From positions 15,217,974 through 15,281,973 of the forward strand of contig OZ316899.1 in the NCBI GenBank assembly GCA_973895155.1: a DNA stretch of 64,000 nucleotides. Direction: 5' to 3'. This DNA comes from Marsupella aquatica. Taxonomy: Eukaryota > Plantae > Marchantiophyta. Below, in pieces: positions 1-64,000 of this stretch. The notes below the pieces were generated by a model. The model saw only the letters and a list, made by a program, of their open reading frames with translations. It did not search any database and had not been told where the DNA came from. A program made the translations under genes and the position numbers. Positions within the stretch are counted from its first letter, which is position 1. Every line of letters begins with the position of its first letter.

Positions 1-2164
1 TTCGGCAATGGACCTAGGCAGCTCGCAAATTTTGCTCAGCAGCGATGTCACCTAGACCCTAAACACGCAATGCATACATCACCTAGACAACTATACTTGC
101 AGCCACGAGGTGAGTCCGCGATAGGGGATTGAAGGAAGCAGCAAGTCCAGCAAGAAGTGTGGAGAGACCAATCAGTAAGCAAAAATAGGGGAGAACAGAC
201 ATACATCAGCAGCAGCAGGAAACAAGAAAGATGATACTCTGTTCCATCTTAGGGTCGGGGACACTACTGCAACACCGGGACTTAGGATATGACTTGTTTT
301 TAAACTGGAGATAGCATCCGGCAGGCCGACGACCCATGTCAAAAGGGCAGAGCAGCAATCCGCCATGTAGCGATAGACGAGAGCAGCGATTACGATGATG
401 AAAGATGGTCGAAGCTGAAGCAAAACCCCTAAAGATGCAGCTTGGCCATACTCTCCTTCCTCACCTGATAGCGCTAGGCATTCAACCTCCCTCTTCAATG
501 AACCTCACAGTAGCTTGAAGGTCGATAGATTTTACCTCGTCTCCTGAGCAGAAATGTCTGCATTAGCTGAACAGAGCCCGGAACAGAGCTATCGCATTTA
601 GCCTCCCGACTCCAAAATCGAACGCAACACAACCTCCAACTCCCAATGGCAGCTCAGTAGGTTGATCAACTCGATCAATGCAGGTCAGTCGACCTCAATA
701 GCCACACTAGAAGCTCACTGCAAGTCACTCAAAGGTCAGACTAGAAGCTCCGCCGCCTTCACACCGTAGCAAAAAACAATGAGACCAATAGCAATTACGA
801 CAAAGCTTCAAAATGGCAGGTGTGTTCTTCGATCCCCAACAGATTAGCATAGAAATCCCTTGCGCTTCTACCTCCCTCCTCGTTCTACCTTGGGCTCGAA
901 CAAAACTTCAAGGAGGAATAGGGTTCCGGTATGCACTGGACAAGAAGTCAGTGAGTGAGGGTCCCGTAGTCGACGTGAGAAAAGCCGAGAGTAAGCAGAG
1001 TGAGTTCAAGTAGTGGCAGCAGAAGACGAATCAGACGCGCACTCACGCACAATGCACCTCAACACTGAACACAGAGAACTGAACCTAGTGAGAGTCCAGG
1101 TCCTTTGCGTTGACATGAGCCGTCCTAAAGCAAATTGGACACAACACAATATTCCTCCGCCTAGCTCGCAGTGATCCTCCGCCTTGCTTGCAGTAACTAG
1201 CCTCTGCCTAGCTAGTTTGCACTGTCATGGCTGCAACTTTTTGTGCAATGACTTGGCCCTCCTGCCAACTGCGAGCTCCCAAAAGTATGTTGAGCAGATG
1301 TACACTCAGGCACCACCTCGTAGAGCTCAACTCCAAGTCGGAAGCTCTCACTTGAAACTCAATAGCAGCTTAGCTCACCAACAGGTTGAAAAGCGACAAT
1401 GGACTCCCCTCAAAACTGATTGGCAGACCTCCACACTGACGCTCGTAGCTGGCCAATCCTAAACACATTTGCACCCTAAAGTCCAGTCGCGCTCAAATAC
1501 TTTCATTGCCCCCTGCAGGAAGTTCGCGAAGAGTGCAGCTGGAATGAAGGTCGTCGACTCCCAATTTCCCTCGCAAAACCAACCTCCACGGCACACTGAC
1601 CCTGAACACTTAGGGCAAGTAGTACCCCCAAAATCTCTTGCAAAACCAACCTCCAAGGTACACTGACCCTGAGGGAAAGTAGTACCCCTCACATGTGGGC
1701 AGCCATCGAGTGACTTAGCAAACAGGTTGGTTTGGACATAAAAGAACCAATGCAAATGACTTAGCAAAAAGTTCAATGTGGGGAGAGTGCACTTTGGTCA
1801 AGAACAAGGCCAAATATAGTCAGGTATGAATCCACATTATAAGTGAAAGTACCCACCATTCTGATGAAAACCCCCACATTTATACCCATTATATTTGGAC
1901 TTATTGAACCATGAGTGTGCAATATGTAGTTGCACCGGGAGTTGCATATTAGGGATTGGCATCCGAAATTGGCTAATGGGGTATGCATGCTGACGGAATT
2001 TTTAAAAATGATGTCCAATTCATATTGCACTATTGTGGAGTAACTAACATAACTTACCTATTTCTTACTTACCAGTGTTACAATAGCGACATTGGATAAA
2101 GTTGTAAGCATGACTTCCCACAACCTCACCAAAACTTAGTTGGTATGATGTAACTAACATGACA
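1..2164. repeat. Probable large LTR, partial (runs off the left edge), inserted upstream of the chromovirus gag
   Basis: Non-coding, AGCT-rich texture like the 3-kb solo LTRs elsewhere in the window; ends in ...CATGACA (TGTCATG on the minus strand) just before chromovirus leader/gag-like sequence. The other end and the TSD are outside the window. Confidence 0.35.
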
Positions 2165-2683
2165 CCCACAAACTTGGAGTCGCATATTTATGAAGGTCTC
2201 GCACAAGTCACATAGGCGAGGGTCTCAGAATGGGTGGTTTTCTTCTAGTGGAAGCGACGACGAGGCTGAAGCCGAAACAGAGGAAGAGGGTCAGGACCTA
2301 GAGGAGGAACTGATCCCAGCCTTGAGAGGGTTGAATGCGAAACCAGAGGATGATGTCGAGCCGGACGTCATCGTGAATAATTTGACCAAGCAGAACTAGG
2401 ATGACGCGGGTGATACCTCAGTCCCGGGAGGTCATGGTGCTCGCAAGACGCGGGAGGTATCGCCAAAATGCACAAGAGAACCTAAGGACAGGTGGCCCGC
2501 AAAGGAAAGACGGTTGGAGGACCGTCCTCATATAACTCGCAAGGGCCCGGCCGCTGACGACGGTCTAGGTCCGTTGACTCAAGACCAACGACTCATCTAC
2601 AAGCAATTGGAACACAACAAGGGGGCCTCGATTAAGTACTTACTTAGTTTGGGTGGTCAGAGTGGTCGCGTCCCGAGGGGGGA

Positions 2684-3809
2684 ATGGTAGTTGGATGGAG
2701 TATGTTCCAAGTGAACCAGCTACCGACTCCTCCAACTTATGACGGGGCCTACAAACAAAGTGGACAAAAGTTCCTGAGTTGGCTCTCCACGATGGAGATT
2801 CATCTCCCAGCGTGCGTTGAGCGTTCCACTTGGGCTACCGCAGTCGCTCCTTACCTGAAGGACTATGCCTTGACTTGGTACAAGTCATGGAAGAAGTCGC
2901 AAGAGGACTCCTCCTTGCCGTTAACTTGGGAAAACTTGGTTGAGGGTCTCCGTGCTCATGTCACCACTAAGTACCCGGAGCGGCACGCTCAGAAATGTGT
3001 AACGGAGATGAGCTTCAGGGGTGATATCCAAAAGTTCATCACTTATTACCAAAATCAGTTGGCGTGTATCCCGGCGGGACAAGAGACCCTACATACACAG
3101 CTTCACAACTTTAGCGTGAAGCTCCCGCTGTTGCTCAGGGAAAAGTTGCAGGAAAAACATCATGAGTTCAAAACGCTTTCTGATGCCTTTGACAAGGCCA
3201 CTACGTTGGTGAATAACCGACCGGACTTGGCAAAGGTGGGTGGCAAGGGATCCGAGGGGGAAGCTGGGAAAGCAAAATCTCCCGGGACTAAGCGTAAGCA
3301 ACTTGAGGGGGGCGGGGGCCGGTGGTTCAAATCCCCAGCCCCAGAATGGAGAAGCTAAGCAAAACCGGAAGGCCGGCAACTTCAAGAAAGGAGCCTCATC
3401 GGCACAACAAACAAAGAAGCAGGCAACCATGGAGCAGAGGCGGGCTGAAGGTTCGTGCTTCACGTGTGGTGCCATGGGCCATCAAAGTAAGGATTGTTCC
3501 ACGAAAGGTGGCAAGCCAAACGGAGATGGTGGAGGGCAGAAGAGCATTAAGGTAAGTATTGCTCTAACCAAACCCTTAGTAGCTGACAAGGTCCCTGTAG
3601 GGGATGTCCCTGACGGAGAGAGGGTGTTGTTGCGAGAGAAGATACCTAAAGTTAAGACAAGGGATCCTGAAAAACTGATTTTTGTGAATGTCACTTCTAA
3701 CGGTAATCTGGGCGTTGCTTTGGTGGATACAGGCGCGACCGCCTGCTTCATAAGTGGGCAGGCGGCAGCTTGTCTTGGGGTGGACGTGCAAGAGTTGCTA
3801 AACCGTTAG
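2684..3809 (+). pseudogene. gag: Chromovirus gag (capsid and CCHC knuckle) plus aspartic protease, frameshifted
   Basis: ORF 2684-3358 is retrotransposon-gag-like (YLKDYALTWY); ORF 3240-3809 has CFTCGAMGHQSKDC and ALVDTGAT. Confidence 0.88.
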
Positions 3810-5556
3810 TGTGCAAGTTCGCCAACAACACGAAGGGGAAAGTGTCGAGAGTAGTGCATAGACTTTGGGTAGAGGTCATAGGCAAACAACAAAATTTTGT
3901 TAGTCAAGAGATGTTCTACGTTCTAGACGGTCTAGCCGTAGACTTCATTTTTTTGGTAGGTTATCTTAGAAAGCACAATGTTACCTTGAAACCGGGGTGT
4001 GAGGTGCTCCATTTTCCCAATAAGGGCGGTGAGCCCATCGTTGTACACGAAATTACCAAAAATAAAGAAAGATTTCTTAAAGTAAGTAAAGTGTCGTGGA
4101 TGTCTCCGTGTGTATCGGCAAAGCAATGGTGGAAAGACTTCAAGGGTGGACATGAATGTGTCTTCTTTCATCTCCACCCAACTAAGGAGGTTGCGTCGCA
4201 GCCAAAGGTCAAGTCAGCTAAGGTCGGGCCCGACTGCGGTCAAATTCCTGAAATTTTAGAGGAATTCAACAACGTGCTCTTGCAAAAGCTACCTAAAGGT
4301 TTACCCTCGCGGAGAGAAGTGGATCACCAAGTTCCTTATCGTCTGAACCTGAACAAGCGAATGATGTTGAAGAACGCCATGGAAGAGTTGATCGACCAAG
4401 GGTTCATTCGCCCTAGTAAGAGTCCTTACGGGGCGCCCGCGTTGTTTGTGTCCAAAAAGGATGGTACTTTGAGATTGTGCGCAGATTACCGGGCGCTCAA
4501 TAAGCAAACGGTAAAGAACAAGTACCCTTTACCTCATATCATGGATGACCTCTTTGATTGCCTCTCCGGGGCTAAGAAGTTTTCAAAGGTGGACTTGCGG
4601 TCTGGGTATTACCAGATCCGCATGGCTAAGGGAGACGAGTATAAGACCGCAATGCGCACAAGGTTCGGATCCTATGAGTTTTTGGTTATGCCGGTTGGGT
4701 TGTGTAATGCAACCGCAACATTCATGAAGATGATGAATACCATCTTTCATGACTTGTTGGACCAAGGAGTGGTCATCTTTATTGACGACATCCTAATCTA
4801 CTCGAAAACGTTGGAGGAACATGAGCAGTTGCTCAGACAAGTGTTCTCTTGCCTTCGTAAGGCTCGTCTCTTTCCTAAACCTAGCAAGTGCGAGTTTGCG
4901 ATGAACGAGATTAAGTTCCTCGGCCATACCTTTACCCCATAAGGGATTATGCCTAGTCAAGACAAGCTTAAGGAGATCAAAGAATGGGAGCGCCCTCCAA
5001 TGTAAGGCAAGTTAGAGCCTTCTTAGGATTTACGGGGTTCTATCGGAGATACATGAAAGACTCTGCAAGGATCGCGAGGCCCCTAAACACGCTAACGTTG
5101 AAAAATAAAGTGTTTGTGTGGACTCAGGATTGCGAGTTAGCATTCCTGGAACTTAAGCGGCTAATGATAACGCCGCCGGTTCTAAAGTTACCTGAGATGG
5201 GGAAACCGTTCGAGATTTGGACAGACGCAAGTGATTATGCCCTTGGCGCCTGTCTTCACCAAGATGGGCATCTTGTGGCTTTTGAGTCATGTAAGTTGGA
5301 AAATCATTGGATCACACCGGAAAGGGAAATGTATGCTATGATCTATGCATTGAAGAAGTGGGAGATTTACCTTAAGAACGGTCATAAAGTGGTAATCCAC
5401 ACAGATAGCTCGTCGGCCGGGTATTTCAGTTCTAAGCCAAGACTGAACCCCAAGGAAATGCGCTGGCAGATGTTCTTGGCAGATTTCAATTTCGAGTCCG
5501 CCACATTTCAGGGAAGACAAATACAGCAGCGGACGTGTTATCGCATTATCGCGTAA
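3770..5556 (+). pseudogene. pol: Chromovirus reverse transcriptase and RNase H
   Basis: [25 protein letters not shown] and FIDDILIYS (RT); WTDASDYALGA (RH); stop/frameshift at ~4942-4984. Confidence 0.93.
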
Positions 5557-5584
5557 GGACCAACATCGTGTCAATGGGATCACG

Positions 5585-6661
5585 ATGCTCAAATCCGAGT
5601 GGCCAAAGGTTCTGGCCGTGGCGTATGGGGATGACAGGTTAGCTAAGGAATGGCAAAGCAATGGGGGTAGCCAAGGCAAGGTAAGGCACGTATTGTTGGG
5701 GTTGGATATGACGCATAATGTTCAGTTATGGCGGTACAAGCAGAGGCGTGTGTACATACCAGAGTCTCTAAGGTTAGAGGTTCTGCAAAAGTACCACAAC
5801 TCGCCCTGGGGAGGGCATGGAGGACAAGCCGCTACGTATCGCAGCATGTCGCAAGATGTGTATTGGCCGGACATGAAGCAATCGGTCCTTCAACACGTGC
5901 AAAGTTGTTACTCATGCCAAAAGAACCAAACGGTCTATAGAGCAAAAGGAGGATTGTTGCAACCATTACCAATAGCTGCGGCTCCATGGGAGTCTATCTC
6001 CATGGACTTCATTGTTGGGTTACCTGAGTCCCATGGCAGTAACTCCATCTTAACAATCGTGGATCATTTTTCCAAGATGACGTATTTCTTGCCTACTACA
6101 AAGATGGTTTCGGCCCGAGAGGTTGCCGGTCTAGTGTTTGATAATGTCTTCCAACAATGGGGATTACCGTTGCATATCCTGTCCAATCGCGATACCAAGT
6201 TCACGGGCCATTTCTGGAAGGCGTTGTTCTGGTTATCCGGAACAGACCTGACTAGGGGATCAACGTCTCATCATGAGACAGATGGCCAAACGGAATGGGT
6301 TAATGGTATCATGGAGGACTACTTGCGTCACTTTGTGATGGCCAATCAAAAGGATTGGGCAAAGCATTTAACGATGGCCGAGTTTAGGTATAACGCGACC
6401 AAGCATTCGGCAACAGGGTTTGCGCCGTTTGTGTTGGCCATAGGGAGGACGCCAAGGGCGCCCTCCTGGTTTATAAATCCGGAAGCTTGGCGGACGGAAA
6501 GCAAGGTTCCTTCTATGGACAATTTTATTCGAGAGCGGCACCTAGTTGTGGAAGCGGCTACCAAGGGTATGACCCTTGCCCAAAGTCGGTACAAGGAGCA
6601 AGGGGATAAACATCAACGACAGCTACCCTTAAAATTTGGGAGAGCATTTGGTTGCAGTTGA
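5585..6661 (+). pseudogene. pol: Chromovirus integrase
   Basis: HHCC (HNSPWGGH...CYSC), WESISMDFIVGLP, HHETDGQTE. Confidence 0.92.
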
Positions 6662-7035
6662 GACCTAAGCAATACCACGGGAACATAAGTAGGAAGTTGG
6701 CTCCCAGATATGCGGGGCCCTATCGCATTATACGATGGGCCCACAAGGATAATCCGGTTTTGGTGGTGTTCAAGACACCCAAGGAAATGGGCGTGGGCAA
6801 AAGCTACCATGTTAGCCGGCTCAAGAAGTTTGTCAAAGACGTTGAGGAGTTTGAGGTGGAGGCAATTCTGGACCACCGTTACAATCGCAAGTTGGGAAGG
6901 CAAATCTTAGAGTATTTGGTGAAGTGGGCTGGCTATGAGCAGGCCAAGAGTACTTGGGAACTGGAGGAAAATTTGGGTAATGCCTCAGAGATCCTTGGAA
7001 GCTATCGTAAGCGAAGCGGCCTACTACCGTTGTGA
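6652..7035 (+). pseudogene. Integrase C-terminus: GPY/F motif and chromodomain
   Basis: KLAPRYAGPY followed by EEFEVEAILDHR...EYLVKWAGYEQAKSTWELEENL, a canonical chromodomain pattern. Confidence 0.92.
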
Positions 7036-7458
7036 ACTGGTACAGGCAGCTGTAGCTATCTTTGAGTTGTATCCTAGTTTCACTCCTCTCGGCCTCTTAA
7101 GGATAAAGTCGGATTGTGTTGGTGCTAGAGGTTGTTGGGCGGCCGATTTGCTTTTTGCAAGTGGAAGTTGATGGTGCTTGCCCTACATCTATGGGCGGGC
7201 TGGTTCGAACCAAAGGGGGAGTACCCCCAAGGGAAGGACAATGGGTTCGACGAGTTTGGAGTTAGCTTACCCATTTGGACTGGCATCCTACTTGGATAAG
7301 TGGGATAGGTTGGAATTTCCTAAGTCTGGAATGCGCATACCAAGCTGGTTGCATCAGCCTTATGGCAAACCATTTGTTACCTCATAAAAAATTTAAGGCC
7401 CAAAGTGGTCTAGGCGTGCTGGAACGTTTACTGAGGTCACGCGGACGTGACCATTTTT

Positions 7459-7467
7459 AAGGGGGGG
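7459..7467 (+). promoter_or_regulatory. Polypurine tract of the chromovirus
   Basis: AAGGGGGGG immediately before TGCAAG at 7468. Confidence 0.75.
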
Positions 7468-7565
7468 TGCAAGTCGCAGAACTCAATTACCTTAACACTT
7501 AGCTCCGACATCGCTGACTCCGACACCGAGCTCCCTTATGGTCCAGGCCCGGATAGGCCATCCGG
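7468..7565 (+). repeat. Chromovirus 3' LTR, left part
   Basis: Starts with TG right after the PPT; interrupted after CCGG by the nested element. Confidence 0.7.
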
Positions 7566-8326
7566 TGTCATGCCGAATGATTTCGGCTCAAGAATGGCTT
7601 TTATAGGGGATGATGGACGAGGCCTCCCGGTTGGGTTGCATGCATGCTGACTCAGAGGGGTTGCTTGGTTGGATGGATTGAGGTTTGGTGATTGGGTGAC
7701 TCGTCGTCACCAGGTTTGGTGTTTGGGTGAGTCACCAGGCTTGGAGTTTGGATGAGCCTCGCTGATGGCAACTGGCTCAGGCTGGATGGTTGGGTTTCTG
7801 ATGCTACTTAAGACTTGAGCCTCAGCTCATTGAGGTTGACGGTTGTCTATTGAGGTCGGTTGAGTTACGCTCCGTTCTGCGGGCCTCGGCTGTCGTGCGT
7901 TGGTTTTGGAGTTTGGAGTGAGTTTTCGATCCAGGCAAGGAGTTTTCGATCCAGGCGGGGAGTTTCTCGAGTCTGGAGTCTCGTTGGTCCAGGCCCGAGT
8001 TCCGTGCGAGCTGTTTTAGACTAGTGGAGTAGCTAGTCGAGTTTTGGTTTTGTGAGCTAAGGAAGATAGTTTTTCCGTCATATTTCGAGTAGTTAGTCAC
8101 TCAAGGAGTTCTACCCGACAAGTTAGAGGTAGCAGCCCGCCGTAGGGCCAACTACCAGACTCTTGCGGGCAAGCTTACTCGAGGGCACCTATTGTAACCT
8201 TTGTGAGAAAAGTAAAAAATTAAAAGGAGTGAGAGTTCACTCCGAAAAGTGCTTGTCACCTGTCCTGATCGCAGCCAGAAGCGTGTAGTTTGCCCGAGGA
8301 GCCCCTAACTTAAAGTCCACGCGACA
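7566..8326 (+). repeat. 5' LTR of the nested Gypsy element
   Basis: Direct repeat of 14216-14976 with about 30 substitutions by manual count (~96% identity) and no indels. Confidence 0.96.
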
Positions 8327-8327
8327 T

Positions 8328-8345
8328 TGGCAACCATACTGGGGA
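8328..8345 (+). promoter_or_regulatory. Primer binding site, tRNA-Arg-like
   Basis: TGGCAACCATACTGGGGA begins 1 nt after the LTR end and resembles the TGGCGACT..CTGGGGA PBS of plant non-chromoviruses; the tRNA identity is inferred. Confidence 0.6.
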
Positions 8346-8349
8346 TTCC

Positions 8350-9890
8350 TTGAGGCGATTGGATGAGATGGGTGACTATGATGAAGTCGATCGGATATCG
8401 AGCATCGTCATGTCGATGATGAGAACCATAAGGAAGGAAGAGCTTGAGTCGGAAAGGGCGAACAAAGAAGCGAATAGAACTACTCGATGTCTCCAAGAGG
8501 TTCTGAAGGAGAATGGGCAGTTCGATGGGAGAAATGTGACAAGCTACCTTAAGTCTTACCTGACAGAGGCAGCTGTCTACAAGTTGGACGAAGGGACAGC
8601 CGTGAAAGAGTTCATGGTGCTGGTTGAGAAGGAGTTGAGTTTGACGGTGCGAACCATCGTTGAGTCAGCTGAGGGCTGGGATGATTTCGACCAGAAGATG
8701 AAAGAGGAGTTCCAAGCTGAGGATGTTGATCGGGTCACGCAGGCTACCTTCTTGGATTGGGTGAATGACAAGAACAAGAAGCTGAAGGGGAGTTCAAGAG
8801 AAGGGTGTCTCAGTTACCAAAGCGGGATGTGGGAATCATCGAGTTGCAGTGCTCGAAGCTCTTCTTGCGGGCAGCCGATGAGGACCTTCAAGAAGAGCTT
8901 GAGAACGCGATGGAGCTGCTGGAACCTTCGAGAGTTACCTTGTCTAACGACTGGAACCAAGTTGAGAAAGTGATGTCGAAAGTGAGCAATCGACATCGGC
9001 TGCGAGAGCTAGACAAGGAGGCTACCACTCTCGACCTAAGGCCGTCGGAACCAATATTGAGGAAAGGGAAGTGGGAACCAGCGAAGGATGAGATCAAACC
9101 ATCGGTGGATGATCTCGCAGAAATGATGCAGAACCTAAAGATCTTGGCGGCACATGCGGTCAAGAATCCAAAACCGAGGGTTGCGAGTGCTCCCGAGAGG
9201 AAGCGAGAGATGCAGAGTTGGCCATGCATGTGGTGCAACAGCAAAGAGCATGACAAACGGGAGTGCCTGGACCTGAGGGAAGCTGCGGATAAAGGGCTGA
9301 TCAAGTTCGTCGGTGAAGTTGGTCAGAAAAAGATATCGTTTGCCGATACTGAAGAACCAATCCCATTCAACTCCAACAAGGGAGGCATGAAGGCTTTGGC
9401 TGAGAAGCGAGCTGGGAAGCGAGTCGAAGAGGCATCCTCTTCGCACCTGGAAGCGAATGTTTACAATGTGGAGTTGGATGGCCCCGTGACGGAAACGGAC
9501 AAGTTTTACAAGCGCTTAGCGGATCTGGTGCGAGAGAGATCTGGATGGAGTGACCCGGTGCTGATCAATGCGATAACGGTTGAGGTTGGGGCTAGTTGGG
9601 ATGCCTTGGTCGAGTCAAAAAGGAAGAAAACCGACGAGGATGACACTCCATCTCAATCAGGGGAACGAGAGAGGCGGGACACTCGAGACAAGGAAAGGAG
9701 GGTTAGGTTCAAAGAAGAGGAAATGAGCGAGAAAGAGCCGGAGAAAGGGAAACCGATCAGGAAGGACCCGGGCTGGGTGCTTGGCAAGGACGTGGACCAG
9801 ACCATGTACCCGGAGGTTGTAGCTGAGAAGTTCTGGAGCCAACAGGCTCAAGGGTTTACCAACACCGAGTTCTTTGGCAGTATGAGGTGA
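8350..9890 (+). pseudogene. gag: gag of the nested element, frameshifted
   Basis: GQFDGRNVTSYLKSY capsid-like segment; CMWCNSKEHDKREC zinc knuckle. Confidence 0.8.
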
Positions 9891-9908
9891 GAGATCCAGG
9901 AAGCGATC

Positions 9909-10775
9909 TTGGAGAGATCCAAGAGGAAACGGATTTACAAGGAGGGCCCTCACACCTTGATGGGGGAGGCTGGCGAGACGGAAATTGGGATTTTCCGAAC
10001 TTACACTGCTGGGGTGTCCATGGGTTCAGGTAGTAAGCTTGCTGTCCCCGAAGAGTCAAACTTGGGAAAACCGAAGAGGGTCAAGTCCCTTGAAGAGGAG
10101 CTCATGAACTTGGACGATGAGTTCTTTGATGCGGAGGAGGAGCTCATGGGAGCCGGAAGCGAAGCTGAGTTTGTGGCAAATAGGGACCCGACCGAATGGG
10201 GAGAACGGGAAAGCATTACCACGGAGTCAAGGACTATTCATGTCATGGGCTCAATGAAGGGAAACGGTTATGCTTACCGGGATGGATACTGGGCTCGAGC
10301 AAGTCCGGAGAGCGAGTGCCAATTGGAAGGAATGGAAGGCAAGGTGCGGGCGCTCATTGATACTGGCTCGGAGTTCAACTTGATGGATCCAAAGGTGTTT
10401 CAAAAAGGGAATTGGCCGGTGGACAATGAGTTTCTTTGGAGTGTGAACTCGGTCAGTTCAATGAAGGACTATCTTTGGGGTGGATGTTCGAATGTGATGG
10501 TGAAGTTCGGGAATGTCAAGCAGGCTTGCAACATTTTTGTTCATGAGCACTTGTCGTTTCCGGTGATACTGGGCATGCCGTTCATCACTGAATGGAGGAT
10601 GGAGACAAAGGTTCTAGATGATACTACCTTCATGGTGAAGGTTCGGAGCAAAGATGGGAAAGAGGTGGTTCAATTTCTGGCTGTTTTACCTGGAAACGAG
10701 AGGAATAGGAAAGGGTTGAGGACTGAGAGTGTCGATTCCGGTCCAGGTCCGGAAAACGACTTGGCACTTCGTTGA
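9909..10775 (+). pseudogene. pol: Aspartic protease region of the nested element
   Basis: VRALIDTGSEFNLM ... VILGMPF. Confidence 0.88.
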
Positions 10776-12178
10776 AAAGAGTGGATCAGCGGAGTGCTCA
10801 TTCCTTAGCTCCTTGTGAAGGGGAAAACACGATGGATAATGGAGAGGAAGAGCCACTCGAATGTGCGGAGTCTAACTTGGGAATGGACAAGCTGGAGAAA
10901 GAGTTGGAAAGGCAGTACTCGTCTATGGCCGTGCTTGTATACTCGAGTACCAAATACAAAACGGTCGACAAGAAGGTGAGGCCGGCGGCGATACCTTTGC
11001 CGGACGATGCGATGGAGGTTATGGATCGAGCAAGATTGGAACCAAGGCTGAGGCCAACTGATCGGATAGGGCATAAGTTTACTCAAGAGAGTTTGGCAAA
11101 GCTAAAGATTGGTTCGGATGGGTACTTACGGAGGTGGAGCAATTGGCATTTTGAAAAAATGATAATGGAGCATGGTAAGGCATTCTCGTTTTCGATTGAG
11201 GAGATTGGTTGTGCGGATCCGAGTAAGGTGACACCGATGGTCATCTTTACCATCCCTCATGTTCTGTGGGATCTGAAACCGATTTCGGTTCCGCGGGCTT
11301 TAGCTCCAAAGCTTGCGAAACTGCTTAAGGAGAAGCTGAGTGCTAGGATTCTTGAGAGGTCTGATGCTCCCTACTCGAACAGATGGTTTACGGTGAGAAA
11401 GAAGAATGGAAGCTTGAGGTTCATTTAGGATATGCAACCTCCGAACAAGGTGACCATCAGGAATGTGGGAGTTGGGCCACTCGTGGATGAGTTTGCGGAG
11501 GAGTTCGCTGGAAGGGCGATCTACTCCATGGGTGATTTGTTTTCGGGTTACGACCAGTTCCAGTTGGCGCAAGAGAGCCGAGACATTATGACTATGAGGA
11601 CTCCGTTGGGCCTCTTGAGGATGTGCACTCTTCCTCAAGGGGCGACGAACTCAGTTACGCACATGCAAAATGCAATGAGCAAAATCCTGGAGCCGTTCAT
11701 TCTGGAAAAAGCGAGACCGTTTATTGACAATGTCCCGATAAAAGGGTGCTTGGCTGAAGGGAGGGATGAGACCTTGAGAAGTGATGGGATCCGGCAGTTT
11801 GTGTGGGATCACATTGCGGATGTTAAGGCGGTTCTCGAGAAGCTGATTGATGTGGGAGTCACTCTTTCGGGGGAGAAGTCTGAATTCGGGATGAAAGAGG
11901 TGAAAGTCGTTGGGCAAATGTGCGGATCTTATGGGAGGAAGCCAAACATGGATAAGGTGAGAGCTATTAGCGAGATGAAGGATTGCAAATTGGTGCCGGA
12001 AGTTCAAAGGTTTCTAGGTGCTTGTGTCTTTTACAAGATCTGGATCCCTCACTTCTCGCACCTGGCGGACCCGCTCTATGAGCTATTGAGGAAAAAGGTT
12101 AAGTGGAGATGGCTACCCAAGCATAGTGAAGCAATGGCTAAGCTTAAGAGCGCTCTCATGAGCCCACCAGTTCTCTGA
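10772..12178 (+). pseudogene. pol: Reverse transcriptase of the nested element
   Basis: DLFSGYDQ, LPQGATNS, FIDNV (the usual DD reads DN); in-frame stop at 11426-11428. Confidence 0.9.
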
Positions 12179-12211
12179 GCTGCGGACTATGAGAGCGGGC
12201 GACCACTGATC

Positions 12212-14170
12212 ATGACTGTTGATGCGAGTCCGTTCGCAGCCGGGTGGGCTGTTGGGCAAGATGACGAGAATGGAGAAAGGTATGCGATCAGATTTGGGGC
12301 AAAAAATTTTACGGAAATGCAAAGGAGATATGCCCAAGTTAAGAGAGAGCTTTGGGGTGCCAAGGTGGCACTCCATCAGGAGAGGAACTATTTGATTGGG
12401 GCGCCGGTGGTGGTTGAGACTGATTGCCAATCGCTGCTGGGGATGATCGCGAATTGTGACACGCCTTACATAGCGATGCTCAGGTGGATTGCTTTCATTC
12501 GGATGTTCAACCCTGAGCTAAGTCACATTGCGGGAAAGGATAATCCGGTTGCCGACATGCTGTCGAGGGCGAGATTCAGAAATGAGGTAGCAACGAGAGT
12601 TGGCGAGGTGACCAGAACCGAAAGTGTTGGAAGTCTAGAGTTCAAGGAGAAACTCTACTCGGGAGAGTTGCTGGATATCGGGCGTTACATTAGCACTTTG
12701 GAGAAGCAACCAGAGTGGAGTTACCAGGAGTTCGTCAAGATCCGGAAGAGATCTTACAAGTTCCTATTGAGGGAGGGTTATTTGTGGCGAAGGCATAAGG
12801 ACCCAAGTCAGTTGTTGCAGAGGGTTGTGGATACTAAGGGTGAGAAAGACCGAATTCTCAAAGAGAGCCATGATGCTGACATGGCTGGGCACAAAGGGGT
12901 GCATTCGACTTACGAGAGGGTTTGGAAGCTGTACTGGTGGCCAGGTTTGTACTTGGCCGTTCGAGACTATGTCGAGACTTGCGAGATTTACCAGTTTTAC
13001 TCGAGGATCCGACATAGGGATGGATTGGTTCCGACTTACCCCGTGGCTCTACACTTTCAATGGGCTGTTGATGTGGTGTACATGCCGAGAGAGAGCAATG
13101 GGGCAAGATACTTGGTTTTGGCAAGAGAAGACTTGTCTTCTTATGTGGAAGGGAGAGCGCTGGTTTTGAACACTACTGCTGCCGTTTGCCAGTTCATACT
13201 TGAGGATATCATTGCAAGGCATGGGTGCTTTACGAGGATCAAGGCTGATAGGGGGGAGCTCAGCTCCAAGGAAGCGCAAGAGCTTTTTGACCAATACCGC
13301 ATCAAACTGAAGCTGACTTCGAGTTATAATCCGGAAGGCAATGGGAAGTCTGAAAGGGGGCACATCCAGATTGTGGGCGCTTTGGCTAAGGCTTGTGATG
13401 GGGACTTGGGCAGGTGGTCGAGTCTCCTTCCACTTGCTCTGCTAGCGGATCGGATGACATGTAGCTCAGTGACCAAATACGTTCCGGCTGAGCTACTTAC
13501 TGGGCATTTGCTGATGATGCCACTCGAGGAAGATGTTTGCAGCTGGCGACTGATTGGATGGAAAGATGAAGTTTCGAGAGAGGAGTTGCTGGCTCAAAGG
13601 ATCGAACACTTCAACTTGTTACCCGCAAAGATTGAGGTGGCTTGGAAGCAATTGAAGATGGCAAGGTTAAGGAACAAGGGCAGGTTCGACAGGACTCATC
13701 GGTTGAGGCCTGTCTTGGTGAAGGAAGGGGATTGGGTTCTGGTTTACGAAAGTAAGTTGGACAAGCAACACTTGAGCCGAAACAAGTTTGCTCGGAGGTG
13801 GCAAGGTCCGTATGTGGTGGTTGCTGTTCATGCAAATGCAACCTACACTATTCGGGAGTTGGATGGGACGGTTCACCAAGTACCTTATGCAGGGAAAAGG
13901 GTGAAGATCTTCAAGAGGAGGACCGAGAAGGGAATGGACTCAAGTTCCGACTTGAGTGAGTTTGAAGACGAGGCGCTGGTCCAGGCGCATCCGATGGACT
14001 TGAGTTTCGAAAGTGGCTTGACTGGTTCCGATTCGGATGAGTTGGATTTTGGGTTTCTGGAAAGTGGAGTGCCTAAGGCCGAGTTTGAAGGCTTTGGGTT
14101 TGAGTTTCTTGAGGAGGAAGTGGTCCAGGCGCATGGCTCGAATTCTGACTCAGACTTGGAGGAAATCTGA
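12212..14170 (+). CDS. pol: RNase H and integrase of the nested element, with an acidic C-terminal tail
   Basis: VDASPFAAGW, ETDCQSL, DNPVADMLSR (RH); H..AGH zinc-binding part, QWAVDVV, ADRGEL, YNPEGNGKSER, WQGPY (IN). Confidence 0.9.
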   Translation: MTVDASPFAAGWAVGQDDENGERYAIRFGAKNFTEMQRRYAQVKRELWGAKVALHQERNYLIGAPVVVETDCQSLLGMIANCDTPYIAMLRWIAFIRMFNPELSHIAGKDNPVADMLSRARFRNEVATRVGEVTRTESVGSLEFKEKLYSGELLDIGRYISTLEKQPEWSYQEFVKIRKRSYKFLLREGYLWRRHKDPSQLLQRVVDTKGEKDRILKESHDADMAGHKGVHSTYERVWKLYWWPGLYLAVRDYVETCEIYQFYSRIRHRDGLVPTYPVALHFQWAVDVVYMPRESNGARYLVLAREDLSSYVEGRALVLNTTAAVCQFILEDIIARHGCFTRIKADRGELSSKEAQELFDQYRIKLKLTSSYNPEGNGKSERGHIQIVGALAKACDGDLGRWSSLLPLALLADRMTCSSVTKYVPAELLTGHLLMMPLEEDVCSWRLIGWKDEVSREELLAQRIEHFNLLPAKIEVAWKQLKMARLRNKGRFDRTHRLRPVLVKEGDWVLVYESKLDKQHLSRNKFARRWQGPYVVVAVHANATYTIRELDGTVHQVPYAGKRVKIFKRRTEKGMDSSSDLSEFEDEALVQAHPMDLSFESGLTGSDSDELDFGFLESGVPKAEFEGFGFEFLEEEVVQAHGSNSDSDLEEI

Positions 14171-14206
14171 AGGATTGGAGCAGACCGGAGGCTGCTCAGG
14201 TTTACT

Positions 14207-14215
14207 AGGGGAGGA
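14207..14215 (+). promoter_or_regulatory. Polypurine tract of the nested element
   Basis: AGGGGAGGA directly before the 3' LTR. Confidence 0.8.
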
Positions 14216-14976
14216 TGTCGTGCCAAATGATTTCGGCTCAGGAATGGCTTTTATAGGGGATGATGGACGAGGCCTCCCGGTTGGGTTGCATGCATGATGA
14301 CTCGGAGGGGCTGCTTGGTTGGATGGATTGAGGGTTGGTGATTGGGTGACTCGTCGTCACCAGGTTTGGTGTTTGGGTGAGTCACCAGGCTTGGAGTTTG
14401 GATGAGCCTCGCTGATGGCAGCTGGCTCAGGCTGGATGGTTGGGTGTCTGATGCTACTTAAGACTTGAGCCTCGACTCATTGAGGTTGACGGTTGTCTAT
14501 TGAGGTCGGTTGAGTTACGCTCCGTTCTACGGGACTCGGCTGTCGTGCGTCGGTTTTGGAGTTCGGAGTGAGTGTTGGATCCAGGTGTGGAGTTTTCGAT
14601 CCAGGCGGGGAGTTTCTCGAGTCTGGAGTCTCGTTGGTCCAGGCCCGAGTTCCGTGCGAGCTGTTTTAGACTAGTGGAGTAGCTAGTCGAGTTTTGGTTT
14701 TGTGAGCTAAGGAAGATAGTTTCTCCGTCAGATTTTGAGTAGTTAGTCACTTGAGGAGTTCTACTCGACAAGTTAGAGGTAGCGGCCCGCCGTAGGGCCA
14801 GCTACCAGACTCTTGCGGGCAAGCTTACTCGAGGGCACCTATTGTAACCTTTGTGAGAAAAGTAAAAAATTAAAAGGAGTGAGAGTTCGCTCCGAAAAGT
14901 GCTTGTCACCTGTCCTTATCGCAGCCAGAAGTGTGTAGTTTGCCCGAGGAGCCCCTAACTTAAAGTCCACGCGACA
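14216..14976 (+). repeat. 3' LTR of the nested Gypsy element
   Basis: Direct repeat of 7566-8326. Confidence 0.96.
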
Positions 14977-14980
14977 CCGG

Positions 14981-16368
14981 GGAGGACTTAGCATGGGGAG
15001 ACTTGTGGGCAATGAGACGTGGCACTAGCGAGGCAAGGAGCCAAGTTGGGGGAACACACTAAGGACTTGGACTAGCCTATGGCTGGTCGGGTAAGGGGAA
15101 ATGGGCCAGGCTCAAGGATGGCCATTCGGACCTTCGGATGGACTTTGAGTTCTGAGGGCTTGGGAGTGAGCTCCTCTTGTGCCCAAGGCCAATGGAGTTG
15201 ACGCCTTTGGCAACGGATGCTTGGGGCGCAAGTTGTGGCCCGATCTGGGTTGGGCCGGTCGGGGGCCCTGAGCGACGATCTGACTTGAGGGCCTAGGCAT
15301 GAGCACTGGGTCGGCTCGGTCACAATGGGCTAAGGCACTCCGCTTGCGGATGCCTATCAAGAGAGTTATGGGCGTTGCAAGTTAGTGATGCGTCCATTAT
15401 GCGCGATGGGATCCAGGTTGGGGGCCAAATGTTTAGGGACCAAAAGCTGGTCCGGGGGTGGCAGGTCTCCAAAAGCATATATGAGGGGAGTGGTGTCTCC
15501 CTGGGGGCTAAGGGCGAGCCGAAGTCGTGAGCCGCGGCGGTCACGACACTAAAGGAAACCGCCAAACGGAAATGGCGATATCTTCCCAACGGGAAGTCCG
15601 TTGGAGGATTTCTTAGGTGCGTTGGAAAGCTCTTGAAGAGGGCTACGCCCTCCTGAGCTCAGCTGGGTCTGGGGGTGCCGCGGGTTCTTGTGGTTTGCGG
15701 GTGTTAGCCTGCCCGCTTGTCAAATCTTGTCGAACAGCAGCCAAGCCGCGTTCAGTCTCCCAAGGGAGCTTGCGTTGGGGAGGCAAGGCCAAGTAAGTGC
15801 GGAGGCTGAGTTCCAAGGGTGCTCGGCCCCTAGACCACCAGTGGGGCAAACCGGGAGCGGTTGCTAGAGTCGGGGCCGTTCTGGTCCCGGCGTGTTGGGA
15901 CAAGCTTGGGACAAGCTTTAGGACAAGCTACACTATTTGGGCCATGAGCATGTCCTGAGGTCAGGGCGCTCAGTTGGTGATGGATAGGTACGAGGGGGAA
16001 CCCGGGCCGCGCCCAAGGAAGGAGCTGTTCTAGATGAACAGTGGGTGTGGGTTCTGGCTCCGGCTTATGGCATCGGGAGGACCTATCGTTGACCTATTTA
16101 CCAACGTCTGTTGAGCTTGAGTGAGGCTGCTAGACTTGGCGAGTTCTAGATTCTGAAGGGTTACTTACCGAGGTGTTTGGTTGCTTGTGCAGATAGGGAG
16201 GATCGTGGAATAGCGGTCGTGTTAGAGAGCAAGTGCAGCTTTGTATGGGAGGGGCCGCTGGCGGTGCAAGGGGCACTAGGTTGCTTGCTCGAGGTATTCT
16301 GTGGAGGCGTTTGGGCACCAAGGGCACTTAGGCGTGAGTGCTGGGATTGGTGAGGGCGTTGGGTGGCA
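14981..16368 (+). repeat. Chromovirus 3' LTR, right part (end approximate)
   Basis: GC-rich non-coding continuation after the TSD; ends ...GGTGGCA, an imperfect inverse of the TGCAA start, where composition turns AT-rich. Confidence 0.55.
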
Positions 16369-17224
16369 AGCTCCACCACTGTCTCCATCCACAAGTGCCT
16401 GAAGAAGAGATGGACAAAATGAGAGAATCAGAACTTGATATGTTTGAAGAACTTTCTTCAAACAACCTTCTCAATGAAGCTGGCACATTGAGACCAGAGA
16501 CCATCCAAGTACCTGACATTCCCGTCAATGAAGCAAGTGCATCCACAACTGCTAACAACCATGCAGGTGCTTCAATTTGTCCTGATACACTCTTTTCCAT
16601 TTTTAATGACAAACTGGTGTTTGTTTGGTCACAATCAAGAAGTCCTGTTATCCTTCCACTCTCAAAAAAGAAAGGGAAGAGAGTAGGATCAACTAGATAT
16701 AAGTCACTTGAATATGGTTGTCGATGTTCCGTACATGTGGAAAAGTGGACCAAATGTAGGAACAAAAGTACCGTTGGATGCTGCTCAATCAATTTTGAAC
16801 AATGACTCGTACAAAAAGCATTTAAAAGATCCAGCTTATAGAAGCGGGGAATTGGGTTTGATAACTCCAATTTGGTCTACACCTTATTGGGTAGAGGAGC
16901 GTACCTCCAATGTCAATTATGAGATCCAATAGGAGTTTGGTGACGATATTTTGATTGATGAATATGGATCTCATTGTTAGCCAATGGCTAAGATTGAGCC
17001 ATGTGACCTTATCAATTTTATATAATGTAGTTTGAGTGTATAATTATATTTCAAGCCTAACAATTAGAGCATCAGTATTATCCATCTCCTCTTTATGGTT
17101 TCTCAATGAATACAGTATGCAGATTTTCTTTGTGCTTGGCCACTTGTGTTTTTGGATTGAGACGATCTCTAATTAAACTTCAAATGTGGTTTTTTCTCTA
17201 AGATTGGTATTTTTTGCACTTGCA

Positions 17225-20200
17225 GAACCAAGACCCTTTTCCATCAAGCGCAAATTGCTGATTTTGGATCTTAACAAAATACTTTGGGATTCAATTAAAT
17301 TCCAAAGCAAGGGCAAATCCAAAAACGTTGTGACCCCAAGTGGAGTGCATTGGGATAGAAAAAATGGAATTAGTCGCATGTATACAGAAGGCCAGGGCTT
17401 CATGAGTTTCTAAAGTTGGTTTTTGACCAATTTAATGTTGCAATTTGGACATGTGTTGGGATACAACGAACAGTGAAAATGTTGACCATGATGTTTGTGG
17501 ATTGACTCAATATAGGTATATCTAAGAAACTTGTCATTTTTTTACTTTTTGAACAAGGAATAGTAAGAAAGACGTTTGAGTGTTAGCAGAGTATTCAGGG
17601 TTTGCAACCCTAAGTAACTAGGGAAAGCTAGTAGGAAATAATGTTAGGGAGAATACATGATCATGTTTCAAGAAAGTGTCAAGGGATAACTAAGGTCTTT
17701 ATGGTAGGGTAGCAAATGTTCCGTCTTTAGTTAGAATAGGCGACTAAATTGGGCCGGAAAATGACCCGACACTTGAAGTCTTAGATTTGGTTAAAGATTT
17801 TTCCCATAGGTGCTAGGAGGGTCCTTAGAGCACCCTTGTGAAGTATGACATCAAGTGAGGTCTCAACCTAGGGTTTCATTGTATTTTGGTGGGACTTAAA
17901 TTAACAAAATAGCGGGTCCCAGGAAAAATAGTTAATGGGGAAATGTAGGGGTTTCAAGTTGGAAAATGGGTTAAATATGGTCCACTCTATCCCTAGAAAC
18001 TTGTGGGAGAACTTGGTTAACTTTAATTACTTTTGGGGAACATCTCAAAGTTGAGAAGAATTTTGGAAAACATAAGAATTAACCCTCTTTACTAAATTTT
18101 AAAAAATCATTTATAAGGTTTTGTTTAGATATTAGTAAACCAGGACATAGTCCTATGTCTATAGAATCTGTGGATTTACTCATAAGTACTTTTGGACTCA
18201 TGGGTGATTTTTGGGGCAATCCAAAACGGTCTGGAAATACTGTTTTTTCCAACAACAAAAATCCGAATTTTTTTCCAAGTGTTAACCGCGTCGGCGGCGA
18301 CCACGACTTAAGCATGAGGCTGGGGGAGACTCAAGCACGAGGTCAGGAACACCATAAGGGTCAATACATGAGATGTTTGCTTTGAATTGGGATCAAGAGG
18401 CAACTACTAAATTGAATTGAGTTGCTATAGCTTTAGGCATGGGATGCTGATCAGGCTTGGTTGGCTACCTCGATGTTGTTGATTGGAATTGAGCTGCTTG
18501 CTATGGAGAAATAGGCTGCTGTTGGTCAAGAGATGGTTGATTGGTTGTGAGCTATGGTGGGCTACGAAATTGAATGGATGGCTGCTGGAGAATAGAGCTA
18601 GGCTACTAGCAAATTGATTGAATGTTGTAGCAAATCAGGAGGACCAGCTGGTTGTGAGCTATGGTGGGCTACGAAATTGATGGGCTATGGCTGCTGCAAA
18701 ATTCTAGCTGCAAAATTGACCAAAAGAGCTCAGAATTGAGCTGTTGGCTGCAAGCTATGGAGGACGTACTATGGCAAGTTGCTGACCAACAACACGAGAT
18801 CCATGGTGCTCCTTCATTCATGCTGCTACTTCATCCATGATCCTACTGTGAGAATAATCGGGCCACCTCCTTAGTAAACTCTGCCCTGAGTGATAAAAAA
18901 CATGGTCCTTATGAGAGTCGTGGCCCCTGGTGACACCTGGAATCTCCATAAGGGGCGTATAAAAAGTAAGTGTAATCAGGTCACCGCTTACACCCACTTT
19001 ACACCAAAAACAGGCATTGGGAGAATGGGCATAACTTTGGCTAGGGATATCCGTTGGGGCCCAAATGTTTTTGTGCTAAGTTAGGGGAAGGTAAGGCACC
19101 CCTTGGTGAAGGTGGAAACCCAGAAAAAGAATCACTCAAATATATTTTTAGCCAAGGCTAGGAGGGGGTCCCGATAGCTTGCAAACCAGAGCCGACCTAA
19201 GCAAACAAACACCAGATTTCAAGACTGACCTTTCTCGCACCCATACCACTTTAGTTAGGCTCTAGGGAAGGGTGTTTACCTTTGGTCAAGGGTGTAAGGC
19301 CATAAAGTTAAGAGAAGTAAGTATAGGGGGTAGTTTACTTAGGGTAGTAAAAGGGTTACAAGTAAAATAAGGCCAACTTTGACTAGGCATAACTTGAGAC
19401 TCACTCACTCTTTTTTGCAAGCTTTCAAGTGGGTTGGAAAGCTGGTGAGGAGAACCATAAGTGGGAGTAGGTTTGGAGGTCAAAGCATGCAACTCATGTG
19501 TGGCATATTCTAGGGCTTGGAAGGAGGCAAAATAACAAGTAGTAGGGTGGGCTATGAACTAATATAGAGTTGAACTTTGTGTGTTAGGAGGATTTGGGGG
19601 AGGTATGGTTGGACCCCAGGTCAAGCTTGGTGTGGTGTGGAAGGAGAATAGTATAAAAAGAGGAAATTTTCCTTTGTTAGGGACCGGGAGTCTCTTCTCT
19701 TAAGTGGAATCTCTACCTTGCCAAGGTAGGGCTAAGCTTGAGAAGGGAGAGGTGATCCATGCTTAGTGTGGAGAATGTATAGTGAACTTTTGTTGTAAAT
19801 ATGATGCAATAAAAGGAGACTTGTCAATCTTCATTGTGACCATTAAGTGTGAGTGCATTTGAAGTGTATGAGAGCAAGATAAGAGTCCTTGCTAGGGTGT
19901 AATCTTGGTCTAAGCTTGAAGGGGATGTGCTAGTACAAAACCAAGGCCAATGAGGCAAGGTTAAGGTGGAGCACTACTTTGAGACTTAGAGAAGATTGTA
20001 GCTTGTAGGTGGAAAGTACTTTGCTTGGTGTGTGGTGTTAACAAGAAGTAAGAACAAGAGGAAGAGTCCTTAGATAGAGGAGCCTTCTCTGGAGCTCAAA
20101 GAGGATGTGTGGACCCAAACCAAGGCCAGGGGGGCAAGGTTGAGGGGTAACACTACTTTGAGGGTCTTGAGGAGACTTAAGCTTGAAGAGGAAAGTACTT

Positions 20201-21181
20201 TGGGTTCTTGGGTGTTTGTGTGAGAATCTACTCTAAGGTGACAGCTTGGAGCGGAGATCCCCCTTGCTGATCCTTGGAGTTGAGGAGAGGGGAAGGGTGT
20301 GAGTGCAAAAGTAGTCAAGGGGACTACCTCTCTAGAAGTGGAGAGTCGAAAAAGTATGGAGTGATTAGACATTGCAAGCATATTTCAAAAGTTTTGTCAA
20401 TCCTTTATGACCCTGGTATGATATGGAGCAAGTATTAGGTAGTTTTTTTGGGAGAAAAGCCACTTAAGCTCCTTGACAAGTGCTTGACAATGTTCACTGC
20501 TGAGGAGCGGTTGAAACTTAAGTTTTTATTCACACAGGTGGAAGCCTTTGACATAGGCATTCAAAGATGTGACATTACAAATGGAAATGCAAATGTGCTA
20601 CTGAAGGATTTTTGGGTGGTATGGAGTGGATTTGGAAATCTATATGATTAAACCAACACCCTCCTTGTGGATGACTCCCACTTAAGGCGTTTGTCAACCC
20701 AAGCATGACCGGACTATCTCTAGTGCCCTATACGCATGCCAATTGTGAAGAGAATTTTCTTCTAGCAATTCTTTGGCCTTGTCTTGAGAAAGTATCACAT
20801 GCAAGTGACATTCAATGTTATCTTCTTATCAACTCTCCAATGTGGTCTCTATTGCACATAAAGAGAGACAAGATAAAAAATAAAATTACTTATGATCAAC
20901 TTAGTAAGAGATGTGCAACAAAAAATTGGAAGTCACAGTTTACGCATAGTATGTTGGACCTCAATAGCAATGAGATTCCTTGGAACATGAAGCACCGTAT
21001 ATGTAGCTTACGTCCTGAGGCAGAACTTGACAATGCACTTGTCACCTCACTTGCTAAAGCATTTGTAGGACGGGACTATTCAAGCCCATTTAGAGAAAAT
21101 CCCATACACTTTTTGCGGGAGATTATAGCCATGAGGAACAACACCTCCAAGTTTGAGCTCCCCGAAGATAAAGGGACTTGA
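17225..21181 (+). pseudogene. FCP1/NIF-like (HAD-fold) phosphatase-domain pseudogene split by a solo LTR
   Basis: KLLILDLNKIL, (frameshift) RRPGLHEFLKLVFDQFNVAIWT, then across the LTR MFTAEERLKLKFLF...LLKDFWVVW...NTLLVDDS. Removing the LTR and one TSD copy restores the frame. Confidence 0.75.
17496..20489 (+). mobile_element. Solo LTR (~3.0 kb), copy A
   Basis: TGTGG...TGACA termini; ATGTT TSD (17491-17495, 20490-20494); homologous along its length to the reverse complement of 53792-56907. Confidence 0.92.
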
Positions 21182-23238
21182 AATCGTGACAATACGATAG
21201 ATAGTAAAGGTGACAGGGGCACGTGCTCAAATACACATTGTAAGGAGCACTTTGTTTAGAGATCTTACTCATGTTAAGCCCCTTAGATAGAAGAAATGCG
21301 TTGTAAATTTGGAGATAATTGTATATTATTTGGAGTTATGTCATTTTGTTCACACATTATCAAATGAATCCTTGGGTTTCTTTTTGCTTAAATGTTTTTC
21401 TAAGTATGATCTCTATCCTACTATTCTTTGTGAATTAATAAATGATATAATAGTAATCTGATTTGGCTATAAAGTGTACATTTAGGGACCAAAAAGTGCA
21501 CATTTGGGCTTCTAAAAGTGTACATTTCAAGACTGATTTATGAACAAAAGAAAATACACTTTTAACGAATAGGCTGATATATTCATAATCTTGACCGCCT
21601 GTTATGGGTCCAAAATCACTTTGAGGTCATCGTTTTGTGTACCCTCATCTGTTTCCTTAGCCTTTCCCTTGTCGATCTTGCATACTTTGTAATCGACATC
21701 TTTTGAAGTATACAAGAATTTTGGCTTTGGATTGTTGGGCTTGAAAACTTCATTCCAGTTGACGTCTTCATCTTGAGAAATTCCCGCAAATATAAGTTCT
21801 TCAGTCCCCCCACCCCAACATGAGTCATGAGGGTGCGGTTGATCATCTCGAGAATAACTCCCATACTCAATGTGAATGCTCAAAGCTTTCTCTTGTCCCA
21901 ATTTACAAAGGGCACCATGGACATTGAGTGCAAGTTGTCCAGGATGAACTGATATTGTCACAACAATCGTGGGATTTTGTGGAAGCTCCACAATGTATTC
22001 AAAGAGAACAAGAATCTTTCCTTCAGTCCACTATTTTTGCTGAAGCCGGTTGAAATCAACAATATATGGCAAGAGGGCAGGTTGGAGGAGCTTCTTGCAA
22101 TGACTCTGGATCAATGGTCTTCATGAGATTGTCTCTAAAATACGTAACCCACGGTAGGATCTGAGAACGTGATCCTCCGCCAAATTTCTGGCAATATATA
22201 TCATCTAGGCAAAATGCCAATGCCGTCGGCAAGATTGTGCTCTCCCGCGTATGATTTGGCTTTAAAAGGTTGGCAAGATAGACCTCACCAACGGCTCTTT
22301 GACACCCACTGAACTGTGCATCAATTGCTAGCGTAGGAAAGAACCTCAACTACTTTCCCCCAATTAGTATCTACCAGGAAATTCACCGCATCTTTGGTGC
22401 AATAGTAGTCTTCAACAAGGGACTTCAGTTTCCGCACTATCTTCACATCTTTGGCCAACTCCTCTATAGATGGCATGTATGATTTATTAGAGGCATCTTT
22501 CTTAGTTTAGCAATACCTTTCCTGACTTCACCCGCGTCAGTATTCTTGTGAAGTCTCTCTGTGACATCAACTCACCATCAAAACAACAAAACACGGCAAC
22601 AATAATTGCTTTTTCAGACTTCTCATTTCCTTCTACCCCAGCTCCATCGGGAAGTTCCTATCCAACCACATCTGGCACACCAAACGCCATAACTCAAAAA
22701 GATCATTGTCCGCAAAAAGTAACTAGTAAACATTTCGAGAATCCTTCCTTCCCATGGTCATTCTTGCAAGAGCCAACCAATCCTACAATTGCAAAGGATA
22801 GTCTATTAGTTCTCCATATCTCAATTGTTTGAAAGCACTCAGATAGCATGCGGTGGCGCAATAGTTTGGCGGAGCTCAGCCATTGGAGTTTTTTGCCTGT
22901 TTTCAGGTTTAGTGCGTTTTTCTTTGTTAAAGTAAGGGTGTTGGTTATATTGTTGTAGTTTTTACTGCGCAACGGGTAAAACTTTGAATTATGTTTGGCG
23001 CGGGGTGTAATACTAGACATACTTGTGAAGATTTTTCTTCGCATTATTTCTGGTTGATACCCTGGATAGGTTAGATTTGGTTTCTTAACCTCTAGATAGA
23101 TCTTCTAGTGAGTGTTTCCTCTTTTCCGGAACTTTTTCCGAAGTACTGTGGTCTTTATTATAGAAATCTTTTGTAAGATTCTTGATGAGTGAGATGGATT
23201 TTAGCTTTCTCCGTTGAGGTGTGATTTCCATAACGAAT

Positions 23239-23856
23239 ATGGCTAGACGTAGTATTAACTACTGGGAAATGGAGGAATTAAGGCGTAATCGGGAGTACCG
23301 GGAGAATCAGGAGTTTTGGTAGCATCGCGAGTACAATCAGCAAGCTAGGTCACTTCCACAACAAATGATTTGCAGTCAGAAGTGGAATCGAGAAGTTCAC
23401 AATAGAAATTACTCTAGAGATGTTGATTTGAACATGGTCAATTCTATCAACTACGAGGTACATGATCGTCGGCCTGTCAAATTCAAGGAGGAGTTGAATC
23501 AACCGGACTTTACCAAGGCATCTTTAGCCCCAGGAGTTCTCGAATCATTGAAGGAACAATTCTTCAAGGATAAAATTGTTCTATGTTTTGAAGGAGTGGT
23601 TAATATCCGACAAGCAAAACAGTGGATAGATTTGTACAATCAACAGCATCTACATCAGTTGGAAATCTTTGAACCTTTAGCAAATGCGCTTTTTGTCATT
23701 TCGGTTATTAATACTGATCCTGTTAAAACAGTGCAAGCATTGATTCTTTCGTCTCCCCTCATTCTGGCTGAGTTCCAGCATAGTCGTGCTCTACAGGCTA
23801 ATCTTTCGGGTAAACCTCTTCACATTGAAGACCGCCAGGTGTTGATTAATGAGTAA
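23239..23856 (+). pseudogene. Possible truncated LINE ORF1-like fragment
   Basis: ATG at 23239 in frame with ORF 23365-23856 after a T-rich leader; weak resemblance to a plant L1 ORF1 N-terminus; joins abruptly to the middle of a CACTA transposase. Confidence 0.3.
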
Positions 23857-26800
23857 TCTGCCCAAGAACTTATATGCTGCAAAGCAGCTATTGAGAAAGC
23901 TTGGCTTGGATTATGAGAGAATCCCTGTCTGTGAGAAGGTTGCATGCTCTTTAGGGGTGAGTCTGCCAAGTTAGAAAATTGTTCAGTGTGTCAGCAGCCG
24001 AAGATGAAGAGAGTGGGGAATTCATTACAGGCAAGGAAGGTGGTGCGGTATTTCCCTATAATTCCCAGGTTGAAGAGATTGTATGCCACTGCTGGTACAT
24101 CTAAACTCATGACTTGGCATCATGAGAATAGAAGCACAGACAACATGGTTTGGCACGCAGCAGATTCCAAGGCTTGGAAGCATGTGGATACAAATATTGA
24201 TAAGAAATTTGCAGCTGAATCAAGGAATGTGCGATTTGGGTTGGCACTTGATGGGGTGAATCCCTTTGGGAATAATTCCACAGCTTGATCTACCTGGCCA
24301 ATCTTGTTGTTGAATTACAATTTACCTCCTTGGCTTACCACCAAGAAGTTCTTTGTCATGCTAGCTATGCTGATTCCAGGACCTGATTCAGTAACAGAGG
24401 AACAGCCGGACATAATATTGGGCCCATTCTATGAGGAGCTGGAGCTGTTGTGGATGAAAGGAGTGCCTTGCTTTGACAAATTGCCACGCCCAGGATCGCT
24501 CAACACTTCAACCTAAGGGCTGTGCTATTGTGGACAATCAATGATTACACTGCATATGGTTTAATATCTGGACAACAACACGCTGGATACAAAGGATGTG
24601 TCATCTGTGGGCCAAAATGTGTGGCATGTGGTTCTAAGCACTTGCAGAAATTATACTATAGTGGCCACCCGTCGATGGTTAGCAGCAAGGCATCTTTTTT
24701 GTAGACCAGACAGTGCACAATACTTTGATGGTGCAATTGAGAGCCGACCTGCACCGTGTAGAATGTCAAGCTCTGATAGAAAGAAGTGGGGAGACGAACA
24801 ACAGAATATTTGAAGAAGGGAGGAACCAAGGTTGAGGATGAGAGCTACCCCATAAAGGTGCATGGAGTGAAGAGGGCTACTGGTCTGTACAAGTTGCCCT
24901 ATTGGAATGTAAGACTCCATACTACTACAATGAATTTCTGCAATCTCTTCATATGACTTTGAAATGTGTTTACTTCCTGTAGCCCAGATTTTGTAATTGT
25001 TGTATACAATGCCCTAATTTCTGAATTGTGTGTCCACTACAGAAACTACTCATTAACCATTGTCTAGATCCCATGCACTGTGAGAAGAATCTTGCACACA
25101 ACATTGTGCACACTATCATTGGGACCAAGGACACTCCTTCTGTGCAAGAAGACCTGGAGCTCTTACAGGTGCGCCAACACCTATGGCTTGTATCCAATCC
25201 AGCTCCCAAGCGTAACAATGACAAATTGTTGATGCCCCCAACCCCATATTGCCTGAGCAAGAAGGAAAGAACAAGGTTCTTGGAGGTGTTATTGACCTTG
25301 AAAGGGTCCACTGGTTTTTCAAGTTCTTTGGCAAAGTGTGTTACAAAATCCAAGAAACTCTCTGGGTTGAAATCACATGATTTCCACCAACTCATGCAAT
25401 AGATTCTCCCTCTGGCAACAATGGGATTACTTGATGAAGGGGTTCGCTTGGCCATAGCTGGGATGAGCAATATCTATCGCCAGATCTGTATGAAGGTGTG
25501 GGACCCTTCAATGTATGAGAATTTGATGATGGATGTTGCATTCACTCTCTGCATTGTGGAAATCCATTTTCCACCAAGCTTCTTTGATGTCATGACCCAT
25601 TTAATGATTCACCTAGTGGAGGAATTAGACTTGTGTGGCCCAGTTACAGGCAGATGGATGTACCCAATAGAGAGGAACCTGAAGGTATTGAAGGGTTATG
25701 TACGAAACAAGGCACGTCCAGAGGCTTCTATGGCTGAAGGCTATGTATTAGATGAGTCTTTGGGATTCCTTTCTAAATACATGATTGATGCTAAGGGAGA
25801 GGGAAAACGAACCTGGGAGTTGGAGGAGGATGCTGGCGTTGTAGGCATTGTCTTGGAAGGGGCTGCAAAGGAGATAACTTTGAATTGGTCTGAAATGATG
25901 GCCATGCATCATTATATATTGGAGAATGAAGAGACAGTGGCTCCATGGTATAGGTATGTAAACCCTGTACCATATGGATCATAATTATGCCCCCCCATTG
26001 TGTTTGTATATTCATGGTGGATCATGCACTAATGTCTTGAGTGTTGTTCTTGCCATGTAGGATATATGATGCTACCAATGAGACTGTTACCAAACAAAGA
26101 GTGGATTTCCGGAAGGAATGGATGAGGAAGCCTGCCAATCGAAGAAAACCAGTGGAATTTCCCCTTGACTGCCAAGAACTGCCACCTTTCAGGGAATGGT
26201 TTCAAACATTAGTCAATACCCATAATTTTAAGACAGAGTCTGAGCGGTCATTACTATCTGCATACTCCACACCACCTAGTTTGAAGGCACGACTGTATAG
26301 GGCATGCAGAGCCTATGGGCATCACTGGAGGACTATTCCATCCTTGGGGTGTTTGAGTGATTGTGATTCTGGTGCATTCAGCACTTTTGATTCTGGATGG
26401 CTTCGACATTCACTGAGAAGCGAGTGGACAGGTCTGGCGCAACTAGAGAAGAATCTGTACAGTATGTAGGGGCCTTGACAAATCTTAGTACTGAATTACG
26501 GCAGCTTGAGGAAAGAGGCGATTCTTTTCAAAGGGAAATGGGCAGATCCATCATGGACTCCTAAATCCTCTGCCAGTATAAGGTATTCTGAGTTTGGTCT
26601 TTGGTAGGTGAATTTCCATAGAGAACTGGGTGTGTCCAAGAAAATGGACTACGTTTTCCTAAAGCAAGTGGAGCAGGTTTTCTTCCACCCCAATGAGAAG
26701 GGGATAGCATGGAGAATAATCCTCCACAAAGAATCCAGGTCCACAAGGGTGTTAGGTGATTACACAAATGTTGATTTCCATGCTACAATGGAAAACAATG

Positions 26801-26907
26801 CCAAATTACACATCGAATTGGCTAAAGCCTGTAGGACTAGAGCAAATCCAGGACCAAGTACTGGTCCCAAACGAGGCAGAGATGCAGAGGGATCTGCAAG
26901 AAAGTAG
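23853..26907 (+). pseudogene. CACTA transposase (TnpD/Tnp2-type), 5'-truncated
   Basis: RYFPIIPRLKRLY, RNVRFGLALDGVNPF, YNLPPW, DPMHCEKN, GLKSHDFHQLMQ, RWMYPIER, RPEASMAEGY; GT-AG intron at ~24909-25041. Confidence 0.93.
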
Positions 26908-29083
26908 GCCTAAGCAGTGAATAGGTTTTAGGTGTGTGAAGTCCATAGATGGACTACATGTATGGACTATATATGGAATCAGACTAATGTTTTGCCCATT
27001 TGTGCAGTTGGTGAATGCAACCTGTGAAAGGAAGATTGCAGGGGTTGTCACATCCTGTGAATGCTTATGAGGAGGCCCAAAAGTGGAACATAGAGCATAA
27101 TGTCAGCATTATGCGTGATCTAGGACTGGGGCCAGACTACATGTTGATGTGTGTGTTAAAATGTCTGTTGCAAATTTGATTCAGTAGATATATGGAGTTG
27201 TCAGGTTCATGTCACTAGTAGAAACCGGGGCAATTTAGACCATACCTTATAGGACTAAGCCCACTAAGTCCTTTTTCCATACTTAAAACGACTCACACCC
27301 ATTGCATCGGTTTTGTTGAAGACTAGAAAAGACTATTAGTGTTTTATGGTTCACTAAAAGACTATGAGAAGTAACCTTGCTACTTTGTGAAGGATGAATA
27401 GTCTAGCACATCATGGGTAATGACCACTTATGCTGAGGAGGGGTAATTCTATAAAGAGGGTGATAGCAAGGGGCATAACTCATTAAATGGCCTTATTTGT
27501 GACCAAAAAGATTTTGGGTTTAATGAAGTGAGGGTCATGGAGGGTGGACTACAGAGGGATGGTCAACATATTCTGCGCCATTACTAAATCCATCTATAAA
27601 AGGCCGAGATGCACAAAGGTAGATTTGTACCGGTCTCAAGGGGGTGTGGGTCAATAAAGGCCCTAACTTGTTTGTTGCCTTGGGAGGATCTTGAGAGCCA
27701 GAGCTTGCAAGCGGCGCTCTAAATGGATGACCTTGGCATTGCAAACATAGTCTGGCCATAGTCAAGTTGTCTTAAGCACATTAGGGGGTTTATATGTCAA
27801 GGCTAGGGGATGGCTGGGTTTTCACTAAAGGTGGTTTAGGGGGGGTTTGATGTGAAGGGTCGGAAATTGCATGTTAAGGGGATGGGGGTTTAGGGACCAT
27901 TGGATCGTTGGCATCCATCCCCACCATCAAAAAATTGCCCGTTCCCGCGTCCCGTTCCCCCTTCCCGTTGTTGGAATGGCATGTCGTCCCTTCCTTTGGT
28001 CCCGATCCTTTGGTTTCCCGATACTTTGGTTGCCTGGTGCTAGGGACTTTGTTTTCTGCCTCAATGTTTCCTTGTTCTTTTGTGACAGCTTTGAGGTCGT
28101 TTGAGTAGAGTCTATCGTTCACTGTCAATGTTGTCACTGCCCGCCCCATTGCTGTGTGTTTGATTGAAGTTGCTTTGGCAGAGGTGATCGCTCCTACTGC
28201 AGAAGGCATTGAACAAGAGGGAGCAAGCTTCCTGGTATTGCAGAAGGTGATTGCGACTCTTTGCGAAAGGTGATGAGTGCGGATTGAAGGGAGGTGATTG
28301 CTTTGTTCGATCTGTAAGGTGGACTGCGGAGCTCACAAAGGCGACGCGGACTAAAGTGAAGCTTGGGAGCTTAGAGTGGGCCAACGCTAGCTGAATACAG
28401 TGCAGGAGTTGTGTTGCAAAGGTGAGAGCTTATGGAATTAGGGTTTCAATAGTGTCTGAGCAGGTTTTGTTTGAGCGTTGGCAACTAGAAGATAAGCTCG
28501 GGGGTTTTACAAAGGGTAATGTTGTTAGTGTTGCGGACTTTCCCTCCTGCGTGTCTTCATTTGCAGCTTGTTTGTGGATTGCAACAATTGCACTTACTAT
28601 GATTGACCACCTTGCATGATCTCCATCCGTGGGCTGGACCCCAAGAAGTAGATTTTGGCGGCTACTTGCGGAAGGGATTGAAGAGATTGGAGTGCTTGCT
28701 CTCTTTGTCCCTCCCCTTGAAATTGTGGGCCTTAAAAAGGTCAGTTGGCTTATGTAGTTTTTCTCCCCTCCGCTATGTCAATGTGCGCATGTCTGCTATG
28801 TCAATGCGCGTTTTTTCCCTCCGCTATGTCAGTCGCCGTTTGCCTATAACCGGACTGCTCATTTGATGTCCACTCATCTGATGTAATGTTTTCCGTTGCC
28901 GTTGGTGAAGGTTTGATGCCTAGATTTCTTGCCAAACAAAAGTGACATGGCTCATCTGTCCATTTTTTACAGCGTGATTGACGTCAGCTGTGGCTTAGTC
29001 CACCTTCTTGTAACAAAGCAGGCGGTGATTGGACCAGACCGTGTAGTTGGAGCTGCCCCTATCCAGCTGAAGGAGCGTCGAGC

Positions 29084-29206
29084 ACTCTAAGGCAAGAGTT
29101 TCTCCTGCATTGTTACCTGGTTACAAGGTTACTCTAAGGCAAGAGTTTCTCCTGCATTGTTACCTGGTTACAAGGTTACTCTAAGGCAAGAGTTTCTCCT
29201 GCATTG
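29084..29206. repeat. 47-bp tandem repeat, ~2.6 identical copies
   Basis: ACTCTAAGGCAAGAGTTTCTCCTGCATTGTTACCTGGTTACAAGGTT at 29084 and 29131, partial at 29178. Confidence 0.95.
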
Positions 29207-31215
29207 ACAACTTTCCCGTGTCACCTTCAATCAGTTTTCCTTTGCACCTTGGCTTGATCATTTCAAAAAACCTGTCACATTGAGCACGGAATCTATCGCC
29301 TTTCAGCCTTTTAGCTTTTTTCTAGACTGTCACATAGCGAGTCGGTCGCGCTACCGGAAGTACTACCACTTTTACTATACGGTTCATCTCAGTGCCTTTT
29401 ATGGAATGCTTTCTTGTTCTTCTACTCGGCATGGCATCATCCTGATTGCCCGTCGCTGTGACCAGCAACGGAAAGCGTAGACTCGCGTTTGGATTCAGAG
29501 TCTAATCCACAGTGTAAGGCTCTGAGCAGACCCTAATAGGAAGCCTGCTTGATTCTCTAGCCAATCCGACAAAGAGCCGTCCTTGCAGAACCTGTTTGAG
29601 TGTGTTCCAGTGTTCTAGTGTTCAGCTTTCGAGTGGGTTTTGTTATGATTTTATTTGGTGATTGTTTTGGAGTTGTAGCCGTGGTCAAACGCACGTCTAT
29701 TAAAAACAAATTCATGGAGCTCAGGTTGCTGCTGTATATAAAGCGCAACAAGATCCAGAACTGCCTGCAGTCCCAGCAAATCATACATGCTACAATCACA
29801 GGATATGAGTACAAGAAGTCTTCACAGTTACTCATTTTTGTAGAATCTGAGATGTTGCTGGCCTAGGAGATGAGTTTCCCTTAAGAGTCAGGGATGTCAG
29901 CAGTGTGGGCCATGTAATACAGTTGAGAATGATGGCAAGTATAATTTGTTAATGGGTCCAATGCCATGTTTGTGAGCTATTGAGTTGGATAGGAGAAAAA
30001 AACCAAAACATTGTCGCAACTGCTTCCAGAACAATCATTCATGGTTAGACTAAGCTCGGCTGAACACCCCTTGCTTGCATGGGGCGGACACAATGCGGAA
30101 TAGGCTGTCATGGAGTTGTCAAATGGATCTTCAGTTTTCATGATAAATGTCCCGGGCGTCCGTCCTATGTGTAGATTTCAGAATTAGAACACAACTACTC
30201 TTAAGAATACTGTACTTAGCGATTCTTCTTTTCCTGTGAAGACATTGCCGCAAATGTTTCCTTGAGTTCCTGTCATACCAGTGTTTCCCATGCCGTTTTC
30301 AGCAACTACTGATGGAGTTGGCACCATAAGTTAAAATTTATAGGTCTCATTACTTCAATCCAAAATTCTATGTAAAAAGACATGAACTAGCCTTTGTGCT
30401 TAATTGCTATGTTCTATCTGACTTGATTTGATTTCGCTGTTGCCTGAAATTTGTATCTCTTGCTTGAGTCCCAGTTTGCTGGAGTTTTGTTGCTCTCTGT
30501 GCTTTGTTGTGCACATTGTTGTCTTTGCTTTGTTTGCTCTGATCAGTCTTAGCTTGCTGCGGACAAGACAGACAATGAAACCTGTCTGTTCAATTTAAAA
30601 CTTGAGAACCAATGCTTTGTTGAAAGTCAATTGTTATTTGTTTTGTGTTGTCCCTACAGATTTTAAAAAGGCAGGGTGAGCGACCACTGTTGGATAGCAA
30701 GCGAAGGGTGTGTGCTGCATTTTGATCTGGACAACCAAGTGTAAAGTTGACTCTTTCTGAATGTTGTAGTCTGTTTTGCCTCGAACTGGGCCATGGATGA
30801 ATTGAGCTTGTGAGCAGTTTTTTCTTTCCCATCTTCCTGAAGCTTTGTCTGCTTTTTACCACCTCAGTGGAGGTTCACTTGCACAACACAACAACCAGTG
30901 AGTTCTCTCTTTGCTGCAACCTGCAAGGTGAGACTTTCGATCTGCCTGGATGAAAAAACAGGATCCAAATATGATTTATGTACATGTCCATGGAGAACAT
31001 GGTTTTATATACATGCTCTTTGTCTTAGGAACTCAACATCAAATATGTACTATGCACTTTTCATGCTATGTGTATACCACCTGTAGTTGGAACCAATTTA
31101 GTGAGTGGGAACTGATAAGTGCAGGTTGGTTGTTGTGGGCAAGGCAAGTCGACCTCCTGCTCGCCTTGCTCATCAAAGGACGTGAACAGAGGACATCACA
31201 ACAAAAGCAACACTT

Positions 31216-31665
31216 ATGGTGAGGACCCGCAATGCTGAACATGTGCGGCTTGCACGCAAGGCAAAGATGTTGCATCTTGAGTATGTCAGAATGGGGATCC
31301 TTCCAGCCCAGTCTGCATGGTACTTTGAGTACCCTATTCTTGCTAGGAACAACTATAGCCGGCCTCTACCTGCTTCAGTACCCTTCCCGACATCCTTGGT
31401 ATTTGTGTCTCTTGTACATGACCCACCACAAATTAGGTGCCAAGGGTGTGTGCATAGTTGCCAATATGACTGTCCTGCCTGTAGGGCTTCTGGCCCAGAG
31501 TTGGATGACCGTTCTCTTGGATGTCGGTTTTTGCACAGAGCACAATATATCATCCGGAACCACTCGCCATCCTGCAGTGTGCCTGGTGATGTCACTTGTC
31601 CTGCCCTCCCAGACCCCACCACTGGTGACTTTGGTGTCTACACATGTTTGGATCACACGCTCTAG
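31216..31665 (+). CDS. Hypothetical Cys-rich protein, CACTA cargo
   Basis: 149-aa ATG-initiated ORF with a basic N-terminus and CQGC...CPAC pairs; family not recognised. Confidence 0.4.
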   Translation: MVRTRNAEHVRLARKAKMLHLEYVRMGILPAQSAWYFEYPILARNNYSRPLPASVPFPTSLVFVSLVHDPPQIRCQGCVHSCQYDCPACRASGPELDDRSLGCRFLHRAQYIIRNHSPSCSVPGDVTCPALPDPTTGDFGVYTCLDHTL

Positions 31666-32324
31666 AGGACCACTTGTCACACTGCATGCACAGACCAGAG
31701 ACCATTGACCTATAACTTTACACTCTGACTTGAACAGAGAGGATATTTACTTAAAATTTTGAATTATGAACAATTTTGGGTCCAGGGGTTAGGTTGAAGT
31801 ACATAACTTATCCTATTATGGCTGCACTAAGTAGAATATCCTAATTTAAGAGGCTAGGAATCTCACTTAAAAGTCTCCTTTCAAAGACTGGAATTAATGG
31901 GCCATGTGATAACCTGGAAAAAGTGATTTATGCCTAACTTATTTGTCTCATTCACTATCATAGCCTATTTAGGATGTATAAATTACAACCCTGATCACAC
32001 TGCTTGATACCAGTCCTGTTCAAAAAATGCCTATTTTACATGTCACAACTATTGTATGTGATTCAAATGCATTAAATCTTGTTGCAGATCTCCTTTGGTG
32101 AATCATAGCCACAAAATTGAGGTGTAGGTGGAGCTATTGTACATCAGTTTTCAGTGTGGGCTCAACAAACCAAAAAGTATGTCTACTCTGCATCTGTGTG
32201 TGAACATTTCATTGCAGTAGCAATTGCCACTCTAGTCTATATGCTACACTGTACTTTTTGTACACTGCTAAATTGTATTGTCTGTGCACTTTGCTAAATT
32301 GTACTATTTGTCTCATGCGTAGGC

Positions 32325-33005
32325 ATGGCACGCCCTAAAATCCAAGCCAAGAAGCGGGGGACAGAGGTGAGCAACACAAGTGTAGTTGGGCCAGATGGTA
32401 GTAACTTCTCCGCACGTCAGATTTTCCAGAAGGCAGCTCATTGTTGTGCCATTTGTGACGATGGTGGGGGCTTAGCCATATGTGAGGGCCCTTGCATGAG
32501 GCATTTCCACCTCAATCCGGAGTCTGACCTTGCTGCAAAAAACAATTGTCCAGGGGTGGGCCTCCCGTCAGCACACCAGGGAGGCTGGATGTGCACTGAT
32601 TGTTTGGAGAAGCAGGCTAAGTGTGCACAGTGTGGGATGTTGGGGTCTTATGAGGGCTCTGTTGATGCTCCACCACTTGTTAGGAAATGCCCTGACAGAT
32701 ATTGTGTGAGGTTCTTTTGTTTTTCATGTTTGCCCGAACTTGCCACGGCTTGCCCACTTCATAAGTGCAAGGCATGTGGTCAGCATGATGAAGATTTCTG
32801 GGTGGACATAGTCCACTGTGTTAGGTGTCCCACCATGTGGCACTTTCATTGTTTGAAGGAGCGTCAAGCAGAAGGCTCTACTTGTGACAGACACATCTAT
32901 CATCACTCTGCACATGGTGTTGATCGATGGATCTTCTATTGTCATCGCCATGCCATAGATCCTACTTTGCACACTCCCATGAGAGATCACATTTCTTGGC
33001 TTTGA
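32325..33005 (+). CDS. EDM2-type multi-PHD finger protein, CACTA cargo
   Basis: CAICDDGG...CEGPCMRHFH...CTDC...CAQC...CPLHKC...CVRCP..WHFHCL...IFYCHRHAIDPTLHTPMRDH follows the Cys/His pattern and the TPxRDH tail I recall for plant EDM2; intact 226-aa ORF with an AG acceptor just before the ATG. Confidence 0.85.
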   Translation: MARPKIQAKKRGTEVSNTSVVGPDGSNFSARQIFQKAAHCCAICDDGGGLAICEGPCMRHFHLNPESDLAAKNNCPGVGLPSAHQGGWMCTDCLEKQAKCAQCGMLGSYEGSVDAPPLVRKCPDRYCVRFFCFSCLPELATACPLHKCKACGQHDEDFWVDIVHCVRCPTMWHFHCLKERQAEGSTCDRHIYHHSAHGVDRWIFYCHRHAIDPTLHTPMRDHISWL

Positions 33006-33603
33006 ACCTGAATAATGTATATACATAGTGCACCTGATGTGGATACCTTGGAGATTGCAGACATTCCAATTTTGAGAAGAAGGACTTCTGTAGGAGAGGA
33101 TGCTTAGGCAACAAGTACCCTAAGTTCATTACTTGTTCCTGGGTACATGCCTTCAAAAACTCCCCTTAAGCCTTCTAGGAACTTTTTTAACGCTGCAATC
33201 ATTTTGATCACGACTTACATGACACTGCTTAAATTAAATTAGGACTTCTCATTACGAGCATATAAGTTACAAGGCTATTTAATTTGCGAGAATTCCCTTA
33301 AAGTGTACCAACATTTTGTATTCTCATTGAATTTCTACCCATTTACAACATCTGTATGTGGCATCACAAAACAATTGCACTTGTCACCTTCAATATTGTG
33401 AAGGCACATATTCAAACTATGAGGTGCATCCTTGCAGGTGTCTAGTACGTTTGTCCCAATATTTCTCCCGTTTGGAATCGGAGTAGAGACTCACCAGACG
33501 ACTGGACTGGACCAAGTTATAAACGCAGCATTTTAGGGGCCCTCCAATTATCAGGTGAACGCATTATCTTCCGGTCTGCAGTGATTAGGTGGGGTGTGTG
33601 TAC

Positions 33604-34452
33604 ATGGCCTCTAGGAAACGGACAAAGGTTGACCACCCGCCTCTGTTGGCTGGAATCAAAGCCATTTTGATTCCTGGCCACTATGGGTTCACCCAAGTGA
33701 GTTGGCCAATCGTACAAAAAAGATTCTCGAAGTTCCATGGGACTGAAGTCAAAGACATCACTCCACAGACTACACATGTTGTTGCGGGGACATGGCTGGA
33801 TGTGATGAACAAGTGGTCATGGTCCTTCATTGATTCTGCCATTACCAACCAAGGTCTAAAAGTAGTTGAAGTCTCTTGGCTGACCGATTCTGTTAAACAT
33901 AGGTGTGTACAGAGTACTAAGCAATATGAGTTGTGGGAGAGTGAGGAGGCCACTGCAGAGGCTTTGGCTGAAAAGGAAGCCTATGAAGTAGCGGCAGAGA
34001 AACCCAACTTTGCTTCTGTCCAATATGGACCTGTTGTCAACATAGGACACCATCCTATGCGTGCAGATGCTATATTGAATGAGCATGGCAAGGAGAGAAA
34101 TACCATTATGAAGGGGTTCAGTGTAGTATTTGCAGAAGAGGGAATTGGAGAGACTAAGTGCAGACTGTACAAGTCCATAGTTGTTGAGCTAGGTGGGACA
34201 GTGGAGGAGAGTCTAACAGAAACGTCCACTCATGTTGTAGGTCTGTCATACATGAAAATATGCAGAAAATTCTTCAAGACAATAGTGCATCATTTTGTCA
34301 TGAACAACAATCTTTGGGTGCTTTCCCTTGATTGGCTTCTCGAATCAGCAGCAAGAGGGAAGCGACAGAATGCTTGGGACTTTGATATTTTTGAGGCCTG
34401 GCCCTCCAAGATTCAGCGGAGATGTATGCTTAGCAATGGTGGGAGAGAGTGA
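33604..34452 (+). CDS. Tandem BRCT-domain protein, CACTA cargo
   Basis: Two repeats with BRCT hallmarks: TTHVVA...VSWLTDS and GG...STHVVG...LDWLLES; N-terminus MASRKRTK; resembles the plant DNA polymerase lambda BRCT. Confidence 0.8.
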   Translation: MASRKRTKVDHPPLLAGIKAILIPGHYGFTQVSWPIVQKRFSKFHGTEVKDITPQTTHVVAGTWLDVMNKWSWSFIDSAITNQGLKVVEVSWLTDSVKHRCVQSTKQYELWESEEATAEALAEKEAYEVAAEKPNFASVQYGPVVNIGHHPMRADAILNEHGKERNTIMKGFSVVFAEEGIGETKCRLYKSIVVELGGTVEESLTETSTHVVGLSYMKICRKFFKTIVHHFVMNNNLWVLSLDWLLESAARGKRQNAWDFDIFEAWPSKIQRRCMLSNGGRE

Positions 34453-34835
34453 GGAGTAGGAGTCCCTCATATTTTTGTATAAATCACAATTTTGTAATAA
34501 ATGTGATGCTTGAACTAACTCATCTTGTCATGGCTGGTCGTAGTTGAAGTGATTGTTGTTTCCTGATGCGTGGGGTGTGATTGTGAATCTACTTGCTGGG
34601 CTCTGTTTGGCTGAAGACTTTGGTGGGTATGCTGCCTCTTCCAGACCGACAGGCCCTATGTAGGGTCCTCCTATGGGTTGCATTGTGCATGGCTACTGCT
34701 TGGGCTTACATGTGTGGATTGGTAACCAGACAGAGTGTAGCTCCATCCGAGATAATGCCTGCAGACCTTGGATGTGTTGTGAATGTTGTGGTGAATGAGG
34801 ATGCATAGTCCGAAGAGGACATTTACTTTTCAGTA

Positions 34836-35160
34836 GATGAGTTAGACAAGCACGATGCTGTAGGTGGTTCCTTGTTGCCTGATTTGGCAGATGATATAGT
34901 TCTTACACATGTCTGGCCGAGGGTTCTTGTGGTGTCTGGCGCACAAGATATCTGCAAATATAGACTAATTAGTACCCAATGGAGGGACTTGGTAGCAACA
35001 TGTGCACTGTGGAGGGCACTGCTGCCACTGCTTAGGCACGGATCGAAGACCACCATGGCATGAGCAGGGTTTAGACCTTGATGACTTAATGTACATGCCT
35101 GAGTACCTCAGAGCTGAGTGGCATCGACAACAAGATTGGTATCCGTATTTGATGTGGTAG
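34836..35160 (+). pseudogene. F-box-like fragment, CACTA cargo
   Basis: SLLPDLADDIVLTHVWPRV...YRLISTQWRDLV fits the plant F-box pattern; frame broken after ~35060. Confidence 0.6.
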
Positions 35161-35552
35161 TAAGATGAGGACATCTCACACCGGTCTCGCACCTGGCACT
35201 TGTGTCTATGACTATACATGATTGGACTCTGATATGGTCATGGATGTACGTGCAGAGGCAGTACATGTGAGGACAGCGGAGGAGTTGACACCCTCAAACA
35301 TTTAGGAATTTTGTCTCATTCACTTGAGAATAGGTACATGACTCAGGCACCTATATTTTTTTTGTTTTTTTGTTTTTGGAACGTTATGCTACGTCTTTTG
35401 GCAAGTACAATCGAGGGTGAAATCCTTAACAAGGAGTGTATTTTTCACTTGCATAATAAAATGACAGGGCGCTGAGTGCGTGTCTATAATGATGGCTCCA
35501 AGGTTGCCTCTAGCTTCACAACCCATTTAGGATTAGGCATCATGATTTTAAA

Positions 35553-38500
35553 TTGTGGATGCGTGAACAAGCCCGGGCCGCCCAAGGTAGGAGTAGGAGG
35601 ATGAGATGCCCATGCACACAGTGCCAAGGATTCAAGTCGTTGAGTTTGAACACTGTGCACCTTCACCTGCTGCGGCATGAAAGACACCCTTGGTGGAGGG
35701 TTTGGAATGTACCAGCAGAAGAAGACTCCTCTGATGAAGAGTGGAGAGCTAACTTTGTGGATTCTAATCCAGCTAGGCATAGAGACTACGTAGAGCAAGA
35801 CATAGACGGTGCAGAGGATGGTCCTGGGGTACAACATGAGAACGTGGATGACCAAGATGGAGATGCAGAGGCAGTCATTGAGGACGGTGGGATGGATGTC
35901 CCAAGAATGGTTCAAGAGATTTTTGAAGACCTTGATGCTTTTTACGACACAGTGGAATCAGAGAGGACAATGAACCGCAGCCACACATTGGACACGGCCC
36001 ACCTGAACCTGACTTTGACATTGGGGAAGGTGCAGCAGAGAGGGAGTGGGTGTTTGGGGGCCCAATACACATCACCAACTTGCATTTCTATCTACGAGGG
36101 GTCAAACTGCTCCAAGCTGGGTTTTGTGGTGTTGTTGTTGAACATCTGTGGCAATCACAATGTTCCCAATATATTTGTGACAGAGTTGTTGACCTTCCTA
36201 CGCCAAAATGTGTTACCAGATGGTAATTCAATTCCAACAAATATGTACGAGGCTAGGAAATTGATGTCTAACCTTGGGCTGAACTATGTGTCTATTGACG
36301 CATGCCCTGATGGGTGTGTTCTGTTTTGCAAAGAGCATGCAGATAAATTGACATGCCCTCATTGTGGTAAGCACAGGTACAAGAATGTAGGGAAATGTAC
36401 ACACCCTGCCAAGGTTCTTTGTCATTTTCCTCTCATTCCTAGACTACAACGTCTGTTTAGATGCCCTGCCATTTCCAAGCTGATGACATGGACTCCTCAT
36501 AACAAGAGCAGTGATGGCCTACATAATCACATTGGAGATTCCAACCATTGGAAATTTGTTGATGAGAGGTGGCCACAGTTTGCTGTAGAGAAGCGGAACT
36601 TTCGATTTGGTCTATCACTGGATGGAGTAAACCCATTTGGAGACAAAAATAACCATTATTCATGTTGGCCGGTTACGCTGCTAAATTATAACCTTCCCCC
36701 ATGGATGACTACAAAGAGGTTTTTTGTGATGATGGTGCTGCTAATCCCTGGACCAGCTTGTGTGACCGAGCAATTCATAGATATCATGTTGGCTCCAGCA
36801 GTGGAAGAGTGGAAGACTTTGTGGATAGAAGGGGTGTTAACCCATGATGTTCTGAAGGGGCTTTTTTTTTACCCAGCCCCTTTAGACTGCATGCAATTTG
36901 TTTGCTGGATATAGCAGATTACCCAGGCCGTGGCATTATATCTGGACGAGTGACAAAGGGCTATGTGGGGTGCACACCATGTGGGAAAATGTGACAAGTG
37001 AGTGGTCGCATGCCCTGCACAGTATGAAATTTCAGGGGCATAGAAGGTATCTGCCTGTTGATCATCCTTATAGGCACACACGGTCTCAAATTGCACACTT
37101 CAACAACAAAATAGAGCTTAGTGGCCCACCACAAAGGGTCACCAGAGAGCAAGTCCTGAGGTGGGCAGCCAGGAAGGCTGATTGGGACAAGAGAAGTGCC
37201 ACTGATCGAGAACCTGAGGATCCAGTGGTGAAACACGGTGTGAAAAGACAGACCTTGATGGACTTGGAGTTGGAGTACTAGAGGGTAATGTACTTAGCCT
37301 CCAGCCCCTGTATGATTGCAATTTTAGATTGGACCCATGGTGGATTGATGTTGATTACAATCCTCCTATTTGGTTAATTAGTGTTTCTGTTGTTGAATTC
37401 TTTGCTTTGTGGAGTGCAAGAATTTGAGCCCAGCAAACACAATGTGGAAGTCATGCACATTAAGAAAAATATTTGTGAGAGCTTGCTGAAGTTCTTGTCG
37501 GGTGAGAAAGATACAGGAGCAGTTCGAGCTGATATGCAACAGAAGGGGATTCGCCCTCACCTTTGGTTGAAGCCCCATGCAAGCAATCCCAATGTACTTC
37601 TCAAGTTCCAAGCTCCCTATGTGTGCACACAGGAAGAATGGAAGACATTCTTGTATAGATTGAGTTGTCTGAAAGTGGCCTCTAGCTATGCTGGTGCCTT
37701 CAAGAAGCATATTACAAAGAATAAACTTGGCAGTATGAAAACACATGACTACCATGTGTTGATGCAGCACATTTTGCCCCTATGCCTCAGAGGTCTCATG
37801 CAAAAACCAGTCCGTAATGTCATTCTTCGACTGTGCAATGTCTTTTGCCGTATATGTGTGAAAGTGTGGGATCCCCAAGGATTGGAGTAGTTGAAGCAGG
37901 ATGCTGCTTATGTCCTCTGTGACTTGGAGATATAGTTCCCCCTGCTTTCTTTGATGTTATGACTCATCTCCTAATCCATGTGGTAGAAGAGCTAGGGCAA
38001 TATGGGCCAGTCAGTACGAGATGGATGTACCCTATGGAGCGATACATGAAGTTGTTGAAAGGTCATGTGAGAACATACTACAGGCCAGAGGCTTCCATGG
38101 CATTGGGGTACATTAAGAATGAGACGTTGGGGTTCCTAACAGAGTACATGGCTGGGTCTGGTGAAGCTATGACAAGAGTTTGGAAATCTGGTGAAGATGA
38201 TGGAGTGAGTGGCGAGGTTGTTGAAGGTGTGGGACGTGCTGTGCAGCTGTCTATTGCAATTCAAGACAAGGCTCATTCATATGTGCTGGTGAACACAGAG
38301 CCTATGCAACCATGGTGGAGGTGAGTGATTGAATTGACTTGCCTTTGTTGTGATGCTTCTTGTCTATTCCAAGGATGATCTTAGGTTGTCATATGATTGT
38401 GGTTTGATATCTGTGTTTAAGCAGAGAACCTCTGAAGAACAGAGGGGGTGGATGAAGATGGGTTATGTGGGGGAGTTGACAGACATTTGGGTCTTGAATT

Positions 38501-38916
38501 ATGGTAACACAAGTGTCCCTGTAATATTGATGAAGGGAGCATGGGTGAAATCAAAATGGCAGAGGCCAAGGGCCACCATGAAGCGTGATCCTGATGGGTT
38601 CTTGTTGGCCAATTTTAGGTCCAGAGTACCAGAATGGTCAGAGCCTTTTGTTTTCCCTAGCCAAGTTGAACAGGCTTTCTTTCTAGATGTGGAGGGGTCA
38701 CATGACTGGAGGGTGGTATGCCATAGCCAAGCACGGAACAGGCGGATGGATGGAAGTAAAGTAGAGTTCAGTTTGGACAACCATGCTGCATTCGAGCATC
38801 CTAGTCAGGAGACTGTACTTCCAACTCGGGCAGGGACCGACTACATCTCGTTAACATTGAGAGAGACATATGAACCTGGGGAGATGGAATATGATGAGGT
38901 TACTGATGTGCAATAG
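35553..38916 (+). pseudogene. TnpD transposase of the inner CACTA
   Basis: MRCPCTQC..HL (transposase-associated domain), IDACPDGCVLF, RFGLSLDGVNPF, YNLPPW, MHIKKNICESL, MKTHDYHVLMQ, RWMYPMERY, EPFVFPSQVEQAFF; stops and frameshifts present. Confidence 0.95.
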
Positions 38917-39099
38917 GCAACAGCTAGTTGGCAATTGGCAAGTATGAGGTTGAGGATGACTTCCTGCACAGAGTCACAGAACGGGAATTGTTGCCTGGAA
39001 TGATGTTTAGGATAGTTGGATATGCATGAAATTGATTGATACTTTGAATTTAGTGTGCTAATTCTCCCTGTTTGGTTGTGGGTGCTGTGCAGAAGCTGT

Positions 39100-42000
39100 G
39101 GGGGAAGAGGGTGATGACATGGAGATAGACATGGGGCTTGGAGAGTGGAGTGAAGAGGAAAGATTGGATATGGATGGAGACCCAGATGCAGGGGGCTCAC
39201 AGAAAAATGCACCTATGCAGGATGCATAGGGCCCTCATCAAGTGCCAGGTAGGTGGGAAGCTAGAGAGAAATCACATAATCCATACCCTAGAAGGAGCCA
39301 GAGTTATTGGCAAGGGACGCCTGATGATTATGATGGAGCAGAAAATGGATGGGATGAATATGAACACCCAAAGCATAGTAGAGATGGGTACAGAGGGCAA
39401 TGGAAAGGTGAGGAGGATGATTGGACAAGTAAGTGCCTTGTGCTAGTGATTTTGTGATGGTAGTAGAGATTTAGCTCAATATGGACTTATCTGATGTCTA
39501 GCTAGGGCAAAGAGTTTATCTTACAGGTCCATTAGTGTGGCATGTACCTGTTGGTATGCAGATTCTAATTGGGACAATCACGAAAACAACAAAGGCCATC
39601 CACGTTCAGATAGGAGGCAATCATTCACAGGCGGGAGAAACGGCCCTAATTCATCAAGACAAAGCAATTGGACAGGTGGTCCAGAACCATCTATGCGCCA
39701 AGGGAGAGGTAACTTGGTCATTGCAGAATTGCTCTGAAGTCCAGTGTATATTTATGCTTCATACTTACCTAATGGATCCCATAAATGTGCAGGGACTCTA
39801 GGGAGGTTTGGACAATGCAATCCAGGCCGTGGGGGGAGATCAGGCCGTGGAGGGACCCCAGGGCGTGGGGGGACAACAGGCCGTGGAGGGACACCTAGTA
39901 GCACTTCAGGGAGTACCAAGGTAAGAGACAGTAACAAATTTGGTAAAGTAGAAGTGAATTCTGATGGTTGGATAACTCCCACATGTGATGGTAAGAATTG
40001 TTGGCATTCTGACCTAAGAGGAGAAGTATTGCGTTGGTTAGATTTGAGCATTACAGAGTTTAGGAGTCAGAACAAAGTTGATTGGGCTGCTATCTGCAAG
40101 GACATTCTTGAACGGTGGGACTATGTTGGTAATGATGGTAAGGGCCTAGTTGAAGATTGCATATCAGATTATGCAATGAGGATTTTGAAACAAGAGAGGC
40201 ATAGGTTGAAAAGGATGTGGATAGACAATGGTTCTAACAGGAGTATGCCACCACCCCCATCATTGGAACTGGATCAATGGACACGGTTAATCAAAGGGTT
40301 CATGTAGGAGGCTGGACAGAGCAAGAGTGAACTGATGTCAAATGCTCAAGGCAAAGTGAAACACCTTTCACAGGCTGGGAGAGGAAGTTATGCTCCAGTG
40401 AAAGAACAATTGGTAAGGCGGTGACATGCCTGATTATCAAACTTATCATCTTGCTACCATTATTACATTTTCATTGACAATCAACACTTGCTTTCATTCA
40501 TATGTATGTTGATGTGGACTGCAGAAAAAATTGACAGGTGAAGAACCATCAGCACAAGAAGTGAGAGAGGAGTTCATGAAACAAAGGAGTGAGGTGACAA
40601 GTGTGACTTCCAAACAGGTGATTATGTTGTAATTCTGTATGTTCTGTGACTATTTAGCCTTGAGCATCAAAAGGAAATGTAGTAGGAAGTAAGCAACCAG
40701 TTCTTGGGGACAGTTATCTGAGATATGTAAGCTGTGTTATGACAGGGAACTGTTACAACTCTCACAGAGATGTGTGAACGGTTGAAGTCATTAGAGTGTG
40801 GACTCCCTCGAGTGGAAATTAAATTGGCTGATCGTTTGGATATTGTGGAGGCATCTGTAGCAAACCTTCTTGTGTCAGTGGAATCTAATTTCAAGCTTGT
40901 GATTGAAAAATTGGGTGGTTCCCAACCAAACAATGAGGGCAACATTGTACAAAGTGTGCCCTTGTTAACAAAAAAGGGAATTGGCAAATCTGACACAGGT
41001 ATGGAAATGACACCGACCCATTGTTCATTGTGTCCTATGTTCAAATGTTAGAAGTAAGTTTTCATGAATTGAGTGAATGGTTTGAATGCAGGAAGAGTGG
41101 AGGCAGAGAAGGACCCTGTAATCAGTAAGTAGAAGGGCAAGAAGGTTGCTGAGACACGTAACCTGCTATGATCCAGTATGAATCATTCAAAAAGTGCATG
41201 GAGTTTGTGAAGCTTAAGCAGGTTGGAGGTAATCTTTTCTGTAAGAACTGGTTGGATCAACTGGGATCTGAAGTGACATCATGATTGATGTATCAGGTGA
41301 TTCAAAGAGCAATAATGAAAAAGATGTGCCCAGTGCCTCAGTGACCATAGCCAAGGAGGTATCAGGTAAGCTGATGCTTTAAATTCCTCTATATGAATGT
41401 TGAGAAACAATTCAGTGGACAATAGATTCAACCTGAATATTGTGGTGTGTTTATTGATCAGCAGAAGCAGACATGGAGGATATGGCAATGGCAAAGAAGG
41501 GGAAGAAGGCTGTTCATAATGGTAAGGAGATAGTGACAACTTTGTGGTTGGTGACATGTACATTTAGCACATGTGATGAGTATTGACTTATGTTGGACAT
41601 GATAGTGAATTGTAGTTGATGCAGAGTTGACAGGACTCTCAACCAAGTGGGAGCAGGGTGAAGCAATGTCAAAACTTGGGAGCAACATTGGATGCAAGTA
41701 AGATTGTAGATGCTTCAATTGAAGCAAGTACAATGTTGGCAAATACTGAGATGACGTCGCAGGGAAATCCTGCTACACAATCGGAAGTGTCAAATATGGA
41801 TGCAGATTCTTTGAAGAAGAGTGTAGCCAATTCTCGATCACCAGCACAAAACACTCGTGCCAAAGTCATGACTCACAACCAAGGTATGAATAATGTCATG
41901 TATAAGCCACCCAGGAAAGCCAAGAAAAACAGCCAGGGTAAGGTGGAGGTGATAGCCACACCAGAGCCAGTCCATAATCTTCTATCATGGGAGGATGACT

Positions 42001-42221
42001 CGCAAGTATGTGTGGGTACAGGCATTTTGCGACCGGATCATGCTAAATTCCATGGCAAAGTGGTCCCGGATGACCATGTAGTAGTGTTGTTGACTACAAT
42101 GATTGTATCTGATTGTAATTTGCCATTTCCGAATAGAGATGATGATCCACCTCAGGAAATAATTGCAGATGCAGTAGGATCTCTTGTGCTCTGGCCATCA
42201 GAGTGTGTTAGTCTGCAGTGA
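39100..42221 (+). pseudogene. TnpA-like multi-exon second gene of the inner CACTA
   Basis: RGG repeats, a Ptta/En-Spm-like block (39960-40410) and a C-terminal FHG...LPFP...LVLWP block typical of CACTA ORF2; the start coordinate is approximate. Confidence 0.7.
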
Positions 42222-43219
42222 CTGAATGCAAGTGTAGATAGAATCATGTGAATTGTGTCACATTTTGACATTGCCTTGGAAAGATCCAAGAAATATCTGT
42301 ACCAATTTTTCCATTTGGTAAAGAGGATGAAGGAGCCGTTGTGTGTGACATTGATATTTCTGAATTCTGTATGTATGAAACAAGTGATTGATGTCAAACT
42401 ATGGCTCTATGGTGATTGTCTATGATACTTGAATCTGTTTTGTCTCATTTCAGTATTAGTGTGTATGGTATAGATGAATACTTTGTGACCTTCTTTGTAG
42501 TCTATGATGTTTGAATCTGTGAATTCATATTAGTGTACATGGTATAGAAGATGGCTTTCTGAAACTCTATGTGTTCTAATGTTAACATGATGAATGGTGA
42601 GCGCATAGAGTGAGTTCATTCCAAGTACACAATAAAACATGAATGGAATGTGTTCTTTGTGCACAAGAGTGAGTTCATTCCAAGTAGTATAGTGGGGTCT
42701 TCATCACTCATATCCTGTTGACATTAAAGACTTATACATACCCCACAAAGTGTTTACTTTAGTCTTTTTATAAACCCACAAAGTATATTTAAAGACTACC
42801 CTCCATAACCTTTTTAGTCATTCCCAATGACTCACCATCGCAGCCCATAAAAGACTGAAAATGACTCACCAAAGCTACCCACACAAAGACTACAATAGAC
42901 TGAGAATCCAGTCTATTAAACGACTTATAAACCAGTTCTATAAAGGACTCAGTTGATTATAGTAACAAAACATACAACTCGCAGTCCTATAAAGGACTGG
43001 AGTCCTTCCCAGTTGTTTCCAAGTCCTATACGGTACTGAACAGTCGTTTAATGGGGTCTAAATACCCCCCGGTTTCTACTAGTGTGTTCTGTTTTCATAT
43101 TCCAGATTGGTCTCATACTATGGATCCTGTACATAAGTACCATTGTTACTGTGTTGTAGATTATGCTTGCATGTATGTTTGATCTGCATTGGTGTATGTT
43201 GATGATTGCTTTGTTCCTT

Positions 43220-46033
43220 AGAGGCCCAACCACACATGTACAACGACAGAGAGAAAAGCCTACATTGGTGAAAGGTACTTCAACTGGAACATTGCCAAAG
43301 AGGAGGAGCTCTAGACTATCACAAGTTACCAAGGTGAACATGGCAGAGTCTGGTGATGATGGCTATGCCAATGCTGGGTATGACACTGAGGATTCTGACA
43401 TTGGAGGGTCAGAACCTTAGAGTGAACAACAGGTAATGCTTGAACTTCATCATCCTAAACCCTAAATCCTTGTCCTTGTTTCAAAGTATTTGTTAAGATG
43501 CCTACGTTGTCCATGATGTAGGTACAGAAACAAAATCGTGGCCCTAAGAAGACTGGGCCTGGTGGAGGTGGGCTGGTGAGATGTTGGAAAGACCCAAACA
43601 CTGGACTGTTATATGAAAGTGAGTGGATTGTACTGATATACCTTTTCAGTGTGTTTGGAAGTTGATATTCTATATTTTCCTAAAATTCAATGAAGTGCTT
43701 GGTGGTGTGTGTTTGTTTAGTGGTTCCATCAGCATCTGAAGGCAGATCAGGTCAATCTGACGTACTACATTCCAGAGGATCTTCAGGTAATACAAATCTG
43801 CTCGTCATGCATATGCAAGTGCATTTGCTCAACTTTTCAATGTACATATTTTGTGATTGAAAGCATGTGTGTGCATTGCAGGCGGGGCCTCGAAGATGCG
43901 CAGGGAACAAAGGCATGTTAAGAAGATGTTTGATAATGCTGCCAAAGTACAAAGGAATCAGGGAGATTTTCCCAAACACATTAAAGTGAGTTTTGTATTT
44001 TTTTTGAATGTAGATTTAGACATAGATCCTCTCCGTTATTGTGTGTATAAAACCTGGACTATGCATAAATTCCAGAGTTATGAATTGACATTCCATGTGA
44101 AATGCAGATTTATGACAATGATATTGATGATTCTGATCCCAACAAAGAGTACTGGTTGGAGGAACTTTGTGGCAATGTACTCAGAATCTTTGATGTATCA
44201 AAGCCAAAATGGACTGATCATCCACGAGTTCATATAACCAGTGTGTGGAAGAACATGGCAACTGAGTGGAAGTATGTGGGTGGGGAATTTATTGACAACA
44301 AATTCCAGAGTCATTGTCGTGGCATATTGAAGAGAGAGTGCCATAAAATGCATGTTTACTGGAAGAAAGTTTGCAATGAGGATCCAACCAAACTTGGGCC
44401 ATCTGGTGTTGATCCAAAGAAATGGGCAGCTTTGGTATCTCATTTCACCAGTCCAACATTGATATCTTTGAGTAAACAAATGACTGATAAAAGAGCACGA
44501 GTGCAAGATACCAGTCACTTTGGTAGAGGAGGGCATGATGCAGCAACAAAGAGAATGGTAAACTGTCTATATCATTTTCACTATCAATTCTGTCTTGTTT
44601 GTGAATCTTGATGAAAACAGACTCTGAGTTTCTCATTCATTGTGTGTTTGAACAAAAGCAGAAGAGAGGATCAAGCCCAGGTATATCTGACCTGAAAGAA
44701 AACCTTGGTAGTCAGGGTTCATTGCCAAAGGTGACAATGAGCCCATCATTGGCAAGTGCAGAAGGTCAGACTGGTAGTTTTTTGGGAGCAAAGGTGAGCC
44801 CGTCATTGGCAAGTGGGGAGGGTAAAAGTGCTAGCTTACTAGGGCAAGGATACAGACATGGATTAGCTGTGAGTATTGTCATTCCAATCTGATTTGTACA
44901 TCATTTTCCATTTGATAGAGTGTTGTGTCGTTTGTTAGTTTGACAGTGAGAATGTTGTGTTGGTTTGTGGTTCATTTACAGACCCCACATTCAAAAGAAG
45001 AGATCACTGCCATTGGGGCTGTCAAATTGGATGTCGATGAGTTGAAAGGCACTGTGAAGGAGTTGACAAACATGATGACTATATGGATGGCACATCACTC
45101 CAGTAATGCACAAGTTCCAACATTTGTTCCTAGTCACAGTAAGTACGTTGACTACAGCTACCAAAGAAGGTAGTAGAAAACGATCTCTTACTTTTTCAGG
45201 TAATAATGGAGGTAAAATTCTCTATCATCTATTCACTGTCCATTCAATGTAATTATTGTGGTGTATATATGTCATTGTATGTTTATAATGTTCTTGCATG
45301 TTCTAGTGTGATTATATGTTGTTGGTGTATACATGTTTGTTTATGCATTTATCTTGTGTGTATTTTATGACAGCATCTTTAGGGGAGCCTCCTATGTCGT
45401 AGGGAAATCCAACTGACACAGCTAATAGTATTCTGAAGCAAAATGAATTGGAAGTGAACCTATTGCCATCTGAGTTGCCCAAAGATGCCATTTCAGATGC
45501 CTTTCAGTTGCCAAAGGATAAGTCAATTGAGTTGACACCAGATAAAACCCCAGAATCATCTGAGTTGCCAAAAGATACTCCTGCTCTAAGTGAACAGGAT
45601 GACACTCCATCAACTAGAAGGGGAAAGTTCAAGAAAAGGAAGAAAGGATCTTCAGCAAATGCATCACGTGCACAGAAGAAACTCATTCAGTCTCCTAACC
45701 CCATTGCAAAGGTAAAAGTGTTGTTAGATTCGAGTGTTAGATTTGAGTGTTCACAAAATGTGTTATTCACAGTTTGCAAGAGGAGATTTGGTGAAGATGA
45801 AGAGTGTTGTGGACAATTCCATGATAGTGGCAGAAGGCAAGGTGACAAGGCTGCCAGGAGAAGATAAGTTCCATTGTGCAGATTTTGAAAGCCCTTTCTT
45901 GCGAGTGCGTGTGATTGATGTGTTTGTAGATGTGGCATTGCCATTTGCTAATGCAGGGGAGAACCAGTCTAAGTTATCTCATGTGAAGGGGATGAATGCC
46001 CTGTGGAACTCTAGATTGCTCAAGAAGCAGTAG
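43220..46033 (+). pseudogene. TnpA-like multi-exon second gene of the outer CACTA
   Basis: PSGVDPKKWAALVSHF...SHFGRGG block and VAEGKV...FH...LPF...ALWNS block, both paralogous to the inner element's ORF2. Confidence 0.7.
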
Positions 46034-46189
46034 AAGCAACCATGGGCCAAGAAGCGATAGACATGATAGAAGTAGGTTTTGTACAATGAGAATGACAACT
46101 CTGTTTTTCTACAGACATTAAGAGTTGTTGGTATTTCAGATTGTAGCACTTGACAATATATCTAATAATAATATGTGTATGCTTTTTTC

Positions 46190-47168
46190 AATGTCATTTT
46201 GCTTGTCATTGAAATGACATTGAAAAAAACTTAATCACACTTGCATTTGATTATTTGCTTGCATTTGCATTGAGTTGAATAACTATTGCAGGATTGAAGA
46301 ATGTGTCATGTCAATTGGATTTGTAAAGTATAGAATGTCTCTTTAGGGTTTCATTCTGCAAATGTATTGAATAACTTTGTAGTGTATGACTCTTAAAATG
46401 ACATGGATTTCTGTCTAATAAGACCACCCTAAGTCATTGAATACATTACCTGAATGACATATAAATTGACTGATCTAATGGTCATTATGAACATTTACAT
46501 TTGTGTCCAATATGACTCGACTCAAGTCATTAAATACATAACTTTAATGACCCCAAAAATGACATCTAAAATGACAGATCTCATGGTCATTATGGACATA
46601 TATAATTGTGTCCAAAATGACTACTTTGAAGTCATTCAAGACATGTCATTAATGACTAATGTGTATTTTACATGTCATCTTCCAATTGAATCACGTGTTC
46701 CAATATCACTAGACTACAATGTAGTCATTTTGGACGAGTCTTAAATGACGCAACCATATTGCCACGTGATGAATACCCTTTGAGCCACATGTCATTACTT
46801 GATTTGTTACGTATTGTACGTCATTTTGGACAAGTCCTAAATGACGGATGATCTTCCTTCCTTAATTGCCATGTGGGAATTATATAATTTTGTACGTAGA
46901 CCATCGACGGTGAACGACAATTTATCATCAACGGTGGTTTTTGGTCATTTCGGACCGTTCATCATTTATGACCAAATTGTAAATTTAGTCATTTCAGACT
47001 ATACAAAATGACCACACCTTTTTTGCGTCATTTGTCCAAAAGGACTGTGACCCATATGTCCGTTGTGATGCGTCTGGAAAGACCTACACAAATGCGTCAT
47101 TATTTTGTTAAAAAGACCATTTGTATAGTCATTTTTGTGGTCATAAACAACCTTGTTTTCCACTAGTG
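46190..47168. repeat. Subterminal repeat array and right TIR of the outer CACTA
   Basis: Many GTCATT/AATGAC motifs in both orientations, ending in CCTTGTTTTCCACTAGTG. Confidence 0.8.
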
Positions 47169-47700
47169 AATCAACACCTCAATTGGTGCTTCAGATTGAC
47201 TAAGTACACGATCCAAAAATATGGCAGCAACTCCTCCACTAGCTTTATCTGGCAACGTCACTAGCTCAATCCAATTGGAGAAATGCTCCACCATAACCAA
47301 AACATAACAATTATGCCGTTGGATGAGAGGCAATGGACCAGCAAAGTCCAAACTCCATTTGTACCCCAAACCCATGATTGACAATGGATGCAACTGGGGA
47401 GTGGGAGCATTAAATGATGCCCTCACTTGATCACATACCACACACTTAGCTATCAATTGTTGGACATGAGTGTGCATATCACGCCACCAATATTGTGTCT
47501 GCAGCAAGTTGTAAGTGTGCTTCACACCAAAGTCACCCAACTCCTTGTGCGTATGCCACACCAAATGTACTTGTTGTGATGGTTTTCGTATCACCAATAC
47601 CTTACCATCACGTAATACTCTCAAAATATGGTTTCCTTCCCATCAAAACCTGTCATGCTCCTTGGCATCAACACTACCACCAATAGAACCAGTGTGCAGG
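47169..47700 (-). pseudogene. pol: Integrase, 3'-truncated
   Basis: HKELGDFG...YWW...CVVCDQ, KWSLDFAGPLP, VMVEHFSNW. Confidence 0.9.
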
Positions 47701-47929
47701 TATTCCAACACTCTCTCATTGTTGTGAATATCCAATTGTCCAACCACAACCTCACCAGCATCCATATCGGTAGACTCATCATCTACTTCATTCAATAAAG
47801 TAGAGTCCACAGATCCACTGCATGCTAGAACCCAAGAAATGAAGGTAGATGCATGCCATCCTGGCACCGTCTCCTTATCCGATTCATCATACCATTTGGC
47901 TCCAGTCTCATTCTCTTGACTGGTACATG

Positions 47930-49311
47930 GATTGCGACTCAATTCATCTGCGTCCAAGTTCACTTTTCTAGGCCTATGCACCACCTGGAAATCATACTTC
48001 TATAACAACAATGCCCTTTGTGCAAGCTTCCTTGTAAGCTTGTCAGACTCCATTAACCACTTGAGAGGTTGATGATCAATGATCAAGGTGAAGGGGTTGC
48101 CAAACAAGTAGCAACGGAAGTGTGCTGCAACCCACACTGCTGCCAAACACTCAGATCCCTCATAAGAGCTATACTTAGCCTCTATTGAATTGTTTGATCT
48201 ACTAGCATAAGCCACAACAAACTCATTCCCCTCATCATCCTTTTGAGTCAGCACTGCTCCAAGTTCTACTCCACTCCAATCAGTGTGTAGCTAAAATGGT
48301 CTCCCTGAAATGGGTCTTCTCAAAATAGGGGACAATGCCAATCTTTCTTTCAACTCCTGAAAGGCATGCTCCTGGTTATCACCCCAAATCCACTCCTGAT
48401 CCAACTTAGTGAGTATGGTTAAAGGTTTAGCAAGTTGGCTAAATCCTTTAATGTACCTCCTGTAGTAGCTCGCCAATCCAAAGAATGCACAAACTCTACT
48501 CACATTAGTAGGATGAGGAATCTATGTAATGGCCTCCACCTTATTCTGTTGCACACCCAATCCCCCTGGGTAGATAGTGTGGCCCAAATACTCAATCTGG
48601 TCTTGGAAGAACTTACACTTGCCAGGATGGAGTTTCAACCCATGTTCTCTCAATCTCTCCAACACAATCTGCAAGTGCTGTCGATGTTCTTCCATAGTGG
48701 AAGAATAGACCAAGATATCATCAATGTAACATCTGACAAAATCTAAACCTGCAAGAATTTGATCCATGACTCTCTGGAATTCAACTAGTGCATTCTTCAA
48801 CCCAAATGGTAAGAACAACCACATCAACAAACGATCCTTGCCATGCAAATCAATTTCCCATAATGTTGTTTTGGACCTATCAAAATGTCTGATTGAAAGC
48901 TTATGGTACCTTGCCATAAGATCCAATGAACTAAAAACCTTTGCATGGCACTGCATCAAAGATCTCCTCAGGTGTGGGCATGGCATATCGATCAGATTTT
49001 GTCTGACAATTAATAGGTTAGTAATCACCACACATGCGCCTATCTATGTAATTGCCATGCACATCCTTCTTGGCTGGCATCATTGTGGCAGATGCATGCT
49101 CTCCGTATGAGATCTCCACCAAACCAACCTCCAGCAAATCTTGAGTTCTGCTCCAAATCAAAGCTCTCTCCATGTCACTGTAACGGTATAGTCTATGAAA
49201 GATGGACGCATCACTAGCCAATTCAATCTGAATACCAGGGCCCTTCAATGTCCCCAAATCCTTCATGCTAAATGCAAAACAATTCCAGTAACTCTTTAGG
49301 AATTGATGCAT
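47930..49311 (-). pseudogene. pol: Reverse transcriptase and RNase H
   Basis: RMCGDY, FSSLDL, LPFGLKNA, CYIDDILVYS, IEYLGH (RT); VVAYASRS, ECLAAVW, DHQPLKWL, LDADELSR (RH). Confidence 0.93.
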
Positions 49312-51661
49312 CACAACTACATTTTTGCATGTTGGGACCAGGTTTAACCTAACCCAAAACAACGTTCCTTCGATTAACGTCCGACAACGGTCCGGAGATT
49401 AACGACATTATCTGATCCCGTTGGATCTTCGAATGACATCCGACAACCGTCCGGAGATTAACGATGTCATTTAGAGATCCAACGGGATCAGATAATGTCT
49501 CTTTGCGTGATGTTAAATTTACCTCCTTTAAGACACGGTAATTAACCTCGCATCATACAATGTACCTCATATTACGTCTTACTAGATGTGGTAACTTAAC
49601 TGGCCCCAAACAACGTAACTAAGAACATAGTATAGGACAACATTCTTAAGTTTGGCATTTGGAACAACGTATGTGAAGATACATTGTCATAGCATACCAT
49701 ACGTTTATCGGGAAAAATGACGTTAAGTCCACATATCAGTGGGGGACAGACTGAACTATAGGCAGGAGGCTCACTATAGCCAGCATTCCCGAGTGAAGAC
49801 ATCCAAGGTCCTCAGTGTAGAGAAGTTGAACCGTGGGAGGCAAAGTGTTTAGCTATGGTGTGGAAGTTCTTTGCAAATGTGCATTGTCATTTCCTCCTGC
49901 TTGGTGAGGAGGAGAAGATGGTTTGAGGGTTCTTTTGCCGTGGAGGGCTTGTTGACAAGCTATGTACCTCATAGACCAATTTCTTGATTGCAAATACGTG
50001 GAAACAGGTTGTGGAGCACACTTTAGTGACTATGTTGGCTTTATGGAGCATTTTTCTGAAACCGTGCATTTCATCTCTACTCGATGGGTAGAGTGCTCCA
50101 TTCTTGCCAACAAGCACTTGGACCCAGGAGAGTTCTTGTTGCATCCAAGCAGTGATTGTGGTCCAGAAGATTCGCTCGAGGATGATGATGGTGAGGCCTA
50201 CCCTCCCACCTTGTCTAAATGTGAGCTAGCTGTCACCCACTGAACTTCATATTGCTATGTTTGATTACAAGGAAAGTTGTGCAACCGAGGTGGAGGCTCA
50301 GAGGCTATAGGCTGGTGAAGCTGTTGTCCAAAAGAATTGGAATGCCAGCCAAAGGCGGGCTTTGTACAACAAGAGGAAAGCGGACGAGGAGTACTACTAG
50401 TCTGGAGAAGGGACTCCTTAATCAACATCAGTCTGGAGGGAGGTTGTAGAGGGTTGACCATGACTCATGTAGGCTACATTTGCAGTAGAAAGGATGGTAG
50501 AGCTATTGTGTATCTCTATTTGGTCTATGTGCAACAATAAACACATCCATGAATGTATTTGTTGCAACAATTGTGTGGGTTTGAATGTTGTATCTTTTTT
50601 GTATGATTAACATCAAAGCAAATTTGTTACGTTGATTGAAACATTGTATCTAAATTACTAACGTACGTCGTTCTACTCGTGGTATCAACTTTGTCGCGCC
50701 ATACATCATTGAGTACGTCATTTTACTGGGTTACAAAGTATAGAACAACGTTAAATGGAGTTATAACATTGGCTAATGGTTCAGTACACGACTTTGCAAC
50801 GTGTTACATTGAATAGTGCCAAAACCTATAAGCAAGGCTCCACCCTTGGCTGCACCGGAACCAGATAGCAGTAGCAATGCCTCAGAGCAAGATGCCTAGC
50901 AGTATCAATTGTGTCGGCGGCGAGGCGGAGGAACGAGACGTGACAGGCCCCATTCTCAACGACATTAGGTTGTAGGTATTTCAGTAGTAGGAGTTCCTCC
51001 ATGCATTCTATACATATTTTTTGCCATTTTGATTCAGGCCACCCAATTGTGGTGGCACCTCATTCTGGGTTACAATATGGAAAATAACCTACATATACGT
51101 GTATTCTATGTGTGTACTGAACCCTAACAAGGACCCCACCCAGACAGTGCAATGTGTAATAGGACGTATGTACTCACGTATACGTCCTCCTTTATAAGAC
51201 CTTTAACCATCCCAATACATCGTTGAGCCCTACGTAGGCCAATGTACATTGTACCACAAGAGCACCATACATCGTCCCCTACTACGTCAAATTACCCATA
51301 CATCTCAAAAGGGGTCATATTTTATCGGCTACGGACGATGCTAAAATAATACAACGTTTAGTGCATGGCACATTATGACGTACTAGACGTGGTTAATTGT
51401 CCATTACATACTCTTACACGACGTTTGTGGGTAAAGTTTTACACTAGCATTGGGTATATTTTACGTAGTATGACACGTTGTAAAACCTGATACCTACATG
51501 GTTAAGAACAATGTCTTGGACGTGGTAAAGAGCGTCTTCCCAAACGTGGTAATTAATGTTGCTCTATTAACGTCCTGAATGAGGTCTTTCCTCCGCGGTG
51601 CATATACGTCGCGATTAACGTCTTCTCAAAGTCCGTTAATCAGCTATAAAATGTAGTTGTG
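49312..51661. mobile_element. Non-autonomous CACTA/CMC-type DNA transposon with CACAA termini
   Basis: 14-bp perfect TIR CACAACTACATTTT (49312-49325, 51648-51661); CAT TSD; ACGT/ACGA-rich subterminal regions; removal restores ERHR-MHQFLKSY in frame. Confidence 0.92.
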
Positions 51662-51964
51662 CATGCGATGTCTCTCCTCCCCTATCAACTTAGGACCAAT
51701 CTGTGGCTCCCAACTCTCCACCAAATCCCTAATATCTTTTTGTAGGGTAGAAGAGATAGCCAATGATTGTTATTTAGCAATATTTTGAGTAGTCCCTTCC
51801 TGCTCAAAAATCTGTCCAGTCTTGGCCAATCTTGCCATAGGTCCATGAACTATCTATGTGCCCCCAGTTGTGGCCATTATTGTCTCAGTAGGCCGCAAGC
51901 TCACCAATGGACGATCTGTAACACCAAGAGAGTGCATCCAGAAGTGCTTATCTACTCCCAAGCT

Positions 51965-52910
51965 GACAATCCAAGTTAAACAATTCAAATCCATGACTTG
52001 GCCAAGGACCTAGCAGCGTGAACTCTCTGACACAGATGCAATAGCAGTAGTACATGCGGAGAATCCCATGGCCCGCTCTCTCTCATCAGTAGTGGGTTCT
52101 ACTAATTGTTGTAGAGCTGTATCTCACACAAGTCCAGTACCACATGCGTTGAAAGCATATGAAGCACAATGGCTCACAAAAGTGGGTAATGCACAACGTG
52201 GGCACACAACCATATGGACTATGGCCAATGGAGATTTGTCAGGCTGGGTCACACCCTGTGAACAATGCCTTGGATCCAAAATATCATCCACTACCAAGGC
52301 TGGCAAGCGAGGAATGTTGTCAAATGCTCGCTTCAACACTTCACCTGGTAACAAATTAGTCCACCACAAACATGGACAATGTGCACGAGAACCCACACGT
52401 GCAACATCCAATAACACAGCCAATCCAAGACCTCACCTGATGAACACTAGCAACAATCCACTAACAATGATCACCCAAGAGTGGCATGTTCTCCAAAATG
52501 TAGGCTGAAGGCTGTGGCTAATGCAATTGGAGATGACGCAACACCCATAACATCTCCCAAAACAATGTAGATGGTGGATCATGAAGTCCATGTCCAACTC
52601 CAACTTTGGCCTTGACATGGCCAACTAGCACTCACCAAATTAATAGGGCCAACGCGATCCAAATGATCCACCCCTAGCAATAAAATATCAGCAGGTAGTG
52701 CATGTTGATAGCCACAAACAACATCCAATGGCAATAACTGTGGATAACTATCCACCAACATAGTCACATGGTGCAATGAGACTCTTAGTGCTATCTCATC
52801 TGTCTCCACATACAAGTAATAACGCCCTGGAATTCTTGCGTGAAGAACAATAGCCAATCTAGTGCTAATCCCACCAAATAAATCCAACAAACAAATACCC
52901 TCCGGTGGAT
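51965..52910 (-). pseudogene. DNA (cytosine-5) methyltransferase domain, DNMT3-like, inside Gypsy pol
   Basis: Motif I LLDLFGGIS; II YVETD; III LPADI; IV LVSASWPCQGQS; V GLHDPPSTLF; VI YILENMP; VIII LDVARVGSRAHCPCLWWTNL; IX ERERAMGF; X VLGQVMD. Two frameshifts and several stops. Confidence 0.9.
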
Positions 52911-52971
52911 ACTACCATGCAATGGGAGTGGTATCCAATGGTGAAAGAGTCACCGGCCCACCTGCAGGAGA

Positions 52972-53791
52972 CTACTCTGCTCCTAGCTGTGGTGTAAAAG
53001 TATGACGCCATGCATCATGCAACAATTGTGCTGCTGTCTGTGGCAAGGCTTGGTTAGTGCTCCACACTAGTGGCACAACACTACCAACAGGTAACCCATG
53101 CATGACTTGCTCCTCATGTGACTCCTCCACTGCTGTAACATCTGCTGCATGTGCGTTACCGTCCATCAAATCATCAAGATTTGTGATCACATCATTGAAT
53201 GCTGCCAAAGACAATGGTGTAGATTTAGGGCCTCCCATAGGTCCACTAAATTGCACTGGCAATCTGCTCAATCTAGCATCTCCTGATTGCCAATCAAGTC
53301 GATATGAAACTGATTCATCCCAAAAATCAAGAATAAATCCCATGGCGTACAGTACTATACATCCCACCAACACATCATAGGACTTTGCCTTAGTCAAAAT
53401 AGCTCGCGCTTGTATGTGAGAGCTATCCTTCGCATGACCCTCCTAAATCCGCAAGTCAAGTGGTTGTCTAGTGATGTGTTGTGCGGGTGTAGGTCCCCCC
53501 AATGAAGTCTGAATAGGAAAGGGACACTTCTCCAAATCATTTGGATGCAATCCCAATCCTTGTACTGCAGACTTACCCAACATCAAGGGTTGAGCACCAG
53601 TATCCAATAACACTATCTTTGGCTTGTATACTACTCCAGTAGGCCCAACTAATTGGAAGATACCACTCTGATTATCCAATGACACAACGCTAGGTTTAAA
53701 CCTAGTCCTCTCAAATGCAAGGCTTGCTGGCAAATCCATCAACTTTGCCGCTACTGCATGCCATGTCTCACTAGTAGCAGTAGGTGGTGTC
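52972..53791 (-). pseudogene. pol: Aspartic protease and linker of the DNMT-Gypsy element
   Basis: VLLDTGAQPLMLG ... SYDVLVG; same reading frame as DNMT motifs I-IV. Confidence 0.88.
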
Positions 53792-56700
53792 TGTCAAACA
53801 CTTGTCAAGGAGCTTAAGCGGCTTTTCTCCCCAAAAGACTACCTAATACCTGCTCCATATCATACCAGGGTCACAAAGGATTGACAAAACTTCTGAAACG
53901 TGCCTACAATGTCTAATCACTCCCTACATAAGTAGTTTCAACTCTCCACTTCTAGAGAGGTAGTCCCCTTGACTACTTTTGTACTCACACCCTTCCCCTC
54001 TCCTCTACTCCAAAGATCAGCAAGGGGGATCTCCGCTCCAAGCTGTCACCTTAGAGTAGATTCTCACACAAACACCCAAGAACCAAAGTACTTTTCTCTT
54101 CAAGCTTAAGTCTCCTCAAGACCCTCAAAGTAGTGTTACCCCTCAACCTTGCCCCCTGGCCTTGGTTTGGGTCCACACATCCCCCTTTGAGCTCTAGAGA
54201 AGGCTCCTCTATCTAAGGATTCTTCCTCTTGTTCTTACTTCTTGTTAACACCACACACCAAGCAAAATATTTTCCACCCTCAAGCTATAATCATTTCTAA
54301 GTCTCAAAGTAGTGCTCTACCTTAACCTTGCCTCCTTGGCCTTGGTTTTGTACTAGCACATCCCCTTCAAGCTTAGACCAAGATTATATCATAGCATGGA
54401 CTCTTCTCTTGCTCTCATATACTTCAAATGCACTCACACTTAATGGTCACAATGAAGATTGGCAAGTCTTCTTTTATTGCATCACCTTTACAACAAAATT
54501 TCACTACACATTCTCCACACTAAGCATGGACCACCTCTCCCTTCTCAAGCTTAGCCCTACCTTGGCAAGGTAGAGATTCCACTTAAGAGATGAGACTCCC
54601 AATCCCTAACAAATGAAAACTTACTCCTTATATACTATTCTCCTTCCAAACCACACCAAGCTTGACCTGGGGTCCAACTACTCCTCCCCCAAGTCCTCCT
54701 AACACACAAAGTCTAACTCTATAGTTCGTAGCCCACCCTACAACCCATTGTTTGGACTCCTTCTAAGCCCTGGAATATGCCACACATGAGTTGCATGCTT
54801 TGACCTCCAAACCTGCTCCCACTTATGGTCCTCCTCACCAGCTTCCCAATCCACTTGAAATCTCGCAAAAAGAGTGAGTGAGTCTCAAGTTGTGCCTAGT
54901 CAAAGATGGTCTTATTTTACTAACTACCCTAAGTAAACTACCCCCTATACTTTTCTTAACATGATGGCCTTACACCTTTGAACAAAGGTAATTACCCTTC
55001 CCTAGAGCCTAACTAAAGTAGTATGGGTGCAAGAAAGGTCAGCCCCTAAATCTGGTAGTCATTCCCCTATGCCGACTTTGGTTTGCAAGCTGTCGGGACC
55101 CCCTCATGGCCTCGGCTAAAAATGTATTTGAGTGACTCTTCTTCTGGGTTTCCACCTTCACCAAGGGGTGCCTTACCTTCCCCTAACTCAGCACACAAAA
55201 AATTGGGCCCCAACGGATACCCCTAGCCAAAGTTATGCCCATTCTCCCAAGGTCTGTTTTTGGTGTAAAGCGGGTGTAAGCGGCGACCCGATTACACTTA
55301 CTTTACACGCCCCTTATGGAGATTCCAGGTGTCACCAGGGGAGAGTACTCTCATTATGCTCACGTTTCTTATGAAGAATTTGATAAGGACATCAATTTTC
55401 GCAGCCATTTTCCTCTCTCTTGAATTCAATCTGAAAGTGCATCATTCTCTATTGGATTCGAATGGCAGCAGGTCAATCTACAGCTCAACCAGGTTTGCAG
55501 CATCCTTCTCAGTCCACCTCCATAGCCATCCAGTCTTGCAAGTGATTCAAAATTGCAGTAGAATTTTGCAGCAGCCATAGCCCACCAATTCGCAGCTAGC
55601 CCTCTTAATTCCTTCCTTGCAGCTGGTCCGTTTGCTACTACATTCAATCAATTTACTAGCAGCCTAGCTCTATTCTCCAGCAGCCGGCCATAGCTCACCC
55701 TTCTCAACTTTGTAGCTAGCAGAGCAGCAACACTATTGAGCTAGCAACATACTTACTAATCAGCCAACACTCAACATCTCGTGCTTGAAGCTAGCCCTTC
55801 TAATTCTGGTGTAGTAGTAAGTCTGATCAGCTGCCAGCCATTCAATTTCATAGCCCACCATAGCTCACAGCCAGCCAACTAGCTCTTGATCACTAGCAGC
55901 CTATTTCTCCATAGCAAGCAACTCTATTCCAATCAACAGCATCGAGGCAGCCAGCCAATTCTGATCAGCATCCCATGCCTGAAGCTATAGCAGCTCAATT
56001 CAATTTCGTAGCTGCCTCTTGATCCCAATTTGAAGCAAGCATCTCATGTATTGACCCTTATGGTGTTCCTGACCTCGTGCTTGAGTCGCCCCGGCCTCGT
56101 GCTTAAGTCATGGTCGCCGCCGACGCAGTTGACACTTAGAAAAATTTTGGATTTCTTTGTTGGGAAAATTGTATTTCCAGGCCGTTTTGGACCACCCCCA
56201 AAACTCACACATGAATCCAAAATGACTTCTGAGTATATATACATATTTTATGGACATAGGACTATGTCCTGGTTTACTAATATCTAAACAAAACCTTATC
56301 ACCGATTTTCTAAAATTAGGTAAATAGGGTCAATTATTATGTTTTCCAAAATTCTTTTCACCTTTGAGATGCTCCCAAAAAGTAACCAAAGATACCCAGC
56401 TTCTACCACAAGTTTCCAGGGATAGAGTGGACCATATTTAACCCACTTCCAAACTTGGAACTCCTAAATTTACTCATCAGCTATTTTTCCCGGGACCCGC
56501 TATTTTGTTCATTTAAGTCACACCAAAATACAAGGAAACCCTAGGTTGAGACCCCACTTGACATCTAACTTTTTAGGGGTGCTCCAGGGACCTCCTAGCA
56601 TCTATGGGGAAAATCTGAACCAAAAGTAAGACTTCAAGTGTCGGGTTGTTTCTCCGACTCGGAATAGTCGCCTATTCTAAATAAGGACGGAACGTTGTAT

Positions 56701-56907
56701 GCCCCATCATAAAGACCTTTCTTATCCCTTGTCACTTGCTTACAACTCATTAACCTTCCATTCCACTATCTTTCCTATTCTACCTACTTAATTTCCTAAA
56801 ACCTAGTTACTCTGATAGCACTTAAAACGTCTTTCTTACTATTCCTTGTTCCAAAAGCAAAAAAAATGACAAGTTTCTTACATAAACCTATATCGAGCCA
56901 TTCCACA
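53792..56907 (-). mobile_element. Solo LTR (~3.1 kb), copy B, same family as 17496-20489
   Basis: Reverse-complement homolog of copy A; GTGTC TSD (53787-53791, 56908-56912); removal restores RATKLT-PPTATSETW in frame. Confidence 0.93.
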
Positions 56908-58850
56908 GTGTCAACTTTGTTGCTCTAGAACTACATGCTGCCTCTCCATGAGAAGCCAAAATTGGGGTATCCTTGCATAATATGGTTGCCAATCTGAACA
57001 CATCAGCTGGACCAACCCCCAATGTTAGCATATCCGTCACTGAAAATAATGGGGTGCGCACTATGGTGGTAGCCATCCCCAACAAGGTACCTGTCATCCC
57101 TACTGCAACATCTTGTGATTTTTCCAACTTACCCAGGCTAGGGTTTGTCCAAATGGGGTCATAGAGGCAGTCTAAATTGTCTTTGACAATGTAAAAGACT
57201 AAGGAAGCTTTGTCTGACAACATGCATCCCCCTCTATGGATCTAGCTCCACTATTGCTCCTCAGGGCTCAAGAACTTTGGCTGCCCCACATGTCAAAGCT
57301 ATTGATGCATCAATATGCGCAGTGCCACACATGAATCCCATATATGGTGGCAAGGTCTCCATCAGCCCCATAGGATGTGGAAGCTCTACGAGATGTAGAA
57401 GCCCGATCACCAAAAGCAGGTCTCACCTGAGAACTAGCCATAGCAGCTAGTGGTTGCTCTAATTAAGCAATCTCAGCGTCCTTAGGATCTGTAATCACAA
57501 TAGGAGCAACACCACCTCCCTATCTTCTTGCATGTGCCATACCTTGTCCATGACCACCGCCTCTACCTCCTCTTCCCTGATCATGTGTGCATTGTCCTCC
57601 TCTCCGTAACTCAAGATGGAGTGAGAAACACCTATCCTTGGTGTGTCCACAAGCTCCACAATGATCACATTGCCGCTGATCAGGTGTTGAGGCCCCTCCT
57701 GGCCCTCTATGATCAGGGCAATATCCCTATGCATGGTCCCCACCACAGGTCCAACATCCTGATTGTTGTCTAGCATAAGAAGGCACAGGTCTCCGACTGG
57801 TAGATTCTCGTGCAATGGGCTTGTTCCTCTGGCTCTTGCGTGCAATAGGCTGTGATGTAGGTGTAGATGCAGCCTTTGGTGCTTCCTTGGCAAATCCAAA
57901 AGTCACCACTTTCTCATTCACCATATTGAGCTCAATGTGCTCAGAAAGTGTAAAAACAATTGCCAATGTGGAATCTCCATCCCTAAAAAGAGTGACATCT
58001 CTCACTCTTTGTTGCAATTCTCTGTCCAGAATTGCATACCAAAACTGGACTGCCTGGGTCTCTATCACTTCCTTGGTGATAGTGATCAATCTGTGCATAC
58101 AAGTGTATGCCCCACGTAGACTCTCTCCAATCTTGCGCTGAAACTCCTTAAGACCCTTCAACTTATTAGTTCTCACACACTAATAGTTTTGCTTCAATAC
58201 CTCAAAAAACTCCACCACAGGATTAAATGCTGGCACAGCTCCAGTCCCTCCCACAATCACATTGGTATGAGTAGTGATGGATGCTATTGGAGTGGTACTA
58301 GTGGATGGTGTGCCACTCTGGCTAGTGCTGCTAGAAAAAGCAGCAGCCATGGCAAAGGGTTGGGCAACCGCACTAATGCCATAGGTGATGGACACATAAT
58401 TAGGCAATCAATGTTGCCTCCATGTCTCAATCTCAACCAAATGAGCCTTCCAAAACTCATGGTAATCATCCATGTGTGGCTCCTCCAAAGCTTGAAATAA
58501 ACCCTTCCATGCATGAAAGGGGTAAACAACGTGGCATTACGCAATGTTTGCATATTGCACCACGTATCAAACTCCTCGATGAAGTCATTCAGATCAATCG
58601 TGCCAACTGCACCAGAGTATTGTCGTGGGCTCGTTGTAGCCCCGTACAGCTCTTCCATATCCCACAACAAAGGTGCAATCACCTGATGATGAGGAGAACT
58701 GGTCATAGAGTCCTTGTCGAAATCATTGTCTAAAGCTGTGCTATTGACTGCTACCAATGTCACTGGCCAAAATTGCACCTCACTCCGAGTGAAACCAGTC
58801 CGCCGTCCATCGGTTAGCCCCGCAGCACCAGAAGAATTTGTGATGACCAA
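56908..58850 (-). pseudogene. gag: gag and gag-PR linker of the DNMT-Gypsy element
   Basis: YSGAVGTIDLNDFIEEFDTWC and FQRKIGESLRGAY (capsid-like); two knuckles, CWTCGGDHA*GYC and CDHCGACGHTKDRC. Confidence 0.8.
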
Positions 58851-59069
58851 TCACTCAAATTGTAACCATGAATCTAATCTATGTGCTAACCCTAACGGGG
58901 AAATCTGTCCCTGCCAGTACCACAAGCACTCACCATGGTGTGTTGGGCATCACTCCAACATCTCCATGAGAGAAATTCATAGCACAACTAGAGTGTTCGG
59001 TTGCAAACCCGAATCACTCCTATGAAATCAAGCGCCCACACAACACTAACATGGCGCATAGGCAGGAAG

Positions 59070-59437
59070 CGTGTGTGGAGAGGGTCCAACAACAAGAGTG
59101 GATAAATAGCAACTCTCCACACCAAGAGTGATCACAACCCAATCACACAATGTTCATAATGCTCAATGTAGGGCCTTCATAATAGGCCTCAAGGATCCAA
59201 TGTCAAATACCCAAGAATCCGTCGCAAATGAGTTCAAACGGAGAATTATATAGATTTAGAAGTGCATATATAAAACCCCTAGGGACTCATTCCTTGGACA
59301 TCAAATGTGGAAGGAAGCATGTACAATGCACCACATAAGAACTAGCTAGTTAAACGCACGAGGGGAGGAATAGCTTTGGGATGGGTGATCTCTCACTTGT
59401 CATTATGCACAAAATCTGCCACTCCAAAATGACAACA
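59070..59437 (-). repeat. Candidate 5' LTR of the DNMT-Gypsy element
   Basis: Non-coding, upstream of gag, begins TGTTGTCA on the minus strand; no second copy or clear PBS available to confirm. Confidence 0.35.
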
Positions 59438-62400
59438 CTTGCAATTCTCCTCATGTACCAGCAGCTTGCTGGCCCGCCCGCTCTTGCTTCGCCCTCACGC
59501 CCCTCGTCCCGAGTAACCACAAGACGTCAAGAAACACTTTGCTACGCCGGGACTTAGTTTTGGGTTGACAACATTTGGCCGGCTGCCCTCCCTATTTCCT
59601 TTGCAAAATATAGGGTGTTGTTGGTGCGCAATTCGAGCTTCCGTTGTTGACCCTACTACGTATTCGGCAACACTCGTGCCTGTTTCTTCATAGAAATGCG
59701 AGTTCAATTTGTTCTCATATAGCCGGCAATCGACGCTCCCAAAATGTGTCACACGATTCAGTGTGCTGTCATAGCCGATTCAACAACATTTGCGTCTACT
59801 TCCTTCACAAAAATGGTAGATTTGCGTACGACAACTATACAGGCGTTTCTGCCCCAAAAATGACTTCTTTCAAAATCAATTTCCTTCACATAATAGCCAG
59901 CCGACGCATCCCGTACTTATCCGGCTCAATGAACGCAGATCAAACATTTACCCTCCATAGAATACTATCGCACCCGATCTGGTTGCAGCCAATCGATACA
60001 ACTCAAACACATCAATCGGCAAGCAAGGAACACAAACAATCTGCACAGACTGTCGACAAATCCGATACCACACTTCACTTCAGTGTGATCCGAATCTGAT
60101 TAGAGCCGCATATAGACTACAGATCTGTCAAACCTCCAACTCCAGATCCGCTCAAGGATCAAACTCACATGGTCTTAACTTGGATCCACATACCAGCAAT
60201 CCAACCAAGCACTACGATGCGCAATCCGAGATACCACAAACCGTTGCCAAACACAATCAAACTGAAAATTGAAGCTCTGTCCAAGCAGTGTTCAAGCTCA
60301 GATCTTTTGATGTAATCTCAAAAGAATTGAATCACAATTGATGCCAACAATACGCACTCAATCCCGTCCAATCCGATCACACATATGTCAAGCCAATGCA
60401 CCTTGCACTCAAGGGATTCACGTTACATAGAAGGACTCCAACAACCATAGCCACAACATGAGCTCCTCTCCAAGGCTCAACATTGAAAGATAACCTTTCA
60501 ATGCCTCACAAGAGAGAACTACCCTCTCACACAAACCTAACAAAACCTTATTGGCTCATATAGCACACATGCTAAACATACGGATCTAGATAGTACGATA
60601 CACTCTAACACTACCTAGAATGGGGTGACATCTCCCCGCTCATTGATTGGCTTGACTGTTCACGATTGAAGCTTGGTCCTTATTCCTTTGGTCCAAATTT
60701 GAGCATGCCAAAGATTTGATTCTGGGCAGTTATACAGACCCAAGAGTGATAGCCATAATGCCCTCCTAATCATGTGGTACATTAGGTGCCCCATTAGGTG
60801 CCGTGCCGCCAGCCCGAGTGGGAACTTTTAACTTCTCCTATGCCTAGAATAATCATCACAACTAAGTAACCTACTATCATTGTGCTACTAATTGTACTTC
60901 TATGTCTATGTAAGGCATACTTTATATGTATTATGCCGTATCACGGGTTACCCGCCGTGCTGGTAGCGTCATAGTGGGTCTATTTAAGCAAATTTTCTCT
61001 GAATCTAGAGAGGGAGAACCTTGTCAAACAACCAATTTTGATTGTTGGGGGAGTCGGGAGTCTAATTCCATTACAAACTAGGGACTAGTCGTTTGAAAAT
61101 AGTACTTAGTCGTTTGAAAGTTGCATCCAAGCAATATCCATTGCAAACAGAACTACAAAAGTTTGAGTGGATGCATGTGTTCTAGGTTTTGTGTGGAGTG
61201 GAGAACCTATGTCTGTTAAGGTTCCTCCTCCCATTTTCATTCAACTAAATCCACTACCTAGTTGAAAGCCAAAGCATATTAGTGAGTTTATGGACACACC
61301 TTGGAGTTTACAAGTTTTGGAAATTGGTTTTGGTTGGCGATGCCTCCATTCTTGGGAATTCACTCCATAAAAATGGTACATCACGTGCGATGAAGGATAG
61401 GCACATTTTATTAATTTGAAGGGAGACTTAAGAATTTTTGTAGAAGAACAATAGGGTCTTTTAAATTCAATTTTGAGACTTATGAGAACATTAGGGTCTT
61501 TCTAACCAAAATTTTGGAATATTCCAACTTTATAGGGTTGACAAATTTTATTTTCTTACATTTTAGGGGTTTGAGGCCTAAAAACATCGCAGGGATGGGG
61601 AGGCATCCATATAGTGAGACCTCCGAGTCTCCATTCCAACAAAATCATAATTAATATTTGGAAGATTGTGTTGCTTGGGGCTTGTGAAACATATTATTTT
61701 GGGGAATGGTGAGACGAGAATGATTACCAAGGGTGCGTGAAGTAACCTTCTGAATAGTATCTTCCTAACAGGGCATGAAAAATTGTTTGACACACGGGCT
61801 AGAGATCTCGCTAGTCTTACTAATGGAACTGCAGGATGTGTTTCAGGCAAAAGATGTAGTGTACTAAACCCATCTGGAAGTGGGACCTTTAAAGGACCAA
61901 GACTATATCAGACTAGTTTCACACCAAACCCAAACATTCATATCTTCTATTGAGTATTCATGGCATATAAGGCTAGCGATCTCGCTAGTATTAACGGTGG
62001 TAGTATGTAAAGAAAATAATAGAGCCGCATCAATCACCCAACCTTTATTATCTATAAGGTGAGAGTCAACATGGCCGGAACAAGGTCCTTACGGGGAGAA
62101 CCTCAGTAAGCCAAGGGTATCCAATGTGACCTACAAAACCCAAAAAGGACAAAACAAACAATTGAAGAAAACTAGTCTTCTTCACATAGATGCTACCTTG
62201 TAAGCATCGGAGTTGTAATCAAACTCTGTGTTGTAATCGGAAGATGCAATGTGATCCTCTACCCAATAGATGTGGTTCTCTCTATCAATCCAATAGGCCT
62301 TCTCCTCTTTGAGTCTCTTGCGCTTGGAGGGGGCCGTGAGCTGATTCTTCTCGGTTTGGTCAGGAGCTTTGGCGGATTTATGAGATTCAAAAAGCACAGT

Positions 62401-63322
62401 AGAAGGAGTTTGTGGCATGATGGAGGATGAGCCCACTGACGGCGCACAGGAACTATCATTCTTGGCACAGGGTGTGAGCCGGATGATTTCTGTGGCTCAG
62501 GGTGTGGTATATGTCTTGGAGGAGAAACATCCTTGAGTGGGTCATCGGTTTTCGGATTGTAACACTACACCTCCAACTTGGGTATGACTACCATGCGAGG
62601 AAACAGGAAAAAAAATGCTCGTAACAGGATTTTATTTGCTGTAAGAAGGTTTTTTTTGGCAAAATGGGCCCTTTTTCTCTCATAACAAGGTTTAGATGTC
62701 AACCCGCTAGTTATAACTTGCCTCGCTAGCCAAAAATGGCCGAGCAGTTTGGTTGGATTTATCAGAGAAGGTGCTGTAAGCCAGCACAATTCAGGCAAAA
62801 ATTACTAACGGTCTCGAGTTCTACTTTTCATTTCCAACTAGGGTTTAGGGTTTGGGCAATCATACAAAGACCACCCCACTACAAACATGATATTTCACCT
62901 TATGAGGGGAAAATAACCTCGCCATTCATAGTCTGATACAATCACACCTCATTCAATAATGTAATATGATTCAGGCATCCTATTTCGTATGCACAAGGAA
63001 AAACAACAAGGGTGTTTCTCTGAATAACCACCATTTGTTCAAATAATACACCATAAATGAACTGTTTTAAAAATGAAGGCTAGCGACCTCGCTAGCAAAA
63101 AAACAACCAACATATGGTATTTTTGTATATGCTTGAAAAGAACATTCCTTTATTAATGGAAATATCTATGCTCACAACTTAGAAACAAAATATTCTACTC
63201 CTTATGGTCATGATATCATGGTCAAAATATCTCACCCTCCGAGAAATCTAAATTAATTAAAACAAAATCCAACTTACTTCTCACTTAAAAACAAAACTCT
63301 TTCCAAAGAGGACCTGTCCATC

Positions 63323-63993
63323 TCAAACCTCAAGTGCCCGTTGAGTAAGATCAGAAATTTCAGCTATGGTTAAAATAGGCTGCTTAACAATATCATCACT
63401 ATCCAAGTTCAAACGGTAAACATTCTTAAAAACCCAAAGAATATGTTTGCAAGACATATAAGATTTTCCATGCGAATGCCGCTTGAAGAAATCTGGACAG
63501 GAACAACAAGGAAAAGAGCACAACTGAATCCAATATTTTCTCGACTTACTTGGATTGTTTTCATGAGTAGCAATCAAAAACTGTGATCCCCATCCGTTTC
63601 CTTGGACGACTTTCTCAGAAGCTACGACCCTCATTTGTTCGTCATTTGCAGCCTGAATCCTTTTCAAGAGTTATCCTGTGAAGTTGAAACGCTGCGAGTA
63701 CCTTTTCCATTCCGTATCTTCATTCGTCTATTTGGGTAGGTTACATCAACCTTCTCTGGAAAAGAGTTCACGTCAATGCGAAGTTCCACCCGGTTTGGAG
63801 GAGAAACAATGCCATCTGGTTGGCAGTCCATGTAGTAGAGACCCTCAATTTGAAAACCCATCTGAATCAAGAAGTTGATTTCAGGAGGTGTTAACCCTGT
63901 CCCTCGATGAACTTTCAGAGATTGACTTGTTTTGTGACAGATATTGTTTGGACAGAAGTACAGAAGTTGAGTGTGCAGCGAAGTGATCCTCAA
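63323..63993 (-). pseudogene. SWIM zinc-finger protein, 3' part, frameshifted; possibly transposon-derived
   Basis: CSCPDF...CKHILWV (CxC...CxH) in ORF 63323-63667; overlapping ORF 63664-63993 continues towards the window edge. Confidence 0.7.
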
Positions 63994-64000
63994 ACCGTGG

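Follow-up and report, generated by a model that had tools for sequence, protein, structure and literature searches.

A decayed Ty3/Gypsy retrotransposon from the liverwort Marsupella aquatica with a predicted DNMT3-type cytosine methyltransferase domain between protease and reverse transcriptase

Cytosine methylation is the main route by which plants silence transposons, and a transposon that carries a de novo methyltransferase of its own is for this reason counter-intuitive. A locus in the liverwort Marsupella aquatica (contig OZ316899.1 of assembly GCA_973895155.1, positions 15,217,974 to 15,281,973 of the forward strand) raises this question. In these 64,000 nucleotides, the whole stretch of DNA analysed and referred to below as the window, an earlier note made from the letters alone had described a Ty3/Gypsy retrotransposon with a DNMT3-like C5 cytosine methyltransferase (C5-MTase; the domain is called DNMT below) inside pol. 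Is a methyltransferase domain present, does it belong to the retrotransposon, and what might it do there? The features that bear on these questions are collected in Table 1.

Table 1. Features of the element and of the two insertions within it, in minus-strand order (coordinates are those of the window)
Feature	Position	Strand, frame	Basis and details
gag-like region, with CCHC zinc knuckle CWTCGGDH at 57733-57756	57604-58850	minus	tblastn, residues 141-366 of the 677-aa gag ORF of L007 to 58224-57604
Nested insertion, 3116 bp, TG..CA ends	53792-56907		GTGTC 5-bp target duplication at 53787-53791 and 56908-56912
Aspartic protease (LLDTGA at 53593-53610) and linker to DNMT	52972-53742	minus, frame -2	Pfam Asp_protease_2 weak, E 0.0018, below cut-off
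DNMT piece A, motifs I-IV, 110 aa	52582-52911	minus, frame -2	family HMM, 52911-52582, E 1.8e-33
DLFGGIS (motif I)	52864-52884	minus, frame -2	translation
VETD (motif II region)	52798-52809	minus, frame -2	translation
PADI	52684-52695	minus, frame -2	translation
WPCQGQS (motif IV, catalytic Cys)	52603-52623	minus, frame -2	translation
DNMT piece B, motifs V-VI	52419-52631	minus, frame -3	tblastn with P0021 residues 283-355; family HMM, 52631-52521, E 1.5e-3
GLHDPPSTLF (motif V region)	52560-52589	minus, frame -3	translation
LENMP (motif VI, ENV-type Glu kept)	52482-52496	minus, frame -3	translation
DNMT piece C, motifs VIII, IX, X and short target-recognition stretch	51965-52432	minus, frame -1	family HMM, 52432-52127, E 3.8e-19, and 52123-52013, E 8.4e-8
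AHCPCLWWTNL (motif VIII)	52352-52384	minus, frame -1	translation
ERERAMGF (motif IX)	52061-52084	minus, frame -1	translation
LGQVMD (motif X)	51989-52006	minus, frame -1	translation
DNMT-RT linker, up to the CAT duplication	51662-51964	minus, frame -1	translation stays open
TIR element, non-coding, 2350 bp	49312-51661		perfect 14-bp ends CACAACTACATTTT, subterminal repeats, 3-bp CAT target duplication; CACTA-type hallmarks
Reverse transcriptase, YIDD at 48717-48728	48522-49311	minus	Pfam RVT_1, E 1.3e-27
RNase H of RT-RNase H	47865-48503	minus	tblastn, residues 167-533 of the RT/RNase H ORF of L007, E 2.1e-105
Integrase, N-terminal two thirds (H2C2 finger and start of core)	47170-47744	minus	Pfam Integrase_H2C2, E 4.4e-11; rve, E 1.3e-5

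Class of the methyltransferase-like domain

All nine C5-MTase motif strings listed in the earlier note were located on the minus strand in the order given there, spread over three reading frames. Their order (I-IV-VI-VIII-IX-X) is canonical, and the window copy retains the catalytic Cys as well as the ENV Glu. The Pfam test proposed at the same time nevertheless failed on the window's own sequence: none of the three stop-free DNMT pieces matched PF00145 at E ≤ 1, and a phmmer search of the PDB with piece A returned nothing relevant. Taken by themselves, these two results would amount to the lack of a C5-MTase profile hit that the earlier note had said would refute it, and would favour the view that the motifs are a chance resemblance within decayed retrotransposon spacer and that there is no methyltransferase domain. 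The PF00145 miss has a simple cause, because the first frameshift falls right after PCQG and cuts the motif IV to VI stretch over which relatives of the domain match this profile.

The relatives themselves argue strongly against chance. Six-frame translation divides the window into 2091 stop-free pieces; of these, a family HMM derived from six proteins, all from other organisms, matched four, which lie on the minus strand, are collinear with the model (best E 1.8e-33) and are the only matches in the window. Residues 13-476 of one relative, P0021, aligned to 53439-52061 over three frames (tblastn, E 1e-51), and residues 263-423 of another, P0019, aligned to piece C (tblastn, E 6.8e-15). Among 1.84 billion representative proteins, phmmer with piece A found 251 relatives at E ≤ 1e-3 and 40 at E ≤ 1e-10. 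Most of those scanned exceeded the PF00145 gathering score (cut-off 22 bits), among them the best match, P0012 (64% identical, 38.6 bits), as well as P0030 (45.5 bits), P0032 (41.5 bits) and P0021 (32.4 bits). Since the window pieces lack a PF00145 match of their own, membership of this family is transitive, through close relatives. With these matches in hand, a fortuitous resemblance is extremely improbable.

As to the class of the enzyme, a profile of seven family members was searched against the entire PDB and ranked DNMT3A/3B/3C first (E ~1e-20, 75–77 bits), followed by DRM (4e-11 to 1e-8), M.HaeIII/M.HhaI (6e-8 to 1e-6) and DNMT2 (~1e-3); DNMT1 was absent from the matches at E ≤ 0.01. P0019 alone gave the same ranking of classes with weaker scores. 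In the ESM Atlas, P0019 falls among eukaryotic, mostly streptophyte, DNA_methylase clusters, and its predicted model matches DNMT3A (TM 0.61). The sole non-transposon match in a protein search with P0053 was vertebrate DNMT3. The label 'DNMT3-like' of the earlier note thus stands, the domain being closer to DNMT3 than to DRM, DNMT1, DNMT2 or the bacterial enzymes in the PDB ranking and the Atlas match.

Seven diverse members, compared residue by residue, have without exception the Gly of motif I, the catalytic Cys-Gln, the Glu and Val of ENV, the two Arg residues of motif VIII and the Glu residues of motif IX. Motif X is poorly conserved in the family (LGQVMD in the window copy). With host DNMT3A/3B, plant DNMT3 and DRM2 the domain shares the catalytic fold, the DNMT3 motif order I-X and a short target-recognition region; unlike that of DRM, its motif order is not rearranged. 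It differs from host DNMT3 in having no PWWP or ADD in the same protein stretch and in being embedded between protease and reverse transcriptase (RT). Of the companion readers of DNMT3 (PWWP/ADD, plant DUF), none was found next to the domain, whose neighbours are protease and RT. Motif IV reads PCQ, as in bacterial and DNMT1 enzymes, whereas DNMT3 has PCN. Sequence comparison as a whole supports the assignment of this domain, by class, to the DNMT3-type C5 cytosine methyltransferases.

Position of the domain within Pol

The window contains an upstream gag and the pol order of Ty3/Gypsy elements (protease (PR), RT, RNase H, integrase (IN)), with the DNMT between PR and RT. The earlier note had placed motifs I-IV in the protease frame, and a single tblastn HSP bears this out: residues 13-284 of P0021 match 53439-52606 in frame -2, from the protease C-terminus through PCQG. 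From protease to motif IV this frame is interrupted by TAG alone, as had also been stated, at 53445 and 52974 in the protease and linker and at 52914. On the other side, the domain runs into RT once the insertion at 49312-51661 is discounted, since 2350 + 3 bases equal 1 modulo 3 and the C-terminal frame -1 of the DNMT and the N-terminal frame -2 of RT are consequently one frame. Relatives have 357–382 bases between the end of the DNMT and the start of RT.

Related loci were L001/L002/L003, a single element recovered from more than one metagenome sample; L005; L006, which lies on a chromosome scaffold of 41.7 Mb from the liverwort Calypogeia fissa; and L007. Comparison of window positions 46000-60000 with these loci by blastn showed collinear gag, protease, DNMT, RT and integrase. 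The gag region 58676-57892 is collinear with L001 and L005, and the RT-RNase H region is 71% identical to L005 over 1467 bases (blastn). The RT ORF of L007 matches 49299-48955 and 48986-47865 (tblastn). L007 itself is near-intact, with ORFs of 677, 503 (PR-DNMT, PF00145-positive), 543 (RT-RNase H) and 298 (integrase) residues. Uninterrupted single ORFs are represented by P0118 (CCHC-protease-DNMT) and P0142 (CCHC-DNMT-RT).

These comparisons bear on whether a host DNMT3 fragment, or a separate mobile element, landed here once and is cargo of this locus rather than a trait of the family. The earlier note had said that its reading would fall if other copies of this RT family lacked the domain and the DNMT segment proved to be a one-off insertion with a target duplication of its own. 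What was found is a segment in the protease frame that occupies the same PR-RT position in five loci from different sources, including C. fissa, and lies inside uninterrupted polyprotein ORFs elsewhere. No flanking repeats or duplications surround the DNMT segment in the window, L001 or L007. In L005 an inverted duplication of 190 bases flanks the segment, which could suggest mobility; the sequence duplicated in inverted orientation is that of the PR-DNMT linker, and the duplication is thus a rearrangement specific to that copy. A single capture is therefore very unlikely, and the evidence supports a DNMT3-type domain that is integral to a Ty3/Gypsy family and encoded, in intact members, as part of the polyprotein between PR and RT, in agreement with the earlier placement inside the polyprotein rather than in a neighbouring gene.

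Two later insertions interrupt this layout, and terminal sequences confirmed that the coordinates proposed for both were exact. The TIR element separates the DNMT-RT linker from RT, and relatives lack these ~2.3 kb. The unit at 53792-56907 splits gag from PR, and these ~3.1 kb are missing from the gag-PR interval of relatives. An inverted second copy of the latter lies at 17496-20489 (83–90% identical); no internal repeat pair was found within 53792-56907, which is probably a solo LTR.

As to the ends of the host element, no flanking LTR pair was detected by seed-based repeat detection or by sensitive blastn between the two flanks, no primer-binding site by simple pattern search, and no target duplication was found. 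In relatives, the only terminal direct repeats found were short (115–137 nt), and the terminal regions of L001 and L005 had no match in the window. The integrase of L007 aligns over residues 17-215 only (tblastn) and homology ends at ~47170; a search of the window with the downstream part of L005 recovered no integrase C-terminus, PHD finger or element 3' end. In relatives, a PHD finger follows the integrase.

The earlier note had judged the surrounding sequence to be of land-plant type. In line with this, among named relatives the one closest to the DNMT piece comes from the liverwort Calypogeia fissa, and those of a neighbouring Gypsy ORF without a DNMT (12212-14167) belong to Riccia sorocarpa and R. 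fluitans, with one fern as the exception.

Decay of the window copy

The window copy bears the marks of an old, silenced element. The DNMT domain contains two frameshifts (near 52606-52622 and 52419-52432, at either side of piece B) and five in-frame stops: TAG at 52520 and 52463 in piece B, TGA at 52126 and TAG at 52012 in piece C, and the TAG at 52914 just ahead of the domain. In an alignment with vertebrate DNMT3, the RxR of motif VIII has become CxC, with both Arg residues replaced by Cys. Because every stop from PR to motif IV is TAG, one might suppose that the copy still makes a working enzyme by frameshifting or read-through. Against this stand the two frameshifts in the catalytic core and the further TGA and TAG stops, the loss of both motif VIII Arg residues, a pol split by two transposons and a truncated integrase. 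Moreover, at six stop codons of the window copy (three in protease and linker, three in the DNMT) almost every other copy has a sense codon, and the stops are therefore private decay. Residual activity of this copy is scarcely credible, and the same frameshifts, stops, Arg losses, insertions and integrase truncation uphold the earlier verdict that it is non-functional. Only the alignment and the tree made use of a read-through, in which X marks every break.

The other copies come from public runs of two organisms, in which hundreds to thousands of short contigs, none of which alone spans the stretch, are 90–99% identical to it (948 in X1). So many contigs at this identity indicate a multi-copy family. 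Differences from the other copies are biased 60:30 towards A/T in the window copy. The CpG o/e of the element is 0.22–0.32, with a TpG+CpA excess of 1.5, compared with 0.47 for the whole window, 0.69–0.79 for the near-intact L007 and 0.77 for the TIR insertion, which from this value is younger than its host element. CpG depletion together with the A/T bias is what deamination of methylated cytosines would be expected to leave behind in a silenced copy. The stretch was found in no RNA run among the public runs searched.

The coding regions that remain were compared with those of related loci. The dN/dS of the window DNMT pieces against L001, L005 and L006 was 0.18–0.28 (Nei-Gojobori), a rough estimate as dS is 1.1–1.8 and near saturation; equally rough values, with dS near saturation, were 0.08 for RT and 0.12 for integrase. 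These ratios indicate that purifying selection acted on the DNMT domain through most of the divergence of these subfamilies. We conclude with high confidence that window positions 47170-58850 (minus strand) hold an old, defunct member of a multi-copy Ty3/Gypsy family with a built-in DNMT3-type domain, once under purifying selection and now split, truncated and CpG-depleted.

Related elements and a possible role

Retrotransposon-borne DNMT3 domains have a precedent. KnitGypsy-Dnmt3, described in Klebsormidium nitens by de Mendoza et al. (2018, PMC5890265), is a Gypsy-type element whose Pol includes a DNMT3. Compared by description, the two systems share a non-rearranged DNMT3-type domain in the Gypsy Pol of a streptophyte and an intronless element. 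They also share purifying selection (Ka/Ks <0.2 there, 0.18–0.28 here), a weakly conserved motif X, and copies that are silent and decayed in the host. They differ in host, a charophyte alga there and a liverwort here. The repeat layout of the Klebsormidium elements is described as DIRS-like, and no terminal repeats were found for the window copy. The SymbioDIRS-Dnmt3 of Symbiodinium likewise has a DNMT3-type domain in a retrotransposon Pol; it differs in its DIRS backbone, tyrosine recombinase and dinoflagellate host, and is regarded in the same paper as an independent acquisition.

The survey in PMC5890265 covered Physcomitrella, Selaginella and angiosperms, and retrotransposon DNMTs in the plant lineage are reported there for Klebsormidium alone; the claim of later papers for 'streptophytes' rests on citing this work. 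Full-text searches of the literature turned up no DNMT retrotransposons from liverworts or other land plants. Only five matches came from a region-restricted search of proteins with P0053, and Klebsormidium was the source of none of them. We therefore file the novelty of the present locus as a new host lineage (a liverwort, hence a land plant) for a known kind of element, the one described from Klebsormidium (PMC5890265).

Related DNMT domains occur in several retroelement layouts: PR-DNMT-RT, as in the window, and RT-RNaseH-DNMT-IN-PHD, sometimes with a Tudor domain in addition. P0150 is a Copia-type protein with a related DNMT, and P0115 combines DNMT with Dam and resembles the dual-methylation EpiLTR elements (DNMT+Dam; bioRxiv 10.64898/2026.05.21.726589). 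In these other types the domain follows RNase H and precedes integrase, or belongs to a Copia backbone, in contrast to the PR-DNMT-RT type of the window. Proteins of other layouts match piece A at E 1e-6 to 1e-10 (34–41% identity). In a quick maximum-likelihood tree of the DNMT, the window copy groups with P0021/L007, P0030 and P0032 (SH-aLRT 94), and proteins of the RT-RNaseH-DNMT-IN type come out as a single clade (95) that sits inside the PR-DNMT-RT types; with a single outgroup (vertebrate DNMT3) and rows chosen by similarity to the window, the tree is a lead and not a result.

What could such a domain do for the element? The Gag-Pol of the family reads gag (CCHC), protease, DNMT3-type C5-MTase, RT, RNase H and integrase, with a PHD finger added in relatives. 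In active members the DNMT domain would be translated within Pol, and this Pol-borne domain might then methylate fresh element cDNA, or the DNA of the integration site, de novo, so that a fresh copy would from the outset bear methylation like that of the host; in relatives, the integrase-linked PHD finger may add chromatin targeting. Methylation of new cDNA or of the integration site by the element's own DNMT is also proposed in PMC5890265. We hold such self-methylation by active members as a tentative proposal, at rather less than an even chance.

Somewhat unlikely, and less probable than self-methylation, is that the domain is real and has targets other than the element's own cDNA: host DNA, through silencing or target-site chromatin, or RNA, or that it serves as a DNA-binding module only. 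This would fit the pairing of the domain with PHD, Tudor or Dam modules in relatives, which suits a broader chromatin toolkit, and the poor conservation of motif X in the family, seen also in K. nitens in the supplement of PMC5890265. It would fit, too, the absence of DNA methylation in yeast reported for the Klebsormidium Gypsy DNMT3, a result that its authors call inconclusive (PMC5890265). A purely structural role is disfavoured by the invariance of the catalytic Cys, ENV and RxR in diverse members, and a DIRS-borne domain can act on DNA: according to the same paper, SymbioDIRS-Dnmt3 methylates CG de novo and is the only retrotransposon DNMT3 for which this activity has been demonstrated. 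Self-methylation of new copies remains our preferred reading, with the reservation stated.

For the family, the design seen in the window recurs as a multi-copy family in a liverwort genome and on a Calypogeia fissa chromosome, which extends the phenomenon to land plants, lineages in which genetics and methylome work are feasible. The window copy is a fossil and illustrates the fate of such an element: methylation, deamination and interruption by later insertions. It is possible, at a little short of even chances, that DNMT3-bearing LTR retrotransposons are a large, old clade with uninterrupted-ORF members that reaches the liverworts, and not an oddity of Klebsormidium. If so, a methyltransferase module would have moved within Pol (PR-DNMT-RT, RT-RNaseH-DNMT-IN-PHD and Copia-type) and joined with PHD and Tudor readers into a self-marking toolkit, and the architecture of the PR-DNMT-RT type may so far have escaped description. 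In that case liverworts would be a tractable setting in which to ask why transposons carry the very enzyme that normally silences them.

Elements and insertions around the DNMT-bearing copy

Both further Gypsy-type elements in the window (Table) lack a DNMT domain, and their RT is only 25–36% identical to that of the DNMT-bearing family. The ORF at window 12212-14167 has named relatives only in Riccia liverworts, apart from one fern. Directly past the truncated end of the DNMT-bearing element lies a tandem repeat in which ATGAC/GTCAT motifs are abundant.

Two insertions are nested in the DNMT-bearing element. The TIR element carries a 37-bp hairpin (window 49404-49499) and repeated subterminal CGATTAACG-like motifs, and it is far younger than its Gypsy host, as its CpG o/e (0.77) shows. 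The other insertion, bounded by a GTGTC target duplication, is one of two ~3-kb TG..CA units that are 83–90% identical to each other; these are probably solo LTRs from a different family.

Repeats, nested insertions and domains in the window and in collinear related loci (L001, L005)
Feature	Location	Strand or orientation	Description
Gypsy-type elements	window 2684-6661; 8350-14170	+	long ORFs, up to 652 aa
~3-kb units	window 17496-20489; 53792-56907	opposite	TG..CA ends
Tandem repeat	window 46453-46656		two copies of ~105-bp unit, 81% identical
TIR element	window 49312-51661		non-coding, 2.35 kb; perfect 14-bp ends starting CACAAC; 3-bp duplication
Direct repeats	L001:4642-4778; 12104-12240		near ends
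Direct repeats	L005:7688-7802; 8143-8257		near ends
PR-DNMT linker duplication	L005:1949-2138; 3762-3950	inverted	190 bases; flanks DNMT segment
PHD finger	L001:11550-11820		3' of integrase
PHD finger	L005:7252-7521		3' of integrase

Terminal repeats and a rearrangement in relatives

In place of long LTRs, L001 and L005 have only short terminal direct repeats (115–137 nt). A DIRS-like repeat layout has been reported for the Klebsormidium elements (PMC5890265). The linker duplication, which lengthens the DNMT-RT interval of L005 by about 0.8 kb, is a rearrangement specific to the L005 copy; no counterpart was found in L001, in the near-intact related locus L007 or in the window.

DNMT, PHD and Tudor modules among relatives

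Two proteins matched by DNMT piece A (window 52582-52911) have other architectures: in P0150, a Copia-type polyprotein, the domain order is CCHC - DNMT - gag_pre-integrase - rve - SH3, whereas P0115 joins DNMT to a Dam adenine methyltransferase domain. The DNMT clade of the window element extends to Copia-type and DNMT+Dam proteins.

The PHD-finger part is absent from the window copy. Beyond L001 and L005, a PHD finger follows integrase in relative proteins P0093, P0100, P0097, P0123 and P0159, and some PHD-bearing relatives additionally contain a Tudor domain. Given the PHD finger after integrase in these relatives, the family links its DNA methyltransferase to a histone-reader domain.
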